The position numbers were made by a program, and so were the translations under genes. 64,000 nucleotides of DNA, from positions 1 through 64,000 of the forward strand of contig JBMFRC010000004.1 in NCBI GenBank assembly GCA_049968235.1, given 5' to 3'. The notes below the pieces were generated by a model. It had not been told where the DNA came from and made no database searches. It saw nothing but the letters and a program-made list of their open reading frames with translations. The stretch comes from Candidatus Hydrogenedens sp. Its GTDB lineage: Bacteria; Hydrogenedentota; Hydrogenedentia; Hydrogenedentales; Hydrogenedentaceae. Shown one piece after another: positions 1-64,000 of the stretch; positions within the stretch are counted from its first letter, which is position 1; the number at the start of each line of letters is the position of its first letter.

Positions 1-200
1 CTTGTAATAAATACATTTTCCCAGGGGCTATCATAAATTTTACCATTCCCCTCAACAGGTAAATACGAATATCATATACCTGTTTTTAATGCAAAATATT
101 TTTCGCTCCATTCATATGATTGTTGTTTTTTCATTTTGTATATGAGGACAAGCATGTCGGGGAAATTAAATTAAAAGGAAACATCAATAGTTATACTGTT

Positions 201-806
201 TTAACCATCCAGAGGTTTACGTCCTTCCAGTGCCTGTCGTAAAGTATAATCATCTGTTAATTCCAGACCTGCACCCATAGGAACTCCGTGAGCAATTCGA
301 GTAATTTTCACTCCTAATGGCTTAAGTTGGTGGGCTATGTATAAAGCAGTTGCCTCCCCTTCATTGGTAGCACTCGTAGCGATAATAACTTCTTTTACTC
401 TACGGGTTATCACCTTTTGAAATAATCGTGAAATCCCCAATTCCTCTGGACCAATTCCATCTAAAGGACTTAATAATCCATTCAAAACATAGTATTTCCC
501 CCGATACCCACCTGAACGCTCTATAGCCATAACGCCTGAAGGTTTTTCAACCACACAGAGCAAGTCTCCATCTCTCTCTAAAGAAGCACATATCGCACAA
601 GGTTCTATATCACTAAAGTCCTGGCATTCAGAACAACGTTTTATCTGTTTTCTAATCCGGGATACGGTTTCTACAAAGGTATCTACATCCTTTTCTGAGG
701 AAGATAGAATATGTAAGGCATATCGTTCTGCTGTTTTTTTCCCTACCCCTGGTAATGTTCGAAATGCATTTACTAAATTATCAAAAAGTTTATTGTTAAA
801 TAACAT
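201..806 (-). CDS. recR: Recombination protein RecR. It has a zinc-finger C4 motif and a Toprim domain.
   Basis: 201 aa. The N-terminal helix-hairpin-helix region reads LPGVGKKTAERYA. The zinc finger reads CSECQ...CAIC. A Toprim region with glycine-rich C-terminus follows. Confidence 0.9.
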   Translation of the reverse strand: MLFNNKLFDNLVNAFRTLPGVGKKTAERYALHILSSSEKDVDTFVETVSRIRKQIKRCSECQDFSDIEPCAICASLERDGDLLCVVEKPSGVMAIERSGGYRGKYYVLNGLLSPLDGIGPEELGISRLFQKVITRRVKEVIIATSATNEGEATALYIAHQLKPLGVKITRIAHGVPMGAGLELTDDYTLRQALEGRKPLDG

Positions 807-851
807 ATAAAAATAGTCGGCTGTATTGCTTTTGTCTGCTAATTTAGAAAA

Positions 852-1373
852 TTAACCTTGCTGTACTTCTGACAGCAGTTTTTTACGAATCTCAAACCAT
901 TCTTGATATTTTTCTTCACGGGTAATAATATCAATGTGGTCTAAAAATACAATTCCCTGTAAATGGTCATATTCGTGTTGAATAATACGTGCTAAGAAGT
1001 CTTCTGCTTCAAATTCTAATTTTTTACCACGAGGACTGTATGCCTTTACTTTTATACGCGATGCCCGGGGAACAACAGCATAAATTTTTGGTAAACTCAA
1101 GCATCCTTCTTCACCTTCGATTCGTTCTCCCTGAAGAATTAAGGTGGGATTTATAAGGCACAACGGTTTACTTTCGGGTTCGTGAATTACCATAATTTGT
1201 TTGGAAATACCAACCTGAGGACCCGCTAACCCCACTCCTTCATAGGCTATCATTGTTTCAAACATATCTTGAGCCAAATCCATCACATCGGATGTAATAC
1301 GGTCAAAGGGTTCTGCTACAGATGTTAAGGGGTCATCGGGATATAAAACTAAATCTAAAATCGCCATTATCAA
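852..1373 (-). CDS. def: Peptide deformylase.
   Basis: 173 aa. All three PDF motifs are present: GLAGPQVG, EGCLSLP and HEYDHLQG. Confidence 0.9.
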   Translation of the reverse strand: MIMAILDLVLYPDDPLTSVAEPFDRITSDVMDLAQDMFETMIAYEGVGLAGPQVGISKQIMVIHEPESKPLCLINPTLILQGERIEGEEGCLSLPKIYAVVPRASRIKVKAYSPRGKKLEFEAEDFLARIIQHEYDHLQGIVFLDHIDIITREEKYQEWFEIRKKLLSEVQQG

Positions 1374-1536
1374 ACCCTTCTAACTTAATTGTTTTAACTT
1401 CTAAAAACAAACCTTTATCTTAATGCATAAAAAATTGCTATATTATAGCATATTTATCTCTTTAAGTCAATAACTACTTGTATAATTAATTTTATTCCAT
1501 TTTTTCATGTTTTTTTAGCAATATTTTCTGAATTTA

Positions 1537-2916
1537 TTAAGCTTTTAATTTCTTTAATAACGATTCTACCATTCGATAGGTTTCAGTTTTCTTTTGTAGT
1601 TCTTGTTCTACTCGCTCACATGAATGTAACACAGTGGTATGGTCTTTCCCTCCGAATAATTCGCCAATATAACTCAGTGAAAGACTGGGTATTAATGAAC
1701 GACATAAATACATCCCTATTTGACGGGGTAAAACATATTGTTTTTTCCTACATCTTCCTTTCAAATCAACCAGACGCACATCAAACGTCTCAGCCACAGC
1801 ACGAAGTATCGCTTCGGGAGTAATCGTTGAAATCTGGTTTCGGTCTTCTATATCTCGGACCACCTGTTCCGCCTGTTCTAATGTAATTTTGCCATTCCCT
1901 CGAAGTTTCATCAAAGCAATGACCCCAGTTAATGCCCCTTCCAATTGACGGACATTAGAAGTAACTGAACGAGCAATATATTCTAAAATAGGGTCTTCTA
2001 ATTCATAGCCTTTTTGCATTAGTTTACTTTTTAATATGGCTACCCGGGTCTCAAAATCCGGTGGTTGTATATCTGTAACCAGTCCCCATTCAAAACGTGA
2101 AACGAGCCGACTTTCCACACCGCGTATTTCTTTAGGGCTCCGGTCGGATGAGAGAACTATCTGTTTGTGCTGGTCAAACAATTCATTAAAAGTATGGAAA
2201 AATTCAATCTGTGTGGCTTCTTTTTCAGCAATAAAATGAATATCATCAATAAGTAAAATATCTACTTTCCGATACTTTTCGCGAAAGCGGGATTGACTTC
2301 CTTCTGAAATACTCATGATTAATTCGTTGGTAAATTCTTCGGAGGTTACATACATTACTTTTTTTGAACTATCTCTGCGAAGTAATTGATGACCGATTCC
2401 CTGCATCAAATGAGTTTTTCCCAGCCCTGTCATACCATAGATAAACAGTGGATTATAATTTCTTCCCGGACTTTCTGAAACAGCCTTTGCTGCTGCATAC
2501 GCAAATTCATTTCCATGTCCTACAACAAAATTTTCAAAGGTGTAATTGGGATTTAATCTCAATCCATTGGAAGGCTTATGATTTTTTCTTGCTATGGGCT
2601 CCTCTGATAATTCTTTTACAGGTTTTACGATTTCTTTCCGAATTCCTGTTTTTGCCTCGTTTTCCGGTTGAATACAAAAATTAATGGAAATCTCTTTATG
2701 AAACACCTCGCGAATAGCGTTATCTAACACTTCACCATAGCGTTCCCGCAACCAGGAAAGAAAAAATTCATTGGGAACAGACAGAATCATACGCTCACCA
2801 TCAAATCCATTAAAAGACACATGAGAAAACCAATGTTCGCAAACTTGTGGCTCTAACATGTTTTCAAGACGATCTAACACTTGAACCCATAAAGATTCTT
2901 CTGTTTGAAAAGACAT
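1537..2916 (-). CDS. dnaA: Chromosomal replication initiator protein DnaA.
   Basis: 459 aa. Walker A reads GMTGLGKTHL. Walker B and sensor read LLIDDIHFIAEKEATQ. The C-terminal DnaA-box-binding HTH contains the CRKKQYVLPRQIGMYL-like signature. Confidence 0.92.
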   Translation of the reverse strand: MSFQTEESLWVQVLDRLENMLEPQVCEHWFSHVSFNGFDGERMILSVPNEFFLSWLRERYGEVLDNAIREVFHKEISINFCIQPENEAKTGIRKEIVKPVKELSEEPIARKNHKPSNGLRLNPNYTFENFVVGHGNEFAYAAAKAVSESPGRNYNPLFIYGMTGLGKTHLMQGIGHQLLRRDSSKKVMYVTSEEFTNELIMSISEGSQSRFREKYRKVDILLIDDIHFIAEKEATQIEFFHTFNELFDQHKQIVLSSDRSPKEIRGVESRLVSRFEWGLVTDIQPPDFETRVAILKSKLMQKGYELEDPILEYIARSVTSNVRQLEGALTGVIALMKLRGNGKITLEQAEQVVRDIEDRNQISTITPEAILRAVAETFDVRLVDLKGRCRKKQYVLPRQIGMYLCRSLIPSLSLSYIGELFGGKDHTTVLHSCERVEQELQKKTETYRMVESLLKKLKA

Positions 2917-3003
2917 ATTGCTTTCCTTATATTACTTAATTTTTTATTTATTAAAAATTTTTATTTCATTGATTTAATAATGTAACAAATACAGTTATTC
3001 CAC

Positions 3004-3405
3004 CTACTCCTCCTGCTTTACCCGTGTCCACAATGATTCTAAATATTCAATACGCTCTTCAGGAGACTCCGGAAGAACCGTTATCAAAGATTGAACCTTT
3101 TCCCAACGCCTTCGAAATGTTGTATAAGAAACAGAAAGACATTCCATAGGGTCTAATTTTAAGTACTGTGCCAGATGTAATGAAACTAAATATAAATCCC
3201 CTATTTCTTTCTTTAATTTTTCGGTATCCTGTGTGTGTATTTCTTTTTCAATCTCATCGATTTCTTCTCGAATTTTATTTAAGATACCTATGGAATCATT
3301 CCACTCAAATCCAAAATCACTTGCTTCTTTTTGTATTTCCAATGCTTTGCATAATAACATTGGAACAGAATTTATATCGTTTATCTTACCATGTAAATTC
3401 ATCAA
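3004..3405 (-). CDS. MazG-like nucleotide pyrophosphohydrolase, single domain.
   Basis: 133 aa. The EIDEIEKEI and E-x-GDL helical motifs (EIGDLYLVSLHLAQYL) are characteristic of the MazG/NTP-PPase fold. Confidence 0.6.
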   Translation of the reverse strand: MMNLHGKINDINSVPMLLCKALEIQKEASDFGFEWNDSIGILNKIREEIDEIEKEIHTQDTEKLKKEIGDLYLVSLHLAQYLKLDPMECLSVSYTTFRRRWEKVQSLITVLPESPEERIEYLESLWTRVKQEE

Positions 3406-3740
3406 AAATATCTTCCCGATCTAAAAATCGTTTTTTTTTAAATTTGTTCTATTCACACGGAAACTCCCCAGAGCCCAAAACTCTCTTTTCATTTTTAATA
3501 AAACTAAAAGATAAATATAGCATGTAAGAAATCAAAATTCAAGAAGTTTTTTTTAATTTTCTAACCATTTGTTTAGCAACAACTTAAAAAGGAGAAGTTC
3601 TGTATGTTTTTAAACAATTTAATATGAATAAGTAAATATATAAACAAACACAAAAAAATATTAATAAGTTTGTTAATATTTATTTATGTTTTAATAGATA
3701 CAAATAAATAATTATGAGATTCGGTATATACAGAAAATTC

Positions 3741-4919
3741 TTAGTGATTTGTAGATACATTCAAAGCAGATGCCCAGTGCATAAGAGAAAAACCGTAATG
3801 TGTTCTTAAAATATCTATACATCTTAAAACACGATGCATCTTTTCTTCTTGTGGAAAATAAAATAAGTTTTTTTGTTCTGTGAATACAACTAATCCGGAG
3901 AGAATAATTCCCACCAATCGTACCTGATATTTTCGTTCTTGAGCTTTTTTAATAAGAGGAGGTAATGCAGATATAAAATCATTGTCCAGTATCGTAGCAT
4001 AGGGGAAAGAATATGAAAATGTTTTTGTAATGAAATCTGAGTAACGGACCTTTAGAGTTATCCTTCGGGCTTTCATATTTTTTTGTCTTAATTCATAAGT
4101 ACATGCTTCTAATAGTTTCACGATTTGTGGAAGAATATCTTTCCAGTAGATTAAATCGTTATCAAAAGTAATTTCTCGCGAAATTATACGGGGGTTGTCT
4201 AAACAGATTATCTTCTCTACATCACGACCTCGTGACCATTGAAAGATATGAAAGCCATAATTCAGACCGAATATTTTTTCCAATTCTTCCATAGAAAGTC
4301 GCCAGATTTGACCTATCGTATATATACCCAAAGAATGAAAAGTTTGTTCGGCTTTAGGTCCCACACCCGGGATACATCGCACATGTAAGGAAGCCAAAAA
4401 CTCCAATTCTTTCCCTGAGGGAACTGATAAATATCCATCTGGCTTTGCTTGTTTTACTGCCATTTTTGAAATAATATAAGTGGATGCAATTCCGACAGTA
4501 CACTGCAGTCCCATTTTATCTTTTAATGTCCTTTTTAATTTTAAAGCCAACTTATCTTCCGAACCGAATAAATGAACAGAACCGGTAATATCCAGAAAAG
4601 ATTCATCAATGGAAGTTACCATTACTTCCGGTGCAAAATCGTAAAGGTGTTTTACTACCTGCTCTGAAATATATACATATTTTTCGTAATTTCCGGAAAT
4701 TAAAATGGCATGAGGACACTTTCTTCGAACTTCTCTTATGGGCATACCCGCTGAAACTCCGTATTCTCTGGCTTCGTATGAAGCAGAAGAAACAACTCCT
4801 CGCGGACCATCTATCCGGGTTACCACGACCAGAGGCTTCCTCTGAAATTCAGGGTGTTCTGCTTGTTCTACAGAAGCAAAGAAGGCATCCATATCCACAT
4901 GTAATATTCGTGATTTCAT
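3741..4919 (-). CDS. dinB: DNA polymerase IV, a Y-family translesion polymerase.
   Basis: 392 aa. The N-terminus reads ILHVDMDAFFASVE, which includes the catalytic Asp. The SIDE motif and the little-finger domain are present. Confidence 0.85.
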   Translation of the reverse strand: MKSRILHVDMDAFFASVEQAEHPEFQRKPLVVVTRIDGPRGVVSSASYEAREYGVSAGMPIREVRRKCPHAILISGNYEKYVYISEQVVKHLYDFAPEVMVTSIDESFLDITGSVHLFGSEDKLALKLKRTLKDKMGLQCTVGIASTYIISKMAVKQAKPDGYLSVPSGKELEFLASLHVRCIPGVGPKAEQTFHSLGIYTIGQIWRLSMEELEKIFGLNYGFHIFQWSRGRDVEKIICLDNPRIISREITFDNDLIYWKDILPQIVKLLEACTYELRQKNMKARRITLKVRYSDFITKTFSYSFPYATILDNDFISALPPLIKKAQERKYQVRLVGIILSGLVVFTEQKNLFYFPQEEKMHRVLRCIDILRTHYGFSLMHWASALNVSTNH

Positions 4920-5143
4920 TCATAAATCTCCTTTATTATATAGTGAAAATTTTTTCACTTTATAATTATAAGCTTTTCTCTTTCACTTCTCAAATCCTTT
5001 CTTATCCCCAAAAAATCTCCTGAAAAATAAAAAGGGTAATCTGGAGGTTGAAAATGACACTTCGATTGCGATATTCTTTTCGCTACTTTATGAAAAATTG
5101 AAAAAAGAAAAATAAAACAAACATCAGGAAAGAGTCTTTTTCT

Positions 5144-5509
5144 ATGCCAACTATTAAATACATTTGTCCTCAATGTGGGAAAAAATTTGTAGAATGGGGC
5201 GCTCAAAAGTTTGACTTTAAATGTCCTAATTGTCGTGATGTCCAATTACAACGGATTGGTATTAGTAGCGAACAGATAACATCCACACCCAAAATACGAA
5301 GGAAACCACGACTTGTTGAAGACGAAGGAGACATTGAGTTCCCAGAAGGGTATGCTCAGGAAGAAGAATTTGATGATTTTGGAGTTCCCGATGTTCCTAT
5401 TATAGAAGATGAAGAGATTCCTCTTGAAAATGATATTATTCCTTCGGAAGAAATTCCCCCCGAAGAAACTGAAATTGTAGAAGAAGACTTAGACACTGAA
5501 GAAGAATAA
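5144..5509 (+). CDS. Small zinc-ribbon protein with a highly acidic C-terminal tail.
   Basis: 121 aa. The zinc ribbon reads CPQCGKK...CPNC. A basic linker follows. The C-terminal half is more than 45% Asp/Glu. A Shine-Dalgarno-like AGGAAAGAG sits upstream. Confidence 0.6.
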   Translation: MPTIKYICPQCGKKFVEWGAQKFDFKCPNCRDVQLQRIGISSEQITSTPKIRRKPRLVEDEGDIEFPEGYAQEEEFDDFGVPDVPIIEDEEIPLENDIIPSEEIPPEETEIVEEDLDTEEE

Positions 5510-5673
5510 TTTGATAGGGCAGAATACTGTATTTGAAAAATTTTTAGGGGTTAATATCTTTTTAGTCTGTTCGGCGCTGGGTTTAATTAAAAATATTCCA
5601 ATTATATAATCTTATTCTCCGATAGTAAAAAGTATGATTACAATATATATTATAAAAATATAAACATAGGGTT

Positions 5674-6984
5674 TTATTCCTCTTTACTTCCCTGCAACTC
5701 GGGGTGTAAGTATAAGGTATACGAAGGGTCTAATCGCATTGACTTTTTCCGTTTCACCCAGCCAACAATCTGTATGGACAACCATTCCGCTCCGTATTTA
5801 AACCCAAAATTTTCCCAAACTTTTACTATACCATGCCAGAATACTAACACCAAAACAATAAAAGGAATGATATACAGTGGATTTTTGGGGAACTCCGTTG
5901 GAGAACCAATTACCCACAAATAAATTCGACCTAAACTTACGGCAACCGGCCCTTCTAATAAAAATATAGTCAAAGCGACCATACTAATCCTGCGTAGAAC
6001 TATCGTATGTTTCATCCACCATTTCCGTTCATCGATACCTGTATATTCCATAACCCCGATTAAATAAGCCACCAGCATAAGCATTAAACCGACATCCAGT
6101 ATCTGTATCTTAAAAGGAAGCGGAGATTGTGCGAATTCTATGGGCTTTAATCCATAAATCCACATTATACTTCCTGCCAACATTACGAAGGAAATCCCCA
6201 ATCCAAAGCCATAACCGCGTATCTTTGATAATTCAATTCGTTCGGATAAGGCAATTCCGAATACAGCTCCCAGGTAACCGTATGCCATATTCGGCAGTGG
6301 TCCCAGAACAAATTTTAATAACCATGCCAGTCCCCAGCGTTCTTCCTGTATTGCTTGATGAAAAACATTATCTAATGCATGATGTATCGTTGGGGAGATA
6401 AATAACAAAGTCAATGCAATACCTGTTAAAATACGGAAAGTATATCTACGGTCAAACAATTCTCCTGTCCGCCATAACGCATATAAAGTTATATGAAGGA
6501 AAAATAAACTTATACCGATATTCCCTAATGCGTCTGTATAAAAAAGAATATCTATCGAAAAATCCGGTGAACTGCCTTTCCAGATAAATCCTGTTATTAA
6601 AGTCTCATAAAAACGGCCGTTAAACGGCATACGATGATGGAAGAAGGTCATATTGATAAAAGAATAACAGATGAGAAGAAAGGAATTAACCAATCCACCT
6701 AAAAGCAACCGGTTTAATTCAGGGGTTATATGAGATGTATCTTTATATTTCAATAAATTCTGATGCATTGTATATGCATAGGCTGTACCGGATAACATAA
6801 CAAAAATAGGCGACCATGTTGCCAGAATAACCAGGGGCGCAAAAATAATAAATATCCACGGATTGGCATTTTCTATAGATTGGGGATTGTTGTTATATAC
6901 AACCGCATTAAACGCATGAAGCCATATAATATAAATAATAAAAAAGCCTCTTAGACAATCAACATATATCAACCTTTTTTTCAC
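5674..6984 (-). CDS. Polytopic membrane protein resembling the acyltransferase-3 / DUF1624-DUF418 families.
   Basis: 436 aa. About 10 to 12 predicted TM helices. The N-terminal YVDCLRGFFII resembles the conserved RG motif of the heparan-glucosaminide N-acetyltransferase-like family. Confidence 0.4.
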   Translation of the reverse strand: MKKRLIYVDCLRGFFIIYIIWLHAFNAVVYNNNPQSIENANPWIFIIFAPLVILATWSPIFVMLSGTAYAYTMHQNLLKYKDTSHITPELNRLLLGGLVNSFLLICYSFINMTFFHHRMPFNGRFYETLITGFIWKGSSPDFSIDILFYTDALGNIGISLFFLHITLYALWRTGELFDRRYTFRILTGIALTLLFISPTIHHALDNVFHQAIQEERWGLAWLLKFVLGPLPNMAYGYLGAVFGIALSERIELSKIRGYGFGLGISFVMLAGSIMWIYGLKPIEFAQSPLPFKIQILDVGLMLMLVAYLIGVMEYTGIDERKWWMKHTIVLRRISMVALTIFLLEGPVAVSLGRIYLWVIGSPTEFPKNPLYIIPFIVLVLVFWHGIVKVWENFGFKYGAEWLSIQIVGWVKRKKSMRLDPSYTLYLHPELQGSKEE

Positions 6985-7474
6985 TTCTTTGTCCCTTTCA
7001 CTTCGTAACTGTTATAACTGCAAACTTTGTTTATAAATACAAATAAGTTACGGTTTTATTACATAGTTTCTCTCATTTTAAGATTAAACCCAACAATTTA
7101 TTTCGTCTCATAAATAACAACACAAATCTTACACACAAAAATTCTTTTATCTGTGTTTTTGTTGATTCTTAAAAATGCCTCAAATACATTTCAGAGATAA
7201 TTTCACATTTAATTACAAAGCATGTCATTATCAGCATGAAACAATATGTGAAGGAATAAAACATGTTATGTTATATATGAGAAACAAGAAGGAAAAATGA
7301 ATACACGGAATTAAAAACCTCTCTCCCGCGACAAAAGAACAATATATTCGAATATAAGTCTTCTTTAAGATTTCTTATATTTTATAAAGAACTGGCTAAA
7401 AATGAAACTACATCCATTTATTAACAATTTAAGATAACCGAAATCAATCTTATGCCGTTCAAATACAATCTCAA

Positions 7475-8353
7475 TCAGAAAATGAGTGAAATAAGAACAC
7501 CTAATGGGTCTGCTGGGAATACACTGGGCCAACGAAGAAATTCTACATGTCCATCCATATACAGCACATTACCACCGCCCGGAACATGATTAAATGTTGA
7601 CGCTCCAGCATATACTGCTATCTCATCCCACATAACGGGTATCTCACTTGATGCTTTGGCACTTGCGGAAGGATTGTTAATATCCGTAATCAAAAACCGC
7701 TCTATACCCATTCTCAAACGGGGCAGAGACGCAAGGTCACTTAATTTACCTAAAATCCGCTGTTCTATGGGTAAACTATCATAGTAGAAAATCTCTAACA
7801 TCTTTGTAACAATATCATCTTTAATATACTGATACGCTAAATTAATTATGGTGCCTGCATCCGCATTTACATCAAGCCCAATTTCGGTTAAAGTTCTCGG
7901 AACCGTAATACCGGGGTCGAAAATTATAGAGGGATGTAAAGTCCAGCCAAGATAATAATAACTACCACGTGCTAATCTGCACGGCTCAACCGGTTTGGTA
8001 AGGTCACCATCTTGATGAAATGCTCGTCGAACTGATTCCGCATCGGAATCGGATGGGCAGACACAAATATTTACATCATTCAAATATTCAGGATAAACAG
8101 AAGGTCCATTAAAAGTTGCATCACGCGAAAAACCTCCATCACAGTTGTATAACTTTATAGGTGGGAACATTTCTCCCTTTGCCTCATTTGCATACATATT
8201 GAAAACCAGTCCCATCTGTTTCAGATTGTTCTGACAACTCGACCGTCTCGCAGCTTCTCGGGCTCTTGCCAGTGCAGGCAATAATATTGCCGCTAAAATC
8301 CCAATAATGGCAATAACGACCAATAACTCAATAAGCGTAAAACCTTTTTTCAT
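7475..8353 (-). CDS. Prepilin-type N-terminal cleavage/methylation protein with a DUF1559 H-X9-DG domain.
   Basis: 292 aa. The N-terminus [27 protein letters not shown] is a class III signal peptide. The C-terminal [17 protein letters not shown] is the H-X9-DG signature typical of Planctomycetes, Verrucomicrobia and Lentisphaerae. Confidence 0.85.
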
Positions 8354-8609
8354 GGAATAACTCCTTTTTTAAAGGTTTAACTTACCTTGTATCCTTTACC
8401 TATTTATAGTATAGAATTTTATTTATAGAAATTCAATATTTTCACATTAAAAATAAACTATATGTACAATATGAACAGGATGTAAGGTATGTTATAATGA
8501 GTATCTATGGGTCAGAGGTAGGAGAAAACAGATGATATTCGAAAAGCAAGAGGACTGATGATAAGAAGAGACTGTAGTTATTTAGAAAAGGTTCAAAATA
8601 AACAGGGGG

Positions 8610-11600
8610 TCAAAATATACAGGTAAGAAGCCAGTCGTCTTCTATTTTGTTGAGGTTGGGAGATAGGTAGATGAGATTTGATTGCTTATCCCATTTGTCA
8701 TATTCAGTGCTGTTGAGCAGGACCTGTTTGATAGGTTTATTGTAAGGGTGTCGGATTCTCAATATTACCTTGCGGAAATTTTTATCTTTCGTTAGATGTA
8801 TTGTTCCGATTATCTCATCATTATTTATATTTGACTGTAAACTATAACTTACTTTACCGAAGTAGGTATCTGCATTTTTAATTGTAATCTGCTTTCCTGC
8901 TTCGAGCCAGTAGGATGGAATAAATGGTGCTAACCAGAGGGTATCTTTATCTTCACGGAGGAACATTTTTCGTGTTTGAATGAGGAACCAGCCGGTTTCG
9001 TGTGTTTTGTTCCATGCTCCGATATTGTGGAAATGTTCCCAGAACGATAGGTTTTCTGTGTTCAGTAAAGAAGGAATGGCATTGAAATAGGAACGGATAA
9101 AGGGTTTTACTTCGTCTCGCAGGGCGTACGTTTCTGCTATTCGTGTATAATAGGGCTGTATCTTTGAAAATCCACCTAAATTGAATGGGTCTTGCTTGTT
9201 CCCTTCTTCCGGATAATCACCTTCCCCGCTAAAGGCGAACCAGTAATCGGAATGAAGGAACCAGTAATCTTCCATGTGCTGGACAATGTTTTCCGCATCG
9301 TTGCTGTATGGGTCCAGAATACCGAGAGGGATCAGATGATGCGGTCCCAATTCGACATCATACGCCCAACTTCTGCCGGCATCTTCTCCGGGAAACATTT
9401 CACCGGAGGTACCAAAGGTATATAAGTTGGGTGGGTAGGGTAATATCCATTTTCCGTTTGAAAGCGGTAATACGGGTGTTCTCTCCTTATTCCATTCAAA
9501 TGCCCTCAGAATAGATACGGTTAATTCCTTTGCTCCTCTGAGATATTTATCTGCTAATGGGTAGTTTATATCTTTCAATATGGAGCCTATCCCATGAAGT
9601 CCCGCACAAAAATGTCCCTGTATAGCGAACCTATATGCGAAACGATTCCAATCTGCACCGACGCCCGGTGGCATAAGTCCGTATTCCGGTATTCTCTCCC
9701 CATCGATATCCACCTTTTTTGTCTTCTCGCACTGTGCCATTATCCAATCACAAACACGGGAAAGTTTATCTGCATATCTTGATAGCCATTCTTTGTCTCT
9801 CGTAAGTTGGTAATGCTCGGCTAATGTCCATAAGTGCCAGCCTGTTCCCATCAGTGTATAACCCGTGGTCAGATACCCTGCACGGTTATATTTACTGATA
9901 AAATATTCCAATGATTTCCGTGAAAACTCATGCCAGCCCATAAGGTCCATTCCATATACAATCGAATGTGCTTCACTTTCTAATGGACCGTATGACATGG
10001 AGGCTATCCATGGTGCAATGAACTTTCCTTCAGAACGACCTGCTATCAAGCAGTGAACCTGAGATGCTTTGATAACATTATTCAGCAAGGGTTCGGGTAT
10101 GCTTATTTCTATTGAGTCTGCAAATAACTTTTTCCAGTATTCCACTGTTTTTTCCAGGAGTTGCTCTTCTTCTATGTGTTCGATTTCGTTTGTATTCATA
10201 TCCGTATCGGATGGGATGATAACACATAACTTGATAAAAGAACCTGAAGATACGGGATGATTTATGAAGATATTTTCTCCATTTATCTCAGCGATTGCAT
10301 TCTCTATTTTGCAAATACCTAATATCTTGTCATCCTCTTTTACAAATATAATCTGATTTTTCTTTTCTAATTCTGCTTTTATTCCCTCTCTTTTATGGGA
10401 GTAAAAAGAAAGAGAAAAATCGGAATGTTTCTCTTTCCCATCGTCATTTTTCATTTCGAATTGTGAGATACACAGTGATTTTTTCTCTTTATAGGGTGCA
10501 ACAAAGGTTCTTGACCAATAGGTAATACCATCGTCATTTTTTTCTATAACAGGCACCGGCATCCAATCTTGATAAAGAGTGCGTTTTAATTTGTCGCTAT
10601 TCCCCATACGAACCTTCATAAAAAAGTCGTTAAACTGGATAGAACCTTCTCTCTCCACGATGAATTTATTATTATCACATGCGAGGGACAACATTGTGGG
10701 ACCATTGTCTTGAACGGGATGATGAATTTTTTTCATTGCATTTGAAAAGGTTTGTTCCGGAAGTGAACGGACACTATCAAGAACACTTTGTTTGCCTTCT
10801 ATCGTCTTTTTGTATTCATTTATCGTAAGAGAGGAAGATTGCAAAACAGCAAAGACACCTACAGAAGGCACATACACACAGGGATGGGTTAATATATCTT
10901 CTATTGCAATACAAAGTTTTGTATCTGGCAGATGAATCCATAACAGGGTTCTATCCCCTTTATCACTTCGAGGGATGCTGTGAAGGAGATTAAGTGTAAG
11001 TGGCTCAGAAAGTTTCCATAATTGACACAACGAATTTGACGACTCTAAAAATGTTCCATTATAAATCTGGAGCGTTGCCTGAGTATTTGAATCGCCTTGT
11101 TCTTTTTCCAATCTTATAACAGTTTTGTCCCAGTATGAATTAGTATATGCATTCAAATTTTTAATATATAGTGGCTTATCACTTTCAAAAATCCACCTGA
11201 TTTTCTCGGTGCCTTTCCAGATAAAAAGATTATCCCGCCATGGGATATGTAAAGAACATTGGTTCCCTTTTACTTCGACCTTGCCTTCTACATTTTGCCA
11301 TTTCCCCTGCCATGGAGATTCGCCTGTCCATGCTTCCACTTTGATTTGTGATGGTATATTATTATCAGCAAATTCAACTGAAAGGTCTGTTAATTTTCGT
11401 CTTTCATACCATCGCAATCCTATACATTTTACTCCCTTATAATCCGGAACCTCATAGTTTCCTTCTTCCCGGGGCTGTAGTTTTGTCTCTAAAGATATAT
11501 CCTCTGCCGGGAACTCCTCTACTCTGGAACAATGAGCCCCTTCATACCGCTTTGGGTCGCATGTAATTACATCTGCAAACAAGGCAATGTCCAGATTATT

Positions 11601-12146
11601 GGTTATATTCTCCTGTCTCGCATTATCTTCTAAAACCAATTTTGCATTAGCCCAATTCGCACAATCACAGGTAATGCCATCATTCCCAGCTTTAACTACA
11701 AGACGCAGTACACGGGCGTTATTCAAGTCAATCTTAACCGGCACAGGAGAATCTAATTCGCGTATTACACCACTGTCCCAGCGTTTTTCACCATCCACAA
11801 ATATCTGGAAAACCACGCTACCTGTATTTGTCCCACTTTGCCTCTGAACTCCTGCCTCACACTCGAAATACTTATATTGACTGTTTAAATCAACTATAAT
11901 CTCCCCCGAAGCATGATGTCCTATACCTTTTTGATACTTCTTTTCTCCTATTTGCAACTCCATTGGAGTTTGCCCGGATGAATGTGCGGATACATCCCAG
12001 CCTGTCTCTCCCCAACCCTGCGTAATTGAAACAATACGCTCCGGTATATCACTCAAATATATTATCTTATCCGCATAACACGGTAAAATTATAATAAATA
12101 AGGGAACGATTATCAGTCCACACATTTTCAATACACTTCTTGTCAT
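8610..12146 (-). CDS. Large secreted carbohydrate-active protein. It has an N-terminal NPCBM-like carbohydrate-binding module and a C-terminal alpha/alpha-toroid glycosidase-like region.
   Basis: 1178 aa with a signal peptide. The NPCBM-like segment runs GIGHHASGEIIVDLNSQYKYFECEAGV ... DCANWANAKL. The C-terminal region is helix-rich and Trp/Tyr-rich, typical of six-hairpin glycosidases. The glycoside hydrolase family is not assignable by eye. Confidence 0.5.
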   Translation of the reverse strand: MTRSVLKMCGLIIVPLFIIILPCYADKIIYLSDIPERIVSITQGWGETGWDVSAHSSGQTPMELQIGEKKYQKGIGHHASGEIIVDLNSQYKYFECEAGVQRQSGTNTGSVVFQIFVDGEKRWDSGVIRELDSPVPVKIDLNNARVLRLVVKAGNDGITCDCANWANAKLVLEDNARQENITNNLDIALFADVITCDPKRYEGAHCSRVEEFPAEDISLETKLQPREEGNYEVPDYKGVKCIGLRWYERRKLTDLSVEFADNNIPSQIKVEAWTGESPWQGKWQNVEGKVEVKGNQCSLHIPWRDNLFIWKGTEKIRWIFESDKPLYIKNLNAYTNSYWDKTVIRLEKEQGDSNTQATLQIYNGTFLESSNSLCQLWKLSEPLTLNLLHSIPRSDKGDRTLLWIHLPDTKLCIAIEDILTHPCVYVPSVGVFAVLQSSSLTINEYKKTIEGKQSVLDSVRSLPEQTFSNAMKKIHHPVQDNGPTMLSLACDNNKFIVEREGSIQFNDFFMKVRMGNSDKLKRTLYQDWMPVPVIEKNDDGITYWSRTFVAPYKEKKSLCISQFEMKNDDGKEKHSDFSLSFYSHKREGIKAELEKKNQIIFVKEDDKILGICKIENAIAEINGENIFINHPVSSGSFIKLCVIIPSDTDMNTNEIEHIEEEQLLEKTVEYWKKLFADSIEISIPEPLLNNVIKASQVHCLIAGRSEGKFIAPWIASMSYGPLESEAHSIVYGMDLMGWHEFSRKSLEYFISKYNRAGYLTTGYTLMGTGWHLWTLAEHYQLTRDKEWLSRYADKLSRVCDWIMAQCEKTKKVDIDGERIPEYGLMPPGVGADWNRFAYRFAIQGHFCAGLHGIGSILKDINYPLADKYLRGAKELTVSILRAFEWNKERTPVLPLSNGKWILPYPPNLYTFGTSGEMFPGEDAGRSWAYDVELGPHHLIPLGILDPYSNDAENIVQHMEDYWFLHSDYWFAFSGEGDYPEEGNKQDPFNLGGFSKIQPYYTRIAETYALRDEVKPFIRSYFNAIPSLLNTENLSFWEHFHNIGAWNKTHETGWFLIQTRKMFLREDKDTLWLAPFIPSYWLEAGKQITIKNADTYFGKVSYSLQSNINNDEIIGTIHLTKDKNFRKVILRIRHPYNKPIKQVLLNSTEYDKWDKQSNLIYLSPNLNKIEDDWLLTCIF

Positions 12147-12258
12147 TCGATTATCTCCTTATAGTGAATCATCTAAATATCAGAACAGATTATGTTTTAA
12201 AGAGTCTTGTGTTTAGAAACTTCGTTAAACTAAAATTCCTCCATTCTAAAAAGGGTTT

Positions 12259-12669
12259 TTAATGAAATACAAACAGAAATATTGTTCCGCGATGAATTTT
12301 CATACACTTAATAAATTGGTAATAATTTTTATCAATTTGTCCTTCTCTTTCGTATCGCTTATAGCAATTAATAGAAATTAATAGAGCCAGTACTGTTAAA
12401 GCATTATCATTTATTTTCTTTTTACCTGTCTTGTGATAGAGATAATGGTTTTTATCTAAAAAATAAACGAACAAAAAAGAGGCAATTCTTTTATTACCAT
12501 CTACGAAAGGATGGTCCTTAATTATAAAATATAAGAGATGTGCGGATTTTTCTTCGAGTGATGGATACAAATCTTTACGGTCAAAACTCTGATATATATT
12601 GCCCAATATTGCCTTGAATTTTTCCCCAACTTCCTGACCAAAAAGTATGCCTGCTTCTTTTTTTGCCAT
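12259..12669 (-). CDS. Doc-type Fic domain (death-on-curing toxin family). Probably the C-terminal half of a split RhuM-Fic/Doc gene.
   Basis: 136 aa. HPFVDGNKRIASFLF matches the Doc active-site motif HxFx(D)GNKR. The reading frame stays open upstream to 12765 and overlaps the end of the preceding ORF. Confidence 0.7.
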   Translation of the reverse strand: MAKKEAGILFGQEVGEKFKAILGNIYQSFDRKDLYPSLEEKSAHLLYFIIKDHPFVDGNKRIASFLFVYFLDKNHYLYHKTGKKKINDNALTVLALLISINCYKRYEREGQIDKNYYQFIKCMKIHRGTIFLFVFH

Positions 12670-12746
12670 TAAATCTTTCTTAATTTCCTCTATAACTTTC
12701 CGTGCTCCCTCATAGCCTAAAATAAATTTCTCTTTTGCCGACTTTA

Positions 12747-13316
12747 CTATCTTAAGTTTTCTCTGTCATACTGTTCCAACAAAGTCAAAGTTTTAGCATA
12801 GTTAGCCAGTAAGTTTAAAATTTCCTGCTCTTGTCCAGCAAGTAATTCATGTTTTGCTTTTTCTTGTAAAAGTGATATTGCTCCGTGGAGTTCTTCAAAC
12901 TGCTTCTGTGATCGTAGAAGCCTTTCTTCATTTATCGTATAACCTTTAACCAGATGTTCTTTAAGCGTTTTAGTTGCCCAGATACGGAATTGAGTACCGC
13001 GTAAAGACTTAACTCTATAGCCTACAGAGATTATTACATCAAGGTTGTAAAAATCTATTTCTCTTTCTACCTGTCTTTTACCCTCTTTTTGAACTATTCG
13101 GAATTTCCGAATAGTTGAATTTTTATCAAGTTCTCTTTCTTTATATATATTTTTTATATGTTCATTGATAGTTGGTATCCCTTTATCAAAAAGTATTGAC
13201 ATCTGTTTTTGAGTGAGCCACACAGTTTCATCTTTAAGTCGAACTTCTAATTGAGGTCCTTCCTTTGAACTATAAATTACAATTTCACCTTTTTTGAAAT
13301 CGTCTTGTTGCTTCAT
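12747..13316 (-). CDS. RhuM-family domain protein. Probably the N-terminal half of a split RhuM-Fic/Doc gene.
   Basis: 189 aa. YNLDVIISVGYRVKSLRGTQFRIWATKTLKEHLVKGY is the conserved RhuM core. The ORF stops 77 nt before the Doc ORF start, in a different frame. Confidence 0.65.
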   Translation of the reverse strand: MKQQDDFKKGEIVIYSSKEGPQLEVRLKDETVWLTQKQMSILFDKGIPTINEHIKNIYKERELDKNSTIRKFRIVQKEGKRQVEREIDFYNLDVIISVGYRVKSLRGTQFRIWATKTLKEHLVKGYTINEERLLRSQKQFEELHGAISLLQEKAKHELLAGQEQEILNLLANYAKTLTLLEQYDRENLR

Positions 13317-13541
13317 TGGGAATATTCCTATTCACGCTTAATTAAATATCGGATTTAGGTAACCTTTCTATTTTGTCGTAATAGTTTGATGTTTTTTTTA
13401 TGGAACTGATGTAATCGTATCTACTTTTTATCTTAACATAGTAGTCCACTAATCATATACATAGGATGTGCGAGATAAACACACAGGTAAGAATGTTGAT
13501 AATACCTTTTTAATTACAAGTAGTTTGGCAGGCAAATAATG

Positions 13542-15350
13542 TTAGTACACATATAATTTTGTGGGGATGTTGCCATTCCAGCGGGACCATGTATCGTAAT
13601 TTCTATTAATTGTTTCACTGTTGATGGATTTAATCACCCAAATTCCCGCAGGTGCATTAACATCGTATTCGATTTTATTATCATCTAAAAACACGAAGGA
13701 TGAATATATTTTTTCTCTTGAAGGATTTTTGTTGATGAGTTCTGATAATAATTTGTCGGGTGAAAGGTTGTTTCTCTCGGGTAAATACAATAAGCCCAAT
13801 TTCTCATCATTATAGACACAAACATACAAACTGCCTGCACATTCAGGTGCAAAAACGAACCACGATTCCTTTTGAGCAAAGGGTGTATATTGGGATGGAA
13901 TATGTACGGGGGAATTTCCTACGGCAAATCTTTTGTAAACGCCTGTATTGTTCCAGCACCACCATTTACCCCTCCCTTTTATATGGAAACACTTATTAAT
14001 ATCTATTTCCCTATCATTCAATAATAAGGTCGTAGGTCTCGGAATAATCATGGCACGCAGACCTCTATATACTCCTCCTGCACTAATCAGATATTCTGGA
14101 CCTCCACTATATATTTCAGGAGTTCCGTTTTCCCCATAACCTATCTGAACAAAATAATCATAGGGCTTTTCAATTGCCCATTTCTTCACAATAGGAGGGA
14201 CTGTGTATGTAGATAAAACAGCAAAAAGTACTTGAGAAGAACGGGTCATTTCTTTGCCCGGTGCATCATCACTTTCAGGCAGACACCACCATCGCATTAA
14301 TGCCGTGTGTGGGTCAATCACCAATGATGTTGTATTTGCATATTCAAATCTACGACGGAAAGGGGCACATCTGCGAAACTGTGAACTGCCTAACGCGTAT
14401 TTCCAATTGATGCTGTCCAGAACCTTATGTGCTCTAACCTTCACCTCCGCCGAATCAGGAAATTCTTCCAGATTTAGTAATGCCTGAACCGCATATAACA
14501 AATAAGGAATGGAATTAAACTCATATTCGCCGTTCCAAAGCATTTCATCAAGATAAGTAACAAGCCATTTTTCCAAACCGTTGTTTTTGTTATCATGTTC
14601 AGGCTTGCCGGGAGTAGTTGTAGAATTCCCATATTTAAACAACCACTGATTTTTCAAGTATCTGCTACTTTCCGTCATCAATTGGTGATTTTCCGTGTCG
14701 CGAATCCAGCCCAATGACCTTGGCACCATCTCCCGTGGTTGCCCTCCTTCTTCTACCAAAAGGACTTTTAGTAAATGCTCTAAGGTCTCCGGATATATCA
14801 GGTCCTGATTATGTCCAAAAAGATATAGAATTTTGGTAAGCACTACCTCCGTAAAATCATAATCGCCTTTATATCCGAACCAGGAAGAACCACTGCCCGA
14901 CCACGGCTCCAACTGTTGTAGATATTCATTTACTTCCTTGATTTCCTCTCCACAAGCAAGTTTTGCTAAACATACATATGGGGAATGTCCTTTTCCATAC
15001 TTTTTCCAATCTAATATGGGTTTTCCTGCAATTGACTGGATATACTCCTTGATATAATTAGATTTGTAATCAATCTCATCCTTTCCATCTTCCACAAATA
15101 TATTTTCATCCCATTGTGGACCTGCTTCACCCCAGGATAATGGGGTAATTGATTCGCGTCCTGCACCTAATAATTCATCAACAAATAAAGGTAAAAGAAA
15201 TAAGGGAATTAAGAGGAAAGTAAGCCCTGAAAAAGTGTAAAAAATTAATCTACTTAGCAAGAAGAAAACTTTCATTTTCAATTTTATAGAATTACTTAGA
15301 AAAATCCATTTATACCTGCAAATATTATCAGGAATAAGCCTATAATCCAC
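13542..15350 (-). CDS. Signal-anchored secreted hypothetical protein, possibly a polysaccharide lyase or hydrolase accessory.
   Basis: 602 aa as in the ORF track. The start is more likely the internal MKVFFLLSRLIFYTF... near 15275. The hydrophobic N-terminus is followed by a Trp-rich soluble domain. No recognisable catalytic motif. Confidence 0.4.
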   Translation of the reverse strand: MDYRLIPDNICRYKWIFLSNSIKLKMKVFFLLSRLIFYTFSGLTFLLIPLFLLPLFVDELLGAGRESITPLSWGEAGPQWDENIFVEDGKDEIDYKSNYIKEYIQSIAGKPILDWKKYGKGHSPYVCLAKLACGEEIKEVNEYLQQLEPWSGSGSSWFGYKGDYDFTEVVLTKILYLFGHNQDLIYPETLEHLLKVLLVEEGGQPREMVPRSLGWIRDTENHQLMTESSRYLKNQWLFKYGNSTTTPGKPEHDNKNNGLEKWLVTYLDEMLWNGEYEFNSIPYLLYAVQALLNLEEFPDSAEVKVRAHKVLDSINWKYALGSSQFRRCAPFRRRFEYANTTSLVIDPHTALMRWWCLPESDDAPGKEMTRSSQVLFAVLSTYTVPPIVKKWAIEKPYDYFVQIGYGENGTPEIYSGGPEYLISAGGVYRGLRAMIIPRPTTLLLNDREIDINKCFHIKGRGKWWCWNNTGVYKRFAVGNSPVHIPSQYTPFAQKESWFVFAPECAGSLYVCVYNDEKLGLLYLPERNNLSPDKLLSELINKNPSREKIYSSFVFLDDNKIEYDVNAPAGIWVIKSINSETINRNYDTWSRWNGNIPTKLYVY

Positions 15351-15513
15351 ATGGCAATGGTTGTAGGGGTAATATAGATGTAATTTTCTTCATCACTACT
15401 GGTTTGCTTGAAAAATTCCTTCATATCTAACATAGATAATTTCCCTTTATTTATGGTTTATGTATTTTATGGATACCATATATTATATATATCCCCTCAG
15501 ATTTTTTTTCGTT

Positions 15514-17907
15514 CTATTGTTTTAACAACCACATTTCACAAATTCGAGAGTGTTGTCGCCAATTCTTTTTTAAATCGTCTATGGGAAGTGTCCATTTTAC
15601 AATAATTTCTCTATCCTGAATACTTTCTAATGGGATAATATAGTCTTTAAACTCGCCTAATTCAATTACTTTTTCATCGGAACTATTCATTTTTTTTCCA
15701 TCAATCATAATCTGCGGTTTTCCCAACCCTATGATACGAAGGATATATGTAGCACTGGGTTCTAATCCTTGATATTGTGCCTCACCGAATTCCAAAGAAC
15801 TCAACCAACTAATTCTTTTCCTTGTTTTTCCATTATCAAACCACCACAAAGTAGGTTCTTGCCATGCTTCTTCTGCAGGATTGGTATAATGAATTTCACA
15901 CCGCTTTATATGAGGTGATTTTCCTGTATTTCCTACATCATCATAAAAAGAACCGTATCCTGGTGTTTCCCAGTGGGCAATTATGTTTAATCGTTTTATT
16001 TTTTCTTTTTCCGAACTTAATTTTCGTATATACTGAAATTGGTCTTCCAACCACCAACGATTATTTAAGGGTATGTCAATATAATCTAATGATGCACCTC
16101 GTTCCCCTCCAATGGCTCCATATTTTTCCACACTGGATTGTAATCCGATACTTTTAAATAATGCGTCATATAAATCTGCAATTTTCTCTTTTAAATCCGT
16201 AGATATCGGTTCTGACATTGTTTTATTTAAAATGTTCATTGCCTTTTCCATCACTACTTCTGCACCCATTTTCTCCGCATTTTTTAATACCTGATATGCC
16301 CTTTGTTCCAGTCCTTGTTCGTAGATAACCTTTCTTCGTATATATACATCGTAATAAGCACGCACAAGGCACATTTGCCAGCGCCAATTGTTCTTTAATT
16401 GAGATGCTTTTTGTTCCAACTCCTGCCACAATTTTAGTGTTCCTTCAATGGCTCCATTATCAACAATACTTCCCCGCCAATTATTTTCTAAAGACAAGAT
16501 TCCTTCTGCTGATAATTCGGCAATTTCGCTACTAAAAAACACATTAGAATATTCAATTAAAACATCTCTAACTTTTTGTTCTGGATTCCAGCCCATTGCA
16601 CTCCATATTATTTTATTTACATCGTCATGAATACCATCTGAATAAGTAATAAAGCCATCACAATAAGGTTGAAACCAATTATGAATATATGCATACTGAA
16701 CAGGTCTCGGATTAATTCCTTCTCTTCCAATCACCGATGAGAAAGCAATGTCCCACCACGGTACTGGATATTGACAGAGTTTATTATGGGTTATATCGGG
16801 ATACATTCGAAGTTTATATTCCGATGGTAAATTTTGCCGTAAATATGCTATGGGTGGACTGGAAGGTCCCTCACAAAGTCCTCCCATCCATTGAGGTTTT
16901 TTATTCTTGATATAATCAAAGACAAATTCAGATTGAGCAGTAGTAAACCCCTGTAAAGATAACCATATTCTTGCTTCTGGATGTAGCGGAATTAGCAATT
17001 TTGACAGCTCTTCTAAAAAAGGCAGAACTAATTCTGGCGGATTATCTCCCGGGTCTCCTCCGGGGAAAAACACACCTGTTATAACCGGGCAATCTTTGTA
17101 TAATTCCTCATGTCTTTTTAACATATCCTCTCGTTTCTCTTTGTCGTTTAAATCAAAATCTGCAGGGGTCCATACCCAGTAATCTAATCCATATTTTTTA
17201 CATATCTCACTTATTGCCCGGTTCATTTCTCTTCGAGAAACAGGCATTAAAGGAGCAGGTCGGTCATCTTGAAAAGGGATATTTTCAATACTATTGACCC
17301 CAAAAAAAGTTAATTCCCTTATATACTGGTCATATTGTTCAATACTCCATGCATCATAAGAATTTGCCTGTGCCCGGTAACCCAATTGATGCCCCCGTAT
17401 GGGAGATATAGGTGATTCTATAATGTTCACTGGAATTTCTATCTTCAATGAATTCGGAGAATATTTCATTATCCTTAACAATTTTCCTACTCCGAATAAA
17501 ATCCCCCGATTGTCTTTTCCTATAATCCAGATTCTATTTTTCTCTTGCACTTTTTCATTAAATATTGCGAAACCTTCCGATTTAATCTGCTTTAACTTGT
17601 CTTTGGGAAAAGAAATTAAATGTTTTTTGTCAACAGGCGATAATGAATTAATATTTGCAAGTAATATATAGTCGCTATTGGGTAAAATTTCTGGAGTATT
17701 TTGTAATAAAATATGAGTCCGTTTCTCAATTTCTTCCGAGAGAACTCTAACAATATTTTGTAAGACATCATCTTTCTCATTACCAATAAGGCAAATTTTA
17801 AAATTATTTAAATCTAATATAGAGCCATTCGTTTCAGCATTTACATTTGTCCACAGAAGACATAAAACACACAGGATAAACATTTGTAAAAAGATAATTT
17901 TTTTCAT
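15514..17907 (-). CDS. Secreted glycoside-hydrolase-like protein. It has a TIM-barrel-like core and a C-terminal helical domain. The family is uncertain.
   Basis: 797 aa. The signal peptide reads MKKIIFLQMFILCVLCLLWTNVNA. An acidic cluster FFPGGDPGDNPPE sits in a beta/alpha region. It lies 49 nt from the neighbouring secreted-protein gene on the same strand. Confidence 0.4.
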   Translation of the reverse strand: MKKIIFLQMFILCVLCLLWTNVNAETNGSILDLNNFKICLIGNEKDDVLQNIVRVLSEEIEKRTHILLQNTPEILPNSDYILLANINSLSPVDKKHLISFPKDKLKQIKSEGFAIFNEKVQEKNRIWIIGKDNRGILFGVGKLLRIMKYSPNSLKIEIPVNIIESPISPIRGHQLGYRAQANSYDAWSIEQYDQYIRELTFFGVNSIENIPFQDDRPAPLMPVSRREMNRAISEICKKYGLDYWVWTPADFDLNDKEKREDMLKRHEELYKDCPVITGVFFPGGDPGDNPPELVLPFLEELSKLLIPLHPEARIWLSLQGFTTAQSEFVFDYIKNKKPQWMGGLCEGPSSPPIAYLRQNLPSEYKLRMYPDITHNKLCQYPVPWWDIAFSSVIGREGINPRPVQYAYIHNWFQPYCDGFITYSDGIHDDVNKIIWSAMGWNPEQKVRDVLIEYSNVFFSSEIAELSAEGILSLENNWRGSIVDNGAIEGTLKLWQELEQKASQLKNNWRWQMCLVRAYYDVYIRRKVIYEQGLEQRAYQVLKNAEKMGAEVVMEKAMNILNKTMSEPISTDLKEKIADLYDALFKSIGLQSSVEKYGAIGGERGASLDYIDIPLNNRWWLEDQFQYIRKLSSEKEKIKRLNIIAHWETPGYGSFYDDVGNTGKSPHIKRCEIHYTNPAEEAWQEPTLWWFDNGKTRKRISWLSSLEFGEAQYQGLEPSATYILRIIGLGKPQIMIDGKKMNSSDEKVIELGEFKDYIIPLESIQDREIIVKWTLPIDDLKKNWRQHSRICEMWLLKQ

Positions 17908-17956
17908 ATAGTAACCTTCATAGATAGGTCTATTGTTTCAGCAATTTTAGATATTC

Positions 17957-19903
17957 TTATCTATGATACACTTTACTTTTCCGCAAAACAAAAATAAGCA
18001 ATAAGGTGGGGAATATAAGCAGGAGGGAATTATTAGTAATGCTTAAACCATGCGAGACATGTAAATAGACTTTTGGAGTTTCCACTACATTCAAATCATC
18101 TGAAACATGACACCAATACCAGCCTGAATCTTCAACGGATAAATCTTCAATATAAAGTTCCTGCCCTGATACATACGGAATAATTGTTGGATTGGGACAA
18201 AGATAATCTTTGCAATAATACCACTCATAGCCTATATTCCCCTGTGCTCCTTCTACATGAATAGTAAAAAGTTGCGATTCTCCAACAATTTTATTAATAT
18301 ATGTTTCCCCTTCTATCCATGCTATTAATTCGCTATCACCCTCTAAATCCCCCTCTCCTTCAAATATTCCTTCGATACTCCCTTCAGGTTCTCCATCTAT
18401 AATTCCTTCACTTTCAGGGCTCCCTTCTGATTCTCCTTCTATAATCCCCTCGCCTTCAAAAATACCTTCCGCCTCTCCATCTATAATTCCTTCACCTTCT
18501 GTAGGAATTCCTTCTGGAATTCCCTCGCCTTCACCATATCCCTCATTTATCAAGGTAAAATATGCTACATAATTTTTGTTCTCAATTATATTTGTATCTT
18601 TCCTGTTGGGAGTTAATAAACCATCTGACCAATGGTCAAAAAGATATCCACTATCCGCTACTGCAATTACTTCAGTTCCATCATTACCACGCATGATATT
18701 TTGCGTTGCATTTCCCAAAATATTTCCTCCAATATCCGCAGTATAAGTTACTGTAAATATCGGTGGTCTTTTTAATTCTGTAATTTTATAACTTATTTTC
18801 CCTCCTGCATAATAAAAATCCCCACCCACATATAAATTCCCTTGAGAATCGAACACCAGAGATCTGATTTCTTTATTTGAGCCATTTACTCCTGATGTTA
18901 TGCTACGCCAGTTACCTGAATACCACCATGCTAACCCATTTGCACTTATATTACCACCTGCAATGGAAAAATTACCTCCAATAAAAATAGATTGTGATGA
19001 TTTGGGTAAAATTGAATAAACGATGCCATTTACCCCGCCATCTAAAGAAGTCCACGAAGAACCATCCCAAATAGATATATTACTCACATTCACCCCACCT
19101 GCTTGTGTAAAACTTCCACCTGCATACAATCTACCCGTTTCATCTACCGCAAGAGAGTACACAGGTCCGTTAATTCCAGTTCCAAGGGAATGCCAATTCG
19201 TTCCATCCCAGCGGGCTATATTATTTGCAGAAACATTACCTGCATACTGGAATTGTCCCCCTGCATATATATTTCCATTAGAATCCGATGTTAATGACAA
19301 AACATAAGGAGAAGTGCCACCGCTCACACCCAAATAAGGTTCTACCCATTGAGAACCATTCCAATATGCAATCCGATTAATAGGTGTAGAACCGGACTGA
19401 GTAAATTTGCCTCCTACAAAGACTGTCCCATTATTTGTAATAGTTACCGTATATACAGCATCATTAAAGCCACTTCCTACCGCTACCCAACTCGAACCAT
19501 TCCACTTTGCCACTCGATTTCGGAGATTTGAACCCGAATAGGTAAATGAACCCACTGCATAAATTTCACCCCCTGTGGATATACATATTTTTTCTACCGC
19601 ATTATTAAAACCCTGTCCCATGGCTTGCCAATTTATTCCATTCCACCTCGCTACTCGATTTGCACTTACGCCATTTATTGAAGTAAAAGTGCCTCCACAA
19701 TAAACAATATTGTTATTATCTATGCCAACAGAGGTTATTAATCCATCTGTCCAATTAGGACTTAAAGGTTGCCAATCTTCATCAAGATAATTTGGGATAT
19801 CTTCTGAATATATAAAGGTCGAAATAATTCCAATAAAAACGACTATACCCAATCGTAGAAAAAATAGCATTCGTATCCCTTTCCTTTCATTTTTTCTGTT
19901 CAA
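17957..19903 (-). CDS. Secreted multidomain protein with four parts. They are W-containing beta-propeller repeats, a Listeria/Bacteroides-type B-repeat, an EG-rich acidic spacer plus Ig-like domain, and a C-terminal hydrophobic-basic tail.
   Basis: 648 aa. About 6 repeats of the pattern I/VARWNG-W-LG-G-NG-VY-L--D--GN-Y-GG-F. The B-repeat element reads GYLFDHWSDG. The spacer reads GEGEGIPEGIPTEGEGIIDGEAEGIFEGEGIIEGESEG.... The Ig-like signature reads CKDYLC...EDSGWYWCHV. The C-terminus reads LLLIFPTLLLIFVLRKSKVYHR. Confidence 0.6.
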   Translation of the reverse strand: MNRKNERKGIRMLFFLRLGIVVFIGIISTFIYSEDIPNYLDEDWQPLSPNWTDGLITSVGIDNNNIVYCGGTFTSINGVSANRVARWNGINWQAMGQGFNNAVEKICISTGGEIYAVGSFTYSGSNLRNRVAKWNGSSWVAVGSGFNDAVYTVTITNNGTVFVGGKFTQSGSTPINRIAYWNGSQWVEPYLGVSGGTSPYVLSLTSDSNGNIYAGGQFQYAGNVSANNIARWDGTNWHSLGTGINGPVYSLAVDETGRLYAGGSFTQAGGVNVSNISIWDGSSWTSLDGGVNGIVYSILPKSSQSIFIGGNFSIAGGNISANGLAWWYSGNWRSITSGVNGSNKEIRSLVFDSQGNLYVGGDFYYAGGKISYKITELKRPPIFTVTYTADIGGNILGNATQNIMRGNDGTEVIAVADSGYLFDHWSDGLLTPNRKDTNIIENKNYVAYFTLINEGYGEGEGIPEGIPTEGEGIIDGEAEGIFEGEGIIEGESEGSPESEGIIDGEPEGSIEGIFEGEGDLEGDSELIAWIEGETYINKIVGESQLFTIHVEGAQGNIGYEWYYCKDYLCPNPTIIPYVSGQELYIEDLSVEDSGWYWCHVSDDLNVVETPKVYLHVSHGLSITNNSLLLIFPTLLLIFVLRKSKVYHR

Positions 19904-20260
19904 ATTTTGAGTATTTTACTACACTACTTGATTTCTCCTTCATCCAAAATAATTGTTCCGTCTTTGCTTGAATACATTCTTTTATTATCCGAATTAAATT
20001 CATATTTTACATCCAGAGATAATGATTCAATAGATAGAATTTTATAATACTTACATTTATTGGTTGCAAGTAATCAAGAGATTCTATATCCTTACTATCT
20101 TTTATTTTTGTATTTATTTCCTATTAATTTGATTTCTTAAAAATTAAAATTTTTTCTTTTTTCATTACATTGTATAAATCGAATATTACTTTATATTTTT
20201 TTCTAAACGAAATCCTATGTCTTCCATAAAATTAATAGTAAACTCTACTGTATCTATTTC

Positions 20261-21257
20261 CTATCCCGGATAAGTTGTATTACCAATATTGGGTTTGAGT
20301 ATTCTATACATTTCTAAATAGAATTTTTTCATATTCTCGTTATATAATTCCACCTTATCTTTTCCATTTCCCCTGACACCAATAAAATCATTTCCTATCT
20401 GAACAGTATCACATCCCAGGTCTTTAAGGGAATGAACTTCATTTTGCACATAATCAAGAGCAATAGAGTATGATGGCGATGTTACAATTCCATCTACTGA
20501 ATTATCTGGCAATTCTATTTTTCTTGCATCTCCTACTTTAATCTCTACATTGCCTAATTTCAGATTTAATTTTTCTTTTATTTCTATATAATCTTTGACG
20601 GATGCTATCATTAAATCAACATTTTTAATAGAAGAATTAATAAAGTTACGACCTCTATCTGAGTTATCACTAACAGATAATAATCTTGCTAATATATAAA
20701 AGTTTTGAGTTTTTTCGTTCTTTGTTAATTTACCGATATAATTGTAGTAATTATCATAACTATTAGAGTTCTGAAATAAAAGAGTTCCGGAAGTTGTAAT
20801 ATAAGAGACCACTTCATCTTTAATCTTTTTATTTCATCTAATACATTAATAGACTCGGTTTTAACCTTAGATTGAATAACGCATAAATGGGAGATATCTA
20901 TCCTATAAAATTTATCCCTAATAATTGTAATTCAATGGCTGTTGTCCCACTTCCCAAAAAAGGTTCAAAAAATATATCCTCCTTCTTTTAATCCGATAAT
21001 ATTTAACAATGCCCGAACCATTTGAGGGTGAAATTTCCCTTTATACGGATAGATCCAGTGTGTTAAATACTGATTAACAGAGTGCGTCCGATTTTTTCTA
21101 TTATTTGGAAATAATCTGTATATTTCCCAGATACAGTTTTAAAGTAAGACCCTTTTTTCCTAATCAGTTCTTTTTTTTCTTCAGTTGCCTCTAATATTCT
21201 GAACTCTCTTAATTCGTTTATCACTTCATAATCAATGCCTAATGCTTTTATTTCCAT
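20261..21257 (-). pseudogene. Fragmented N6/N4-type DNA methyltransferase remnant with multiple frameshifts. No cognate restriction gene is present.
   Basis: On the minus strand there are three pieces. ORF 21063-21257 comes first. It is followed in another frame by ...YPYKGKFHPQMVRALLNIIGLKEGGYIF. A +1 shift in a T7 run near 20965 then gives FEPFLGSGTTAIELQLLGINFIGIDIS (motif I). ORF 20261-20812 then carries LPDNSVDGIVTSPSY, a degenerate DPPY/SPPY motif IV. Confidence 0.6.
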
Positions 21258-21506
21258 TTCTGCTAATGACAGTTCATATATATTGGATATTATCTAATAA
21301 AACAATATCTCTATTGGAACCGTATTTATCTTCTTTTTCTATTCAGAGAGAATTTTCTGCTTTTCGTTTCATTACTTTACCTTTTGTTCCTGACTTTTCA
21401 TTTACATTTATTATTTATGTTTCAAATAATTCAAAATGAAATTTCATATTCAGAAGTATCAATCTACTTTTATAAGTATTAGTATATATAAACCTGTTCT
21501 CTATAT

Positions 21507-22481
21507 TCATTCTTTTAATGTTTGGATATTGCCTTCTTTCTTCTGCATTCTTTTTTCCCAATGAGCTTTTAACTTATCCCTTTTTTTCCATCGGCGATGA
21601 AACCAGAGCCACTGTTCGGGGTGTTTACGGATAATATCTTCGATAGCATTCTGGCATGTTTGTGTGTTTATTAATATATCTTCTTGAAGGCTTCCTGTAT
21701 TTACCATTTTAAGAGGAGGTAATATTTCAAGGAAAAAGGTTCCATCATTATTTCGAATTATATACACAGGATGAACAGGGGCTTTTGTTCGTGCATATAA
21801 GTAGGCGGGACCAATTGTTGCCCAACAGGGCTTACCAAAAAATTCTACAGGGGCTCCATTATCCCGCGGAGATTGGTCTATCAGAAGTCCCACAAACCAT
21901 CCTTCTTTTATTAACTTAATAATTTCATTTGCGGAATGGTCTTTAGGTATTGTTTTTATCTTTGCATGTGTTCGAATGTCATCAACAAACTTGTTTAAAT
22001 TGGGTTCATCAAACTCACGAACGATTTCCGCCACAGGATAGCCATGACTACACATTAAGGATGCCATCATCTCCCAATTTCCCAGATGAGCACTAATAAA
22101 TAAGGCACCCTGTTTGTTTCGTCGATATTCTTCTATATACTCTACACCTTTATAAGAAGCAATATTTTTGTATTTCTTTTCTGCCAAATCAGGTAAATGT
22201 GGGAACTCAAATGCTACAAGGAACATATTTCTTGTGGCATCCCATAGTATTTTCCTCTTTTCATATTTGGTAAGTGTGTCTCCAAAAGCGTATTCAATAT
22301 GTTTCCCACCATCTTTTTGGATTCTTGGATATAAATAATAGGATATGAAAGCAAAAAATATCGCTATCTTACGAGAAAGTGGAAGAGGTATTTTTTTTAA
22401 CAAATTTAGTAAAGAGATGGCTATAAATGAAATTATTTTTTGTTTGATTTTTTTTGTTTTTTTGCCCATATTAAATTTCAA
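21507..22481 (-). CDS. Lipid A biosynthesis lauroyl/myristoyl acyltransferase (LpxL/HtrB family).
   Basis: 324 aa with an N-terminal membrane anchor. ALFISAHLGNWEMMA matches the HX4D-type acyltransferase region of the LpxL family. It overlaps the upstream gene by 11 nt. Confidence 0.65.
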   Translation of the reverse strand: MKFNMGKKTKKIKQKIISFIAISLLNLLKKIPLPLSRKIAIFFAFISYYLYPRIQKDGGKHIEYAFGDTLTKYEKRKILWDATRNMFLVAFEFPHLPDLAEKKYKNIASYKGVEYIEEYRRNKQGALFISAHLGNWEMMASLMCSHGYPVAEIVREFDEPNLNKFVDDIRTHAKIKTIPKDHSANEIIKLIKEGWFVGLLIDQSPRDNGAPVEFFGKPCWATIGPAYLYARTKAPVHPVYIIRNNDGTFFLEILPPLKMVNTGSLQEDILINTQTCQNAIEDIIRKHPEQWLWFHRRWKKRDKLKAHWEKRMQKKEGNIQTLKE

Positions 22482-23847
22482 AGGTAAGTTTTATACCATT
22501 TTGAGGAATAAAGCAATTTGTTTTTGAATGAGTGTTTTCTTTCATCCATTCGAGTGCAGGGGGGTCTCCGTGAACAAAAACAACATTTTTAGGATTTAAT
22601 TCATCTATCATCTTTAACAGAGCGGTTCTATATGCGTGCCCACTGAAATGAAATCGTTTGATGTTTTTTAGTTTAACTTTTACGGGTTGTGCATCCAGTT
22701 GAAACTGCAACTCTTCTCCTGGCTTTGAGTTTAACAGTTTATATCCTAATGTATCGGGATCAACATAACCTACAAAAAAGATACCGTGGTGCCTGGTTTG
22801 AACCATTTCCTGAGCAATTAAAGCGGAGGGAGTATTTTCTATCATCATACCTGAAGTAGCAATAATAATTCCGGGAACAGATAATAATTGTTTCATTACT
22901 TCTGGTTGCCATATATTCCCTAATTTACGGAAATGATTTAAAGGTCTTAATCGACTGTTCTCATCTAAATATTCCCGAAATTGCTCATAAATATCATAAA
23001 TGGCTCTTCCCAATCCCGAAATATAAATGGGAACTTTTATTAATAATCCTTCTTCTTGTAGTCGTGCCAATATATTTGCCATCTCTTGCGTTCTTCCCAG
23101 TGCAAATGTCGGTATTAATACAGTCCCTTCTTGTTCTAATATTTGATTAATAGATTTAGCGAGACGCAAAGATTCTTCATCGTAAGAATTTACTTTGCTT
23201 TCATCAACTGCACCCTGAGTACTTTCTATGACCATCACATCTACTTCATCTAACCAATCCATAGGTTTATAAGGACCTAACAATTCCTGATTACTCGCAC
23301 TAATATCACCTGTATATAGTATCTTAAAATTGTCTAACTCTAATAAAATACTTCCACTTCCTAATACATGCCCTGCTGGGTTAAATAATGCTTTAAACAT
23401 ACTTTTAGCACTAACATCAAACAGGTCATTGTAAAGGTGTGCTCTTGTAACATCCATAAGATTTTCTACATCTTCATGCTGGTATAAAGGATAATCAAAG
23501 ATATTTCGTTCTTTGCGGATGGTGTTCATAACTACAACACTATTATGTAACATTCGCTCCATAACGCGAAGTGTAGGCAGAGTAGCATGAACTCTAAAAT
23601 GAGGGAAAAGTTTGGTTAAATAGGGTAAAGCACCACAATGGTCTACATGTCCATGAGTAATTAACACAGCATCAGGAAACGATTCCATTAAGTCAAATGA
23701 TGGTAGAGATTCGAAACCTTCCTTTTTAGGATGCACACCACAATCTAATAATACATGCTCGTGGGCATATGAAATTTCATAGCAATTGGCACCAATCTCT
23801 CCACCACCACCCAAAACTTTAAAATGAATACACCTTTCGTTGTCCAT
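22471..23847 (-). CDS. Beta-CASP family metallo-beta-lactamase-fold RNA-metabolising hydrolase.
   Basis: 458 aa. HGHVDHCGALPYL is the MBL motif HxHxDH. The C-terminal FHFSGHAYRTALLKMI carries the beta-CASP motif C His. Confidence 0.7.
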   Translation of the reverse strand: MDNERCIHFKVLGGGGEIGANCYEISYAHEHVLLDCGVHPKKEGFESLPSFDLMESFPDAVLITHGHVDHCGALPYLTKLFPHFRVHATLPTLRVMERMLHNSVVVMNTIRKERNIFDYPLYQHEDVENLMDVTRAHLYNDLFDVSAKSMFKALFNPAGHVLGSGSILLELDNFKILYTGDISASNQELLGPYKPMDWLDEVDVMVIESTQGAVDESKVNSYDEESLRLAKSINQILEQEGTVLIPTFALGRTQEMANILARLQEEGLLIKVPIYISGLGRAIYDIYEQFREYLDENSRLRPLNHFRKLGNIWQPEVMKQLLSVPGIIIATSGMMIENTPSALIAQEMVQTRHHGIFFVGYVDPDTLGYKLLNSKPGEELQFQLDAQPVKVKLKNIKRFHFSGHAYRTALLKMIDELNPKNVVFVHGDPPALEWMKENTHSKTNCFIPQNGIKLTFEI

Positions 23848-23966
23848 ATTTATATTTTACTTTCCATCTTTTATAAAAATATATCCAAGCAATTCATGTA
23901 GGTTATGTGTTTTAGTATAATAAAGTTAGCATTATTTTATCATTATTTAGTTAAAGGAATATATAT

Positions 23967-26618
23967 ATGGGTTTAGAAAAAAGCCGTGTCATGGAGATGA
24001 TAAAGAATAATGAGCTATGGCAGGAATGGGGACCTTATCTACCAGAACGGCAATGGGGAACCGTTCGTGAATGTTGGGCTCCGCCTGAAAAAGCGTGGGA
24101 ATACACAACATTTGAGACTGCTAAAAAATATAATTACCTTTGTGGAGATGATGGTATTTTTGGATGGAGCGATAGGAGTGGGAAACTCTGTTTTGCACTA
24201 AGTTTCTGGAATGGTTCTGACCCTTGCTTAAAAGAGCGTTTTTTTGGGTTAAATGCTCTCGAAGGAAATCATGCGGAAGATGTTAAAGAATATTATTATT
24301 ATCTGGATGCGGTACCAAGTTATGCATATGCAAAAGCACTATATCGTTATCCCTGTGAAAACTTTCCTTATGAAAAATTACTATCAGAAAATCAAAACCG
24401 AACTTGCTTTGATCCGGAATTTGAACTTTTAGACACCGGAATCCTGGATAATTCTCAATTTTTTGATATAGAAGTAGAATATGCGAAAGGAAGTCCAAAG
24501 GATATTGCCATTCGCATTACTGCGTGGAATAGAGATAGTAGCACTCGTTCCCTGCATATCATTCCTCAATTCTGGTTTCGGAATACATGGCAATGGTCAT
24601 CTTTACTTGGGAAAATAGAACGCAAACCTCAGATATATGGAGGGGGAGCGAGCCACATTGTTTTTATGGATACACATTTAGGTGAATACCGATTGGAAGT
24701 TGGTATGGGAGAGGGGAAAATATTACCTCAATTACTATTTACAGAGAATGATTCAAACATTGTGCCCTCTCAGTATAAGTACAATCCACTTTTACCTTCT
24801 TTTCGCGATGCTTTTACTCAACATATTATTTATAATAATTCGGAGTATATTTCAAAAGAGAATAAGGGGACTCGTGTTGGTGTCTGGTATTCATTCCAAA
24901 TTGAACCTCACTCCAAAGTCTCTTTTCAGTTGAGATTTTCTTCTATATCCGAGATACCACCAGAACCTGTCGGCGAAAGTTGTGATGCTCTTATTGAACA
25001 ACGGAAAAAAGAAGCGGATGAGTTTTATCAGGAACTTCTATTACCTACAATAAGTTCTTCTGAAAAGACCGTGATAAGACAGGCTTATGCGGGATTATTA
25101 TGGTCAAAAATTCACTACAAACTTTCCGTAAAAGAGTGGCTAAATGTAGCCAATAGTTTACAAAAACTTACAGCACATACAAGTTTTGATAACTGGAAGC
25201 ATTTATATGCAGATGATATCTTATCTATTCCTGATAAGTGGGAGTACCCATGGTTTGCATCCTGGGATATTCCATTTCATTTAATACCCATGTTTCGCAT
25301 TGACCCCATTTTTACTATTAAACAATTGAAGATTTTACTCTCTCCAGAATATCAAAATCCTACAGGTCAGATACCTTCTTCTGAATGGAATTTCTCGGCT
25401 ATCAATCCGCCTGTAATGGCATGGGGGGTAAATAAAATTATACAAAAGATAGAGCAGATGGATTTCGATATACCCCGGGAAAACTTTTACTCGATGTTTT
25501 TAATAGAATCTTTTTGCAGTTTGCATGCCAATTTAATATGGTGGGTAAACCTCAAAGATAAAGAAGGGAAAACCTTGTTTAATAAAGGATTAATCGGTTT
25601 AGATAACTTTTCTATTTTAGAAAAATCACACAATAATTTAACAAGAAATGAGGAATCTCAGGGTATTTTTTGGACCCCATTTTGTATTGGAAATCTTATT
25701 GAATTAGCCTGCAAGACATCCATTATGTTCCCGTATTTTGAAAAAATAGCAATACGACTTTTACATTACTTTGTTAAAGCAACGGAAATTTTACAGAATA
25801 ATGAGTTTCCCAGTCTGTGGCATGAAAGCGATTCGTTTTTTTATCCAATATTCAATATAGAAGGAGAAAAAACACAGTATCCTATTCGTTCTTTTTCGGG
25901 TCTTGTTCCTCTTTTTGGGACTGTGCGTTTGCCTGTATATGCTCTTCCGGAACTTTCAGCAGAAGTTGAAAAACTTATTAAATCTAAAATTCTTGCGGAT
26001 TCGTTTTATAGAAGATATATAGACTCACAAACAGGGAATAATTGTATATTTTTATCTTGTATTACAGAACAACAAAGAAATGCTTTAATTAACTATGCAT
26101 TGAACGAATCGGAGTTTTTATCTCCTTTTGGTCTTCGTTCTCTATCACGATACCATCGTGAAAAACCTATACATATCCATACATCAAGACAGCGGATTGA
26201 AATAAAATATTGTCCTGGTGAATTGGAATCCAAAATGTTTGGAGGAAATACCAATTGGTTCGGTCCTATCTGGTTTCCACTCAATTATCTATTTTTAGAT
26301 AGTATGGATAAATGGGGAGATGTTTATGGAGATTTAAAAATTCCAGTTCCATGTATGAAAAAGAGTTTTACTTTTAAAGAAATAGCCTACGAAATCCGAC
26401 AACGGCTGCGGAATTTATTTGTTCCCGATACACGGGGTGAAATCCCATCTTTAGGTTCGTTCGCATGTTTCAAAGACAATCCACTATGGAATAATTACTA
26501 TCTCTTCTTTGAATATTTCAATGGGGATACCGGCGAGGGAATTGGGGCGAGTCATCAAACAGGCTGGACTGTACTTATTGCGGAAATAATTCATGAATTA
26601 CACAAAGATGCCCAGTAA
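23967..26618 (+). CDS. GH63-like (alpha/alpha)6 glucosidase family protein of the MGH1 / mannosylglycerate-hydrolase-like bacterial clade.
   Basis: 883 aa. The N-terminal WQEWGPYLPERQWGTVRE is a signature seen at the start of bacterial GH63-like proteins. The C-terminal helical toroid is Trp-rich. Confidence 0.55.
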   Translation: MGLEKSRVMEMIKNNELWQEWGPYLPERQWGTVRECWAPPEKAWEYTTFETAKKYNYLCGDDGIFGWSDRSGKLCFALSFWNGSDPCLKERFFGLNALEGNHAEDVKEYYYYLDAVPSYAYAKALYRYPCENFPYEKLLSENQNRTCFDPEFELLDTGILDNSQFFDIEVEYAKGSPKDIAIRITAWNRDSSTRSLHIIPQFWFRNTWQWSSLLGKIERKPQIYGGGASHIVFMDTHLGEYRLEVGMGEGKILPQLLFTENDSNIVPSQYKYNPLLPSFRDAFTQHIIYNNSEYISKENKGTRVGVWYSFQIEPHSKVSFQLRFSSISEIPPEPVGESCDALIEQRKKEADEFYQELLLPTISSSEKTVIRQAYAGLLWSKIHYKLSVKEWLNVANSLQKLTAHTSFDNWKHLYADDILSIPDKWEYPWFASWDIPFHLIPMFRIDPIFTIKQLKILLSPEYQNPTGQIPSSEWNFSAINPPVMAWGVNKIIQKIEQMDFDIPRENFYSMFLIESFCSLHANLIWWVNLKDKEGKTLFNKGLIGLDNFSILEKSHNNLTRNEESQGIFWTPFCIGNLIELACKTSIMFPYFEKIAIRLLHYFVKATEILQNNEFPSLWHESDSFFYPIFNIEGEKTQYPIRSFSGLVPLFGTVRLPVYALPELSAEVEKLIKSKILADSFYRRYIDSQTGNNCIFLSCITEQQRNALINYALNESEFLSPFGLRSLSRYHREKPIHIHTSRQRIEIKYCPGELESKMFGGNTNWFGPIWFPLNYLFLDSMDKWGDVYGDLKIPVPCMKKSFTFKEIAYEIRQRLRNLFVPDTRGEIPSLGSFACFKDNPLWNNYYLFFEYFNGDTGEGIGASHQTGWTVLIAEIIHELHKDAQ

Positions 26619-26623
26619 TTTTC

Positions 26624-27676
26624 TTATGATGCAGATTCTTTCAATTCCGATGGATTTTTCATATTGGCAATAGCATCTTCATACGAGATAAGTCCCTGTA
26701 AATATAATTCTTTCAGACATCTGTCAAATGTTACCATACCTTCTTTAAAATTCGTTTCCAGCACACTGTATATCTGATAATTTTTCCCTTCACGAATTAG
26801 ATTAGATATAGCATTATTCGCCCGTAGAATTTCATAACTAAGGATACGACCCTCTCCATCTTTTCTGGGCAAAAGCCGTTGTGAGATAACTGCTAACAAA
26901 ACCATAGATAATTGAAAGCGAATTTGCTGTTGTTGTCCAGCAGGAAAGACATCAATAATACGGTCAATAGTCTGAATAGAATCATTGGTATGTAACGTTG
27001 CAAAAACAAGGTGTCCTGTTTCGGATGCTGTAAGTGCCGATTGAATGGTTTCGAGGTCTCTCATTTCACCGATAAGAATTACATCGGGAGCCTGTCGTAA
27101 CACATATTTTAAGGCACGGACAAAACTTATCGTATCTCCGCCAATTTCGCGTTGGTCTACAATGCTTTTTTTATGACTGTGAACATATTCAATAGGGTCC
27201 TCAATGGTAATTATATGGCATGCCCGTTGATTATTAATAATGTCAATAAGTGAGGCAAGAGTAGTCGTTTTTCCACTTCCTGTAGGTCCAGTTACCAGCA
27301 CAAGTCCCTGGCGTGCAAAAGCTAGTTCTTTAATACTATCAGGAAGTCCTAATTCGCTTAATGAAGGTATTTTTTCAGGAATAGGACGCAATGCGGCAGT
27401 TACACACTGCCTTTGATAATAAACATTGACACGGAATCGGTGTTTTCTGCCCACAGCCAGAGAAAAGTCGAGTTCCTTTTCCTGCTTAAATTGTTCTTTC
27501 TGTTCTTTCGTAAGAAAACTAAAAATCATCTTTTCGGTGGCTTCAGGAGTAAGGGTATCGGTTCGGGTTCGGTATAATTGCCCATTAATTCTCAATATTG
27601 GAGGGGCACCGGCACTTATAATAAGGTCAGAAGCCTTTTCTTGTATAACAAGGTCAAATAAATCCTGAATATTCAT
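26624..27676 (-). CDS. pilT: Type IV pilus retraction ATPase PilT.
   Basis: 350 aa. Walker A reads GPTGSGKTT. The Asp box and His box read GEMRDLETIQSALTASETGHLVFATLHT. AISNLIREGK is the PilT-specific motif. Confidence 0.85.
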   Translation of the reverse strand: MNIQDLFDLVIQEKASDLIISAGAPPILRINGQLYRTRTDTLTPEATEKMIFSFLTKEQKEQFKQEKELDFSLAVGRKHRFRVNVYYQRQCVTAALRPIPEKIPSLSELGLPDSIKELAFARQGLVLVTGPTGSGKTTTLASLIDIINNQRACHIITIEDPIEYVHSHKKSIVDQREIGGDTISFVRALKYVLRQAPDVILIGEMRDLETIQSALTASETGHLVFATLHTNDSIQTIDRIIDVFPAGQQQQIRFQLSMVLLAVISQRLLPRKDGEGRILSYEILRANNAISNLIREGKNYQIYSVLETNFKEGMVTFDRCLKELYLQGLISYEDAIANMKNPSELKESAS

Positions 27677-27880
27677 AATCTTATTCCCTTTGTTTAACTA
27701 ATTCACAAATAGATAATAAATTTACAGAATAATGTTCTTCAAATGACGAATCTTCCTGTTGTTTAATACAAGGTCATTTTTTTCCATTGATAGGAAACTT
27801 TTTTCCTATTTTTATTTTTTTATCAGAACAGTAGATACAAAAAGTCTTGGTAATTAAGTTATTTATTTTTTTGCCGATAA

Positions 27881-27897
27881 TTGGTATAAGAATTGCT
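27881..27897 (+). promoter_or_regulatory. Candidate sigma-54 (-24/-12) promoter upstream of flgK.
   Basis: TTGGTATAAGAATTGCT keeps the GG-N10-GC spacing of the TGGCAC-N5-TTGCW consensus. It lies about 48 nt upstream of the flgK GTG start. A sigma-54 activator is encoded in the window. Confidence 0.35.
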
Positions 27898-27944
27898 ATT
27901 TTTTAACCAAATAATTAGTAATTTGTTTTTATAAGGAGAAATCT

Positions 27945-29645
27945 GTGGGAACATTATTTAGTGCGTTGGATATAGCACGAGCAGGAATGTTAGTATCTCA
28001 GGTTCAACTGGATGTAACGGGACATAATATTGCCAATGTAAATAAAGAAGGTTATTCAAGGCAACGGGTAGAGGTAACAACTCGTTTACCGAATTACAAG
28101 CCCTATGGTGCTATTGGTCGTGGTCCCGCTATATCGGATATACGAAGAATTCGTGAAACATTTTTAGACTCAATTTTCCGGGAACAAAATCCTGCTCTTG
28201 GGAGAACCGAAACGGTTGCTAATTATTTTGTACGAATTCAAGATATTTTTCAGGAGCCAGGGGACACCGGGTTTAGTGCCCATTTATCGAGATTTTTTGA
28301 TTCCCTTCATGATTTCACTAATAATGTAGAAGAAACACCTGTTCGTGTTGCTTTGCTTCAGGAAGGAGAGTCTCTTGCACAATCTTTAAATGAAATTTCG
28401 CGACAGGTTTATTTATTAGAAAGCAATACAAACGAGGAGATCCGCAATACCATACCTGAAATTAATTCTCTGATTATGCGAATCGTGGAAATGAACAAAA
28501 CAATACGGGACACGGAGATAACCGGAAAATCTGCAAATGATTTGAGAGATGACAGAGACTTGCTTGTTGACCAACTTTCCAAAATTGTTTCCATCACTTC
28601 ACGAGAACGTGAAGATGGGCAAATTGATGTTTTGTTAGGAGGAGTGGAAATTATAGGTGGAACAAAATATCGAACTTTAAGCACAGTTGTGGACTCTTCA
28701 CTGGACTCCACTCGTCCCGATTTTCTCTCTGTTGTCTTTACAGATAATCAAGAGAAAGCCATAATATCTGATGGTTCTCTCGCAGGATTATTATATATTC
28801 GTGATACTGAATTAAGAAGGATAAAAGAACAACTTAATGAAATAGCAAGAGTCATTGCAGGTTCAATAAACAGCATTCACAGTCAGGGTCGAGGATTAGA
28901 ATTATATAGTGGGACAATCAATTCTACCATTTCTGTATCTGATGTCAATACTTCATTATCCAACAACAATCTCCCCTATTCTATTAATGACGGCTCTTTT
29001 CAATTACTTGCTTATGATAGCACCGGCAATCTTGCAACAACCCTTAATATTAATATTTCTTCTACCTCCACTACATTAACCGATATTGCCAATCAAATTA
29101 ATGCCAACCCCTTTTTCACTGCTTCTATTGATACGGATGGGTATTTAACAATAACACCTTCGAGCGGTTACTCTTTCCGATTTGCTAATGATACATCAGG
29201 AGTTCTCGTGGCTATAGGGATGAATCCCTTTTTTACAGGATATACTGCAAGTACGATTTCTGTTAATCAAGATTTACTCGATAACCCACGTTTTATTAGT
29301 TCTGGTTATAGTACAAACATAAATGAAACAGGAGATAATACTGCGGCTCTGGCAATGGCTAAACTGAGAACCCAACGCATACTTTCAGATAGCACTCAAA
29401 CAGCAGATGATTATTATCAATCCATGATTGTACAGATAGGTATAAATGCAAGAGCAAACTCCGATGTGTTAGAAATGGAACGCTCATTTATAAATGATTT
29501 TAACCGACGGAGGCAGGAAGTCTCCGGTGTAAATCTTGATGAAGAGGTAACAAATTTAATGCTATTTCAAAGGGCTTTTGAAGCATCTACAAGGATTATT
29601 ACCGTAACAGACCGAATGTTAGATGCATTAATAAATATTATTTAA
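27945..29645 (+). CDS. flgK: Flagellar hook-associated protein 1 (FlgK).
   Basis: 566 aa with a GTG start. The N-terminus reads FSALDIARAGMLVSQVQLDVTGHNIAN. The C-terminus reads NLMLFQRAFEASTRIITVTDRMLDALINI. These are the conserved FlgK terminal helices. Confidence 0.8.
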   Translation: MGTLFSALDIARAGMLVSQVQLDVTGHNIANVNKEGYSRQRVEVTTRLPNYKPYGAIGRGPAISDIRRIRETFLDSIFREQNPALGRTETVANYFVRIQDIFQEPGDTGFSAHLSRFFDSLHDFTNNVEETPVRVALLQEGESLAQSLNEISRQVYLLESNTNEEIRNTIPEINSLIMRIVEMNKTIRDTEITGKSANDLRDDRDLLVDQLSKIVSITSREREDGQIDVLLGGVEIIGGTKYRTLSTVVDSSLDSTRPDFLSVVFTDNQEKAIISDGSLAGLLYIRDTELRRIKEQLNEIARVIAGSINSIHSQGRGLELYSGTINSTISVSDVNTSLSNNNLPYSINDGSFQLLAYDSTGNLATTLNINISSTSTTLTDIANQINANPFFTASIDTDGYLTITPSSGYSFRFANDTSGVLVAIGMNPFFTGYTASTISVNQDLLDNPRFISSGYSTNINETGDNTAALAMAKLRTQRILSDSTQTADDYYQSMIVQIGINARANSDVLEMERSFINDFNRRRQEVSGVNLDEEVTNLMLFQRAFEASTRIITVTDRMLDALINII

Positions 29646-29658
29646 GTTTTAATCGCAT

Positions 29659-31893
29659 TTATATATTTTCAATAATTTTTTTCTCATCTACATATTTTGT
29701 ATATAAATAGGGACGGGTAGTGAGGTACTTTTGTATTTCTTTTTCACTATTTGAATTATATTTAAATTTGTTCTTTTCTATCATAGTTCTTAAATGAGAA
29801 ATACCTGAAAGTTTGTCAAAATGATTATTGAATTCAAAATGTTCCGGATGGTGAAGTTGAATTAAACGAATCAATTCTAAAGTTAACATAAAGGGTCTCG
29901 CTTGATTAAAATCTTTTACCTTCAGGGATAAACCGTTACAGAATTCATTTACATATTTGGGATTTGTTGCCTTACCGGGCATAGGTATGGGTTTAAAGGA
30001 ACATGCCTCTATATCAAAACCTCCCGTATAATCTTTCGAAAGCGATGATAATATTAACTCGGGATTTAACCACGGGGCACCAATTGTTTGAAATGGATAT
30101 TCCGTTCCTCGCCCTTCGCTAACATTCGTCCCCTCGAATAAACATGTCCCAACATAGCACAATGCCGATTCAAATGAAGGGATATTGGGAGAAGGGGGAA
30201 ACCATTGTAAATCCAGATGGGGATATTGCAAATCGTAAAACCAGCCATCCATCTTAATTACAGATAATTCTAATGATTTTAACTCTGCATTGGTCTTTTT
30301 AATATATAATGCGGATTCACCTATAGTAAGTCCATGTCGACTGGGAACATTTCCCCAGCACACTTCTCCCCAGTATCCTTTATCGGGCAAAAAACCTTCT
30401 ATGACTTCACCCCCTAATGGATTGGGTCGGTCTAATATTACTATTTTTTTTTGATATTTATTGCAGACTTTCATTAATTGTGATACTGAATAGATATAGG
30501 TATAGTATCTACTCCCAATATCCTGTATATCTATTACTACCCAATCTATATGTTTCAGTATTCTTCGCCAATCTATATTTTTTTGTTCGGCATATATAGC
30601 TATAATTTGTTTATTCTCCCATCGTCTCTGTTCATCTGATTTACCTGCTTCTTCAGTTAACAGCAATCCATGTTCAGCAGAAATAATGTACTGTAATTTT
30701 ATATTTTCTTCTTTTGAAAATATATCTAATGTAGTTTCCCCTACAATGTTTTTTGCCGATGTGTTGGTAAACAATGCAACATTTGAATTCTTTATCGGTT
30801 TAAAATCATCCCGAAGTAAGACATCAATTCCACAATGGACATTTATCTTCTCAGGGTCGATTAGTAATGCTACTGAATTATAAAAAGTCTTTCTCAGTTT
30901 TCGATTGTCTCGTGTCTTTCGGCTGGGATGACATGAATTACTTAGCAAAATGGCATAATATCCTGATTTTCTATCCCACCACATACAAGTTCCTGTAAAA
31001 CCTGTATGTCCCAAAGCAGAACGAAATGGCAATTGTCCTTCAATGCTTTCCCAAAATGGGTCTGTTTTCCAGCCTAATACTTGCCATGGATAATCAGGAA
31101 TTATTCGGCTTGTAGCCATTTCTTCAATCACATCTTTTTCGAGAATATGCCCATTCATTATCCCTCTACAAAATCGAGATAAATCTTCTGCGGTTGAGAA
31201 TAACCCAGCATGTCCTGCCACTCCACCTATAGCATATGCATGTTCATCATGAACTTCACCACGAATAATTTTATTTCGCCATGGACATTTTTCTGTAGGA
31301 GCGCATCTATTTTTATACTCTTCAGGAACATTAAAAAAAGTTGTATTCATATTTAATTTAGAAAAAATGTTCTTCTTACAAAATTGGTCGAAAGTCTCTC
31401 CATCGACCAACTCCACAATATGAGCAAGAAGCATAAATCCAAAATCAGAATACAGATGTTTTTTTCCGGGCTCAAACAACAATTGTGTTTTAGAAAGTTT
31501 GATTAATATATCTTCAAACGAAAAAATTTCTTTATACCATTCTTCATATCCAACCAAACCAGAACTATGAGTTAGTAAATGCCTTATTGAAAATTTATTA
31601 AAATTAGGAATAGAAATATATTTAGAAACAGGGTCATCCAAATGTATTTTTCCTTGTTGATAAAGAAGTAAAATCGAAGTTGTAGTGGCTATCACTTTTG
31701 TTAAAGAAGCAAGGTCAAAAATAGTATCTTTTTTCATTTCTTCTTCAGAAGGCAATATTGCACATTTTCCAACAGAATCAAAAAACAATACCTCATTATT
31801 TTTCCCTATGTAAGCGACAGACCCGGGAGCAGATTTTTTTATAGCGTTGTTCAAGCATTTTAATATTATTTCCCTCTCACGCTTACTAAACAT
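29659..31893 (-). CDS. Fusion protein. An AmiE-like beta-lactamase-family serine hydrolase (N-terminal) is joined to DUF1343 / NamZ-like exo-beta-N-acetylmuramidase (C-terminal).
   Basis: 744 aa. The SxxK motif reads SLTKVIATT. YSD and HTGFTG motifs are present in the N-terminal 330 aa. The C-terminal 380 aa are DUF1343-like. Confidence 0.6.
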   Translation of the reverse strand: MFSKREREIILKCLNNAIKKSAPGSVAYIGKNNEVLFFDSVGKCAILPSEEEMKKDTIFDLASLTKVIATTTSILLLYQQGKIHLDDPVSKYISIPNFNKFSIRHLLTHSSGLVGYEEWYKEIFSFEDILIKLSKTQLLFEPGKKHLYSDFGFMLLAHIVELVDGETFDQFCKKNIFSKLNMNTTFFNVPEEYKNRCAPTEKCPWRNKIIRGEVHDEHAYAIGGVAGHAGLFSTAEDLSRFCRGIMNGHILEKDVIEEMATSRIIPDYPWQVLGWKTDPFWESIEGQLPFRSALGHTGFTGTCMWWDRKSGYYAILLSNSCHPSRKTRDNRKLRKTFYNSVALLIDPEKINVHCGIDVLLRDDFKPIKNSNVALFTNTSAKNIVGETTLDIFSKEENIKLQYIISAEHGLLLTEEAGKSDEQRRWENKQIIAIYAEQKNIDWRRILKHIDWVVIDIQDIGSRYYTYIYSVSQLMKVCNKYQKKIVILDRPNPLGGEVIEGFLPDKGYWGEVCWGNVPSRHGLTIGESALYIKKTNAELKSLELSVIKMDGWFYDLQYPHLDLQWFPPSPNIPSFESALCYVGTCLFEGTNVSEGRGTEYPFQTIGAPWLNPELILSSLSKDYTGGFDIEACSFKPIPMPGKATNPKYVNEFCNGLSLKVKDFNQARPFMLTLELIRLIQLHHPEHFEFNNHFDKLSGISHLRTMIEKNKFKYNSNSEKEIQKYLTTRPYLYTKYVDEKKIIENI

Positions 31894-31998
31894 ACCGTAT
31901 TACTCCATTTTTCTATAAAAATAATCTGGCCTGCAATTAACATAATTGCAGGCCAGGAGAGAACTACTTTGTGATGTTTTACACATCACTTTTGTTTA

Positions 31999-32067
31999 CT
32001 ACTTTTTCTTTGCCGGGGCTTTCTTTGCCGGGGCTTTCTTTGCAGCGGGTTTCTTTGCAGCGGCCAT
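31999..32067 (-). CDS. Candidate 22-aa lysine/alanine/proline-rich peptide resembling a histone H1 or HU tail. It is not in the ORF track.
   Basis: Minus-strand translation gives MAAAKKPAAKKAPAKKAPAKKK*. The Shine-Dalgarno is cAGGAGatacaacATG. An in-frame stop lies 6 codons upstream. The sequence is encoded by a 15-nt tandem DNA repeat. Confidence 0.4.
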   Translation of the reverse strand: MAAAKKPAAKKAPAKKAPAKKK

Positions 32068-32307
32068 GTTGTATCTCCTGTTGTTTTATTTTAAGAGGAA
32101 AGTTTTTACAATGACTACAGGTCATTGCATTTTCCTCTTGTTATCTATTCAATTGTAATTATTTTGATAATGAACAAAATTATATTTAAAACGCAAATTT
32201 TTTTTTACTTTTTTGGGGACATTATTTTCAACCTCAATTTATGCGGGTTTTATATATATTATTTTTTAACACTTTTTATAAAAATAAAATTATTTTTGAA
32301 AATATTT

Positions 32308-32841
32308 TTATAAAACTTCAACTTTTATATTTTCATTTGTATATATACACACTTGAGAGGCGAGTTTTAGAGATTCTAAAGCAATCTCTTCTGCGGACAA
32401 ATTTGTATATTTCATTAGAGCCCTTCCCGCAGTTAAAGCAAATCCTGAGCCTGAACCAATAGCAAGAATATCATCATCGGGTTCTATAATTTCTCCTGTT
32501 CCGGACACCAATAATATTTCTTCTTTATTGCACACGATTAACATCGCATTGAGTTGTCTCAAATATTTATCGGTTCTCCACAGTTTCCCTAACTCTACAG
32601 CAGAACGGGTTAGATTTCCACGAAACTCTTCTAATTTCCCCTCAAATCGTTCAAACAAAGCAAAGGCATCAGAAACAGAGCCTGCGAATCCAGCAAGAAT
32701 TTTCCCTCCATATAATCTTCTTATTTTAACAGCAGTTCCTTTAACAATCGTATCACCTAAAGTAACCTGTCCATCTCCAGCCATAGCCACTGTTCCATTA
32801 CGACGAACCGCTATAATTGTTGTACCTCGAAATTCACTCAT
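32308..32841 (-). CDS. hslV: ATP-dependent protease subunit HslV (proteasome-like peptidase).
   Basis: 177 aa. [38 protein letters not shown] carries the N-terminal Thr nucleophile context. GSGxxxA-like motifs are present. Confidence 0.85.
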
Positions 32842-32856
32842 AAAGATATTCCTTAT

Positions 32857-34428
32857 TTATTGCATTTTTAATGAACGGCTTGTTCTTTGGGGTTTATAAT
32901 TTTTAGGGTCAATTCCAAGTTTTTGCACGCGTAAACCCATAATTCTTTCCGTAATGCCCAATTCCCTCGCCGCTTTGGCTTTGTTTCCTTTTGCATTTTT
33001 TAACGCTTCAATAATCATTTCTCGTTCAACGCGTTCCAATGTTTCTTCTAATTTCCCCTTCATTATTGTATTCGAAGCCTCAGCGGTTTGTAGAGTAGGA
33101 GGCAAATAATGTCCATGAATAACATCATCGGTAGTCAAAATAACAGCCCGCTCAATAATATTTTCTAACTCACGGACATTACCCGGCCAATGATAACTCA
33201 TAAGCATGTCAATTGCTGGAGTAGAAATCCGGCGAACATACTTATAATTTTCACGACTGTATTTTTCAACAAAGTAATTGGCTAATTCTAAAATATCTGT
33301 TTTTCTTTCTCTCAATGGAGGTAGAAAAATAGGGAATACATTTAATCGGTAATATAAATCTTCTCGAAACTTACCCTCCTGAACTAATTTTTCTAAATCA
33401 CGATTTGTTGCGGTAATAATACGAACATTCACTCGAATTGTCTCACTCCCCCCTACACGCTCAAAAGTTTTATCCTGTAATACACGAAGCAATTTTACCT
33501 GTGTGGAAAGAGACATATCTCCAATTTCATCTAAAAAAATAGTTCCCCCATGTGCCATTTCAAATCTTCCTTTTCTTTGCTGATATGCTCCTGTAAAGGC
33601 TCCTTTTTCATGTCCAAACAATTCACTTTCTACAACGGACTCTGGCAGAGCTGAACAGTTTACTTTAACAAAAGGTCCCGAGGCACGATAACTATTGAAA
33701 TGTATTGCATGAGCCACTAATTCCTTGCCTGTGCCACTCTCGCCACGAATCAGTACTGTTGCCTCTGTCATGCATACTTGCTGTATTAAATCGTAAACTT
33801 TTTGCATAGCCCCGGAACTACCAATCATATTGGAAGGATGAAATCTTTTTTTAAGTTCTTCTTGAAGTCGGGCATTCTCAAGAAGTAAAGCCTTCCTCTC
33901 CTGTTCATTTTTTAATCGTAAGCGAACTGCACGGGCAATCATGGAAGCAATAATTGTAAGAATGCGTAAGTCTTCATCTAATGAAATATCATCGGAATAA
34001 ATTCTATCGGCACTAAGTGTGCCTAAAACCAAATTCTCAATTTTTACCGGTACACAAATGTATGAAATTTCTTCCTTTTGCAAATTTTTTCTTGAACCTG
34101 TTTTGTTTAAGAACATAGGTTCTGCAGATATTTTAGGGATAACCATAGGTCTGCCCATTTGTGCAACTTTACCGATAATACCTTCCCCTACTTTATACAC
34201 CCCTCTTTTTAACTCCTCACCTGAAAGTCCATAAGCAGCCTCTATTCTTAATTCTCCTCTTTCTCTATCAAGTAAAGTTATAGTACCTCTTAACATTCCT
34301 GTATGATTTGATATAGCCCGCAATACAGGATATAGTTCCTCACGAAGGTCATAACTACGGTCTAATATTTCACTTATTTCGAGAAGAAGTGTTAATTCTT
34401 GAATAGCCCTATCTGTTTTTTCTTTCAT
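32857..34428 (-). CDS. Sigma-54-dependent transcriptional activator with GAF, AAA+ and HTH domains.
   Basis: 523 aa. An N-terminal GAF-like domain is followed by Walker A GESGTGKE and the GAFTGA sigma-54 contact loop. The Fis-type HTH reads AARELGITERIMGLRVQKLGI. Confidence 0.85.
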   Translation of the reverse strand: MKEKTDRAIQELTLLLEISEILDRSYDLREELYPVLRAISNHTGMLRGTITLLDRERGELRIEAAYGLSGEELKRGVYKVGEGIIGKVAQMGRPMVIPKISAEPMFLNKTGSRKNLQKEEISYICVPVKIENLVLGTLSADRIYSDDISLDEDLRILTIIASMIARAVRLRLKNEQERKALLLENARLQEELKKRFHPSNMIGSSGAMQKVYDLIQQVCMTEATVLIRGESGTGKELVAHAIHFNSYRASGPFVKVNCSALPESVVESELFGHEKGAFTGAYQQRKGRFEMAHGGTIFLDEIGDMSLSTQVKLLRVLQDKTFERVGGSETIRVNVRIITATNRDLEKLVQEGKFREDLYYRLNVFPIFLPPLRERKTDILELANYFVEKYSRENYKYVRRISTPAIDMLMSYHWPGNVRELENIIERAVILTTDDVIHGHYLPPTLQTAEASNTIMKGKLEETLERVEREMIIEALKNAKGNKAKAARELGITERIMGLRVQKLGIDPKNYKPQRTSRSLKMQ

Positions 34429-34686
34429 TTCTGTAATTTTAATACCTTATTTTTTCTGATAAATCATTTTCTTAAATCAAAAAAATACATACTTGTATAG
34501 CGGTAAATTATAACTTTAAAAGTTATACTTATTCAAAAGAATAGCCCATTTTTATGTTTATATCTTATTTAACTTCGTGTTTACTTATTTGAAATAAATG
34601 TATAAAAACATATATATATTTTATTTTTTTATTTTACAAAAAAATTGTAAAATATAAATAAAATTTTGAAATGAAAGGAGTAGTGT

Positions 34687-36429
34687 ATGGGCTATTTTTT
34701 ATTATTACTCACCGTTCCGTTTTTTTCATTTTCTACATTAAATAATGAGTTGAATTATTCTATACCTCCTAAAACAATTCTTTTTTCCGCCTCACCAGAA
34801 CAGATTATAAAAGATGCAGAATTATGGAAGGAGAATGGTGTAAATGCTTTCTTTCTTGACTTTATAGCCCGTGAGTGGAGCGATAATATCTGGGCGAATG
34901 ATAAAAAACCGTGGACTATTGGGAAGGATGATGACAATTTTAAGAAAGCGGCAGAAGCCAATAATATTTGTAAAAGAACAGGTTCAGAAACCTTTCTTAA
35001 AATTTCATTTGACCATTATTTAGATTGGTTTGATGATTTACAATGGGAAAATGTATTGCACAATTTCCGACAATTTGCTATATTTGCCAGAGAGACAGGT
35101 TGTACCGGTTTTGCTATTGATATTGAATACATTGGGGAACAATACCATTTAAATTGGGAAGGATATAAGTATGATACATACACCCGAAAGGACCTTATTA
35201 ATAAAGTAAAAGAAAGAAGTGCGGATTTAATTAACACGATATATAATGCATTTCCCAAAATGGTATTTTTGACTTTTCCGGAACAAGGTTTAAATCTCGG
35301 ATTAATTATCCATCTGACATGGATTGAAGAATTAGCAAAGAAAAATGCTCCGGGCGGACTTCATTATTGCATAGAACATACATATCGCATGAAAGACCCC
35401 GATGAAGTTCTCACATATATGGGGGGGATAGACCAAATCTTTCTTACCTATTTATCCCCTCGAGGTAAAAAATACTGGAAGGAAAAATGCTCTATCGCAC
35501 CGGGAATATGGCCCTTTGGTTATGATTATGATAAAGGTCATAAGGCGGGATTTACCACAGCAGAATTGAAACAATTATATGCTCTTCATATATCTGCATC
35601 GAAGAAATATCACTGGATTTACAGTCATAACTGTTATGAACAATTATTAGGTCGTCAGGCAGAATTGTTTGAAGATGAAGAACCTTTACAAAATTTTGTG
35701 GACATATTAAAACGGAAGGAATCTGTTTTAGATAGTTCTTTTAAGGAAAAAATTGATTTATTACAAAAAAGAGATTTCCAATTATTACAACAAAAAACAA
35801 ATTTTACTTACATTCCGTTTCCCGTAGGACCTGATGATAGTCCCCGTTTCCAGACCGCTCCGCTTCATAATTATGAATATGCCCATGATTATTTCTGGGA
35901 AATAGGAAAGAAATATCTGCAGGGAAAAGAAGTATCCTTCCGCAGTTTGTTTAATCCCATCACTCATTGGAAAATTGCAGGTCCTTTCCATGCGGAGAAT
36001 TTTAAGGAAACCCATGAAAAAGAATTCCCTCCCGAAACCGATATAAATACAGTGGATTGGAAATCTTTATCTATAGAGAACAATAAAATATCTATGGACC
36101 TTAATAAAATTTTTGGGAATCAGGAAGAAATCTGTGTTTACGCTTTGTGTACTATTGATGTTCTCCAACCCGTTTCCGCTCAAATACGATTTGGCTATAA
36201 TGACGCGATTAAGGTATGGTTGATAAATGGAAAGAAAAAAGACCTAATCTTTGAATATTTTGGCGAATCCTCTGTGGTACCGGATAAGACAGTAATTCCC
36301 GTATCCTTTGATAAAGGCACATATAATATCCTTATGAAAGTAACAAATAATAAACGATTTTGGGGGTATATACTACGAATAACTGACGCAAAAGGAAATG
36401 CATTACCTGCGAATATAATCAAATATTAA
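34687..36429 (+). CDS. Secreted TIM-barrel glycoside-hydrolase-like protein with a C-terminal beta-sandwich.
   Basis: 580 aa. The hydrophobic N-terminus is followed by an alternating beta/alpha pattern containing GFAIDIEYIG. No confident family assignment. Confidence 0.35.
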   Translation: MGYFLLLLTVPFFSFSTLNNELNYSIPPKTILFSASPEQIIKDAELWKENGVNAFFLDFIAREWSDNIWANDKKPWTIGKDDDNFKKAAEANNICKRTGSETFLKISFDHYLDWFDDLQWENVLHNFRQFAIFARETGCTGFAIDIEYIGEQYHLNWEGYKYDTYTRKDLINKVKERSADLINTIYNAFPKMVFLTFPEQGLNLGLIIHLTWIEELAKKNAPGGLHYCIEHTYRMKDPDEVLTYMGGIDQIFLTYLSPRGKKYWKEKCSIAPGIWPFGYDYDKGHKAGFTTAELKQLYALHISASKKYHWIYSHNCYEQLLGRQAELFEDEEPLQNFVDILKRKESVLDSSFKEKIDLLQKRDFQLLQQKTNFTYIPFPVGPDDSPRFQTAPLHNYEYAHDYFWEIGKKYLQGKEVSFRSLFNPITHWKIAGPFHAENFKETHEKEFPPETDINTVDWKSLSIENNKISMDLNKIFGNQEEICVYALCTIDVLQPVSAQIRFGYNDAIKVWLINGKKKDLIFEYFGESSVVPDKTVIPVSFDKGTYNILMKVTNNKRFWGYILRITDAKGNALPANIIKY

Positions 36430-36464
36430 TTTTGATTGAATTTAATAAATAAGGAAAACTGATT

Positions 36465-37937
36465 ATGCTGGATAAGATAAATTTGAATTCTCGTATGTCA
36501 AAAGAACAGTTTAAAGAGATAATGCATCAATGGGAATTATCTTTAGGCACATTTCAGAGGGAACTGCGACAAAAAGGTATTCCAACTATTATATTAATAG
36601 AAGGCTGGGATACATCCGGAAAAGGAACATTATTGAATCATCTATTATTAAATCTTGACCCCAGAGGATATTGGGTGCATAATATAACAAAGCCCACAAG
36701 AGAAGAACGATTGCATCCTTATCTCTGGCGTTTTTGGAACAAATTGCCGGGATATGGGGATATCGCCTTTTTCAATCATAGTTGGTACTGGCCTATTATT
36801 TTAGAAGCACAAAAAGAAGGTTGGAGCTCAAATAAAATTCGCTCGGAATTAGAAGAAATTTTAACCTTTGAACGACATCTCATAGAAGATGGCAATTTAC
36901 TCATTAAATTCTTTCTGCATATTTCTAAAAAAGAACAGAAAAAACGTTTTGAAAAACTTGAAAAGGACCCGGATTTTCAATGGAGAGCAAAAGGGAAAAA
37001 TAAAGAATTACTCAAAACCTATGAAGATTTATATAAAATTGCAAATATAGTATTAAATGAAACACATACAGACATAGCACCGTGGCACATTATTTCCGCT
37101 ATGGATGAAAGATATTGTATTGCAGAAGCAGGCAACATCCTTCTTTCAAATTGGGATAATACTATAAAGAATGGGTTAAATATTCCTACATACGCAATAG
37201 CACCGAGACAGACGAACCCATTAGAAAAAGTTGACTTATCGCAATCTGTTTCACGAGAACAATATGATGAAATTCTCCCCAAATTACAAAAAGAGTTACG
37301 AAGATTACAATCTATTTGTTTTAAAGAAAGAATACCTGTGGTAATCATGTTCGAGGGTTGGGATGCTGGAGGTAAAGGAGGAGCCATCAAAAGATTGGTA
37401 AATGAATTAGACCCGAGAGGTTATGAAGTAATCCCCATAGGAGCCCCTCAGGGTGAAGAGAAAAAACATCATCACTTATGGAGATTCTGGAGGGCATTGC
37501 CGAAAGCAGGACATTTTACAATTTATGACCGTTCTTGGTATGGAAGGGTATTGGTTGAACGAATAGAGGGTTTTGCTCAACCCAGGGATTGGATGCGTGG
37601 ATATAGTGAGATAAATGAATTTGAACTGCAATTAGCAAAATGGGGAGCAATTATTGTTAAATTCTGGTTACATATATCCCCGGAAGAACAATTAAAAAGG
37701 TTTGAAGAAAGGCAGTCTAATCCTTTCAAACAGTGGAAAATTACAGAAGAAGATTGGCGTAATAGGGCAAAATGGAAAGATTATGAAGAAGCAGTATCCG
37801 ATATGATAGACAGGACATCAACGGTATATGCACCATGGACCATTGTGGAGGGAAATAACAAACTCTTTGCAAGGATTAAAGTTTTATATACCGTTATTAA
37901 TTCTATAAAAAAATTTCTCAAAAATAAAAAATCTTAA
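36465..37937 (+). CDS. ppk2: Polyphosphate kinase 2, two-domain type (polyphosphate:nucleotide phosphotransferase).
   Basis: 490 aa. Two PPK2 modules each carry a Walker A: IILIEGWDTSGKGT and VVIMFEGWDAGGKGG. Lid motifs are present. Confidence 0.85.
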   Translation: MLDKINLNSRMSKEQFKEIMHQWELSLGTFQRELRQKGIPTIILIEGWDTSGKGTLLNHLLLNLDPRGYWVHNITKPTREERLHPYLWRFWNKLPGYGDIAFFNHSWYWPIILEAQKEGWSSNKIRSELEEILTFERHLIEDGNLLIKFFLHISKKEQKKRFEKLEKDPDFQWRAKGKNKELLKTYEDLYKIANIVLNETHTDIAPWHIISAMDERYCIAEAGNILLSNWDNTIKNGLNIPTYAIAPRQTNPLEKVDLSQSVSREQYDEILPKLQKELRRLQSICFKERIPVVIMFEGWDAGGKGGAIKRLVNELDPRGYEVIPIGAPQGEEKKHHHLWRFWRALPKAGHFTIYDRSWYGRVLVERIEGFAQPRDWMRGYSEINEFELQLAKWGAIIVKFWLHISPEEQLKRFEERQSNPFKQWKITEEDWRNRAKWKDYEEAVSDMIDRTSTVYAPWTIVEGNNKLFARIKVLYTVINSIKKFLKNKKS

Positions 37938-38230
37938 TTTGGTTTAACGCCATCTTTTATAGAAATTCTCTTCATTTTTTTTGCGTTTATTATATGTGCA
38001 TTAAACAAATACTTTATTTGTTATTTAAATAACAATTATTTTTGTGCTTATTTTTTATTTTTAAATAGAAAAATCAAATCACAATTATTCAATATTTTTA
38101 AAATATTTTTTTATTATCTATAAGTATTTATAATTCAGAAGTTTAAACAGGCATTAAATATATATAAACAAATTAATATATATAATTGATATTTGCATTT
38201 AATTTTTATATATGTTATACTATATATGTT

Positions 38231-38515
38231 GGTAGCAGATCTGTGAATGTGTTCCCTATGCTACTACTACTACACATCAAGGTCCAATTGAATCCAACAC
38301 ATAGCGAAGCACATAAAATAGCTGCCAGTGGTTGTCCTCCCATTACCACTGCAGTACATATCTCTCTCTCCGGAATAACTGATATCCCGGTTTACCCCGG
38401 CCGGGAATCCTCTCTTCCGCTTCTCCGCAGATCTGCTACCTCTTTTACTCTGACCCCCCTCAGAGTTAAAACTATAGAGGTGCCGGTTACCCCCTACCGG
38501 CACCTCATTTTTTTT
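38231..38515 (+). ncRNA. Candidate structured non-coding RNA of about 285 nt, class unknown, closed by a 13-bp long-range helix and ending in an intrinsic terminator.
   Basis: GGTAGCAGATCTG (38231-38243) pairs perfectly with CAGATCTGCTACC (38428-38440). There are several internal hairpins: UGAAUGUGU/ACACAUCA, CUGCCAGUGGU/ACCACUGCAG and CUCUGA-C6-UCAGAG. An AT-rich promoter-like region sits upstream. It ends in a GC-rich hairpin plus T8. No credible ORF. Confidence 0.4.
38477..38515. terminator. Rho-independent terminator, likely bidirectional.
   Basis: The stem is GAGGTGCCGG-(loop TTACCCCCTA)-CCGGCACCTC, followed by TTTTTTTT on the plus strand. It lies 30 nt downstream of the convergent minus-strand gene that ends at 38540. 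Confidence 0.7.
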
Positions 38516-38539
38516 AGAAATGGTATTAATCTCCTTTAC

Positions 38540-39670
38540 TCAAAGTATTTTTTGAGATATTATATTTATACTTCTTATTTCATTGAATAAGTCTTTTACC
38601 GTGCATATCACATTTACACCTGCTTGAGAATTTAACAGTTGCGTAATCTGGTCTGGATTCAAGGACTTAATATTCCATTCATTTATTTTTATAAGGGTTT
38701 CACCCCCTCTCAGATTCTCCAACCATGCAGAAGAGTTTTTTACGACGCCAATGACCCAACCCTCTTCATCGAGATAATCGAGCACGATACCTGTTCCTGT
38801 CCATTCCTTCACATCAGAAATATTCGTTTTTAAGAAACATATTTTTGATTCCTCATAGTTCATTTTGAGGACAAATTGTTTCCAGAAAGAAGTTCCTAAA
38901 GAAATTTCTTTTTCACCTGGAACTGAGATGGAAAGAAGATTCTGAAACTTTTGATTACCTAACCGTAATGTTTTTAATCGGAAATATTGAATTACCTTCT
39001 TATTACGGAAGTGAACAAATTTACTATCTCCTGTTATTAAAAACCTTTCATTTACAAAACTCATAGGAAAAATTACATATTCGTTCCTCACAAAATCAAT
39101 ATTAGCGACAACAACAATCTTATCATTGAGAGTAACTGGGATTTGTGGTATTGTACTTTCAGAAGAAAAAAATATTTTTTCACAGGCAATATCTTTTGTC
39201 TTAACTTTCTCTTCTATGGATATTAATTGCCATACAAGTTTCCCTTTCCCGAAATCTATATATATTTCAAAACCGGGATAATAAATAGGTAGTATTCCTT
39301 TTATAGGTACTCCAACTTTCCGTGATATATCTGATAAATCCGATAATATAATTTTTCCCTGATATTTGGGGATAAATGGTATATTACAATCAAATTCTTT
39401 TAAGGTGACATTTTTGTATTTCTGATATTTTTCTAAATTTGTATCATTTCTTTTTTCTAATATAGGGACAGAAATCCCCGCATCTAACAGATATAATGAT
39501 TGTGGATAATTATCGTTTGCATTGATAAGAATTGCCCCTCGCTGGATAGAAAAAGAGGCTTGAATTTGGTTGCCCTCCATAGAAAAGCAAGTAAAACATA
39601 ATAAAGTTCCAGTATAAATAAGAAAAGAGATTATGACTATATAGAGATATACCTTATTCCTAATCAGCAC
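38540..39670 (-). CDS. Membrane-anchored hypothetical protein with a C-terminal PDZ-like domain, possibly a retropepsin-like protease.
   Basis: 376 aa with an N-terminal TM. LLDAGISVPIL is a weak resemblance to a D(T/S)G aspartyl-protease motif. The C-terminal GWVIGVVKNSSAWLENLRGGETLIKINEW is PDZ-like. Confidence 0.35.
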   Translation of the reverse strand: MLIRNKVYLYIVIISFLIYTGTLLCFTCFSMEGNQIQASFSIQRGAILINANDNYPQSLYLLDAGISVPILEKRNDTNLEKYQKYKNVTLKEFDCNIPFIPKYQGKIILSDLSDISRKVGVPIKGILPIYYPGFEIYIDFGKGKLVWQLISIEEKVKTKDIACEKIFFSSESTIPQIPVTLNDKIVVVANIDFVRNEYVIFPMSFVNERFLITGDSKFVHFRNKKVIQYFRLKTLRLGNQKFQNLLSISVPGEKEISLGTSFWKQFVLKMNYEESKICFLKTNISDVKEWTGTGIVLDYLDEEGWVIGVVKNSSAWLENLRGGETLIKINEWNIKSLNPDQITQLLNSQAGVNVICTVKDLFNEIRSINIISQKIL

Positions 39671-39673
39671 AAA

Positions 39674-40411
39674 CTAATTTTTCCTTGTCATTATAGTTTC
39701 TATCCATAGTTTTATTTGTTCCTTTACATGGGCAAATGATTCTAATAAAATAAAATTCGTATCGTCTGTCGGATAGGTCCTCATCTCACAAAAGGAATGG
39801 TTTTTCTCGTATAACTGCAAGGAAAAATTATATGAGTTTTTATCATTTTCTCCCACAGATATAAATGTTGGGATATTGAGTAGATTGTTTTTTATTATAT
39901 CATAATTGTTGGGGTCACAATAGGGAGAAAGAAGAACAAGCCCTTCAATACAATCGGATTGTACTTCTTTGCACAGAGAGAAACATCCTAATTTGCCGGG
40001 TAAAAGAACAAATTTTTTGTCCTGAGGGAGGGCATTATTTAGAAAATTACAAATGGAATTTATATCACTGTTCGTATTGGGAGAACTTATATAACTATGA
40101 AATATAGATAGCCAATCTGCTACTAAAAATACAAGTTTATATTCATTGCTAACAAAGTCATTTAATACTGATTTTATTTTTTCAATATCTTCATCTTCTT
40201 CTACAAAGACAATAATAGCAATCTTTTTCTCTATTTCATTAGCAGAATTATGTGATATGTTTTGTAAGAAAACTGTATTTGAATTAATTGAAAAGGTATG
40301 TTCCGCAACGGGCGGAGGGATATTCTTTTTACACTGACAAAGAAACAACGGAAATACGATAAAAAGGGTTATAAAAAAGAGAACGATAGTTATTTTCTTT
40401 TTTAAGTTCAT
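39674..40411 (-). CDS. Lipoprotein-like hypothetical protein, possibly an alpha/beta-hydrolase fold.
   Basis: 245 aa. The signal sequence with Cys reads ...FPLFLCQC. It lies 3 nt upstream of the PDZ protein gene on the same strand, so likely co-transcribed. Confidence 0.35.
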   Translation of the reverse strand: MNLKKKITIVLFFITLFIVFPLFLCQCKKNIPPPVAEHTFSINSNTVFLQNISHNSANEIEKKIAIIVFVEEDEDIEKIKSVLNDFVSNEYKLVFLVADWLSIFHSYISSPNTNSDINSICNFLNNALPQDKKFVLLPGKLGCFSLCKEVQSDCIEGLVLLSPYCDPNNYDIIKNNLLNIPTFISVGENDKNSYNFSLQLYEKNHSFCEMRTYPTDDTNFILLESFAHVKEQIKLWIETIMTRKN

Positions 40412-40421
40412 AGAAAAGCGA

Positions 40422-40453
40422 GCAGGGAATACTTAACGGTAAGTATTCCCTGC
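40422..40453 (-). terminator. Hairpin downstream of the SCP2 gene, a possible intrinsic terminator or attenuator.
   Basis: GCAGGGAATACTT-(AACGGT)-AAGTATTCCCTGC is a 13-bp perfect stem. On the minus strand it is followed by UCGCUUUUCUA. Confidence 0.35.
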
Positions 40454-40462
40454 AAAATAAAA

Positions 40463-40786
40463 TTAACCCAGATTAAAGACAGACTGTAATTTCAACGCGA
40501 GTGTCATATCGCCCTGAATCTTGAGTTTGCCTGTCAGAAATGCAGTTTGACCGTTTAATTTTCCGGCAACCAGGTCAAGGAAATCACTGGCAGAAATTGT
40601 CAATGTAATATTGGATTTTTCTGCTTTTCCCTGGGTAACGGAAATTTGTTCATTAGCAACGGCAACTGCCCATTCTCCCCCATCATCCCCGGTGATGACG
40701 AACTGATAAGTTACATTCATCCCTTTAATTTTAGCGGGGTCAACTTTGGATGATAGTTGATTGAAGAATTCGGCTACTTGGGACAT
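40463..40786 (-). CDS. SCP2 sterol-carrier-like domain protein.
   Basis: 107 aa. FLTGKLKIQGDMTLALKLQSVF is the SCP-2 C-terminal signature. Confidence 0.7.
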   Translation of the reverse strand: MSQVAEFFNQLSSKVDPAKIKGMNVTYQFVITGDDGGEWAVAVANEQISVTQGKAEKSNITLTISASDFLDLVAGKLNGQTAFLTGKLKIQGDMTLALKLQSVFNLG

Positions 40787-40967
40787 ACGAATAACCTCCC
40801 TCGATAAAGGTTAATATTTCTCTGTAAGCCCATGCTTACAGAATTTCATTGTCTTTAATGTAAAACATATTCTTATTCAATTTCAAACTGGTATATTTTT
40901 CATTTTAACCTATGCTTTTGATAACATAGAATAATGTATAATTTTCTGATAATACAGGGTAAAGGAT

Positions 40968-43700
40968 ATGTCCATACAAATTGTTTCGTCAGAAGAAGAG
41001 ATACGACATCCTCTGGATGCTTTTTTTATGCCACGAGCAGTTGCCGTTATTGGAGCAACAGATAAGATAGATAGTGTCGGCAGAACGGTACTATGGAATT
41101 TAATGAGTAGTCCTTTTGGAGGTACCGTTTATGCTGTAAATCCAAATCGACATCAAGTTCTCGGAATGTTAGCCTATCCGAATATTAAGTCTATTCCGGA
41201 GCCAATTGACCTGGCGGTAATTATAACCCCTGCTCCGACAGTCCCTTACATTATTCAAGAATGTATCGATTCTTCAGTAAAAGGTTGTATTATCATATCT
41301 GCAGGATTTAGTGAAACAGGGGAAGCAGGTAAAGCCTTAGAAGAAGAGATAAAAAAACTTATTTATCCTAATAAAATACGGGTTGTTGGACCTAATAGTT
41401 TGGGAATTATGAATCCCATTGTTGGTTTAAATTCAGCATTTGCACCGCATATCGCCGAAAAAGGGACCGTAGGTTTTATTACTCAAAGTGGTGCTGTTGG
41501 AGCGGCTATTCTGGATTGGAGTTTTCATGTAAAGGTTGGATTTAGCAAATTTGTCTCTTTCGGAACGATGGTAGATGTAAATTGGGCAGATTTAATTTAT
41601 TATTTAGGAGACGACCCTTTCACAAAAAGTATCGTAATTTATATGCAGGCTTTAGGGGATGTTCGTTCTTTTTTATCTTCAGCAAGGGAGGTGGCGTTAC
41701 ATAAACCGATTATTTTATTAAAGGGAGGTAGAACGGAATTAGGAGCGAAATTAGCACGAAATACACCTTATTATATCGGTGGAGAGTTATGCAGTGATGA
41801 GGTATTTTCCGCTGCATTAAAGCGTTGCGGTGTGCTTCGTGTTGATAATATTCAGCAATTATTTGACATGGCTATTGTTTTAGGGAAACAACCACGTCCT
41901 AAGGGTAATCGTCTTGCAATAATTAGCAATGCAGCTGGACCCAGTATTCTTGCCACAGATGCACTTGTGGCAGAGGGAGGAATGATAGCCACTCTTAATT
42001 CGAAAACAATTAATGAACTCAATGAAATTTTACCTCCCTATTGGAACCATGATAACCCAGTAGATTTGTTAGCCAACGCAGACCCCAAAAGATATGCCCA
42101 ATCTGCGGAGGTCGTTCTAAAAGATGAAGGAACGGATGGTCTTCTTGTAATACTCACTCCTCAGGTAATGACGAAACCATTGGAAACGGCTGAAGAATTA
42201 ATAAAAGTAAAAAATCCTTACAAAAAACCTATCCTTGCGAGCTGGATGGGAGGTTATAAAGTGGAAGAGGGGCAACAATTGTTAAATAATTCGGGGATAC
42301 CTACATTAGATTATCCCGATATTGCAGCGCGGGTCTTTCAATCCATGTGGCACTATTCATATCAATTAAAGGGATTATATGAAACTCCCAGTGCCCACGA
42401 GGAAACCAGTGAATATTACTCTCAGAAGTTACTGGCTAAAACAACGATTGAATATGCTGTAAGACAGGGACAGGTAATGTTAACTCCTTCTGCTACAAAA
42501 GATGTTTTATCCGCTTACGGTATTAATCTCATAGAAACGCACATTGCTCATGATGAAACTGAGGCGGTGCATATAGCTAAAAATATTGGGTATCCTGTTG
42601 TTCTCCGTCGTGTCCTTTTAAGTGGGAAAATATCTGCAGACCCTGGAGGTGTTCTATTAAATCTCCATGATGAAAGTGCTGTTCGAAAAGCATACCGCGC
42701 TTTACTTGATTTTGTAACAGAAGGAACTAATGCCTGTGCCTTTCCGGGTATTGCTGTTCAGCCTTTAGTTCCGCGTGATGGAATTGAGATTTGTATTGGA
42801 AGCAATATAGACCCCTTATTTGGACCGTATATATATTTTGGCTCTGGGGGAAAGATGTCATATATCTTTGAGGACCGTGCAACCGGATTACCCCCATTAA
42901 ATACGACATTAGCCCGTAGAATGATTGAGGATACTGATATTTATAAAGCACTCAAAGCAGGCAAAATATGCAAAGGATTTAATGTTGAGGAATTGGAACA
43001 TTTGCTTGTTCAGATAAGTTATATGATATGTGAACAACGATTAATTCAGGGATTGGAAATAAATCCCATTGTAATATCTCCAAAAAGAATTGTAGCGTTA
43101 AACGCCTCCATTTTACTTTACCCATTGGAAACACCTATGGAGGCATTTCCCAAATTAGCCATTCGTCCCTATCCCAATGAATATACATATAATTGGATAT
43201 CGAAAAAAGGGAATGAAATCATTCTTAGACCTATTCGTCCTGAGGATGAAAGTCTAATGATTCGTTTTCATGAAACTTTAAGCGATAACACTGTTTATTT
43301 CCGCTATTTTCAATTGCAACCTTTACATGTACGGACCCAACATGAACGATTAACAGAAATTTGCTTTGTAGATTACGACCGTAGTATTGCTCTTGTAGCG
43401 ATAGAGAAGAATAAAACAACAGGAGAAAGTTCTATTTTAGGTGTGGGTAGGATTGTAAAAATACATGGCACGCAGGATGCTGAATTTGCGTTAATGATAA
43501 GTGACCTTTATCAAGGACATGGATTGGGAACGGAAATGTTACGACGTCTCATACAAATCTCCAAAACAGAAGGTGTAAAAAGACTTTATGGCACAATATT
43601 ACCTGAAAATAGATCCATGCTACGAGTATGTGCCAAATTGGGTTTTGCGTTAAAGAAACCTTCCGGGCAGGAAGTAATCGCTGAACTTTTTCTGAATTAA
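40968..43700 (+). CDS. Pat/PatZ-like protein lysine acetyltransferase. It is a fusion of NDP-forming acyl-CoA synthetase-like domains with a C-terminal GNAT domain.
   Basis: 910 aa. The CoA-binding N-terminus reads [11 protein letters not shown]. The succinyl-CoA-synthetase-like and ATP-grasp parts read [14 protein letters not shown]. The C-terminal 170 aa are GNAT ([16 protein letters not shown]). Confidence 0.75.
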
Positions 43701-43729
43701 TTGGAATTTAATTCTTCCTTTATATTCCC

Positions 43730-44548
43730 CTATTTTTTCTTTTGCAGAAATCTTTTAAATTCTATAGTAAAAGTAAAACTATCAAAATCTTCTCGAAGTC
43801 TTGCAAATTTTGAATATCCAAGAGAAACTACAAATTCATCTTTTTTATTGATAGGTATTTCAAAACCGATATTAGTATCCAGACTGACTGTATTCCACTC
43901 GTCAGACAGATTTAAATCTACAAGATATAAAAGGGGAAGAAATTTCACTTTTACCTTTGCATCGTAGGTAGCATAGGTATAGGTGGCAGATGCAGAGAGA
44001 TATGGACGGGTCGCTTTTATTCGTTCTTTCCAACTTTCAAAATCCTTATGGATTGGGCTACCCCACGGAGAGAAATGGATTCCTATCCCAAAATAAAAAG
44101 CCATTCGCTTTATCTCAAAATCTGTGTGCAAAGGCATTAAGAGGATAGAGGGATGGGTTTGTTTTGTCCTAATTTTTCCGCCTTCTCCTCCTCCCTGTGC
44201 AGTAATAGACCATTTTGAATTAATCTGGTATCCAATTCCTGCGTGAGGAGCCCAAATTAAATGGTTATCCCGGAAATCGCTGACTGTTTTTACGGGTTCC
44301 TGGTCGGGAGCCAAAAAAACCATAATGGGGTCAAACAATTCCTTAACGGGTTTCTCACTTTCCATTTTGGGATATGGATTTACAAGACTGATAAACCAGA
44401 ACCATTTACTGTTTTCATTTTCACATGGTTCCAACGATATTGCTTTTGAGTTTTCTTGGACGCCGGATGTGTTATTTTTTAATAAATCCGCCTGAGATAC
44501 AAAAGAAATTATCATTCCTGCACATATAAGAAAGAAATTTATCCTCAT
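43730..44548 (-). CDS. Putative outer-membrane beta-barrel protein.
   Basis: 272 aa. The signal peptide reads MRINFFLICAGMIISFVSQA. Amphipathic beta-strands alternate along the sequence. Aromatic residues are present near the C-terminus. Confidence 0.4.
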   Translation of the reverse strand: MRINFFLICAGMIISFVSQADLLKNNTSGVQENSKAISLEPCENENSKWFWFISLVNPYPKMESEKPVKELFDPIMVFLAPDQEPVKTVSDFRDNHLIWAPHAGIGYQINSKWSITAQGGGEGGKIRTKQTHPSILLMPLHTDFEIKRMAFYFGIGIHFSPWGSPIHKDFESWKERIKATRPYLSASATYTYATYDAKVKVKFLPLLYLVDLNLSDEWNTVSLDTNIGFEIPINKKDEFVVSLGYSKFARLREDFDSFTFTIEFKRFLQKKK

Positions 44549-44563
44549 TATTGATACTACTTC

Positions 44564-46618
44564 TTAGAAAGTTGGGGGGGGTTCCTTTATAATTTGTATT
44601 TTTTCACTATCAAGTTCAGAAACAAGTTGAGGTATATCATACCATTTCAGTACTCCGTGTACAGCATTGGTTATCTGCCCTTGAATACGGGGATTTTCTA
44701 TTATATCACCCCATGAAATCAAACCTTTTAGATGTAATTCAATTTTTTGTGGTAACAATAAAAACGCTGTATGTAAAGCGGGTATACAAAGGATACCTTC
44801 CGCATCTATTGCTATATCCACATTATCCCCATATTTATTTTTTAAATACTTAATCACAGAAAAATAATCATATACTCTCATTCCTACAAAAGACTTACCT
44901 ATTAAATAAGCACGAAAATAATCTTCCCAGCCTGGACCTACCGTGTTTGTAATATCATTTTTACTGGAGAGAGGTAATGTTTCTCCTGTTCCTCTTATAT
45001 CTACTACACATACTGAAATATTATTCTTCAAATAATCCTTAATCACATGAATATCTTTATTTTTATCATCGGGATGGGTATATACAACCACTTTTGGAAC
45101 TGATTCTTTGGCTTCAAATAAATAACCGGGGAGGAAAATACCACCTTCCGGATTTATAACAATAGAGGTAATAGATTTCGCTTCGGGGTAAGATTTTGCG
45201 TCTATTTGTTCCAACTGACTAACTTTTGGTTCGGAAACATTTTCCCAACTATCAACATTGATAAGTTCTCTAACTTTTGATTGTTTTTGTTCTAAAGTTA
45301 ACGAAGCCCATGTAGTATCTCGTTTTTGGGCTAAAACCTTTGCTTTATCACGATTTATATCAATAATAGTTTTTGAACCGGGAATTTCTTTAATATTTCC
45401 CCCATTGCATACTTGATATTCTTCTTTAGTTAGTAATTCACTCTCATCAATCTGCTCTTCAATCTCTTTTGTTAGCCCATTTAGCCATAAGAGCATTCTT
45501 TCCACAATTTCTTCTCGTAATGATTTTCCCAGTCCATGTTGAGTATCCACCTCAATCAAATCACACATGTGATTCACTCCTAATTTTGCATACAGCCTTT
45601 TCGCTAAACGGAAAGTAGCCCATGTGCCTGTAATATCGAAAAAATCTTTTGTAGCGGAACAGATTAAAACAGGATTGGGAGCATGCATAAAAAGATATTC
45701 CGAATGGTCATATCCATGTTTTATTTGAGAGAAGATATTCTGTTCTGCATCCTGAGGTCCGATAGTGTTCAATAATCTTTCCCATGAAGTTAAATAACAG
45801 GAAGGAGCAGAAGCATAAATTCGTGGTTCTAATGCCATCAAATATGCCGTTTGTGTGCCTCCCCCCGAATTTCCGGAACAACCTATTTTATCTTTTTGAA
45901 TTTCTTCTCGGGTTTCAATATAATCAATTGCTCTTATTCCATCCCATATTTCATATTGGGCATAATTTTCACCTAATAAGATACAACCTAACCCCAATAT
46001 AGTATGTTCCGCAGTTCCCCAGACATCCGGAGAACCGTCTTCTTTTAAAAAGGTAATTCGTTCTCCCTGCCCGGGTGGGTCGTATATAAGCGATGCAATA
46101 CCATTCTTTGATAATAAAATACATAGTTTTTGATATTCCGAATAGCCTTTGGCTTGCTGGGAATGACCACAGGGCACAATTACACAAGGATATGGGGGTT
46201 GAGATAAAGGCAAAAATAAAACAGCAGACACATAAAAATTGGGCTGACTCTCAAAATATAATACTTCATATTTATACGCAGATTTAGTTCCTTTACGAAC
46301 AATGACGGGATTTAATGGAGTAGAATTGGGTTTACCACCTAATAATGACCAGTATAATTCTCTTCTCTCATTTTTATATGTCTCTATATTTTCTTTTTCT
46401 GGAAATCTATTTGGATTTTCTTCAAATGACTTTAAGTATGCTACTGCATGTGTATTCAAATATTCCCTCATCATATCCTGAACTTTGAGGGGAAGATTTG
46501 CTTTCTGTAGTATGTTTTCATCAAATAAATCTGCAACGGATAAATTTCCTATTATAACAAGAAGTAGCAATAATATGCCTCGAGATCTTATATTTTTCAT
46601 TTTACCTTCCTCGAACAT
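44564..46618 (-). CDS. Secreted alpha/beta-hydrolase of the acetyl-xylan-esterase / dienelactone-hydrolase type.
   Basis: 684 aa with a signal peptide. The nucleophile elbow reads GCSGNSGGG (GxSxG). A second hydrolase-like C-terminal half is present. Confidence 0.55.
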   Translation of the reverse strand: MFEEGKMKNIRSRGILLLLLVIIGNLSVADLFDENILQKANLPLKVQDMMREYLNTHAVAYLKSFEENPNRFPEKENIETYKNERRELYWSLLGGKPNSTPLNPVIVRKGTKSAYKYEVLYFESQPNFYVSAVLFLPLSQPPYPCVIVPCGHSQQAKGYSEYQKLCILLSKNGIASLIYDPPGQGERITFLKEDGSPDVWGTAEHTILGLGCILLGENYAQYEIWDGIRAIDYIETREEIQKDKIGCSGNSGGGTQTAYLMALEPRIYASAPSCYLTSWERLLNTIGPQDAEQNIFSQIKHGYDHSEYLFMHAPNPVLICSATKDFFDITGTWATFRLAKRLYAKLGVNHMCDLIEVDTQHGLGKSLREEIVERMLLWLNGLTKEIEEQIDESELLTKEEYQVCNGGNIKEIPGSKTIIDINRDKAKVLAQKRDTTWASLTLEQKQSKVRELINVDSWENVSEPKVSQLEQIDAKSYPEAKSITSIVINPEGGIFLPGYLFEAKESVPKVVVYTHPDDKNKDIHVIKDYLKNNISVCVVDIRGTGETLPLSSKNDITNTVGPGWEDYFRAYLIGKSFVGMRVYDYFSVIKYLKNKYGDNVDIAIDAEGILCIPALHTAFLLLPQKIELHLKGLISWGDIIENPRIQGQITNAVHGVLKWYDIPQLVSELDSEKIQIIKEPPPTF

Positions 46619-46710
46619 GATTAAATTAATACATTAAAAATACATTAAAATTTTGTGAATTAAATATAATATATAAACATAAAAAAAAACAAAAGAAAAG
46701 GTATATATCG

Positions 46711-47235
46711 ATGCCTATTCATTTTTTTGAACCGTTTCCGTGGCGATTTTGTGCCATTTGTGGAGAAACACTTATTCTTGAAAATGACGGTGAAAAATCG
46801 CGTCCATTTTGCAAAAATTGCCAGAGATATTATTATCATAATCCAACACCTGCAACCTGCTGTTTTGTAACAAATACAGGTAAGGACCTTTTATTAACCC
46901 GTAGGGCTATTCACCCTGCTTTTGGAGAATGGACACTCCCCGGAGGGTATATGGAATTAGGTGAAACAACAGAAGAATCGGCGGCAAGGGAATTATGGGA
47001 GGAGACTGGCATCGTGGCTGAGCAGTTAAAATTGTTAGGCATATCCGCACAACCCAGTAAATTAACAGGAACTATTTTAGTTTTGGGTTTCATTGTAGAG
47101 AAATGGAATGGGATAATTCAGGCAGGTAGTGATGTCTCTGAGGCAGAATTTTTTCAGTATGACCATCTTCCTCCCCTTGCATTTACAGCACATAAAGAAC
47201 TGCTTCGTCTATACTTCCAGAAAATCAATGGATAA
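46711..47235 (+). CDS. NUDIX hydrolase with an N-terminal zinc ribbon.
   Basis: 174 aa. The zinc ribbon reads CAICGE...CKNCQ. The Nudix box reads GGYMELGETTEESAARELWEETG. Confidence 0.8.
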   Translation: MPIHFFEPFPWRFCAICGETLILENDGEKSRPFCKNCQRYYYHNPTPATCCFVTNTGKDLLLTRRAIHPAFGEWTLPGGYMELGETTEESAARELWEETGIVAEQLKLLGISAQPSKLTGTILVLGFIVEKWNGIIQAGSDVSEAEFFQYDHLPPLAFTAHKELLRLYFQKING

Positions 47236-47240
47236 TTATA

Positions 47241-48662
47241 ATGAAAGAAAAGGAACTTTTACAGATAGGTTATAGTTCAAAAGAATTGCGAGAAACAGCA
47301 ATTCAGGTTTTTAATAAAGCAATAAAAACAGGCTTCTCTAAAAAGGAAGCCAAACGGATGCTCCGGGTGATTATTCGCAATCCTGTTGCTTTTTTGCAAG
47401 ACGATTTATGGAAAGAATTGGCACAAAAACTTGATACCGGAACTTATAATAAGAAATCGTCTATCTATCCGGAAGATTTTGGCGAAAAAGATCATTCAAT
47501 AAAGGCACCTTACAAAATTTGGGGAACAGATATTGACCCGGAATCAATCCAGCAAATGCAAAATGCCTGCTCCTTGCCTGTTTCTATCCGCGGAGCGCTT
47601 ATGCCCGATGCCCATGTTGGATATGGCTTACCTATTGGTGGAGTTCTGGCAACGAACAACGCGGTAATACCTTTTGCGGTAGGGGTTGATATTGCATGCC
47701 GTGTTAAAATCAGTGTTTTTGATTTACCAATTGAAATTATTGATGAGAACCCAACAAGATTAAAGAAAGCCATTGAGCAAGAAACACGATTTGGTGTCGG
47801 TGCAACATTCAAACCCCGACGACAACATCCTGTTATGGATTTGAACTGGAATGTTTCCCCTATTACAAAAGAAAATAAAGACAAAGCATGGGACCAGTTA
47901 GGAACCAGTGGTAGCGGTAATCATTTTGTTGAATTTGGAGTTTTAGAAATAATTACAGATGAACTACCGCTATCTCGAGGTTTTTATCTTGCCTTACTAA
48001 CGCACAGTGGCAGTCGGGGTACTGGAGCATTGGTATGCGAATATTACAGTAAAATTGCACGACAGAAACTTCGGAATCTTCCTCATCAATTACAACATCT
48101 TGCCTGGCTATCCTTAGAAGAACATGCCGGACAGGAATATTGGGAAGCAATGCAATTGATGGGCAAATATGCTCAGGCAAATCATGAGTGTATACATCTG
48201 CATATAGGCAAAAATTTAGGTGTTCCTATTATCTGGACTATAGAAAATCATCATAATTTTGCATGGAAAGAAATTCACGATGGACAAGAGGTTATTGTTC
48301 ATCGTAAAGGAGCGACACCGGCAGAAATAGGACAACTGGGGATTATACCTGGCTCTATGGCAAGTCCTGCATTTATAGTTAAGGGTTTAGGAAATGAGGA
48401 ATCGCTTCGTTCTGCAGCGCATGGAGCAGGAAGGCTTATGAGTAGGTCTCAAGCAAAAAAAACTTTATCATGGAAAAAGGTCGAATACCTTCTTAAAGAA
48501 CGCAAAATAAATGTTATAAGCGCAGGAGTAGATGAGGTGCCCCTTGTATATAAAGATATATATAAAGTTATGCAAGAACAAAAGGACCTTGTTACTCCTT
48601 TAGCGGTATTTCATCCACGCATAGTAAAAATGGCGCCAGCAGGTGAAAAACCTGAAGATTAA
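47241..48662 (+). CDS. rtcB: RNA-splicing ligase RtcB.
   Basis: 473 aa. Metal and GMP-His region motifs are DIACRV, SGSRGTG and NHHNFA. It starts 6 nt after the Nudix stop. Confidence 0.85.
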   Translation: MKEKELLQIGYSSKELRETAIQVFNKAIKTGFSKKEAKRMLRVIIRNPVAFLQDDLWKELAQKLDTGTYNKKSSIYPEDFGEKDHSIKAPYKIWGTDIDPESIQQMQNACSLPVSIRGALMPDAHVGYGLPIGGVLATNNAVIPFAVGVDIACRVKISVFDLPIEIIDENPTRLKKAIEQETRFGVGATFKPRRQHPVMDLNWNVSPITKENKDKAWDQLGTSGSGNHFVEFGVLEIITDELPLSRGFYLALLTHSGSRGTGALVCEYYSKIARQKLRNLPHQLQHLAWLSLEEHAGQEYWEAMQLMGKYAQANHECIHLHIGKNLGVPIIWTIENHHNFAWKEIHDGQEVIVHRKGATPAEIGQLGIIPGSMASPAFIVKGLGNEESLRSAAHGAGRLMSRSQAKKTLSWKKVEYLLKERKINVISAGVDEVPLVYKDIYKVMQEQKDLVTPLAVFHPRIVKMAPAGEKPED

Positions 48663-48756
48663 TTTTACATGTCATTTTATTTTAAAGTAAGAACCACTCA
48701 TTGATACAATTTATCAAATATATATTTCTATACCAGAATATAAAAAGGTGATAAAC

Positions 48757-50364
48757 ATGGCGAGTGACTCCACGGATATAAAAGCAGGCACGATTTTATT
48801 TAATGAAAAAATCATAAAGGATTTAATTCATCTTTTAGCCCAACAAATTGTTAATGATAATGATGTTGAAGAATTGGCTTTCATTGGAATACTGCGGAGA
48901 GGTTATCCTTTGGCAAAACGAATTGCAGAAGAAATTTTTAAGATTTGCAAAGTACTCCCGCCAGTAGGGGCGGTCTCAACAACACTTTTCCGAGACGACC
49001 TGAGAATAGGTCGTGGGGTTGTTCAATCTCATGGGACAACACATTTTTCCTTTGATATTAATCAAAGGACAATTATCCTTGTAGATGATGTTTTAGCAGC
49101 GGGGCGAACAATAAGAGCGGCAATGGACGAAATCATGTATTATGGCAGACCTAAAAAAGTACTGCTGGCATGTTTAATAGACCGTGGCGGAAGAGAAATT
49201 CCCATTCAACCCTCTTATTGTGCATGGAAACCAACCCTTGAAGCAATACCTCAAAACTTATGGATTTCTGTCTTGCTTAAAGAGACCGACGGAAAAGATA
49301 TGGTAATCATAGAAGAACAAAAAAGTAAGGCAGAAACTCCATTGCAAGAAGTTTCCACAAAGGAACCGGTGTTTAGTGCGGACCATCCTGTATTGAAGAT
49401 ATGGAAGCACAAAGACTTATTAGGTTTGCAATTTTTATCTAAAGATGAAATTGTCTCTATACTGGATATGGTTCCACCTTTTCTTGAAGTCATGGCACGC
49501 AGTACAGGTATAAAAAAAGTGCCTTTATTACAAGGGAGAGTAGTTGTTCACTGGTTTCATGAACCGAGCACAAGGACCTTCGCCTCTTTTGACTTAGCAG
49601 CGAAAAGATTAAGTGCAGATACCCTTTCCATATCAGCAGCAAGCTCCAGTGAGAAAAAAGGAGAAACACTTCACGATACTTTGTATAACATTGAAGCAAT
49701 GAAAACGGATATTCTTGTGGTAAGACATCGCTACTCAGGTGTGCCAAAACTTTTAGCAGATAGTCATCCTTCTCATGTAATAAATGCAGGAGACGGGCAA
49801 CACGAGCATCCTACACAAGGACTATTAGATGTTTTTACGATGAGGCAGTTCTATCGAAATCATAAAAGGGATATGAACATAGGACTGGAAGGGGCTAAAG
49901 TTTCGATTATTGGAGATATAACTCATAGTCGGGTGGCAAGGAGTAATATCTGGGCATTATTAAAATTAGGTGCTCAAATTACTCTTTGCGGACCTCAGAC
50001 TTTATTACCAAAATCCTTTGAAAAATTAGGTGTAAGGATTACAACGCACCTGAAAGAGGCACTTCTGGATGCGGATATAATTTATTCTTTACGGATTCAG
50101 ATGGAAAGGCAAACCAAAGGTTTGTTCCCAAGTATTCGGGAATATGTCCGTTTGTATCGTATAGACCGCGATACCATTCGATATGCACCGGAACATGCAA
50201 TTGTTATGCATCCGGGACCTATTAATCGGGACATAGAATTAGCAACGGAAATTGCAGATAGCCCAAGGAGTCGAATATTACAACAGGTTAGTCATGGTGT
50301 CGCTGTTCGCATGGCGGTTATGCATCTATTAGCCAATAGTCAATACAACCAGAATGGAGTATAG
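48757..50364 (+). CDS. In-frame fusion of the PyrR regulator / uracil phosphoribosyltransferase domain with aspartate carbamoyltransferase catalytic chain (PyrB).
   Basis: The PRTase motif is IILVDDVLAAGRTIRAA within the first 180 aa. It is followed by the ATCase motifs STRTFASFDLAAKRLSAD and HPTQGLLDVFTM. The start is more likely ATG 48757, which has an AGGTGA Shine-Dalgarno, than the track's GTG at 48748. Confidence 0.75.
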   Translation: MASDSTDIKAGTILFNEKIIKDLIHLLAQQIVNDNDVEELAFIGILRRGYPLAKRIAEEIFKICKVLPPVGAVSTTLFRDDLRIGRGVVQSHGTTHFSFDINQRTIILVDDVLAAGRTIRAAMDEIMYYGRPKKVLLACLIDRGGREIPIQPSYCAWKPTLEAIPQNLWISVLLKETDGKDMVIIEEQKSKAETPLQEVSTKEPVFSADHPVLKIWKHKDLLGLQFLSKDEIVSILDMVPPFLEVMARSTGIKKVPLLQGRVVVHWFHEPSTRTFASFDLAAKRLSADTLSISAASSSEKKGETLHDTLYNIEAMKTDILVVRHRYSGVPKLLADSHPSHVINAGDGQHEHPTQGLLDVFTMRQFYRNHKRDMNIGLEGAKVSIIGDITHSRVARSNIWALLKLGAQITLCGPQTLLPKSFEKLGVRITTHLKEALLDADIIYSLRIQMERQTKGLFPSIREYVRLYRIDRDTIRYAPEHAIVMHPGPINRDIELATEIADSPRSRILQQVSHGVAVRMAVMHLLANSQYNQNGV

Positions 50365-50367
50365 GTT

Positions 50368-51702
50368 ATGAAAATAGTCATAAAAAACGGTTGGGTCATT
50401 GAGCCTTCATCCTGTTTCTCAGGGAAAACCGATATTGGAATAGAAAACGGGGTAGTTTCGGCGGTGGGGTCTAATTTAAAGGGTGATATTTATATAGATG
50501 CAGAGGGTATGGTAGTTGCACCGGGGTTCGTAGATATTCATGTTCATTTTCGGGAACCCGGTTTCGAGTCGAAAGAGACTATTGCCACCGGAGCAAGAGC
50601 ATCGGCTCATGGGGGTGTTACTTCTGTTATTACGATGCCCAATACAATGCCCCCGATTGATAATGCAGGAATGGTAGAATTAGTAGTGAGACGAGCACAG
50701 GATTTGGATGGCATCCACATATACCCTGCGGCTTGTGCAACAAAAGGAAGGGAAGGAAAAGAATTAACCGAAATGGCAGATTTACTTCAATCCGGTGCTG
50801 TGGCAGTAACAGATGATGGTAATGATATAGAATCTTCATCGGTATTACGCCATGTTCTGGAATATGCGGGGATGGTGGGTATCCCCTACCTTGCTCATTG
50901 TGAGGATGAAGCACTAAGTGAGGGAGGGGCTATGAATGAAGGGATTGTGTCCGCACTTTTAGGAATACCAGGTATTCCACGTGAAGCAGAGGAAACACGA
51001 ATTGAGCGAAATATTCGACTTGCTAAATTAGCGAATGCTCCTATTCATATTCAACATGTTACTACAAAACGAGGAGTAGAAATTATCCGACAGGCAAAGA
51101 AGGAAGGAATTTCTGTAACCGCAGAAACCTGTCCCCATTATTGGATGCTAATAGACAGTCAAATTGAAAATTACAATTCAAATATGAAGATGAATCCGCC
51201 ATTACGCGAAAAAGAGGATGTTGACGCAATAATTGCAGGACTTCAAGATGGAACTATTGACTGTATAGCGACAGACCACGCTCCTCACACACGGACAGAA
51301 AAAAATGTCCCATTTCAAGAAGCACCTTTTGGGATTGTCGGTTTAGAAACATTATTGGGGTGTGTAATTAAAGGACTGGTAAAACCTGGGCACCTCAGTA
51401 TTGAAAAGGCAATTCAACTTTTAACAAAAAATCCTGCCAATATCATTAAAATCAATGCAGGAACTCTTCAAATAGGTGTTCCTGCGGATATTACAATTTT
51501 AAATCCTGATGAGGAATGGGTTGTTACAGAAGATTTTTTCTATTCTAAAAGTTCCAACTCGCCATTTATCGGAACAAAATTATATGGTAAAGTAAAAATT
51601 ACTATATGTTGTGGGAAAGTACTGTACGCTGACAAAGACATAACCTTGCCCGATGGATTATCTATATCCCCTACTTTTTTATGTAATAAACTTTTAATTT
51701 AA
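50368..51702 (+). CDS. pyrC: Dihydroorotase.
   Basis: 444 aa. DIHVHFREPG carries the metal-binding HxH. A carboxylated-Lys region and DHAPH are present. It starts 4 nt after pyrR-pyrB. Confidence 0.85.
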   Translation: MKIVIKNGWVIEPSSCFSGKTDIGIENGVVSAVGSNLKGDIYIDAEGMVVAPGFVDIHVHFREPGFESKETIATGARASAHGGVTSVITMPNTMPPIDNAGMVELVVRRAQDLDGIHIYPAACATKGREGKELTEMADLLQSGAVAVTDDGNDIESSSVLRHVLEYAGMVGIPYLAHCEDEALSEGGAMNEGIVSALLGIPGIPREAEETRIERNIRLAKLANAPIHIQHVTTKRGVEIIRQAKKEGISVTAETCPHYWMLIDSQIENYNSNMKMNPPLREKEDVDAIIAGLQDGTIDCIATDHAPHTRTEKNVPFQEAPFGIVGLETLLGCVIKGLVKPGHLSIEKAIQLLTKNPANIIKINAGTLQIGVPADITILNPDEEWVVTEDFFYSKSSNSPFIGTKLYGKVKITICCGKVLYADKDITLPDGLSISPTFLCNKLLI

Positions 51703-51716
51703 AAATATAAAAACAC

Positions 51717-51755
51717 AGGAGCCTATTATTCGCAATGAATAATAGGCTCTTTTAG
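51717..51755. terminator. Rho-independent terminator after pyrC, bidirectional with the convergent oxidoreductase gene.
   Basis: GAGCCTATTATT-(CGCAATG)-AATAATAGGCTC, followed by TTTTAG. Confidence 0.6.
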
Positions 51756-51771
51756 AATAAATTGTTTTTCT

Positions 51772-53169
51772 TTATGCCTTTTGTTTACGGTCGTAAGGAG
51801 GTTCTAAACTCCAACCATTTAGATAGGGACGATATGCCCAGGCATTTCCTTTCTTTGTTGCTTCATCATCACCGATAAACCGTTCATTCGCAGGGTCCCA
51901 TAACAATCTTGCACCTGCTACATAAGCACAAGTTCCCATATGACATACACGGGTTGTATTATGAAGAGTCTCAACCGTAACTATAGGGTCCTTATTCTCA
52001 CGGATAGCATCTACGAAGTTTTGCCAGTGTGGCTCATTTAATTGAGAAGGACCTGATTTCTTGGGTTCGCAACCGTCATTATTTGGTACAGGAATAACTT
52101 CATACCCACCACGGTCCACGCGAAGTGTTCCTAATGTGCCATGGAACAGGATGCCATGGTCTGAGTATCCCTTCGGCAGATACATATTATAAACTCTATT
52201 TGTGAAGGTTAAAATGTAATCATCAAACTCCCAGACTGCCTCAAGAGTATCCGGTGTTGTTCTGTTATCTGTGAGTATATACTTCCCTCCAACTGCTGTT
52301 ACAGATTTGGGCTGTTTTTCCTCACCCATTCCCCAGAGAGCAATATCAATAAGGTGCGCACCCCAATCTGTGATTTTCCCTCCGGAGTATTCAAGGAACC
52401 ATCGGAAATGATAAATCCACCGATTGGTATTAAAGGGGCGATGTTCTACCCAACCTTGATGGAAATCCCAATCCAACCCTTCTTTTTCCCACTTTGCCTG
52501 GTCATTATCTCCCAGACCAATACCCTCAATAGATTTATCTTCATGGTTAAAAGTTTCGACATGGGCAACTTTACCGATATAACCACTTTTGACCAATTCA
52601 ATGGCTTCTTGAAAATGTTGTCCACTTCTTTGCATGGTGCCACCTTGGAAAATAACTTTATTCCGACGCACTGCTTCTACCATCTTTCGCCCTTCCGCAA
52701 TTGTTGTGGAAAGGGGCTTCTCACAATAAATATTTTTCTTAGCATCTGCGGCATATAATACACAAAGGCAATGCCAGTGGTCAGGAGTTGCAATTACAAC
52801 CGCATCAACATCTTTGTTGTCTATAATTTCACGAAAATCATGGTGCATGGTAAAATCAGAATATTTCTGTTTAACCATCTGGGCTCCGCGTTCAAGATTC
52901 TTACGATACAAATCACATAAGGCAATCGGTTGAATATCATCTCTTTTTAGAACAAAACCGAGATTGGAGCGTCCCATACCTCCCGTACCAATATGTCCCG
53001 TCCTGATTTTTTCATTGGCACCTAATATTTTGGAAGGGAGAATTGATTTATAAACCTGTGCCTGTGAAGTGCGAGTTAACGCCGAACCTACTGCAAGCCC
53101 TGCAGTAATCTTTGCCGTTTTCTCAATAAAACTTCTACGGCTTACTTTCTTATTTGGTTTCTCTTGCAT
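51772..53169 (-). CDS. Gfo/Idh/MocA-family oxidoreductase with a twin-arginine signal.
   Basis: 465 aa. The Tat motif is SRRSFIEK with the cleavage region ...SQA. The Rossmann fold reads IGTGGMG. It resembles the GH109-like family. Confidence 0.75.
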   Translation of the reverse strand: MQEKPNKKVSRRSFIEKTAKITAGLAVGSALTRTSQAQVYKSILPSKILGANEKIRTGHIGTGGMGRSNLGFVLKRDDIQPIALCDLYRKNLERGAQMVKQKYSDFTMHHDFREIIDNKDVDAVVIATPDHWHCLCVLYAADAKKNIYCEKPLSTTIAEGRKMVEAVRRNKVIFQGGTMQRSGQHFQEAIELVKSGYIGKVAHVETFNHEDKSIEGIGLGDNDQAKWEKEGLDWDFHQGWVEHRPFNTNRWIYHFRWFLEYSGGKITDWGAHLIDIALWGMGEEKQPKSVTAVGGKYILTDNRTTPDTLEAVWEFDDYILTFTNRVYNMYLPKGYSDHGILFHGTLGTLRVDRGGYEVIPVPNNDGCEPKKSGPSQLNEPHWQNFVDAIRENKDPIVTVETLHNTTRVCHMGTCAYVAGARLLWDPANERFIGDDEATKKGNAWAYRPYLNGWSLEPPYDRKQKA

Positions 53170-53329
53170 ATTAATAAACTCCTTATATAATGGATTTGTT
53201 TGTTTTATTTGAAATTCAAAATTCTTATGTAATTTAGAAAAAATACACTTATCTAAAAATATTAGTTATATTAAACAAGATTATTAGTATAATATATAAA
53301 AGGAATCTATTTCTAAAAGGAAATTACAT

Positions 53330-56302
53330 ATGAAACAGTTTATAGCAAAAATAATTATTGGACTTCCCCTTATACTATTAATAATTGTTTCTTTCTCATG
53401 TCCCAAAAATCCTTCTGATATTCCTTCTGAGTCGGGTAATACCCAATATATTGAAGGTAATTTAGATGAAGGAGAAACCGAAGGTATTTTTGAAGGGGAA
53501 GTAAAATTTACAAGTGCTGGAGTCCTGAACAACCGTAATTGGGAATATACTCCTACGACTACAACTGATGTCTCTGAAGGGAATGAAGGGGGAGAAAACA
53601 CAAGGGAATTGGTTGAACCGGATGTCTATCGTAGACTAAACAATATCCTTTTTGTACTAAATCAATATCGCGGTTTAACACTTGTTGATTTAGATAATAA
53701 ATCAGTTATTTCTAATGTCCCTATATATGGTTATCCACGAGATTTATATGTGGTAGATAATAGAGCCTATGTTCTGATTGGTTATACTGTTCGACACACT
53801 ATCGAGGATGGGATTATAAAAAAGACCACAGGGTCCCAATTGTATATTGTTGATATTGGGAATCCGGAGGTCCCTAAAATAATATCTGCACTAACATTAC
53901 CTGGAGATTTTATTGATAGCCGAATGCTCGGCGATGTTTTATATGCTGTAACTTCAGATTATCAATATTCATATATTGAAGATGCGACAGAAGGTGGAAA
54001 CATTTCTTCAAGTGCCACATGGACAAAAGAAGCAGGGAGCAAATGCTGGATAACCAGTGTCAATATAAAACAAGAGGAAAATCCTTCAATAACCGACCAG
54101 GTTGAATTTCCAGGTTATGGAACGGTTATTCAAGCATCAACTTCTTCAATATATGTATGTGCTTCCGATTGGAATAACAACTCTACTCAACTAACTTATA
54201 TAGATATAACAAACCCTTCCGGTAAAATTGAATCCTATTCTCTGGGAACTGTTCCAGGGTATGTAGCAGACCGTTTTAAGTTAGATGAATGGGATGAAAC
54301 ATTACGCGTGGTTTCAAACACATGGTGGTCTGAACGGCATACTTATTTAACTATTTTTGATGTTTCAAATCCTTCACAAGGATTTCCGCAACTTTCTCAA
54401 ATAACAATTCCTGATGCTCAAGGTGAGACATTATATGCAACTCGGTTTGCAGGACCATTAGCCTATTTAGTTACTTATTTAACCATAGACCCATTATTTG
54501 TTCTCGATTTAACTGACCCCTCAAAACCCGAAGTCAAGGGACAATTAAAGGTTCCTGGATGGTCTGTCCATATAGAACCTATTGCAAATAATCAACTTAT
54601 TGCATTAGGCATTGATGACACGGAAAATCAACGCCGTGTTAAAGTAAGTTGGTTTGATGTTTCAGCCCCGAATAATCCCGAAGAAAAGTCGGTCGTTTCT
54701 TTAGGAGAAGGCTGGACATGGTCTTCCGCATTCAGTGATGTAAAATCATTTGCAATTCTGGGGAATCTTGTTATTGTTCCATTTAGCGGATGGAATGGGA
54801 ATGAATACAAAGAACAATTGCAATTTATTGTGTTAAATATGGAGAACCAGCAACTTATGTCCCTTGGTTCTGTAGATATGAAAGGGCAGGTATCACGAAC
54901 AATTAAATATAACGACCTTTTCTATGCTATTACTTCAGAATATATTCATGAAATTCAATGTGATGGAGTAAATCCTCCTGATTTAACAAATAACAGTATT
55001 CTCCTCGTTGAAAATGTGGCCGATGTTATGGAATTGAGTGCAAGTGGTGTAGTTATGGAAATCATAAACCAAACGGAGCAAAAAAATATAGGAATTCGGT
55101 TAACCGAAGGCAACACTATCTTCAGTTCTATTTCTATTGAAACAAATGGCTGGCTGATGGATACAATAAAAGTCTCTAATAATGCAGTGGCCCTGGTTAT
55201 TAACGAGTGGTCGCAAGAGCATTCCTATGAATCTTATTATAGGGTGGTTTTTGTAACTATAGATGAAAATTTTATGCCTTCGATATTTAAAGATATTAAA
55301 CTTCCATTAGCACCGTATTATTCTTATTGGGGATGGTGCCGGGGATGTGATTATATGCCTGTACCAATGCCCGAGAGACTTACCAATAATATAGGTTCTG
55401 TTGCTTTATCTGAAGGTATATCTTCTGATTCTCAAAAAGTGATTGCACCCTATTATTGGTGGTATCCCATAACGAATACGAAACCTTCTATGGTTTGCGG
55501 TAATTATCTCGTTTTAAGAGGTTGGGGGAACTCGTATGAGTATATAATTGGCAATCAGACTACCCCTTATGATGGCTTTGCAATTCTAAATCTGGATAAT
55601 CCTGAAGATATTAGAACTGTTGGACTGGGGTATAACAATATCGTTTCGCTTTTAGAAGCCAGTGGAAAATTATTCCTTACCTTACAAAAAAATGTGAGTT
55701 CCGAAAATGATTATTATCCCCTTGTTGCTTATTATTTGGGCGAAATAGATTTAATTTCTTTAGAGGAACCTGACTTTGCTAATATTCCGGGAATATTACA
55801 GTCTTCTAATGAGCAAGGAAACATACTTTTCTTGAAAGATTGGCAATATAGTTCGACAGGGAATTACTATGACTTTGAACAATGGATACACAGTATTCAA
55901 TGGGAAAAGAATAAACCCGTAAAAATAATTGATTCTTACAAGTTACCGACAACATGGGGAAATGTCAGGATTAATTTGCCTTATCTTTTAGTACTAACGG
56001 GATATGACAATCTCGTTCTTGAAAAGATAGATATTACTACAGATGGCAGATTCGTCAGCCCTTGCAAAACAAAGATCGGAAATGTATGGGGGGATATTTT
56101 GGGAATGACTACAAATCATTTATATCTTTCTCTTGATGGAGCATCTGTATTGTTAATGAATTTAGGTTATGGAGAAAACCCAGTAATGAATAATATCTAC
56201 CCCATACCTAATTACCCTCAAAAATTCAGAGTGGGAAAACTTGGTATATATATTGTATCTGGTTACTCTGGATATATATTCTTACCCTTTCAAATTTTAT
56301 AA
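53330..56302 (+). CDS. Large secreted, possibly lipidated, beta-propeller-domain protein.
   Basis: 990 aa. The signal peptide ends VSFSC, a weak lipobox. An N-terminal acidic EGNLDEGETEGIFEGE segment follows. Long beta-rich repeats are consistent with the Beta_propel-type family. Confidence 0.5.
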   Translation: MKQFIAKIIIGLPLILLIIVSFSCPKNPSDIPSESGNTQYIEGNLDEGETEGIFEGEVKFTSAGVLNNRNWEYTPTTTTDVSEGNEGGENTRELVEPDVYRRLNNILFVLNQYRGLTLVDLDNKSVISNVPIYGYPRDLYVVDNRAYVLIGYTVRHTIEDGIIKKTTGSQLYIVDIGNPEVPKIISALTLPGDFIDSRMLGDVLYAVTSDYQYSYIEDATEGGNISSSATWTKEAGSKCWITSVNIKQEENPSITDQVEFPGYGTVIQASTSSIYVCASDWNNNSTQLTYIDITNPSGKIESYSLGTVPGYVADRFKLDEWDETLRVVSNTWWSERHTYLTIFDVSNPSQGFPQLSQITIPDAQGETLYATRFAGPLAYLVTYLTIDPLFVLDLTDPSKPEVKGQLKVPGWSVHIEPIANNQLIALGIDDTENQRRVKVSWFDVSAPNNPEEKSVVSLGEGWTWSSAFSDVKSFAILGNLVIVPFSGWNGNEYKEQLQFIVLNMENQQLMSLGSVDMKGQVSRTIKYNDLFYAITSEYIHEIQCDGVNPPDLTNNSILLVENVADVMELSASGVVMEIINQTEQKNIGIRLTEGNTIFSSISIETNGWLMDTIKVSNNAVALVINEWSQEHSYESYYRVVFVTIDENFMPSIFKDIKLPLAPYYSYWGWCRGCDYMPVPMPERLTNNIGSVALSEGISSDSQKVIAPYYWWYPITNTKPSMVCGNYLVLRGWGNSYEYIIGNQTTPYDGFAILNLDNPEDIRTVGLGYNNIVSLLEASGKLFLTLQKNVSSENDYYPLVAYYLGEIDLISLEEPDFANIPGILQSSNEQGNILFLKDWQYSSTGNYYDFEQWIHSIQWEKNKPVKIIDSYKLPTTWGNVRINLPYLLVLTGYDNLVLEKIDITTDGRFVSPCKTKIGNVWGDILGMTTNHLYLSLDGASVLLMNLGYGENPVMNNIYPIPNYPQKFRVGKLGIYIVSGYSGYIFLPFQIL

Positions 56303-56308
56303 AAAGTC

Positions 56309-56557
56309 TTGAATTCGTCTATGGCATTTGTATTAAAGTCAAAAACAATAAAGTGTCCAAATTGTTTCTATGAGGGAAAAGCAAAAGTTGAAGAGACAGG
56401 TTGTGGGTTGTGGTTACTTTTGTTAGTCGTTTTGATAGTATCTTTTAGTTTCCCACCATTGTTTATTGTAATCCCTCTGATGTTTTTATGGTTATTGCTA
56501 AAACCCGCTAAACAGATATGTCCTCGTTGTAAATATCCTTACCCTATATTTAAATAA
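56309..56557 (+). CDS. LITAF-like membrane-inserted zinc-ribbon protein.
   Basis: 82 aa. CPNC and CPRC knuckles flank a hydrophobic stretch of about 40 aa, which is the LITAF/SIMPLE-like architecture. It starts 7 nt after the beta-propeller gene. Confidence 0.5.
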   Translation: MNSSMAFVLKSKTIKCPNCFYEGKAKVEETGCGLWLLLLVVLIVSFSFPPLFIVIPLMFLWLLLKPAKQICPRCKYPYPIFK

Positions 56558-56577
56558 GTAGAAACCTCATCTAAATC

Positions 56578-57729
56578 TCAGGCGGGCATGGAGTTTAATG
56601 CGGTAGATTTGCTTTGCTCTTTTCTTTTGTCCTTGTATTCATCCATCAATTTTGTAAATCTTTTGAAGAGATACCTGCTATCATGGGGACCCGGAGATGC
56701 TTCTGGATGATATTGAACGCTAAAAACGGGTAATTCTTTGTGACATAATCCCGAACAGGTCATATCATTAAGATGAACATGAGAAATTTCGACTTTTTCT
56801 AAATCCAACGACTTAGGGTCAACGGCAAAACCATGATTTTGAGAAGTAATCTCTACTTTTCGTGTTTCCATATGCATTACTGGCTGATTCGCACCCCGAT
56901 GTCCAAATTTTAGTTTATATGTTCTTCCACCGAGAGCATGTCCAATAATCTGATGCCCCAAACAAATTCCTAAAATAGGAATATTATTTTTAATAATTTC
57001 TTGGACTATAGGATAGATGTAAGTCAGGGCAGATGGGTCTCCAGGACCATTTGATAAAACAACCCCATCAGGATTATATGATAGAATCTGTTTGGCAGGC
57101 GTAGTTGATGGAACGACTACTACTGAACAATTATGCTCTTTTAACAATCGTAAGATATTATATTTTACCCCGAAATCCATAACTACGACACGATATTTAG
57201 TCCTTTCAGGAAGTTCCCATTCATAAGGTTGGGATATGGTGGCTTCTTTAACAAAATCACTTCCTGCCATATCCGGTGCAGATTTTGCTTTGTTAAGAAG
57301 GGATTGGGGATTTGAATCCACTGTGCTAATAATTGCTTTCTGGTTCCCTTTTGTTCTTAAAATACGCGTAATTTTTCTTGTATCTACCTGGTCTATCGCT
57401 ACCACATTATATTTTTTGAGAAATTCTGGAAGTGACATTGTTGCACGCCATGAACTGGGCTGAAAACAACATTCCCGCATTACAAAGCCACGGGCAAAGA
57501 CCGAACGGGATTCCACATCCTCTGGATTACATCCATAGTTGCCAATATGGGGATATGTCATTGTAATAATCTGACCTGCATAAGAAGGGTCGGTAAGAAT
57601 CTCTTGATAACCCGTCATACTCGTGTTAAAAACCAATTCTCCGACTGCTTCTCCTTCGGCGCCAACGGACCTCCCCAAAAATACTGTTCCATCCTCTATT
57701 ACCAGAAGGGCTTGTTTCTCCTCTTGCAT
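56578..57729 (-). CDS. carA: Carbamoyl-phosphate synthase small (glutaminase) subunit.
   Basis: 383 aa. GICLGHQ carries the catalytic Cys. A type-1 GATase His/Glu region is present. The N-terminal CPSase small-chain domain is present. Confidence 0.85.
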   Translation of the reverse strand: MQEEKQALLVIEDGTVFLGRSVGAEGEAVGELVFNTSMTGYQEILTDPSYAGQIITMTYPHIGNYGCNPEDVESRSVFARGFVMRECCFQPSSWRATMSLPEFLKKYNVVAIDQVDTRKITRILRTKGNQKAIISTVDSNPQSLLNKAKSAPDMAGSDFVKEATISQPYEWELPERTKYRVVVMDFGVKYNILRLLKEHNCSVVVVPSTTPAKQILSYNPDGVVLSNGPGDPSALTYIYPIVQEIIKNNIPILGICLGHQIIGHALGGRTYKLKFGHRGANQPVMHMETRKVEITSQNHGFAVDPKSLDLEKVEISHVHLNDMTCSGLCHKELPVFSVQYHPEASPGPHDSRYLFKRFTKLMDEYKDKRKEQSKSTALNSMPA

Positions 57730-57917
57730 GTTTTTTCCTTTGTGTGATTTTTAGTTATAATACATTCTATAATATTAGCATTGTATTATATAAAATAAAC
57801 ATTTTTTAAGTCGAATTTATTTAACAGAAGATTTTGCGGGTTCTTGGAATTATTTTTTTTATAACTGTGTTTTGTATACTGTGATTAAAAGAACAAATTG
57901 GAGTAAATAAAAAATCT

Positions 57918-58667
57918 ATGAGTCAAACAGAAAAAAAACTAAAAAAGTCGGATTTGACCTTAGAACTACTTGGAGTTCCAAGAACTATATTCAAAAAGAT
58001 TAAAGAATGTTCCTCTATAGCAAAATCACCTCCAAAAGATATATCGTATATATGGATAAAAGTATCCGGACAAGACATAAATAAAAACACGAAGGAACAA
58101 TGTAATCGATTAAATCTTGATGACTGGTTAAATATTGTTGATGAGGCAGTTTCTGAGGGAGCCAATTGGCTTGTGCTAACCGTTCATGTTCCTATAGACC
58201 AAATGAAAGAGGTTATCGAAATATGTCAATGGTCTCAAAATACCTATAATATGAAAGTAGGTTTATTTTTATGTAGAGAAAAAATTTCTACAAATGAAAT
58301 AAAAATTCTTAGCAGTCTAAAAAAAGAATTAACACAGATTTTTGTTAAAAAGAAGGCTCTTGAACAATTTAAAAAATTACGAGAAATGGGATTGTTTTTA
58401 GGTATTGCAGACCCTCAAAAATATGGAGACAAACCTAATTGTGAGGGAGCGTCAAAGTTACTCTATGTTGACAATGACGGTTCTATTTATACCTGCGGTC
58501 TTGTATCAGGAATGAAAAATTACAAATTGGGAAATATATACGAAAAAAAATTTCAGGAAATAGTAAAAGACCCATCATTACCCCATAGCGTAGAAGAAAA
58601 AATTCATAAAGTAAATGAAGGCTGTGATGGCTGTCCCTCTCTGTTAATGAAATACCTCAAAAAATAA
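57918..58667 (+). CDS. SPASM/twitch-domain protein lacking the radical-SAM CxxxCxxC triad.
   Basis: 249 aa. The C-terminal C-x17-(DGSIYTC)...LGNIYEKKFQEIV...CDGC matches the SPASM/twitch pattern. The N-terminal 170 aa contain no CX3CX2C. Confidence 0.45.
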   Translation: MSQTEKKLKKSDLTLELLGVPRTIFKKIKECSSIAKSPPKDISYIWIKVSGQDINKNTKEQCNRLNLDDWLNIVDEAVSEGANWLVLTVHVPIDQMKEVIEICQWSQNTYNMKVGLFLCREKISTNEIKILSSLKKELTQIFVKKKALEQFKKLREMGLFLGIADPQKYGDKPNCEGASKLLYVDNDGSIYTCGLVSGMKNYKLGNIYEKKFQEIVKDPSLPHSVEEKIHKVNEGCDGCPSLLMKYLKK

Positions 58668-58688
58668 GACCCCCATAATCCACTTGGG

Positions 58689-60248
58689 TTATCCTAATGC
58701 TTTTACAACTTCTCTTAAATCAAGTCCGAGATATTGTATGCTTTTCTCCCTTATCTTTAATGCTTCACGGATAACTTCATCCCGAATGGATTGCTCTCCC
58801 GGTAAACCTGCTATTGAAGAAATAAAAAGGATATGTGCCAGGTCTTTAGATTTTCCCGGGGCTTTATAGGGTTCTAAATAATGGCATAAAGCATGAACAA
58901 CTACTTCCGGGAATTTCCATCTGCTCGCTAATAGAGATGCCGTAACTGCATGATTGATAGTAAAATATTCCGTTTCTTTTCTCAATCGTATTTCTGGAAG
59001 AGAATCTTTCATAATCTTTTTATATTCTTCCTGACCCACCATATATAGTACAATAGCCCCTATTTGATGTATCAAGGCGGTAGTATACGCAAGAGAAGGG
59101 CTTACTCTCTTTGAATTTTGCGCTAATTTTTCTGCAAGTTTTGCAGAAAGTTTTGACCTTCCGCTTATGGGCAGGACAGGATATTCTGAAATAGGCAAAT
59201 GACTTTCTTTAATGTGATTCATCATTACCTGTATTCCATTGGGACCGAGAAGAGTAAGGGCAGACCATATACTACCTATCCTCTTCTCCTCTGATACAAT
59301 GGATGTATTAGCCCAACGAAGTAATGCAGTTGCTAACGAAGGTTCGTCTGTAAAGATGGAACTTAAATCTTCTATATTGGGAGAACTGTCATCTAAAACC
59401 ATACTTAAAGCGAGTTCGGCTGTGGGGGGAATAGGAAGATATTCTAATTCGTCAATTAACAGTTCAACATTTTTCCTTTCCCTTTCATAAGTTTCCTCCG
59501 GAAATTGAACAACAGAATCGGCATGTTGTCCTACTACCCCGGGTTTTGTTTTTATGATTCTACTTTCTGGCGTTGGGACAGATGAAGTAGTAGAAATAGA
59601 AGGAGTATGGTAAATTCCTGTATCTCCCGTTTTCCCCTTGTGATATTTATTTATTGTCTCCTCAATTTCTGTAATTCGGGCAAGAGTGGGCTTTACCCTC
59701 AATTGTGTAAATTGTTCAACAAGAAAAACTGTTTCTTTATCAATAGGACATGCCATTGCTAAAGTCAGATTTCTTCCTAATTTATCAACAGGAAACACAA
59801 ACCTTTCATCACATAATTTCTTCGGGACTAATTCAACAATTTCTTTATCTATATACAGACGATTAATATCAATCTTAGGGAAACCTGAATTTCTTGAAAG
59901 AATATCAAACAATTTTTCTGCAGGTAATTTTTCATTATGATACAGTATTTTTAAAAGGTATCCCCCTTGTTTCTTTTGTATTTCTATTGCCTCTTCCAAA
60001 TCTTGACTTGTTATTAAGCCTGATGTAATAAGCCATTGAGCCAGAGTACCTGTAAAATTAGCACCTGATGCAGAAGTATCTACTCCGCCAATTTGTCCAC
60101 CTACAGAAGTTTCCGGAGAGGAAGGAATATAACGAATAATATTACCACAACGGACACATTTAAATGTCTTCCCCTCTGCTGAGGTCGGCACTTTCATTCT
60201 TTGACCACATTTGGCACAACTAATTATTTCGTATTCTTGTTCACTCAC
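58689..60248 (-). CDS. Zinc-ribbon, GspE-N/MshEN-like and HDOD three-domain protein.
   Basis: 519 aa. The N-terminal ribbon reads CAKCGQ...CVRCG. Residues about 60 to 200 resemble the T2SS-E N-terminal (MshEN) domain. The C-terminal 200 aa are an HDOD-like helical bundle. Confidence 0.5.
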   Translation of the reverse strand: MSEQEYEIISCAKCGQRMKVPTSAEGKTFKCVRCGNIIRYIPSSPETSVGGQIGGVDTSASGANFTGTLAQWLITSGLITSQDLEEAIEIQKKQGGYLLKILYHNEKLPAEKLFDILSRNSGFPKIDINRLYIDKEIVELVPKKLCDERFVFPVDKLGRNLTLAMACPIDKETVFLVEQFTQLRVKPTLARITEIEETINKYHKGKTGDTGIYHTPSISTTSSVPTPESRIIKTKPGVVGQHADSVVQFPEETYERERKNVELLIDELEYLPIPPTAELALSMVLDDSSPNIEDLSSIFTDEPSLATALLRWANTSIVSEEKRIGSIWSALTLLGPNGIQVMMNHIKESHLPISEYPVLPISGRSKLSAKLAEKLAQNSKRVSPSLAYTTALIHQIGAIVLYMVGQEEYKKIMKDSLPEIRLRKETEYFTINHAVTASLLASRWKFPEVVVHALCHYLEPYKAPGKSKDLAHILFISSIAGLPGEQSIRDEVIREALKIREKSIQYLGLDLREVVKALG

Positions 60249-60458
60249 ACATTTATTCCCAGTGATTTCACTGATTTTTTATCGTATATTATATTTTATC
60301 ATAAAATATTTATTAAGAAATACAAATTTTTTGTTTATTTTCTATTTCTAATATGATAAACTATTGGTATGAAAAAAACAAGTTTTTAAGGTATTTTATT
60401 GACAAAAATTTTTATTAATAATAATTGTGATTTTTAATGTTATTAGAAGGAAAAATAA

Positions 60459-63400
60459 ATGCTACTTGAAGAGTTAGATGATATATTTAAAAAAACACAT
60501 GAATTATTTTTCCGTCGTAATTTTATTGGAGCAAATAAGAATTTAAACACACTTCCCGTGGATTTTAACAATTTTATAAACTATTTATTTTTAAAGGCTG
60601 ATTTATTTACAGTTTTAGAAGATTGGAATGAATTATTGAATCTTGTCCCAATAATTGAAAAACAAATTAGTGAATTAGAAGAAAGGATTTCATGGTTTAC
60701 TATACACTTCGATGAAGAAGAGAAAGATTACCTGAGAGAGATAGTATCTAATTATCATTACCGATTAGAACAAATAAAGGAAGAACTTAATAGACAAACA
60801 CAAAAAATAGAGGAGAAAACGGAAGAAAAAATAATCTATGAAGAGCAAATCCGTGAATTGAAAAGTCAGCTTATTCACATGAAAGAGAAAAAAGAGGAAG
60901 AAGAAGCTATTCGTAAGGCTTTATCTGTTGAATTAGAAGAACTCAAGAAACAGGAAAAAAGGAAAAATGAAGAATTATTACGGGCACAGGAGGAATTGAG
61001 ACACTTAAAAGATTCTCTGGATGAAAAAGAGCAGGAAGTCCAGACCGCAGCATTGGAGCGTGCCCAACGAGAAAAAACAATCGCTCTCATGGAAGCGGAA
61101 TTAAATTCCCTTCAAGAAAAAGCAGAAGAGACAGCCCAATCTCAGGCAAGTTTAATCGAGGAATTAAAGCAATTAAAAGAACTGAGTAAAACAAAAGAAG
61201 AGGCTTTGCAACAGGCTCAACATCAACTTCAAGAATTACAACAAACATTAAAATCGCGTGAAGCGGAAATTACTGTATTAGAAAATGAAAAGAAAGAACG
61301 CGAGAAACAGGTTCAATATTTAGAACAGGAATTAGGAAAACTAAATGAGCAAGCACGAGATGCTGAAAAATCTCAAGAAGATTTGCAAAAGCAAATAGAA
61401 GAGCTGCGAAGGGTTGAGGAACAGAAATCGAAAGAATTGGATGAAACTCGGGATGCTTTACAGCAACTACAACAGCAACTTAAAGAAAAAGAGCAATTAA
61501 TACAATCATTAGAAAGACAGTCATCAGAAAGCCAAAAAGAGGTTGAACGGCTTCGGGAGGAAATGAAAGCCACACAATCTCAAGCCAAACATGCTCAGGA
61601 AGCAGAACAACAGTTACAAAAGGAAATAGAGCAACTTCGAAAAGCCACACAATCCAAAGAAATGGCTCTTGATAACACTCGGGGTGAATTAGAAAAAGTT
61701 CAGCAAATGCTGGCAGAACGGGAGGCTCTACTTCAAAATGCCGAAAAACGAAGTATGATGACTGTCGAAAATCTTCAGCAAATACAGAGAGAATATGAAC
61801 AATTAAAGAATCAAGCGGAACAATATATTAAAACTGAACAAACAATGGTTCAAGAACTGGAACTGTTAAGGAAAGGAGAACAGGAGAAGGCAAATGCTCT
61901 TGAGGAAGCACAGCATAAGGTTAAAGAATTACAAGAAGAACTGAAAGCACGCGAAATAGCATTTCAAGAGTCCCAAAAGGCACAGGAACAGTATATCCTG
62001 CAAATACAAAGATTACAAGAGGAATTAAATTCTGTTCGTGAAAAAGCCCATGAAGCAACTCATTCTGAAAGCCAAATTGAAGAGGAATTAACTGTTTTCC
62101 GTAAGAAACTTACTTCTAAAGAGCAAGAATTTATTGAATTACAAAATAAATTAGACCAATTATCCGCTTCTCTGCTTGAAAAAGAAACTGCTATTCGAGA
62201 AGAGATTAAAAAACGGACGGAAAAAGAAGAACTTTTAGCCAAACTACAGGAAGAATTGGTCTTATTACACCAACGAACCCATTCTACACAAACACACCAA
62301 GAAATACTTGAACAGGAAATTCAATCTTTAAAACATCGCGAAACAGAAAAAAATACAGAATTAGATAAAGCACGAGAACAACTCAATTCTTTACAACAGA
62401 CATTATCCCAGAGAGAACAAGAAATCGCTAAGATTAATGAAGAAAAGGTTCGAAAAGAAAAACAGTTGGAAGACCTTATGAGTGAAATGGAGGCTTTACG
62501 GTCTCAAACATCTATGTTATTAAGTTCTCGTCAACAACTCAGGCAGGAATTGGAGCAATTAAAGCAAAAACAAATGTTCTCTAAATCTGAACCTGAAAAA
62601 GAGACTTCAACCGCAACAAAGCAAACCTCTTCTGTTAGTCTGTTTGAAGAAATTCCTGAAGCAATACTGGCTTCTGCAAGCATTAGTGTTGCTAAAGGGA
62701 ATAATAAATTTACAATGTTAGTAACTGTAATTGGAATTATTGTGGTTTTATGTGCTGGAATAGGTATTGGTTATTATTTTTCACGGGGTAAAATAGGACC
62801 TCAAAATCAAGTTGCTCAACAAAATGTTGAACAGAAAGATATTGTTAACAAACCAGAACCAACTCAGATAACATCACAAGTTGATGAAAAATCCGCCATA
62901 CCTGCAACACCCGCCATAATTGAAACAACAAAGGAAAATACGGAACAGACTTCCACCCCTCCTCAACAGGCAACGGAACCAGAAAAGAAAAGTGTAATAC
63001 TTTCATTCCCGGAAAATATATCTTTAGGTTCCTTATTCTATCAGGACAAACAGGTATCTGACAGTAATAATTGGACACAGTTACAGGAGGCGAAAGGGAG
63101 TGTAGAAGTCAATCCAGAGTGGAAAATTCAATTAAGGACAAACTTGGGACTATTGCCCCGAATTATGAATTTAAATTCGGGAATATTGGGAAAAATTTCG
63201 GTTCTGACATTGGACTCTATACCTCAGGAAGAAAGTGTCTTAAAATGGTTATCTCAGGTGAATTTTGGAACAATCTATATTGATAATGATGTATCTGAGA
63301 GGATACTAAATGAAATTAAGTCTAATTATTCAAATTTGAATATCATCTGTAAAAATGTAATTTCAGATATTATAGAAGATAAACCCCTTCCTGAAAGGAC

Positions 63401-63989
63401 CATCGTATTTCCTGAAAACAAATCTTTAGGGAAAATCCTTACTCGAGCATGGGGAGAACCATTACAAACGGAATGGAAACCTTTTACAGATGCAAAGGGA
63501 ACAATATATATTCCCAGAAATACAGAAGTAAAGTTACAAATGGAAATTGAAGGAGCCCGCGAAATGTCCTGGCTTATGAATTTACAACCGAATGATATTC
63601 AAGCGTTAGGCATGGTAGGCTACGGAGTTAATGACGAAAAAATAGGTTACATCAGCCATTTAACAGGACTAAAGAGTTTGCAGTTAGTTCAGACCGGTGT
63701 TTCAGATGCGGGAATCTTAAAGTTAAAAAATTTGCGAAATTTAAGAGAAGTAAAGTTATACACAATTAATATTACGGATAGAGGATTTGAAGTATTTGAT
63801 TCTTTTCCGCTTTTAGAAGAGTTATGGATACAACAGGCAAAAATAACAAATGCAAGTGTAGGGAAAATTTGCAAAATGAAGAACCTAAAGCGGTTACATT
63901 TAGCAAATACAGGAATTTCTCCTGAGGGACTTTTGCAAATACAATCTTCTTTAACTCAATGTGTTATAACTCCACGTGGGACAAGTTAA
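60459..63989 (+). CDS. Giant coiled-coil, TM and LRR protein.
   Basis: 1176 aa. About 700 aa of E/K/Q-rich heptad coiled coil are followed by a single TM, VTVIGIIVVLCAGIGIGYYF. The C-terminal approximately 430 aa end in RNI-type leucine-rich repeats (LTGLKSLQL...LKNLRNLREVKL...LKRLHLANTGI). Confidence 0.6.
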   Translation: MLLEELDDIFKKTHELFFRRNFIGANKNLNTLPVDFNNFINYLFLKADLFTVLEDWNELLNLVPIIEKQISELEERISWFTIHFDEEEKDYLREIVSNYHYRLEQIKEELNRQTQKIEEKTEEKIIYEEQIRELKSQLIHMKEKKEEEEAIRKALSVELEELKKQEKRKNEELLRAQEELRHLKDSLDEKEQEVQTAALERAQREKTIALMEAELNSLQEKAEETAQSQASLIEELKQLKELSKTKEEALQQAQHQLQELQQTLKSREAEITVLENEKKEREKQVQYLEQELGKLNEQARDAEKSQEDLQKQIEELRRVEEQKSKELDETRDALQQLQQQLKEKEQLIQSLERQSSESQKEVERLREEMKATQSQAKHAQEAEQQLQKEIEQLRKATQSKEMALDNTRGELEKVQQMLAEREALLQNAEKRSMMTVENLQQIQREYEQLKNQAEQYIKTEQTMVQELELLRKGEQEKANALEEAQHKVKELQEELKAREIAFQESQKAQEQYILQIQRLQEELNSVREKAHEATHSESQIEEELTVFRKKLTSKEQEFIELQNKLDQLSASLLEKETAIREEIKKRTEKEELLAKLQEELVLLHQRTHSTQTHQEILEQEIQSLKHRETEKNTELDKAREQLNSLQQTLSQREQEIAKINEEKVRKEKQLEDLMSEMEALRSQTSMLLSSRQQLRQELEQLKQKQMFSKSEPEKETSTATKQTSSVSLFEEIPEAILASASISVAKGNNKFTMLVTVIGIIVVLCAGIGIGYYFSRGKIGPQNQVAQQNVEQKDIVNKPEPTQITSQVDEKSAIPATPAIIETTKENTEQTSTPPQQATEPEKKSVILSFPENISLGSLFYQDKQVSDSNNWTQLQEAKGSVEVNPEWKIQLRTNLGLLPRIMNLNSGILGKISVLTLDSIPQEESVLKWLSQVNFGTIYIDNDVSERILNEIKSNYSNLNIICKNVISDIIEDKPLPERTIVFPENKSLGKILTRAWGEPLQTEWKPFTDAKGTIYIPRNTEVKLQMEIEGAREMSWLMNLQPNDIQALGMVGYGVNDEKIGYISHLTGLKSLQLVQTGVSDAGILKLKNLRNLREVKLYTINITDRGFEVFDSFPLLEELWIQQAKITNASVGKICKMKNLKRLHLANTGISPEGLLQIQSSLTQCVITPRGTS

Positions 63990-64000
63990 TCTTCTTTTGT

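Follow-up and report, generated by a model that had tools for sequence, protein, structure and literature searches.

A single-chain PyrR-aspartate carbamoyltransferase of the Candidatus Hydrogenedens lineage, encoded without the leader hairpin of its unfused relatives

A locus of Candidatus Hydrogenedens sp., located in a window of 64,000 nucleotides (the whole stretch of DNA analysed here), encodes a genuine single-chain PyrR-aspartate carbamoyltransferase (ATCase). A dihydroorotase (DHOase) of the complex type, translationally coupled to it, is encoded next. PyrR is a textbook example of an mRNA-binding regulator with an enzyme fold and ATCase is a textbook allosteric enzyme. In this small group of uncultured bacteria, the joining of PyrR to the enzyme that catalyses the first committed step of pyrimidine synthesis, with the RNA switch gone, suggests that control shifted from the RNA to the enzyme, and we give an even chance to the reading as a whole, in which PyrR quit RNA control and now serves as a tethered nucleotide/PRPP-binding module of ATCase.

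The fusion gene and its domains

The fusion is encoded by one open reading frame (ORF) that runs without a break from an ATG at position 48757 to a TAG at 50362-50364 (Table 1). A preliminary description of the locus had reported a single ORF of 538 residues; the frame is indeed continuous, but this length is reached only from a GTG at 48748, whereas 535 residues are encoded from the ATG, which is the likely start because the upstream GTG sits within the Shine-Dalgarno-like sequence. An AAAGG is kept across the fused leaders, and a database protein from Candidatus Hydrogenedens sp. MAGs (P0001), also of 535 residues, is 100% identical to the window fusion. The motifs quoted in that description are all present, with VDDVLAAGRTIRAA at residues 109-122, STRTFASF from residue 271 and HPTQ at residues 351-354. 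Pfam recognizes Pribosyltran at residues 15-150 (PF00156, 65 bits), OTCace_N at 219-364 (PF02729, 120.7 bits) and OTCace at 379-524 (PF00185, 95.8 bits).

Table 1. Positions of the fusion gene, its parts and neighbouring elements in the window
Feature	Position	Strand	Basis or remark
Promoter-like site: -35-like TTTAAA, 18-nt spacer, extended -10 TGaTACAAT	48681..48710	+	consensus scan
Inverted repeat TTGATAcaattTATCAA over the -10 element	48701..48717	.	unique in window
Shine-Dalgarno-like AAGGTGA	48745..48751	+	5 nt 5' of ATG; read from sequence
pyrR-pyrB fusion gene	48757..50364	+	535 aa + stop; one uninterrupted ORF
PyrR-family type I phosphoribosyltransferase domain (residues 13-188)	48793..49320	+	domain/family models, PyrR structure matches
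Fusion-specific basic-residue losses: H25, L26, Q29, D34, Y50	48829..48906	+	alignment
3-residue insertion (EAIPQN region, invariant Pro165) and E-to-L at residue 168	49240..49257	+	alignment
Interdomain linker (residues 189-215)	49321..49401	+	E/K/P/S/T-rich; about 27-45 aa across clade
ATCase catalytic chain (residues 216-528), B. subtilis/Aquifex type	49402..50340	+	models, fold, dN/dS
Carbamoyl-phosphate signature STRTF, F275 in place of near-universal Arg	49567..49581	+	alignment
pyrC, 'multifunctional complex'-type dihydroorotase	50368..51702	+	TIGR00857, 427 bits vs cutoff 279
Perfect 13-bp hairpin between pyrC and convergent oxidoreductase gene	51719..51749	.	hairpin scan

The N-terminal domain passes the NCBIfam PyrR model NF003549 (151.3 bits versus a cutoff of 138, residues 13-188), scores below the cutoffs of four other PyrR equivalog models, and is matched by the solved PyrR structures 1NON, 1UFR and 1A3C with E values of 1e-25 to 1e-30. 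Its PRPP/nucleotide-site motifs (GILRRG, TTLFRDDL, VDDVLAAGRT and DRGGRE) remain intact under purifying selection, and, judging from its sequence, the fusion may still act as a uracil phosphoribosyltransferase (UPRTase). The C-terminal domain scores above the cutoffs of the NCBIfam PyrB models NF002032 (363 versus 263) and TIGR00670 (285 versus 237) over residues 219-526. By sequence and fold, the closest solved ATCases are 2AT2, 3R7D and 3D6N_B, the last being the best Foldseek match with a TM score of 0.91. The ATCase signatures STRT, HPTQ and HPGP are present, and the fifth residue of the STRTR signature is Phe275.

An AF2 model of the monomer consists of two folded domains and a disordered tether, with pLDDT mostly above 90 in the PyrR domain and below 50 at linker residues 190-204. 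Given its pTM of 0.64 and the disordered linker, the model does not place PyrR on ATCase with confidence, and a structure search found no solved structure that covers both domains.

As noted in the preliminary description, pyrC follows almost immediately: it begins at 50368, after a 3-nt spacer, and a GGAG ahead of its ATG lies within the end of the fusion ORF. The encoded DHOase carries the metal-ligand motifs HVH (residue 58) and DHAPH (residue 303). The hairpin downstream of pyrC, which the scan scored on the minus strand and whose stem, being palindromic, would form on either strand, likely marks the end of the operon.

Occurrence and origin of the fusion

The same architecture recurs on dozens of independent contigs and in 11 protein clusters of 61-100% identity; the first cluster alone comprises 11 distinct sequences of 535 residues on more than 25 contigs (NCBI, JGI, ENA and Logan). 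Both domains are under strong purifying selection: among six fused DNA loci, over which synonymous divergence is saturated, dN/dS is about 0.02-0.04 in both (PyrR ~0.03, ATCase 0.014-0.038), as compared with 0.1-0.3 in the linker, which also shows in-frame indels between lineages. A frameshift or stop hidden between the domains, which had been named as a way in which the fusion might prove spurious, is made very unlikely by the recurrence of the frame in 11 clusters and the low dN/dS of both domains. Nor is the fusion widespread, as an exhaustive search of 1.84 billion protein representatives returned one genuine fused cluster; no publication characterizing a PyrR-PyrB fusion was found in the literature searched.

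Several further candidates were discarded. The apparent fusion P0241 (locus L014) is a frameshift artefact on an error-rich contig, where the PyrR N-terminus lies in another frame and the neighbouring genes are fragmented, and the linker and C-terminus of P0270, which was judged by sequence alone, resemble an out-of-frame translation. The supposed fusions that a genome scan gave for Acidobacteriota and for Aminicenantes are separate genes in different frames that overlap at an ATGA or lie 10 nt apart. Conversely, P0010 and P0011, which had the appearance of close unfused homologues, are annotation truncations of continuous fused ORFs.

In a neighbor-joining tree of the PyrB domain, the fused proteins form one clade. 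The fusion goes back to a single event, in which a tightly packed pyrR-pyrB gene pair like that of present relatives was joined in the Candidatus Hydrogenedens lineage (Hydrogenedentota). In unfused Hydrogenedentota the two genes are separate, with spacings of 62, 5, -8, 0 and 6 nt, and the length of the linker matches that of the PyrR C-terminal tail and the PyrB N-terminal tail of these relatives taken together. It is these two tails that became the disordered linker.

Leaders of the fused and unfused genes

The intergenic leader of the fusion gene is 94 nt long when counted to the ATG and 85 nt, the length first reported, when counted to the GTG. The initial failure to find a canonical PyrR-binding loop in it is borne out by wider scans: Rfam at gathering thresholds has zero matches over the whole window, the Rfam PyrR element (RF00515) has none at E<=10 in 48300-50600, and the consensus ARUCCAGAGAGGYU is absent near the fusion gene with up to two mismatches allowed. 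Weak Rfam matches in the vicinity of the gene, to preQ1-II (minus strand) and to IS009, were taken as chance since they fall far below the gathering scores. The leader contains no terminator-like site, is AT-rich and is unstructured (fold z = 0.12). Both blocks of the promoter-like site are kept in all six aligned fused loci, with the -35 reading TTGAAG in relatives, and its sequence presumably functions as a promoter, in which case the 5'UTR would be only about 40 nt long. The inverted repeat over the -10 element is likewise kept, with small changes, in 6/6 fused leaders, including that of the 62%-identical L002, and is a possible operator. A leader ORF in the window (MSFYFKVRTTH, 48673-48708) was rejected, being upstream of the conserved -10 and not conserved in other fused loci, as was a terminator called 5' of the fused locus L097, a 5-bp stem within the rtcB coding region.

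The pyrR leaders of most unfused Hydrogenedentota loci carry a conserved leader ORF/terminator hairpin, CCUUCUC…GAGAAGG followed by a U run. A hairpin scan found a terminator-like hairpin 5' of pyrR in 64/74 unfused loci, and in 45 of the 64 an ATG leader ORF crosses both hairpin and T-run and either stops some 20-25 nt short of the first gene or overlaps it. A covariance model built here from this hairpin (R1), which is 95% paired and has covarying flanking pairs, matches 57 of 80 unfused loci with 21-52 bits, always just 5' of pyrR. The hairpin matches no Rfam family, and Rfam finds no PyrR site in the unfused leaders even at E<=5-10. The relatives' hairpin could be a PyrR-independent, UTP-sensing attenuator, and what it responds to could be PyrR, UTP-dependent coupling or both.

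In the fused clade this element is gone. With filters off, the best R1 match in the window reaches 10.1 bits (E 1.1) and nothing is found in 48663-48756; the model matches none of the 10 fused loci, whose leader region is too short for an attenuator. The difference from the unfused loci (57/80 versus 0/10) has a Fisher p of 1.6e-5, uncorrected for phylogeny, and the changes that co-occur in the fused clade amount phylogenetically to one observation because all fused loci stem from one event. Loss of the hairpin is not unique to this clade either, since about 12 of the 80 unfused loci also lack a detectable one. As to the earlier suggestion that the fusion would rewire pyrimidine regulation, the absence of the relatives' leader attenuator from the fused lineage agrees with it, and the rewiring itself is what we infer from that absence.

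Residue changes in the fused clade

The fused clade has lost two basic PyrR residues that are conserved in its relatives. H25, L26, Q29 and D34 of the window fusion are the equivalents of B. subtilis T18, R19, H22 and R27; at the R19 equivalent none of the 10 fused sequences has a basic residue, and residue 50, which is R/K in 78/80 unfused sequences, is Y/F/V in 10/10 fused (2/80 unfused). Among the unfused loci, the R19-equivalent Arg accompanies the hairpin, occurring in 49/57 loci with it versus 3/12 without. The RNA-contact residues of B. subtilis PyrR are reportedly T18, R19, H22, R27, R141, R146 and K152, as Savacool and Switzer are said to have found in 2002. R141 is the only one of these kept in the window fusion, where Q and W stand at the equivalents of R146 and K152. 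However, this residue argument is only partly specific to the fusion, since the unfused Hydrogenedentota subfamily as a whole also departs from Bacillus at the equivalents of R27, H140, R146 and K152. The 3-residue insertion and L168 are present in 10/10 fused and in 0/121 unfused PyrR sequences. Net charge or pI of the PyrR domain, tried as a proxy for a lost RNA surface, was abandoned, as the values (fused mean -2.0, unfused -6.1, B. caldolyticus -6) give no separation.

In the ATCase domain, the fifth residue of the STRTR signature is F/Y in 11/11 fused proteins and R in 109/109 unfused Hydrogenedentota, while a set of diverse ATCases has R/K at this position in 111/123 and F/Y in none. The position is equivalent to E. 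coli Arg56, which sits at the C1-C2 trimer interface of E. coli ATCase (PMC6056424). Further changes of the fused-clade PyrB are H265, D279 and H513.

Proposed mechanism and alternative explanations

We propose that the PyrR module would have stopped controlling the operon via RNA and that, tethered to ATCase, it would bind UMP/UTP, GMP/GTP or PRPP and modulate the activity or assembly of the enzyme. It might thereby act as a functional analogue of the PyrI regulatory chain, which is absent from this ATCase type, and transcription would probably be set by the conserved promoter with its overlapping inverted repeat. Allosteric coupling of the PyrR and ATCase domains is presumed here. A more specific version, which we put forward tentatively and regard as rather doubtful in its entirety, is that PyrR, having abandoned its RNA target, has been recruited in cis as an allosteric domain of ATCase, the enzyme it formerly regulated, and does the job of PyrI there, with PyrR dimers bridging two trimers into a (PyrR-PyrB)6 assembly with DHOase, and with STRTF/Y as part of the coupling.

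The joining of the two genes could instead have been neutral, a 'Rosetta-stone' fusion through stop loss that yielded a bifunctional UPRTase and ATCase with independent domains, while regulation resides elsewhere, for example in a DNA-binding factor at the inverted repeat. With pyrR and pyrB lying within -8 to +6 nt of each other in most relatives, they are so tightly packed that one indel or stop loss would be enough to fuse them, and sequencing errors readily make such joins. The linker is disordered and fast-evolving, the monomer model at its pTM predicts no fixed interdomain packing, and the conserved promoter and palindrome TTGATAcAATTTATCAA could supply the regulation. Against passive joining, however, stand the changes at otherwise invariant positions in both domains (STRTF/Y in 11/11 versus 0/109, PyrR Y/F/V in 10/10 versus 2/80), the insertion conserved throughout the fused clade, and the loss of the leader attenuator at the same time. 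These changes suggest co-adaptation instead, though lineage drift could also have produced them, as they all lie on one branch. We thus consider a neutral fusion unlikely, if well within reason.

Alternatively, the PyrR domain may still be an RNA regulator that acts on a divergent site undetected by Rfam or R1, in the short leader, in the coding region or, in trans, on further pyr transcripts beyond the window, with the ATCase trimer merely multimerizing it. The strong purifying selection on the domain and its passing of one curated PyrR model are compatible with such a role. Unfused relatives likewise lack a canonical Rfam PyrR site, so that any RNA binding by this subfamily must involve a non-canonical target, and the genome search spanned 64 kb only. 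On the other hand, neither the window nor some 100 kb of fused loci contains a canonical loop or the hairpin element, the leader is AT-rich, unstructured and just about 40 nt long if the conserved promoter is used, and the basic residues that correlate with the hairpin in relatives are lost in 10/10 fused sequences. We judge retained RNA control to be improbable.

It is far less probable still that the long ORF is not the main product, either because an internal start near residues 205-216 gives a separate PyrB, as in-frame TTG and GTG codons near the window junction and the annotation of P0010, P0011 and P0391 as C-terminal fragments might be taken to indicate, or because the locus reflects an assembly error or is a pseudogene in decay: the truncated calls begin at non-conserved codons (Ile in L001, Leu in L002) inside continuous ORFs of 537 and 546-568 residues, respectively, the clade shares no start codon or Shine-Dalgarno sequence around the junction, the PyrR part would be a stop-less orphan and yet has a dN/dS of ~0.03, and the frame stays open in dozens of independent assemblies.

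Comparison with known systems

The PyrR proteins of B. subtilis and B. caldolyticus (1A3C and 1NON), which are pyr mRNA-binding attenuation proteins and uracil phosphoribosyltransferases, share fold, family and PRPP/nucleotide motifs with the N-terminal domain of the fusion, and the B. subtilis gene likewise heads a pyrB-pyrC operon. The B. subtilis protein is, however, a free protein of about 180 residues, whereas here PyrR is covalently joined to ATCase, and the binding loop, antiterminator and terminator of the B. subtilis system are absent from the fusion leader. Leader-peptide transcription attenuators operate in E. coli pyrBI and in the Thermus pyr operon, which has PyrR. The layout of these attenuators resembles that of the unfused Hydrogenedentota leaders, in which an ORF runs through a terminator hairpin and T-run and the stem CCUUCUC/GAGAAGG is conserved at the RNA level; the window and the fused loci are without it.

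The placement of a nucleotide-binding module on an ATCase catalytic chain is comparable to that in fused PyrB-PyrI proteins (NF009916) and in the E. coli PyrB6-PyrI6 assembly. PyrI distinguishes pyrimidine from purine nucleotides. PyrR has a comparable sensing role, responding to UMP/UTP versus GMP/GTP (review, PMC7430163). In PyrB-PyrI the module is a C-terminal PyrI fold, as against an N-terminal PyrR of phosphoribosyltransferase fold here, for which we infer the allosteric coupling. The fusion contains no PyrI Pfam domain, and NF009916 scores 74 bits on it versus a cutoff of 800, over the catalytic part only.

The nearest solved relatives of the C-terminal domain belong to the ATCase-dihydroorotase complex of Aquifex aeolicus (3D6N) and the unregulated ATCase trimer of B. 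subtilis (2AT2, 3R7D). These ATCases have no N-terminal domain and keep the canonical STRTR, in contrast to the STRTF/Y of the fused clade. The likeness to the Aquifex DAC/class A arrangement lies in the ATCase subtype and the complex-type DHOase encoded 3 nt on, and is known here from the genes. In eukaryotic CAD, too, pyrimidine functions are covalently joined to ATCase, and the ATCase domain of human CAD is a close structural match. CAD, however, joins consecutive catalytic steps (CPSase-DHOase-ATCase), whereas a domain of a regulator and salvage enzyme is joined here.

The fusion is a novel arrangement of already known parts. If our reading is true, it represents a rare natural case in which control has passed from RNA to protein, in a simple, testable system of one polypeptide with known ligands and a standard ATCase assay. 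Its unfused relatives in turn reveal a conserved RNA element in the pyrR leader without an Rfam family match. We also observe that annotation pipelines name the fusion just 'ATCase catalytic subunit' or truncate it to about 320 residues, as in the NCBI records P0010, P0011 and P0391, which annotate the C-terminal 320-323 residues only, so that the fusion architecture is invisible in databases.

The fusion gene and its products

The PyrR-ATCase fusion is real, old, of single origin and rare, and both of its domains are under selection. The preliminary description read one ORF as carrying PyrR and ATCase (PyrB), and the frame is indeed free of internal stops; the 538 residues given there hold only for a start at GTG 48748, inside a Shine-Dalgarno-like sequence, and initiation at the ATG gives 535 aa, also the length of an identical database protein (P0001). 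The motifs quoted were all located (VDDVLAAGRTIRAA, residues 109-122; STRTF, 271-275; HPTQ, 351-354). Pfam places Pribosyltran at residues 15-150, OTCace_N at 219-364 and OTCace at 379-524; the NCBIfam PyrR model NF003549 scores 151 bits (cutoff 138) over residues 13-188, and the PyrB equivalogs NF002032 (363, cutoff 263) and TIGR00670 (285, cutoff 237) cover residues 219-526. The ATCase domain belongs to the B. subtilis/Aquifex type that lacks PyrI. The PyrR domain retains intact nucleotide/PRPP-site motifs and may have kept UPRTase activity. NCBI names the protein just ‘aspartate carbamoyltransferase catalytic subunit’, and we found no solved structure spanning both domains.

Coordinates of the fusion gene and adjoining features in the window
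Feature	Position	Strand	Remarks
Inverted repeat TTGATAcaattTATCAA	48701-48717		includes putative extended -10; unique in window
Shine-Dalgarno-like AAGGTGA	48745-48751		contains GTG 48748
pyrR-pyrB fusion ORF	48757..50364	+	stop-free; ATG at 48757; 535 aa
pyrC	50368..51702		begins 3 nt past fusion stop; HVH and DHAPH metal motifs
Hairpin GAGCCTATTATTC…GAATAATAGGCTC	51719-51749		perfect 13-bp palindrome between convergent pyrC and Gfo/Idh/MocA-type oxidoreductase genes

The window protein has exact (100%) matches among Candidatus Hydrogenedens sp. MAGs and is 99% identical to what is present of the protein on a Ca. Hydrogenedens terephthalaticus contig. Its 90% cluster comprises 11 different 535-aa sequences, spread over >25 contigs from four sources, and nine further full-length fused clusters are 61-89% identical (531-561 aa). 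P0010 and P0011, two close homologues that seem unfused, owe this to truncated annotation: unbroken ORFs (537 aa and 546-568 aa) run through their loci. Six fused loci compared at the DNA level are saturated at synonymous sites (dS from 0.7 to more than 3), with dN/dS values of 0.023-0.039 for the PyrR domain, 0.014-0.038 for the PyrB domain and 0.09-0.28 for the linker that joins them. The hidden frameshift or stop considered in the preliminary description did not appear, as the frame is unbroken in all six loci and the 535-aa ORF recurs on the >25 contigs; assembly artefact, sequencing artefact and pseudogene are excluded for the fusion. NCBI annotation cuts the fused gene to a PyrB-sized ~320 aa in L001 (5001-5972, P0010), L002 (5001-5963, P0011) and P0391, these calls beginning at an internal Ile or Leu codon and leaving ~215 codons of conserved PyrR domain unannotated, and the fused architecture is thus hidden in databases.

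Rarity and origin of the fusion

When 1.84 billion representatives clustered at 50% identity were scanned exhaustively with HMMER, just one was a full-length fusion, and the literature searched yielded no description of a natural PyrR-PyrB fusion; the fusion is thus neither widespread nor already characterised there, the two prospects that the preliminary description had allowed for. The parts, namely PyrR, PyrB and complex-type PyrC, are known, and their architecture is undescribed in that literature. Neighbour-joining on the PyrB domain groups the 11 fused clusters together, and the 109 other Hydrogenedentota-like PyrB fall outside this clade, which points to a single origin.

Several apparent fusions were rejected. 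P0241 (L014 3529-5242) has a partial PRTase before PyrB, with the PyrR N-terminus in another frame and fragmented neighbours on the contig, and the linker and C-terminus of P0270, also with a partial PRTase before PyrB, resemble out-of-frame translation (judged by sequence only). Apparent fusions in Acidobacteriota and Aminicenantes are two genes in different frames, with an ATGA overlap or 10 nt apart. As pyrR and pyrB usually adjoin or overlap, frameshifts on error-rich contigs yield false fusions, a caution for domain-architecture surveys of this pair. Other unusual apparent ATCase chains in the scan are P0296 (465 aa), with two apparent ClpX-type zinc-finger domains preceding ATCase, P0340 (597 aa), whose 293-aa N-terminal region has no Pfam match, and P0290 (794 aa), with ATCase N-terminal.

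In unfused Hydrogenedentota pyrR lies directly 5' of pyrB, with gaps of 62, 5, -8, 0 and 6 nt at five loci; the unfused PyrR has a C-terminal tail of ~10-15 aa and the unfused PyrB ~15-20 aa ahead of the conserved W-x-x-K-D-L. The fused linker (27-45 aa, E/K/P/S/T-rich, with in-frame indels between lineages) matches in length these two tails joined. AlphaFold2 models two well-folded domains with pLDDT <50 at residues 190-204 and a pTM of 0.64, a prediction that describes a flexible tether; it gave no confident fixed docking of PyrR on ATCase from which coupling could be predicted.

Leaders of fused and unfused loci

The putative attenuator present in most relatives' leaders is absent from the fused lineage, and no RNA target is detectable there. 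In the window, Rfam detects no PyrR site at gathering thresholds and none around the gene at E<=10, and the consensus ARUCCAGAGAGGYU has no match near it, in agreement with the preliminary description, which had seen no canonical PyrR-binding loop in the leader. The window leader has no terminator-like site and folds no better than shuffled sequence (z = 0.12). Alignment of six fused leaders reveals two conserved blocks, a -35-like TTGAAG and an extended -10 TGATAnAAT; if these are a promoter, the 5'UTR would be ~40 nt, too short for an attenuator. The inverted repeat TTGATAcaattTATCAA is kept in all six, one of them with a protein just 62% identical, and could be an operator for a DNA-binding regulator of the fused operon.

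All five first-sampled unfused loci carry a terminator-like hairpin just 5' of pyrR. A short ORF spans this hairpin and its T-run (translated as Phe-Phe) and ends ahead of the pyrR start or in an overlap with it. Searching metagenomes with an alignment of unfused PyrR added 80 loci (75 unfused and five fused). With a motif-blind hairpin scan, 64/74 unfused loci have a terminator-like site <=220 nt upstream of pyrR, an ATG leader ORF running through it in 45 of the 64 and finishing with an ATGA overlap on pyrR in 19 of these; the five fused loci have none, their sole ‘hit’ falling within rtcB. Nearly all hairpins share CCUUCUC-N4-10-GAGAAGG followed by 5-9 U, and across loci the stem is translated in two frames (…GLL… and …TFS…), so conservation is at the level of RNA and not of peptide. 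In a 44-sequence alignment, whose invariant core partly reflects the regular expression that collected the sequences, 95% of cells are paired and flanking pairs covary (GC/AU/CG/UA, AU/GC/CG). The covariance model built from these hairpins (R1) scores 21-52 bits at 57/80 unfused loci, each match lying immediately 5' of pyrR on the coding strand, and matches no fused locus (57/80 vs 0/10, Fisher p = 1.6e-5, treating loci as independent despite shared ancestry). With filters off, its best score in the 64-kb window is 10.1 bits (E 1.1), with zero matches in 48663-48756. No Rfam family matches the unfused leaders even at E<=5, and the element may be an undescribed class of pyrimidine attenuator. 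Examples are L015:2443-2491, L017:2443-2492, L018:2443-2492 and L042:1418-1467, with 50+ other unfused Hydrogenedentota loci (hairpin alignment A4, model R1); element sequences include MNESAFSPPREGLFFIWTRL and MNEPTFSILREGNFFVWTPR, the leader ORF often closing in an ATGA overlap with pyrR.

Residue changes and a possible role in cis

Bacillus PyrR T18, R19, H22, R27, R146 and K152, which we take to be RNA-contact residues, correspond to H, L, Q, D, Q and W in the window; several of these positions differ from Bacillus throughout the Hydrogenedentota subfamily, and two basic losses are confined to the fused clade. The R19 equivalent is basic in 49/57 unfused proteins with the hairpin, 3/12 without it and 0/10 fused, and just past the RRG loop (Y50 in the window) 78/80 unfused proteins have R/K where 10/10 fused ones have Y/F/V. 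Two further features of the fused PyrR domain, an insertion of 3 residues that includes an invariant Pro165 and an E-to-L substitution at 168, occur in 0/121 unfused sequences. The ATCase domain is atypical at one ATCase signature residue, the carbamoyl-phosphate signature STRTR being STRTF/Y in 11/11 fused and STRTR in 109/109 unfused relatives; its final residue is R/K in 111/123 diverse ATCases and F/Y in none. All fused-clade features share one branch of the tree. E. coli Arg56, which corresponds to that final signature residue, sits at the catalytic trimer's C1-C2 interface, adjoining the shared active site (PMC6056424).

Known PyrR ligands are UMP/UTP, GMP/GTP and PRPP (PMC7430163). On these sequence features, the chances seem about even that the PyrR module gave up its RNA role and has come to act on its tethered partner protein. 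The module would sense UMP/UTP versus GMP/GTP, or PRPP, and modulate the ATCase. In a bolder and less probable reading, the lineage exchanged attenuation on RNA for allostery in cis by capturing PyrR as a domain of the enzyme, which if true would be of high interest and directly testable by standard enzymology. A neutral fusion that yielded a bifunctional enzyme with independent domains is likewise conceivable at modest probability. It is rather improbable that the protein is still an RNA regulator whose target is divergent, acts in trans or escaped detection; known PyrR has a cognate RNA site and RNA-contact residues, and the fusion is without both of these defining features. Internal initiation or artefact is very improbable, the latter against an intact frame across six fused loci and low dN/dS in both domains.

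Gene neighbourhood

The pyrC product is a ‘multifunctional complex type’ dihydroorotase by TIGR00857 (427, cutoff 279), and the hairpin beyond pyrC probably terminates transcription in both directions. On the 5' side of the fusion, rtcB and a NUDIX gene occupy the same strand, and the rtcB-to-fusion interval lacks a terminator, so read-through co-transcription is possible. The order NUDIX - rtcB - fusion - pyrC is complete in the window (upstream part 46711-48662) and in L002, which also have the convergent oxidoreductase in common; L001 shares only rtcB - fusion - pyrC, with different flanking genes on both sides, and the neighbours in unfused relatives differ from the fused order. L007 (CAZJTZ010000001.1), labelled ‘uncultured Nitrospirales bacterium’ and probably a mislabelled bin, carries a fused gene with 85% identity to the Hydrogenedens protein, in the same rtcB synteny. 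In the unfused relative L003 (1499-1613 and 10058-10972), a PDDEXK_3 gene sits between pyrB and pyrC, a Cas9-like gene (Cas9_a, HNH_4, RuvC_III) lies 3' of the pyr genes, and a cobalamin riboswitch (64.6 bits) precedes metE.

Follow-up and report, generated by a model that had tools for sequence, protein, structure and literature searches.

Introduction

The polar scaffolds FimV and HubP, which serve pili and flagella, are large single-pass proteins that combine a periplasmic binding domain with a long repetitive cytoplasmic region recruiting motility regulators. Pilus ATPases offer a second point of comparison: the N-terminal MshEN domain (T2SSE_N) of PilB, PilF and MshE has a helical layout of two motifs separated by a 5-residue linker. 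Motif 1 reads RLGxxL(L/V/I)xxG(L/V/I/F)(L/V/I)xxxxLxxxLxxQ (PMC12943098, PMC5013675) or, in a relaxed form, [RKPN]hGxxhhxx[GAS]hh... (PMC5013675), and its R9 is pivotal for binding (PMC12943098). The HDOD protein SadB, in turn, is a ligand-independent adaptor (PMC12075610).

Here I compare with these systems six open reading frames, A, B, carA, D, E and F, in the window, the 64,000-nucleotide stretch of a Candidatus Hydrogenedens genome (uncultured phylum Hydrogenedentota) that was analysed. All six lie where an earlier, sequence-only reading had placed them, nearly all of its domain calls were confirmed, and its view that none of the five genes besides carA has a defined function remains reasonable. 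From sequence comparison I tentatively favour, with somewhat less than even confidence, a reading in which F is a membrane scaffold and E a cytoplasmic adaptor, with D as an accessory, possibly acting on type IV pili and forming one part of a composite stretch.

Gene order across Hydrogenedentota

The sequence-only reading had joined the five genes into one envelope or signalling module and had named gene order beforehand as the test that could refute it. Compared across 66 related loci, gene order goes against a single module: F, E and D are co-conserved and travel together, whereas A, B and carA do not, and the description of an envelope or signalling module remains reasonable for the F-E(-D) core alone. 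Three unrelated parts make up the 8-kb stretch, namely carA, A with B, and F with E and D. An odd-looking run of genes in one genome can thus be a recent juxtaposition, and here the conserved core was told apart from its passengers only through comparison with distant relatives.

F (60459..63989, plus strand) is adjacent and divergent to E (58689..60248, minus strand) in 34 of 56 loci, with the same orientation in all 34 that carry both. D (57918..58667, plus strand) converges on E across a 21-bp gap and follows it in about 24 loci; it is missing from L008, L067, L019 and a lineage with a giant F (1500-1900 aa), which keeps the F-E pair beside genes for PPTase, TetR, FabH and Etf and has no D, rib or pil genes there. 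E, D and the C-terminus of F are only 28-42% identical (E about 28-35%) in distant loci in which RibBA is about 70% identical; thus, the three evolve fast yet remain adjacent. I infer that they form a Hydrogenedentota-specific neighbourhood, the stable core of which would be the divergent F-E pair.

These data could also be explained without any functional module, F, E and D acting independently and owing their adjacency to synteny inherited in a region that rearranges slowly. The functionally unrelated ribD-ribE-ribBA-ribH-nusB operon flanks F in 13 or more loci and is equally conserved there, so synteny in this phylum can persist without a functional link. Independence would also agree with the loss of D in several lineages and with the alternating strands of the trio, which, with D and E converging and E and F diverging, make three separate transcription units. 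Promoter and terminator scans did no better than on shuffled sequence, and promoter-like matches in the AT-rich, 210-bp intergenic region common to E and F (60249..60458) did not exceed shuffled expectation. However, the divergent pair survives in the giant-F lineage despite the replacement of every other neighbour, and in the genus Hydrogenedens the breakpoint at which carA, B and A replaced pilMNOPQ fell exactly outside D, which stays with E, and not within the trio. I consider inherited synteny by itself rather unlikely, although a contender to be taken seriously. Large repetitive proteins and an atypical domain content might instead suggest anti-phage defence or a mobile island, but no PADLOC family matched besides a coiled-coil artefact to JetC, GC in the cluster is uniform with the remainder of the window, and throughout the phylum the cluster keeps its chromosomal position by the rib and pil operons. 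The conserved chromosomal synteny effectively refutes this origin, to which I give almost no credence.

Protein F

F is a bitopic membrane protein of 1176 aa, and its description in the sequence-only reading as a coiled coil with one transmembrane segment and an RNI-type leucine-rich repeat (LRR) domain holds. From the N-terminus it comprises a TPR-like head, recognised in an alignment of the N-terminal region, a coiled-coil rod, the transmembrane helix, a Pro/Thr/Gln-rich linker and a C-terminal beta-module with LRRs. The rod (residues 101-716; 60759..62606, plus strand) is rich in E, K, Q and L and consists of eight in-register repeats of 77 residues (11 heptads), as shown by maxima of the BLOSUM autocorrelation at lags of 77, 154 and 231 and by an indel-free alignment of the rows; TRF detected no DNA-level repeat in it. 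The same period is present in 32 of 32 F homologues, and in many of them the transmembrane position (about 748, 903, 1063 and 1210) shifts in steps that are multiples of 77 residues. Both the architecture and the repeat are conserved across the phylum. A hydrophobic segment at about 747-776 contains the transmembrane helix (residues about 749-772; 62703..62774, plus strand), the sole segment in a Kyte-Doolittle scan, and complete homologues likewise have just one. Charged residues on either side of it are balanced, and the topology given here is a predicted one.

The C-terminal region (62985..63986, plus strand), which is probably periplasmic, contains two FPxxxSLG beta-modules, the second followed by five RNI-like LRRs at residues about 1040-1170. 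Pfam LRR_4 alone stays below threshold on F, and phmmer against the PDB finds LRRC15 (1e-10) and ribonuclease inhibitor (6e-4). Residues about 975-1165 are modelled by AF2 with block-mean pLDDT of 93-98 and alternating strand and helix, and Foldseek matches the model to the NLRP1 LRR, FBXL2 and ribonuclease inhibitor; its five strand-helix units conform to the RNI-like alpha/beta horseshoe built of repeats of about 24 residues.

Known counterparts of this region are LRR proteins of Planctomycetota, including Phycisphaerae, that carry the FPxxxSLG beta-module and 'TDAGL' RNI-like LRRs at 23-30% identity. Unlike F, they are either secreted proteins or fusions with sigma/anti-sigma, M56 or kinase domains, and the long rod is found in none of those retrieved. 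That the module stands in other phyla behind signal or anchor sequences, or joined to sigma-factor, M56 peptidase or Ser/Thr kinase domains, would fit a role as an extracytoplasmic sensor. By analogy, F may be likened to FimV/HubP as a large single-pass membrane protein with a periplasmic binding domain and a repetitive cytoplasmic part. However, the two have no sequence relationship, the domain order of F is the opposite (its N-terminus being predicted as cytoplasmic), and F has LRRs where FimV/HubP have LysM, together with a strict 77-residue coiled-coil repeat. As an inner-membrane scaffold, F would bind an envelope ligand or protein through its periplasmic beta-module and LRRs, while its eight cytoplasmic repeats, which would span about 90 nm if they form one continuous coiled coil, would end in the TPR-like head as a docking platform.

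Protein E

E is a soluble protein of 519 aa in which no transmembrane segment was found, and a minimum of 109 representatives of clusters at the 50% identity level match it at E<=1e-30. The three domains assigned to it earlier, a zinc ribbon, an MshEN-like domain and HDOD, are all borne out. The N-terminal ribbon (residues 8-37; 60138..60227, minus strand) has the form CxxC...CxxC, and the homologue alignment shows hardly any variation at C11, C14, C31 and C34; Pfam zinc-ribbon matches are weak. The HDOD domain (residues 271-456; 58881..59438, minus strand) matches PF08668 at 9e-25, with 87.8 bits for a cut-off of 22.9, which places it in this all-helical, HD-related fold, and its PDB matches are C. 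jejuni Cj0248 (the best), MmoQ and 3HC1. Its HD dyad is HQ ('ALIHQIG') and thus degenerate, like the metal/catalytic dyad of SadB in P. aeruginosa. The N-terminal partner of HDOD, YbaK-like in SadB and a receiver in MmoQ, differs in both from that of E.

Between these domains lies the MshEN-like domain (residues 68-204; 59637..60047, minus strand), which matches PF05157 at 4e-11 (43.2 bits; cut-off 23.1) and whose best PDB matches are the N-domains of the pilus ATPases PilF (2e-17) and PilB (4e-13). It shares with PilB, PilF and MshE the two-motif helical layout and the 5-residue linker, but E has no ATPase domain, has lost the Arg and Gly of RLG and joins the domain to a zinc ribbon and HDOD. 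Motif 1, TLAQWLITSGLITSQDLEEAIEIQ, begins TLA in place of RLG (R to T, G to A), and motif 2, the 24 residues after the linker, YLLKILYHNEKLPAEKLFDILSRN, begins YLL (R to Y, G to L, and G10 to E).

The sequence-only reading had suggested that this domain senses c-di-GMP, in which case E would be a receptor whose HDOD domain relays the signal to motility. The Pfam match lies above its cut-off, the NCBIfam model of the MshE-related c-di-GMP motif gives 32.3 bits, just below its cut-off of 38, and more distant members of the E family retain a canonical motif 1 (RIGExL...Q), so an ancestor may have bound the nucleotide. However, both motifs of the window protein fail even the relaxed [RKPN]hG pattern (PMC5013675), and the pivotal Arg of motif 1 (PMC12943098) is missing from all seven genus-level orthologues. 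Because the key Arg and Gly are lost from both motifs, the suggestion is contradicted for this E, and as sequences go a c-di-GMP receptor here appears improbable. The adaptor reading would have E act without enzymatic activity in the cytoplasm, making protein contacts through its PilB-type N-domain and HDOD and, in the genus Hydrogenedens, without binding c-di-GMP.

Protein D

D, of 249 aa, is a degenerate protein of the radical-SAM fold that matches SPASM (PF13186, 1e-7) and TIGR04085. The motif CxxxCxxC is absent from D and all 22 locus homologues, and in a 49-sequence alignment no column that is invariant or nearly so holds an N-terminal Cys; without these, radical-SAM chemistry by the usual route is not possible. 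The four cysteines C175, C193, C236 and C239 are invariant, form a twitch-type site and align with cysteines that BtrN and CteB carry in their C-terminal region. They make up four of the seven in the SPASM motif for two auxiliary clusters (CX17C...CX2C only). The AF2 model (pLDDT 83) matches CteB, SuiB, PqqE and BtrN in Foldseek (E 6e-6 to 1e-4), with a TM-score of 0.47 over 218 columns for BtrN, and has a partial TIM barrel with the C-terminal auxiliary-cluster fold. Thus, of the earlier view of D as a SPASM/twitch protein without a radical-SAM core, the missing motif stands, but a barrel like that of BtrN, SuiB and CteB is kept. D scores 22 bits against the SPASM-only GeoRSP system protein (TIGR04304; cut-off 300).

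The fold and a set of weak NCBIfam matches to SPASM/twitch peptide maturases, the nif11-class TIGR04064 among them, might point to a peptide-modification (RiPP) cassette with no link to E other than its position, all the more as a 79-aa ORF with a Nif11 domain (PF07862) occurs between E and D in 12 loci. However, the D family has no CxxxCxxC, and the relatives' Nif11 ORFs have zero cysteines and no variable core past the leader-like region. The window, in which only 21 bp separate D from E, has no Nif11 ORF and, with D devoid of a SAM cluster, does not hold a Nif11-type RiPP cassette; I find this origin of the pair very hard to credit. As an accessory to F and E, D would be an Fe-S protein that no longer performs radical-SAM chemistry and may depend on redox state or iron.

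Possible relation to type IV pili

The pilMNOPQ genes border the trio in 15 distant loci, lying 0.5-1.5 kb beyond D (pilM, pilO and the pilQ secretin being confirmed by Pfam, and pilN and pilP called as ORFs of matching size between them), and in L053 a more distant E homologue lies beside pilB-pilT-pilB. A tblastn search did not find pilMNOPQ anywhere in the 64 kb, and in the window as in its genus the trio lacks these neighbours; the genome has pilus parts in the form of a PilT-like ATPase and a prepilin-like protein. Going by these neighbours and by the PilB-type N-domain of E, the trio may serve as a type IV pilus accessory and not as a c-di-GMP sensor, the pilus machine being the most likely target of its output.

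If F and E do work with the pilus, surface motility or adhesion in an uncultured phylum would be under the control of parts unlike the FimX, PilZ and FimV of Proteobacteria, an MshEN domain could retain a role after the loss of c-di-GMP binding, and the rod would be a natural coiled-coil spacer whose length changes by exact 77-residue steps. A bolder version, which I think unlikely, is that F and E, together with D and the Nif11-domain protein that most lineages have, are a previously undescribed, phylum-specific transmembrane control of the pilus. The periplasmic LRR region would be its receptor, the n x 77 coiled coil, of 8 to about 20 units depending on the lineage, a 'ruler' positioning E, as a mimic of the PilB N-domain, relative to the basal body, and the fossil radical-SAM/Nif11 pair a redox-sensitive protein-protein switch put to new use.

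carA, A and B

The remaining genes lie outside the conserved core. The housekeeping gene carA (56578..57729, minus strand; TIGR01368, 4e-153) is a gene of the pyrimidine pathway that belongs with the nearby pyrB and pyrC (pyrR-pyrB and pyrC at 48748-51702 in the window), and it is next to D solely in genus-level relatives. A (53330..56302, plus strand) encodes a secreted or lipid-anchored beta-propeller of 990 aa (Beta_propel, PF09826, 2.7e-76) and in related loci is always downstream of pyrB-pyrC-GFO oxidoreductase. A, B and carA adjoin the trio in the genus Hydrogenedens alone, where E is at least 66% identical, and A is a genus-level neighbour. A and B would be genus-specific envelope proteins placed beside the trio by rearrangement. 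The earlier assignment of A as a lipoprotein is plausible because Cys24, behind an N-terminal hydrophobic segment, is invariant, but the box around it (S-F-S-C) is atypical in its -2 Phe against the lipobox [LVI][ASTVI][GAS]C.

Translational coupling of B to A, also proposed earlier, is not established: B (56321..56557, plus strand; 78 aa) probably starts with the ATG at 56321, 18 nt past the A stop, because homologues begin MAF, although a reading of 82 aa from the TTG at 56309 is available, and no Shine-Dalgarno sequence is visible before the gene. B is lineage-specific: L005 and L066 lack it, and in L062 and L063 it was not detected, though A is present in all four. Its identification as a LITAF-like membrane zinc ribbon is sound, since it matches PF10601 (zf-LITAF-like) above the gathering score (3.4e-7; 30.8 bits, cut-off 23.8) and has both CxxC knuckles, C16PNC19 and C71PRC74, around a hydrophobic stretch at about 31-65, an arrangement (CPNC...hydrophobic...CPRC) that is kept in four homologues.

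Gene order and the extent of the unit

The five unusual genes at the right end of the window had been taken, in the sequence-only reading, for a single envelope or signalling module. All ORFs named there exist in the window and the domain calls were upheld by Pfam and NCBIfam, but gene order shows that the cluster as a whole is a genus-specific juxtaposition. The module interpretation remains reasonable for F (the 1176-aa coiled-coil/TM/LRR protein, 60459-63989, plus strand), E (the 519-aa Zn-ribbon/MshEN/HDOD protein, 58689-60248, minus strand) and, less constantly, D (the 249-aa SPASM-like protein, 57918-58667, plus strand), and falls for A and B, which like carA are recent neighbours. The real unit is F-E(-D). 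It is composed of known domains, is restricted to the phylum and forms a variant of HDOD/MshEN-type signalling that is still uncharacterised, distinguished by a quantised 77-residue rod, a degenerate c-di-GMP site and a twitch protein without the SAM cluster.

I compared the window with 56 loci that surround E homologues in GTDB species genomes, eight from metagenomes around homologues of A, two obtained by identical-protein look-up and one intermediate relative, mapping the window proteins onto these loci and clustering all ORFs there. In 34 loci F is the immediate upstream neighbour of E and points away from it, including some in which E is ~28-33% identical whereas the adjacent housekeeping protein RibBA is 68-72% identical. 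About 24 loci have D next after E, on the opposite strand; D is absent from L008, L067 and L019. Just past D, 15 distant loci carry pilM, pilO and the pilQ secretin (PF11104, PF04350, PF00263), separated by ORFs of pilN and pilP size, and past F in distant loci lies a ribD-ribE-ribBA-ribH-nusB operon. This pilus neighbourhood is the ancestral state of D-E-F; in the window genus pilMNOPQ was swapped for carA, B and A, with the breakpoint exactly outside D. Searching the window by tblastn with pilM/N/O/P/Q, Nif11 and rib proteins gave no matches.

The weightiest rival explanation is that the adjacency of F, E and D is mere inherited synteny. The rib operon is equally conserved, so synteny alone proves little in these loci. 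However, in a second lineage (L033, L035, L039, L040, L043 and L049) F has grown to 1500-1900 aa and is still divergent from E, all remaining neighbours have changed (PPTase, TetR, FabH, Etf) and no D, rib or pil genes occur near the pair. Survival of F-E through a full change of context argues most strongly that the two genes are kept together for the sake of the pairing itself. In a third set of loci, L053 among them, the E homologue has neither partner.

In L067 the position of D (11696-11947) is held by an acyl-carrier-protein gene (PF00550), and the matching position in L008 (11675-11926) holds an ORF of like size, putatively the same gene by size and place. F of the giant-F lineage has a 4'-phosphopantetheinyl transferase directly beside it (L035:3591-4361). 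These neighbours of F-E may point to a link with carrier proteins, or may be there by chance.

Genus-level neighbours

A, the 990-aa beta-propeller protein (53330-56302, plus strand; Beta_propel in Pfam, 2.7e-76), B, a zf-LITAF-like protein above its Pfam cut-off (56309/56321-56557, plus strand), and carA (56578-57729, minus strand; TIGR01368 in NCBIfam, 4e-153) are next to D-E-F only at genus level, where E is at least 66% identical. The order there is pyrR/pyrB-pyrC-GFO oxidoreductase-A-(B)-carA-D-E-F, and carA is a companion of the pyr genes, found in the window at 48748-51702. Although A is present in L005 (where the carA-A gap is just 129 bp) and L066, B is not, and B went undetected in L062/63, which also have A; on these grounds I rejected A-B as a conserved pair. 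Translational coupling of B to A had also been proposed. B probably starts with the ATG at 56321, which lies 18 nt past the stop of A, and no Shine-Dalgarno sequence is visible before it, so coupling is unproven. One ORF at 48748-50364 is a fusion of aspartate carbamoyltransferase (PyrB) with a PyrR-like phosphoribosyltransferase domain, with pyrC next; carA is 5 kb away on the other strand.

Protein F

The strong sequence-family matches of F are coiled-coil artefacts only (SMC, Rad50). Last in weight among the rivals is a defence island, which I rejected: PADLOC run on A, B, D, E and F gave only a coiled-coil artefact to JetC.

F begins with a weakly conserved TPR-like head. The rod that follows (residues 101-716, window 60759-62606) consists of eight in-register 77-residue (11-heptad) copies without indels, and 77 residues is the top autocorrelation period in all 32 F homologues analysed (loci L003-L051). 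The rod differs in length between lineages, in many by multiples of 77, and the TM position of many homologues shifts accordingly (about 748, 903, 1063 and 1210); in F itself the single hydrophobic segment spans about residues 747-776. A DNA-level tandem-repeat search in F returned trivial short repeats only, the 77-residue period being visible at the protein level only.

Beyond the TM come a Pro/Thr/Gln-rich linker and two FPxxxSLG beta-modules, with the LRR behind the second. The LRR is sub-threshold in Pfam; phmmer against PDB matched LRRC15 (1e-10) and ribonuclease inhibitor (6e-4), the AlphaFold2 model has five strand/helix repeats and a block-mean pLDDT of 93-98 across the well-modelled half, and Foldseek with this model found the NLRP1 LRR, FBXL2 and ribonuclease inhibitor. 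These results bear out the label 'RNI-type LRR'. The homologue search with the F C-terminus was swamped by generic LRR proteins and did not return full-length orthologues, yet the sequences it yielded sufficed to model the LRR half well; pLDDT of the first beta-module (residues about 816-920) was below 50. In Phycisphaerae-type proteins the beta-module/LRR unit sits behind N-terminal signal sequences, and it also occurs in fusions with sigma-70, M56 peptidase, thioredoxin or kinase domains, which argues for an extracytoplasmic, sensor-like location of the module.

Protein E

Pfam and NCBIfam place MshEN and HDOD domains in E after a CxxC...CxxC ribbon. The best matches of the MshEN region are N-domains from two pilus ATPases, PilF (2e-17) and PilB (4e-13). 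Second in weight among the rivals is that E is a c-di-GMP sensor, as the sequence-only reading had suggested. For c-di-GMP binding by MshEN, R9 and Q32 have been called pivotal, with L14 singled out as well (PMC12943098, citing PMC5013675). The two motifs of E read TLAQWLITSGLITSQDLEEAIEIQ and YLLKILYHNEKLPAEKLFDILSRN, with KKQGG between them; Arg and Gly are missing from both MshEN motifs, neither of which matches the relaxed search pattern [RKPN]hGxxhhxx[GAS]hh... (PMC5013675), and the loss is common to all genus-level orthologues. RIGExL is retained in more distant members, so binding may be ancestral in the family; judged by its residues, the E of the window is unlikely to bind c-di-GMP.

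The HDOD domain matches Cj0248, MmoQ and 3HC1, its HD dyad reads HQ, and with SadB there is already one HDOD protein that works as a ligand-independent adaptor (PMC12075610). The E family is of some size, with at least 109 50%-identity cluster representatives at E<=1e-30, mostly of 450-540 aa. Literature searches found no description of an MshEN-HDOD protein family or of Hydrogenedentota pili.

Protein D

Pfam and NCBIfam classify D as SPASM. It had been described as lacking a radical-SAM core, which needs amending: the fold is retained in the AlphaFold2 model (pLDDT 83), with Foldseek matches to the SPASM/twitch radical-SAM enzymes CteB, SuiB, PqqE and BtrN, and CxxxCxxC is found in none of 49 homologues. 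C175, C193, C236 and C239 are invariant in these homologues, each of about 250 aa, and a profile alignment pairs them with Cys of the BtrN and CteB C-terminal regions. I take the BtrN residues to be its auxiliary-cluster ligands Cys169, 187, 232 and 235. This makes D a pseudo-enzyme of radical-SAM fold, probably with one auxiliary Fe-S cluster still in place.

A 79-aa Nif11-domain ORF (PF07862) lies between E and D in 12 distant loci, and the third rival by weight makes D and Nif11 a RiPP cassette. The Nif11 ORFs of the relatives have no Cys and no variable core, and so do not resemble the usual RiPP precursors. With D also lacking CxxxCxxC and the Nif11 ORF absent from the window, I rejected this explanation. 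Examples of the intervening ORF are L009:11376-11675 and L014:11494-11733, besides 10 other loci.

A possible link to type IV pili

I infer, as the best-supported reading, that F would act as a membrane scaffold or receptor, E as its cytoplasmic adaptor and D as an accessory Fe-S protein. A plausible target of F-E-D would be the type IV pilus, because E has a PilB-type N-domain, pilMNOPQ was linked ancestrally, and in L053 a distant E homologue is linked to pilB and pilT. This last is a second, independent pilus-gene association of the E family. A PilT-like ATPase and a prepilin-like protein are encoded in the genome of the window.

The L053 homologue lies ~2.6 kb from pilB-pilT-pilB (2347-7185 and 9827-11086). 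In the window, the PilT-like ATPase (T2SSE domain, no N-domain) is divergent from flgK (26624-29645), which gives the genome both pilus-retraction and flagellar genes. At 7475-8353 is a protein with a prepilin-type N-methylation motif and DUF1559, of a kind abundant in Planctomycetota-like genomes.

Other observations in the window

Scanning the entire window with Rfam and for tRNAs returned nothing, and a promoter/terminator consensus scan of 56200-60600 was uninformative, with no more hits than expected from shuffled sequence. Pfam gave no match at E<=1e-5 for five sizeable ORFs (245-602 aa), among them 13542-15350, 34687-36429, 38540-40411 and 43730-44548. The stretch 201-3740 holds recR, def and dnaA (1537-2916, minus strand), then an 824-bp gap without genes (2917-3740) that is possibly the replication origin. 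An ORF for a RhuM-family 'virulence protein' (12747-13316) lies amid glycoside-hydrolase-like genes and could mark a small mobile insertion.

What the first reader, a model, noticed from the sequence alone, without database searches (positions are those of the whole stretch)
60459..63989. 1176-aa coiled-coil, TM and LRR receptor-like protein
The first approximately 700 aa are an uninterrupted E/K/Q-rich coiled coil. Their length is comparable to SMC or myosin rods. A single TM follows, then an approximately 430-aa C-terminal region ending in ribonuclease-inhibitor-type LRRs. This is a eukaryote-like receptor topology and is rare in bacteria outside the PVC group.
Basis: seen in the sequence. 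Interest (0 to 1): 0.5.

Follow-up and report, generated by a model that had tools for sequence, protein, structure and literature searches.

The report
Membrane-anchored 95-nm coiled-coil stalk protein
The gene is real and encodes a giant, uncharacterised membrane protein found, where taxonomy is known, only in the uncultured phylum Hydrogenedentota: a rigid ~95-nm stalk of exact 77-residue repeats inside the cell, with a leucine-rich-repeat domain outside the inner membrane, always encoded next to one signalling-type partner gene.

Summary

New findings:
- The rod is 7 exact 77-residue repeats (11 heptads each). This period is conserved in all 22 homologues examined, which carry 7 to about 22 repeats. 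The rod is the most conserved part of the protein.
- The N-terminus is a TPR-like head.
- The periplasmic part is two copies of a beta-cap + LRR cassette that is widespread next to membrane anchors.
- Every named member is from Hydrogenedentota, annotated hypothetical or mis-annotated as Smc.
- The gene is paired divergently with a Zn-ribbon/MshEN-like/HDOD gene (58689-60248, -). This holds in the window, in 5/5 genome loci and in 23 metagenome loci.
- Relatives in which a disordered linker replaces the rod lack this partner.

"Eukaryote-like receptor" is only partly apt: the protein is N-in, has no signal peptide and has no kinase or other output domain. The best reading is a bitopic scaffold or tether of fixed length that works with the HDOD partner. 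The function is inferred, not shown.

The parts
60459..63989 (+). Whole gene, 1176 aa: TPR-like head, 77-residue-repeat coiled-coil rod, TM, two cap+LRR modules
   Evidence: ORF listing. Orthologues at 66-88% identity in L008-L016. Family alignment.
60459..60698 (+). N-terminal TPR-like head (aa 1-~80), cytoplasmic, at the membrane-distal tip
   Evidence: A profile of 16 family N-termini hits solved TPR proteins (Naa15/NAT1 E 5e-9, TTC0263, Tom71, SRP72, CHIP). hhalign gives 98.2% probability to the TPR_16-positive head of P0063. The window's own copy is divergent (16-22% identity to the high-GC members).
60669..62573 (+). Continuous heptad coiled coil, aa ~71-705 (about 635 aa, about 94 nm if fully helical)
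   Evidence: Single heptad frame and 7/2 power of 9.8 against a shuffle maximum of 1.13. a/d occupancy. No Pro in aa 65-711.
60936..62552 (+). Seven tandem 77-residue repeats (11 heptads each), aa 160-698, with no indels
   Evidence: BLOSUM autocorrelation peaks at lags 77/154/231 (1.31/1.11/1.05) against a shuffle maximum of 0.39. Repeat HMM hits are spaced 76-78 aa in all 22 family members. This is the most conserved region among orthologues (95/89/79/77%) and has no gaps.
62574..62708 (+). Ser/Thr-rich non-coil linker before the TM (aa 706-750)
   Evidence: Composition. Lower conservation, 38-74%. In high-GC homologues the coil runs up to the TM instead.
62709..62777 (+). Single transmembrane helix (aa 751-773), N-in/C-out
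   Evidence: Kyte-Doolittle 19-mer score 2.67, the only such segment. The TM lies at aa 744-753 in 12 class-A homologues. K/R-rich N-side flanks in homologues.
62778..62993 (+). Pro/Thr/Gln/Glu-rich periplasmic linker (aa 774-845), poorly conserved and variable in length
   Evidence: 20-65% identity with 3-18 gap columns among orthologues. Nearly absent in high-GC homologues.
62994..63362 (+). Periplasmic module 1: 5-stranded beta cap (FPENxSLGxL...W...AKG) plus 3 short LRR-like beta-alpha units (aa 846-968)
   Evidence: AF2 model mccab2ff03fc0, strands E2-50 then beta-alpha units. Internal duplication of module 2 (many hits with 2 stretches).
63396..63971 (+). Periplasmic module 2: beta cap (aa 980-1028) plus about 6 LRRs of 24-25 aa (aa 1029-1171)
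58689..60248 (-). Conserved divergent partner gene: 519-aa cytoplasmic Zn-ribbon + MshEN-like + HDOD protein
   Evidence: Pfam HDOD 87.8 bits and MshEN 43.2 bits. Adjacent and divergent in the window, in 5/5 rod-queried genome loci and in 23 metagenome loci. Exact match to MGC8737806.1, 'HDOD domain-containing protein [Candidatus Hydrogenedens sp.]'.
60249..60458 (.). Shared 210-bp AT-rich divergent intergenic region with conserved blocks. These include TTGACA at 60399-60404 with the adjoining TTAATAATAATT block, ATATGATAAACTATT at about 60351, and CCCAGTGA at about 60258.
   Evidence: Alignment of five orthologous intergenic regions, 73% mean column identity. Sequence. The promoter role is inferred only.

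Best explanation
The gene encodes a bitopic inner-membrane scaffold or tether. Where taxonomy is known, it is specific to Candidatus Hydrogenedentota.

Shown by sequence or structure prediction:
- A small TPR-like head sits at the N-terminus.
- It is carried on an unbroken heptad coiled coil of about 635 residues (about 94 nm). The coil contains seven exact 77-residue repeats.
- A single TM helix follows.
- Outside the membrane there are two copies of a beta-cap + LRR cassette close to the bilayer.

Inferred:
- The rod is a parallel homo-oligomer, probably a dimer, that projects from or lies under the inner membrane in the cytoplasm.
- The periplasmic LRR fixes or positions the protein by binding an envelope or periplasmic partner. 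That partner could also be a ligand.
- The head and the highly conserved rod surface act as docking sites that hold cytoplasmic clients at a fixed distance from the membrane.
- The main client is the product of the divergently transcribed partner gene, a Zn-ribbon/MshEN-like/HDOD adaptor-type protein.

Functionally it would work like the polar or landmark hub proteins PodJ, TipN, FimV and HubP, and not like an enzyme-linked receptor.
For: - Architecture and topology.
- The 77-residue period is conserved in all 22 homologues. The TM lies at aa 744-753 in 12 of them, at 26-90% identity.
- The alignment from residue 1 to the end of the rod is almost gapless across seven members that share only 26-28% identity.
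- The rod is the most conserved region among orthologues, at 95/89/79/77% identity. The head is at 83/67/46/50% and the LRR at 93/86/77/78%. This argues for constraints on the rod surface, not only on the heptad pattern.
- TPR-like head.
- The same head + TM + cap/LRR architecture exists with an acidic or Pro-rich disordered spacer in place of the rod (P0063, P0045, P0068). The middle part therefore behaves as a spacer.
- Gene pairing with the MshEN-like/HDOD gene: window plus 5/5 genome loci plus 23 metagenome loci. Every evaluable locus among the best-ranked partner hits has the rod gene. The two disordered-spacer relatives whose upstream DNA is visible lack the partner.
- No enzymatic or output domain in the rod protein.
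- The neighbourhood is housekeeping: carA, pyrB, pyrC, RtcB.
- Precedents. PodJ has cytoplasmic coiled coils, a TM and periplasmic repeat domains, and recruits signalling clients (PMC8980812). The HDOD protein SadB acts as an adaptor (PMC12075610).
Against: - No experiment exists for any member, and the organism is uncultured.
- Oligomeric state, rod orientation and localisation are unknown. No complex could be modelled.
- The partner link rests on gene adjacency only. About 18 loci with more distant MshEN-HDOD genes lack the rod gene.
- The same cap+LRR cassette is fused to BlaR1-type M56 signal transducers in other bacteria. That favours a sensing role for the outside domain.
- No charge periodicity that would indicate ordered lateral packing was found.
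- Long-rod members (up to about 22 repeats, roughly 250 nm) are hard to fit perpendicular to the membrane of a small cell.
Confidence: 0.45

Rival explanations
1. Transmembrane sensor. The periplasmic cap+LRR cassette binds an extracytoplasmic ligand, and the signal reaches the cytoplasm. The route could be regulated proteolysis or release of the head or rod (anti-sigma/BlaR1-like logic), or a change in how the rod binds the HDOD partner.
For: The same cassette is fused, right after the membrane anchor, to BlaR1-type M56 signal-transducer domains in P0007, P0014, P0029, P0044 and P0049. In 90 of 114 proteins the cassette follows a hydrophobic anchor. The partner carries signalling-type domains, MshEN-like and HDOD.
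Against: The rod protein has no HAMP, kinase, protease or other output domain. A rigid coil of 94-250 nm is implausible as a conformational wire. A sequestration mechanism would not need a length-conserved, sequence-conserved rod. The partner's c-di-GMP motifs are degenerate in this genome.
Confidence: 0.2
2. Membrane-anchored cytoskeletal element. The rods self-assemble laterally into filaments or a sub-membrane lattice, in the manner of the intermediate-filament-like proteins crescentin, FilP and Scy. This assembly shapes or stiffens the cell, and the 77-residue repeat sets the stagger.
For: Very long, uninterrupted, sequence-conserved coiled coil with an exact period. Conserved charged residues at some core positions (E7, K10, R31, E70 of the repeat) could specify register. 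Long-rod variants reach about 250 nm.
Against: No significant charge periodicity. Relatives replace the rod with a disordered spacer while keeping the head, TM and LRR. That fits a tether better than a filament subunit. A TM plus a large periplasmic domain is unusual for bacterial IF-like proteins.
Confidence: 0.2
3. SMC/Rad50-like chromosome-organising ATPase. Some public pipelines annotate family members as 'Chromosome partition protein Smc' or 'chromosome segregation ATPase'.
For: NCBIfam SMC, Rad50 and ASRP models, and PADLOC JetC, give low E-values. Public names are listed.
Against: All hits cover only coil segments and are far below the cut-offs (69.7 against 567 bits; 27.6 against 1087). 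There is no Walker A/B head and no hinge. There is no Pro/Gly break that would allow an antiparallel arm. The protein has a TM and a periplasmic LRR.
Confidence: 0.02
4. Assembly or annotation artefact: a collapsed or expanded repeat, or a fused ORF.
For: Repetitive, low-complexity protein. One homologous contig is frameshifted (L001) and one has a scaffold gap (L002).
Against: No near-identical DNA repeats. At least five independent assemblies give full-length, gapless orthologues of 1154-1171 aa. The architecture is conserved down to 26% identity.
Confidence: 0.01

Closest known systems
PodJ (Caulobacter crescentus polar scaffold); by analogy also TipN, FimV and HubP landmark proteins
   Same: Bitopic inner-membrane protein with a large cytoplasmic N-terminal coiled-coil region, one TM and periplasmic protein-interaction repeats. 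PodJ recruits cytoplasmic signalling clients (PMC8980812).
   Different: No sequence homology was detected. PodJ has six separate coiled-coil segments plus a disordered region, and periplasmic TPR plus a peptidoglycan-binding domain. Here there is one uninterrupted rod of exact 77-residue repeats, a TPR-like head at the cytoplasmic tip, and periplasmic cap+LRR modules. Localisation is untested.
Bacterial extracytoplasmic cap+LRR cassette proteins (356 uncharacterised cluster representatives; some fused to BlaR1 M56 transducers)
   Same: True homologues of the C-terminal modules at E down to 1e-30. They share the FPxxxSLGxL...W...AxG beta cap followed by 24-25-residue LRRs, placed right after a membrane anchor.
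   Different: Most lack the TPR head and all lack the 77-residue rod. Their cytoplasmic parts differ: M56 peptidase, a disordered linker, or none.
TPR-head / disordered spacer / TM / LRR relatives (P0063, P0045, P0068)
   Same: Homologous N-terminal head (hhalign 98.2%, E 4e-14, starting at residue 1), a TM, and the same cap+LRR cassette.
   Different: An acidic or Pro-rich disordered spacer of about 100-330 aa takes the place of the coiled coil. They have more LRRs. No MshEN-HDOD neighbour is present.
F-box/LRR (FBXL2-type, cysteine-containing) and bacterial LRR proteins (Leptospira LIC11098, internalins, Roco LRR)
   Different: Only the fold is shared (13-26% identity). None has the cap, the TM or the rod.
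Bacterial coiled-coil-rich cytoskeletal proteins (crescentin, FilP, Scy) and rod proteins with quasi-repeats (tropomyosin)
   Same: Long heptad rods. A periodic super-repeat is superimposed on the heptads, as in tropomyosin's seven quasi-repeats (my own knowledge, not tested here).
   Different: Those proteins are soluble and have no TM or periplasmic domain. Their periods differ, and no 77-residue repeat was found in the literature searched.

Membership tests
Coiled coil (heptad-based) | Hydrophobic residues at a/d positions with 7/2 periodicity over a long stretch free of helix breakers | tested here: met
   LIVMF at 63% and 51% of two positions against 6-10% elsewhere. 7/2 power of 9.8 against a shuffle maximum of 1.13, and one frame over aa ~71-730. 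No Pro in aa 65-711.
Leucine-rich repeat superfamily | Tandem 20-30-residue units with an LxxLxLxxN/C-type strand, forming a curved beta-alpha solenoid | tested here: met
Eukaryote-type LRR receptors (LRR-RLK/RLP, TLR) | N-terminal signal peptide, N-terminal extracellular LRR, TM, cytoplasmic kinase or TIR domain (or a short tail) | tested here: not met
   The N-terminus is acidic and non-hydrophobic, and no upstream start is possible. The LRR is C-terminal. There are no kinase or TIR hits. K/R residues on the N-side of the TM in homologues point to N-in.
SMC / Rad50 / JetC | N- and C-terminal ABC ATPase head halves, a hinge or zinc hook, and an antiparallel intramolecular coiled coil | tested here: not met
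   Hits cover only coil segments and lie far below the cut-offs (69.7 against 567; 46.7 against 729; 27.6 against 1087 bits). JetC scores 25.7 bits on the coil only. There is no break in the helix.
TPR (N-terminal head) | Helix-turn-helix repeats of about 34 residues recognisable by TPR profiles | tested here: met
   The family profile A5 hits solved TPR domains over positions 3-77 (Naa15 E 5e-9, TTC0263 7e-5, Tom71 1e-3, CHIP and SRP72). Homologous heads of P0045, P0063 and P0068 hit Pfam TPR_16/TPR_19. The window's own copy is divergent and gives no Pfam TPR hit.
PodJ family | Homology to PodJ, with periplasmic TPR plus a peptidoglycan-binding domain | tested here: not met
   The periplasmic part is cap+LRR, not TPR plus a peptidoglycan-binding domain. 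No such domains appear in Pfam or NCBIfam scans. The resemblance is architectural only. A direct PodJ sequence comparison was not run.
HDOD domain proteins (partner gene) | Match to PF08668 above the gathering threshold | tested here: met
   87.8 bits against a cut-off of 22.9 in the window's partner. 69-136 bits in five orthologues.
MshEN c-di-GMP receptor (partner gene) | Two tandem 24-residue motifs RLGxx(L/V/I)(L/V/I)xxG(L/V/I)(L/V/I)xxxxLxxxLxxQ separated by 5 residues (PMC5013675) | tested here: not met
   The 24+5+24 scaffold is present. In the window's partner, positions 1 and 3 fail in both motifs (TLA.. and YLL..). No rod-linked partner has a complete second motif, and 8 of the 15 scored have a relaxed first motif. 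NCBIfam c-di-GMP_motif scores 32.3 bits against a cut-off of 38. The Pfam MshEN fold itself is met (43.2 bits against 23.1). Binding was not tested biochemically.

The most novel reading that the evidence does not exclude
The 77-residue repeats are a length-coded, multivalent docking array. Each repeat presents the same conserved surface and binds one copy or one dimer of the MshEN-like/HDOD partner, or one subunit of a periodic cytoplasmic structure. The rod would then act as a molecular ruler that sets both distance from the membrane (about 11.4 nm per repeat) and client stoichiometry (7 to about 22). This would be a bacterial counterpart of tropomyosin- or nebulin-type rulers, coupled across the membrane to a periplasmic LRR.
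Probability: 0.12. Interest if true: 0.75.

Novelty: new variant of a known kind. Interest (0 to 1): 0.5.

Why it matters
Hydrogenedentota has no cell-biological description. This conserved gene pair would be a first handle on how these cells organise their envelope or poles.

The rod is unusual among bacterial coiled-coil proteins in three ways. It has an exact 11-heptad period kept without indels down to 26% identity. The number of repeats varies between lineages. It is the most conserved part of the protein. Together these suggest a ruler or multivalent platform, which is directly testable with recombinant protein.

The work also defines a widespread, unnamed juxtamembrane beta-cap + LRR cassette. 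It also corrects public mis-annotations of the family as Smc or chromosome segregation ATPase.

Tried and rejected
- Pfam, NCBIfam and PADLOC scans on the whole protein gave only compositional coil hits (DUF745, Lebercilin, SMC, Rad50, JetC). All were rejected as homology.
- The word-indexed homologue search with the C-terminal 401 aa found two orthologue fragments plus generic LRRs. With the N-terminal 110 aa it found only an identical fragment.
That was a wasted search. A C-terminal alignment would have been better.
- The genome scan with the 6-member alignment had no stretch conserved enough. A 3-member alignment worked.
- The AFDB50 fold library was unavailable.
No multimer prediction is possible with these tools.
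- The first AF2 model, on 3 sequences, was mediocre (pLDDT 70.8) and was replaced.
- Charge-periodicity Fourier analysis of the rod showed nothing above shuffles. A myosin-like stagger signal is therefore not supported.
- TRF and direct-repeat scans found no near-identical repeats.
- Literature searches for Hydrogenedentes + coiled-coil, '77-residue repeat', and MshEN + HDOD found nothing on this family.
- Apart from the partner, the only conserved neighbours are a SPASM-only gene in one clade and syntenic nusB/rib genes. There are no pilus, secretion or flagellar genes nearby.
Full report
**Observation**

The ORF at 60459..63989 (+) exists exactly as described. It has an ATG start, encodes 1176 aa, has no competing ORF of at least 80 aa on either strand, and cannot be extended upstream.
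- GGA lies 9 nt before the ATG.
- The four close orthologues with a called start (L008, L010, L012, L014) begin with the same MLLEEL/MLLDEL.
- GC content (0.34-0.35) matches the rest of the window.
- The neighbourhood is housekeeping: carA, a pyrR-pyrB fusion, pyrC, RtcB.

The partner protein is an exact match to an NCBI entry from Candidatus Hydrogenedens sp. The N-terminal 110 aa are 100% identical to a partial Hydrogenedens protein. The window therefore comes from Candidatus Hydrogenedens (Hydrogenedentota).

**Coiled coil**

- Residues 65-711 contain no proline and only three glycines.
- LIVMF residues occupy 63% and 51% of two heptad positions spaced 3/4, and 6-10% of the other five.
- Fourier power at period 7/2 is 9.8, against a maximum of 1.13 in 1000 shuffles.
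- A sliding-window test keeps one heptad frame from about aa 71 to 730, with no stutter or stammer.
- At 0.1485 nm per residue, aa 71-705 would be about 94 nm long. This length is an inference.
- One core position carries 22% K+R. From general coiled-coil knowledge that is more typical of dimers. The oligomeric state was not tested.

- BLOSUM62 autocorrelation of the rod peaks at lags 77, 154 and 231 (1.31, 1.11, 1.05), against a shuffle maximum of 0.39. All other top lags are multiples of 7.
- Residues 160-698 are seven tandem 77-residue units (11 heptads each) with no indels. The units are 22-35% identical to each other.
- At the DNA level only short diverged matches remain. The best is 50 nt at 74% identity, with spacing 924 = 4 x 231 nt. 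TRF finds nothing.
- The repeats are therefore ancient, and misassembly is excluded.

**TM and topology**

- The only strongly hydrophobic segment is aa 751-773.
- In homologues, the N-side flank of the TM is K/R-rich (for example LLKRVKEQKRPP). The C-side flank is neutral or acidic.
- With a 750-aa N-terminal region and no signal peptide, this gives N-in/C-out.
- The rod is cytoplasmic and the C-terminal 400 aa are extracytoplasmic. They are periplasmic if the organism is diderm, which is an inference.

**C-terminal domain**

- AF2 on a 10-row family alignment gives pLDDT 89.7 and pTM 0.69.
- The model shows two copies of the same module. Each has a five-stranded beta cap carrying the motif FPxxxSLGxL...W...AxG, followed by beta-alpha LRR units. 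Module 1 (aa 846-968) has three units and module 2 (aa 980-1171) has about six.
- The units are 24-25 residues long. The fold is LRR, but not the 28-29-residue RI type.

An exhaustive phmmer search with aa 845-1074 found 356 cluster representatives at E<=1e-3. Most matched the 100-aa cap region.
- In 90 of 114 evaluable proteins a hydrophobic anchor lies upstream of the first cap, often 30-45 residues before it.
- The cap+LRR is therefore a widespread, unnamed, juxtamembrane extracytoplasmic cassette.
- Its other fusion partners include BlaR1-type M56 transducers.

**The family**

Full-architecture relatives were recovered from three sources: the representative library (P0024, P0020, P0036, P0099, P0120, P0016), GTDB genomes (L003-L007) and metagenomes.
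- Every member that carries a taxonomic protein name is from Candidatus Hydrogenedentota, Hydrogenedentes or Hydrogenedens.
- These members are annotated hypothetical, or are mis-annotated as Smc, chromosome segregation ATPase or Zn-ribbon protein.
- Three MAGs are labelled Nitrospirales, Nitrospiraceae or Rhodothermaeota. L005 shares nusB/rib synteny with Hydrogenedens contigs.
- A repeat HMM finds units spaced 76-78 aa in all 22 proteins examined.

Repeat number varies between lineages.
- Twelve proteins, at 26-90% identity to the window, have 7-9 repeats and a TM at aa 744-753.
- Others have about 12, 12-15, 17, or 17-22 repeats.
- The two long-rod members whose sequences were read (L006, L007) carry a single cap+LRR module.

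Across seven members that share only 26-28% identity, the alignment from residue 1 to the end of the rod is almost gapless. Among closer orthologues the repeat region is the most conserved part of the protein.
- Repeat region: 95/89/79/77% identity with zero gaps.
- Head: 83/67/46/50%.
- LRR module: 93/86/77/78%.
- Periplasmic linker: 65/49/20/37%, with indels.

This goes beyond maintenance of a heptad pattern and implies constraints on the rod surface. A consensus over 178 repeats shows conserved surface residues. It also shows conserved charged residues at some core positions (E7, K10, R31, E70).

**N-terminal head**

- A profile of 16 family N-termini hits solved TPR domains over its first ~75 positions: Naa15/NAT1 E 5e-9, TTC0263, Tom71, SRP72 and CHIP.
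- Three relatives (P0063, P0045, P0068) have a homologous head at residue 1 (hhalign 98.2%, E 4e-14; Pfam TPR_16/TPR_19).
- In these relatives the head is followed by an acidic or Pro-rich disordered spacer instead of a coil, and then by a TM and cap+LRR modules.
- The conserved core is therefore head, spacer, TM, cap/LRR. In the Hydrogenedentota family the spacer is a rigid, quantised rod.

**Partner gene**

The divergently transcribed upstream gene (58689..60248, -) encodes a 519-aa soluble protein with an N-terminal CxxC...CxxC ribbon, an MshEN domain and an HDOD domain.
- It lies immediately upstream and divergent in the window, and in all five genome loci found with the rod as query.
- A reciprocal metagenome scan with the partner as query returned 51 loci.
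  - 23 of them carry a rod gene in the same divergent position.
  - This includes every evaluable locus among the best-ranked hits.
  - About 18 lower-identity or MshEN-only hits do not carry it.
  - About 10 loci have too little upstream DNA to judge.
- The disordered-spacer relatives have no such neighbour. The partner therefore tracks the rod.

The partner keeps the 24+5+24 MshEN scaffold (PMC5013675) but not the key residues.
- In this window, positions 1 and 3 fail in both motifs.
- No rod-linked partner has a complete second motif.
- The NCBIfam c-di-GMP motif model scores below its cut-off, 32.3 against 38 bits.
- Canonical c-di-GMP binding is therefore doubtful. The domain may serve as a protein-docking module, as proposed for the N1 domain of pilus ATPases (PMC11656802).
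- HDOD domains can act as adaptors, as in SadB (PMC12075610).

**Interpretation**

The most economical reading is a bitopic scaffold or tether.
- The periplasmic LRR anchors or positions it.
- The rod holds a TPR head, and its own conserved repeat surface, at a fixed distance from the membrane.
- The MshEN-like/HDOD protein is the likely client.

This works like PodJ, which has cytoplasmic coiled coils, a TM and periplasmic repeats and recruits PleC (PMC8980812). It is not a homologue of PodJ. I put this reading at 0.45.

The rivals are as follows.
- A sensor role for the LRR cassette (0.2). It is supported by the BlaR1 fusions and weakened by the lack of any output domain and by the rigid 94-250-nm coil.
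- A self-assembling sub-membrane cytoskeleton (0.2). It is supported by rod conservation. It is weakened by the disordered-spacer relatives and by the absence of charge periodicity.
- SMC-like function is excluded. The models match coil only, at 69.7 bits against a cut-off of 567, and there is no head or hinge.
- An artefact is excluded.

**Verdict**

The 'eukaryote-like receptor' interpretation is only partly right. What is really there is an uncharacterised two-gene module, so far seen only in Hydrogenedentota where taxonomy is known. Its large component is a membrane-anchored, repeat-quantised coiled-coil stalk. It is a new variant of the known class of bitopic coiled-coil scaffolds. Interest is moderate (0.5). 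The exact 77-residue ruler-like repeat and its linkage to the HDOD partner are the unusual and testable features.

Noticed in passing
window 57918-58667 (+): A 249-aa protein with only a SPASM/auxiliary 4Fe-4S domain (PF13186, TIGR04085) and no CxxxCxxC radical-SAM motif in its N-terminal part. It ends 22 bp from the end of the partner gene (convergent). It is conserved next to the partner in 8 loci (WIN, L005, L008, L010, L012, L014, L017, L037), including distant high-GC members.
   Followed up: partly
window 60260-60273: Perfect palindrome CAGTGAttTCACTG, 12-25 nt upstream of the partner gene's GTG start, where its ribosome-binding site should be. The CCCAGTGA half is conserved in five orthologous intergenic regions. 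It could be an operator or a translational hairpin.
   Followed up: partly
window 60351-60429: Conserved intergenic blocks ATATGATAAACTATT and TTGACAAAA..TTAATAATAATT upstream of the rod gene in five orthologous loci. The promoter scan did not call this site, and the -10 element is ambiguous.
   Followed up: partly
window 48748-50364 (+): A single 538-aa ORF that fuses a phosphoribosyltransferase (PyrR/UPRTase-like) domain to a complete aspartate carbamoyltransferase (OTCace_N + OTCace). It is followed by dihydroorotase, and carA lies nearby. This looks like a regulator-enzyme fusion in pyrimidine synthesis.
   Followed up: no
window 53330-56557 (+): A 990-aa secreted or lipoprotein-like beta-propeller protein (PF09826). 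An 82-aa LITAF-like zinc-ribbon membrane protein (PF10601, a mostly eukaryotic family) follows 7 bp downstream.
   Followed up: no
window 17957-19903 (-): A 648-aa protein with many 'ARWNG..W' type repeats, a long acidic (E-G-E/I-P-E-G) low-complexity stretch and a C-terminal hydrophobic anchor. Seen only in the ORF translation.
   Followed up: no
L001 (GCA_030153585.1, JASEKO010007533.1), whole locus: Nearly every gene on this contig is broken into fragments, including the rod gene, ribD, ribBA, the ABC ATPase and SufBD. The contig therefore carries many frameshift errors. The database protein P0002 (245 aa) is a fragment of the rod orthologue, not a separate short protein.
   Followed up: partly
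P0156, P0159, P0036 (public records of family members): Public annotations call members of this family 'Chromosome partition protein Smc', 'chromosome segregation ATPase' or 'predicted nucleic acid-binding Zn-ribbon protein'. All of these names come from coiled-coil composition and are wrong.
   Followed up: yes
P0063, P0045, P0068; loci L059, L061: Relatives with the same TPR head, TM and cap+LRR modules, but with an acidic or Pro-rich disordered spacer in place of the rod. In both long loci the gene is followed by a convergent Peptidase_M42 gene. Their taxon is unknown.
   Followed up: partly
P0120, P0016 (aa ~700-900): Two family members insert a Q/S/P/A-rich low-complexity segment of about 160-200 aa between the end of the rod and the TM, with a conserved 'YPKPRDVxFVFPDQSxS' motif just before the TM. 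The window protein has a shorter Ser/Thr-rich linker at this position, with a conserved FEEIPEAI motif.
   Followed up: no
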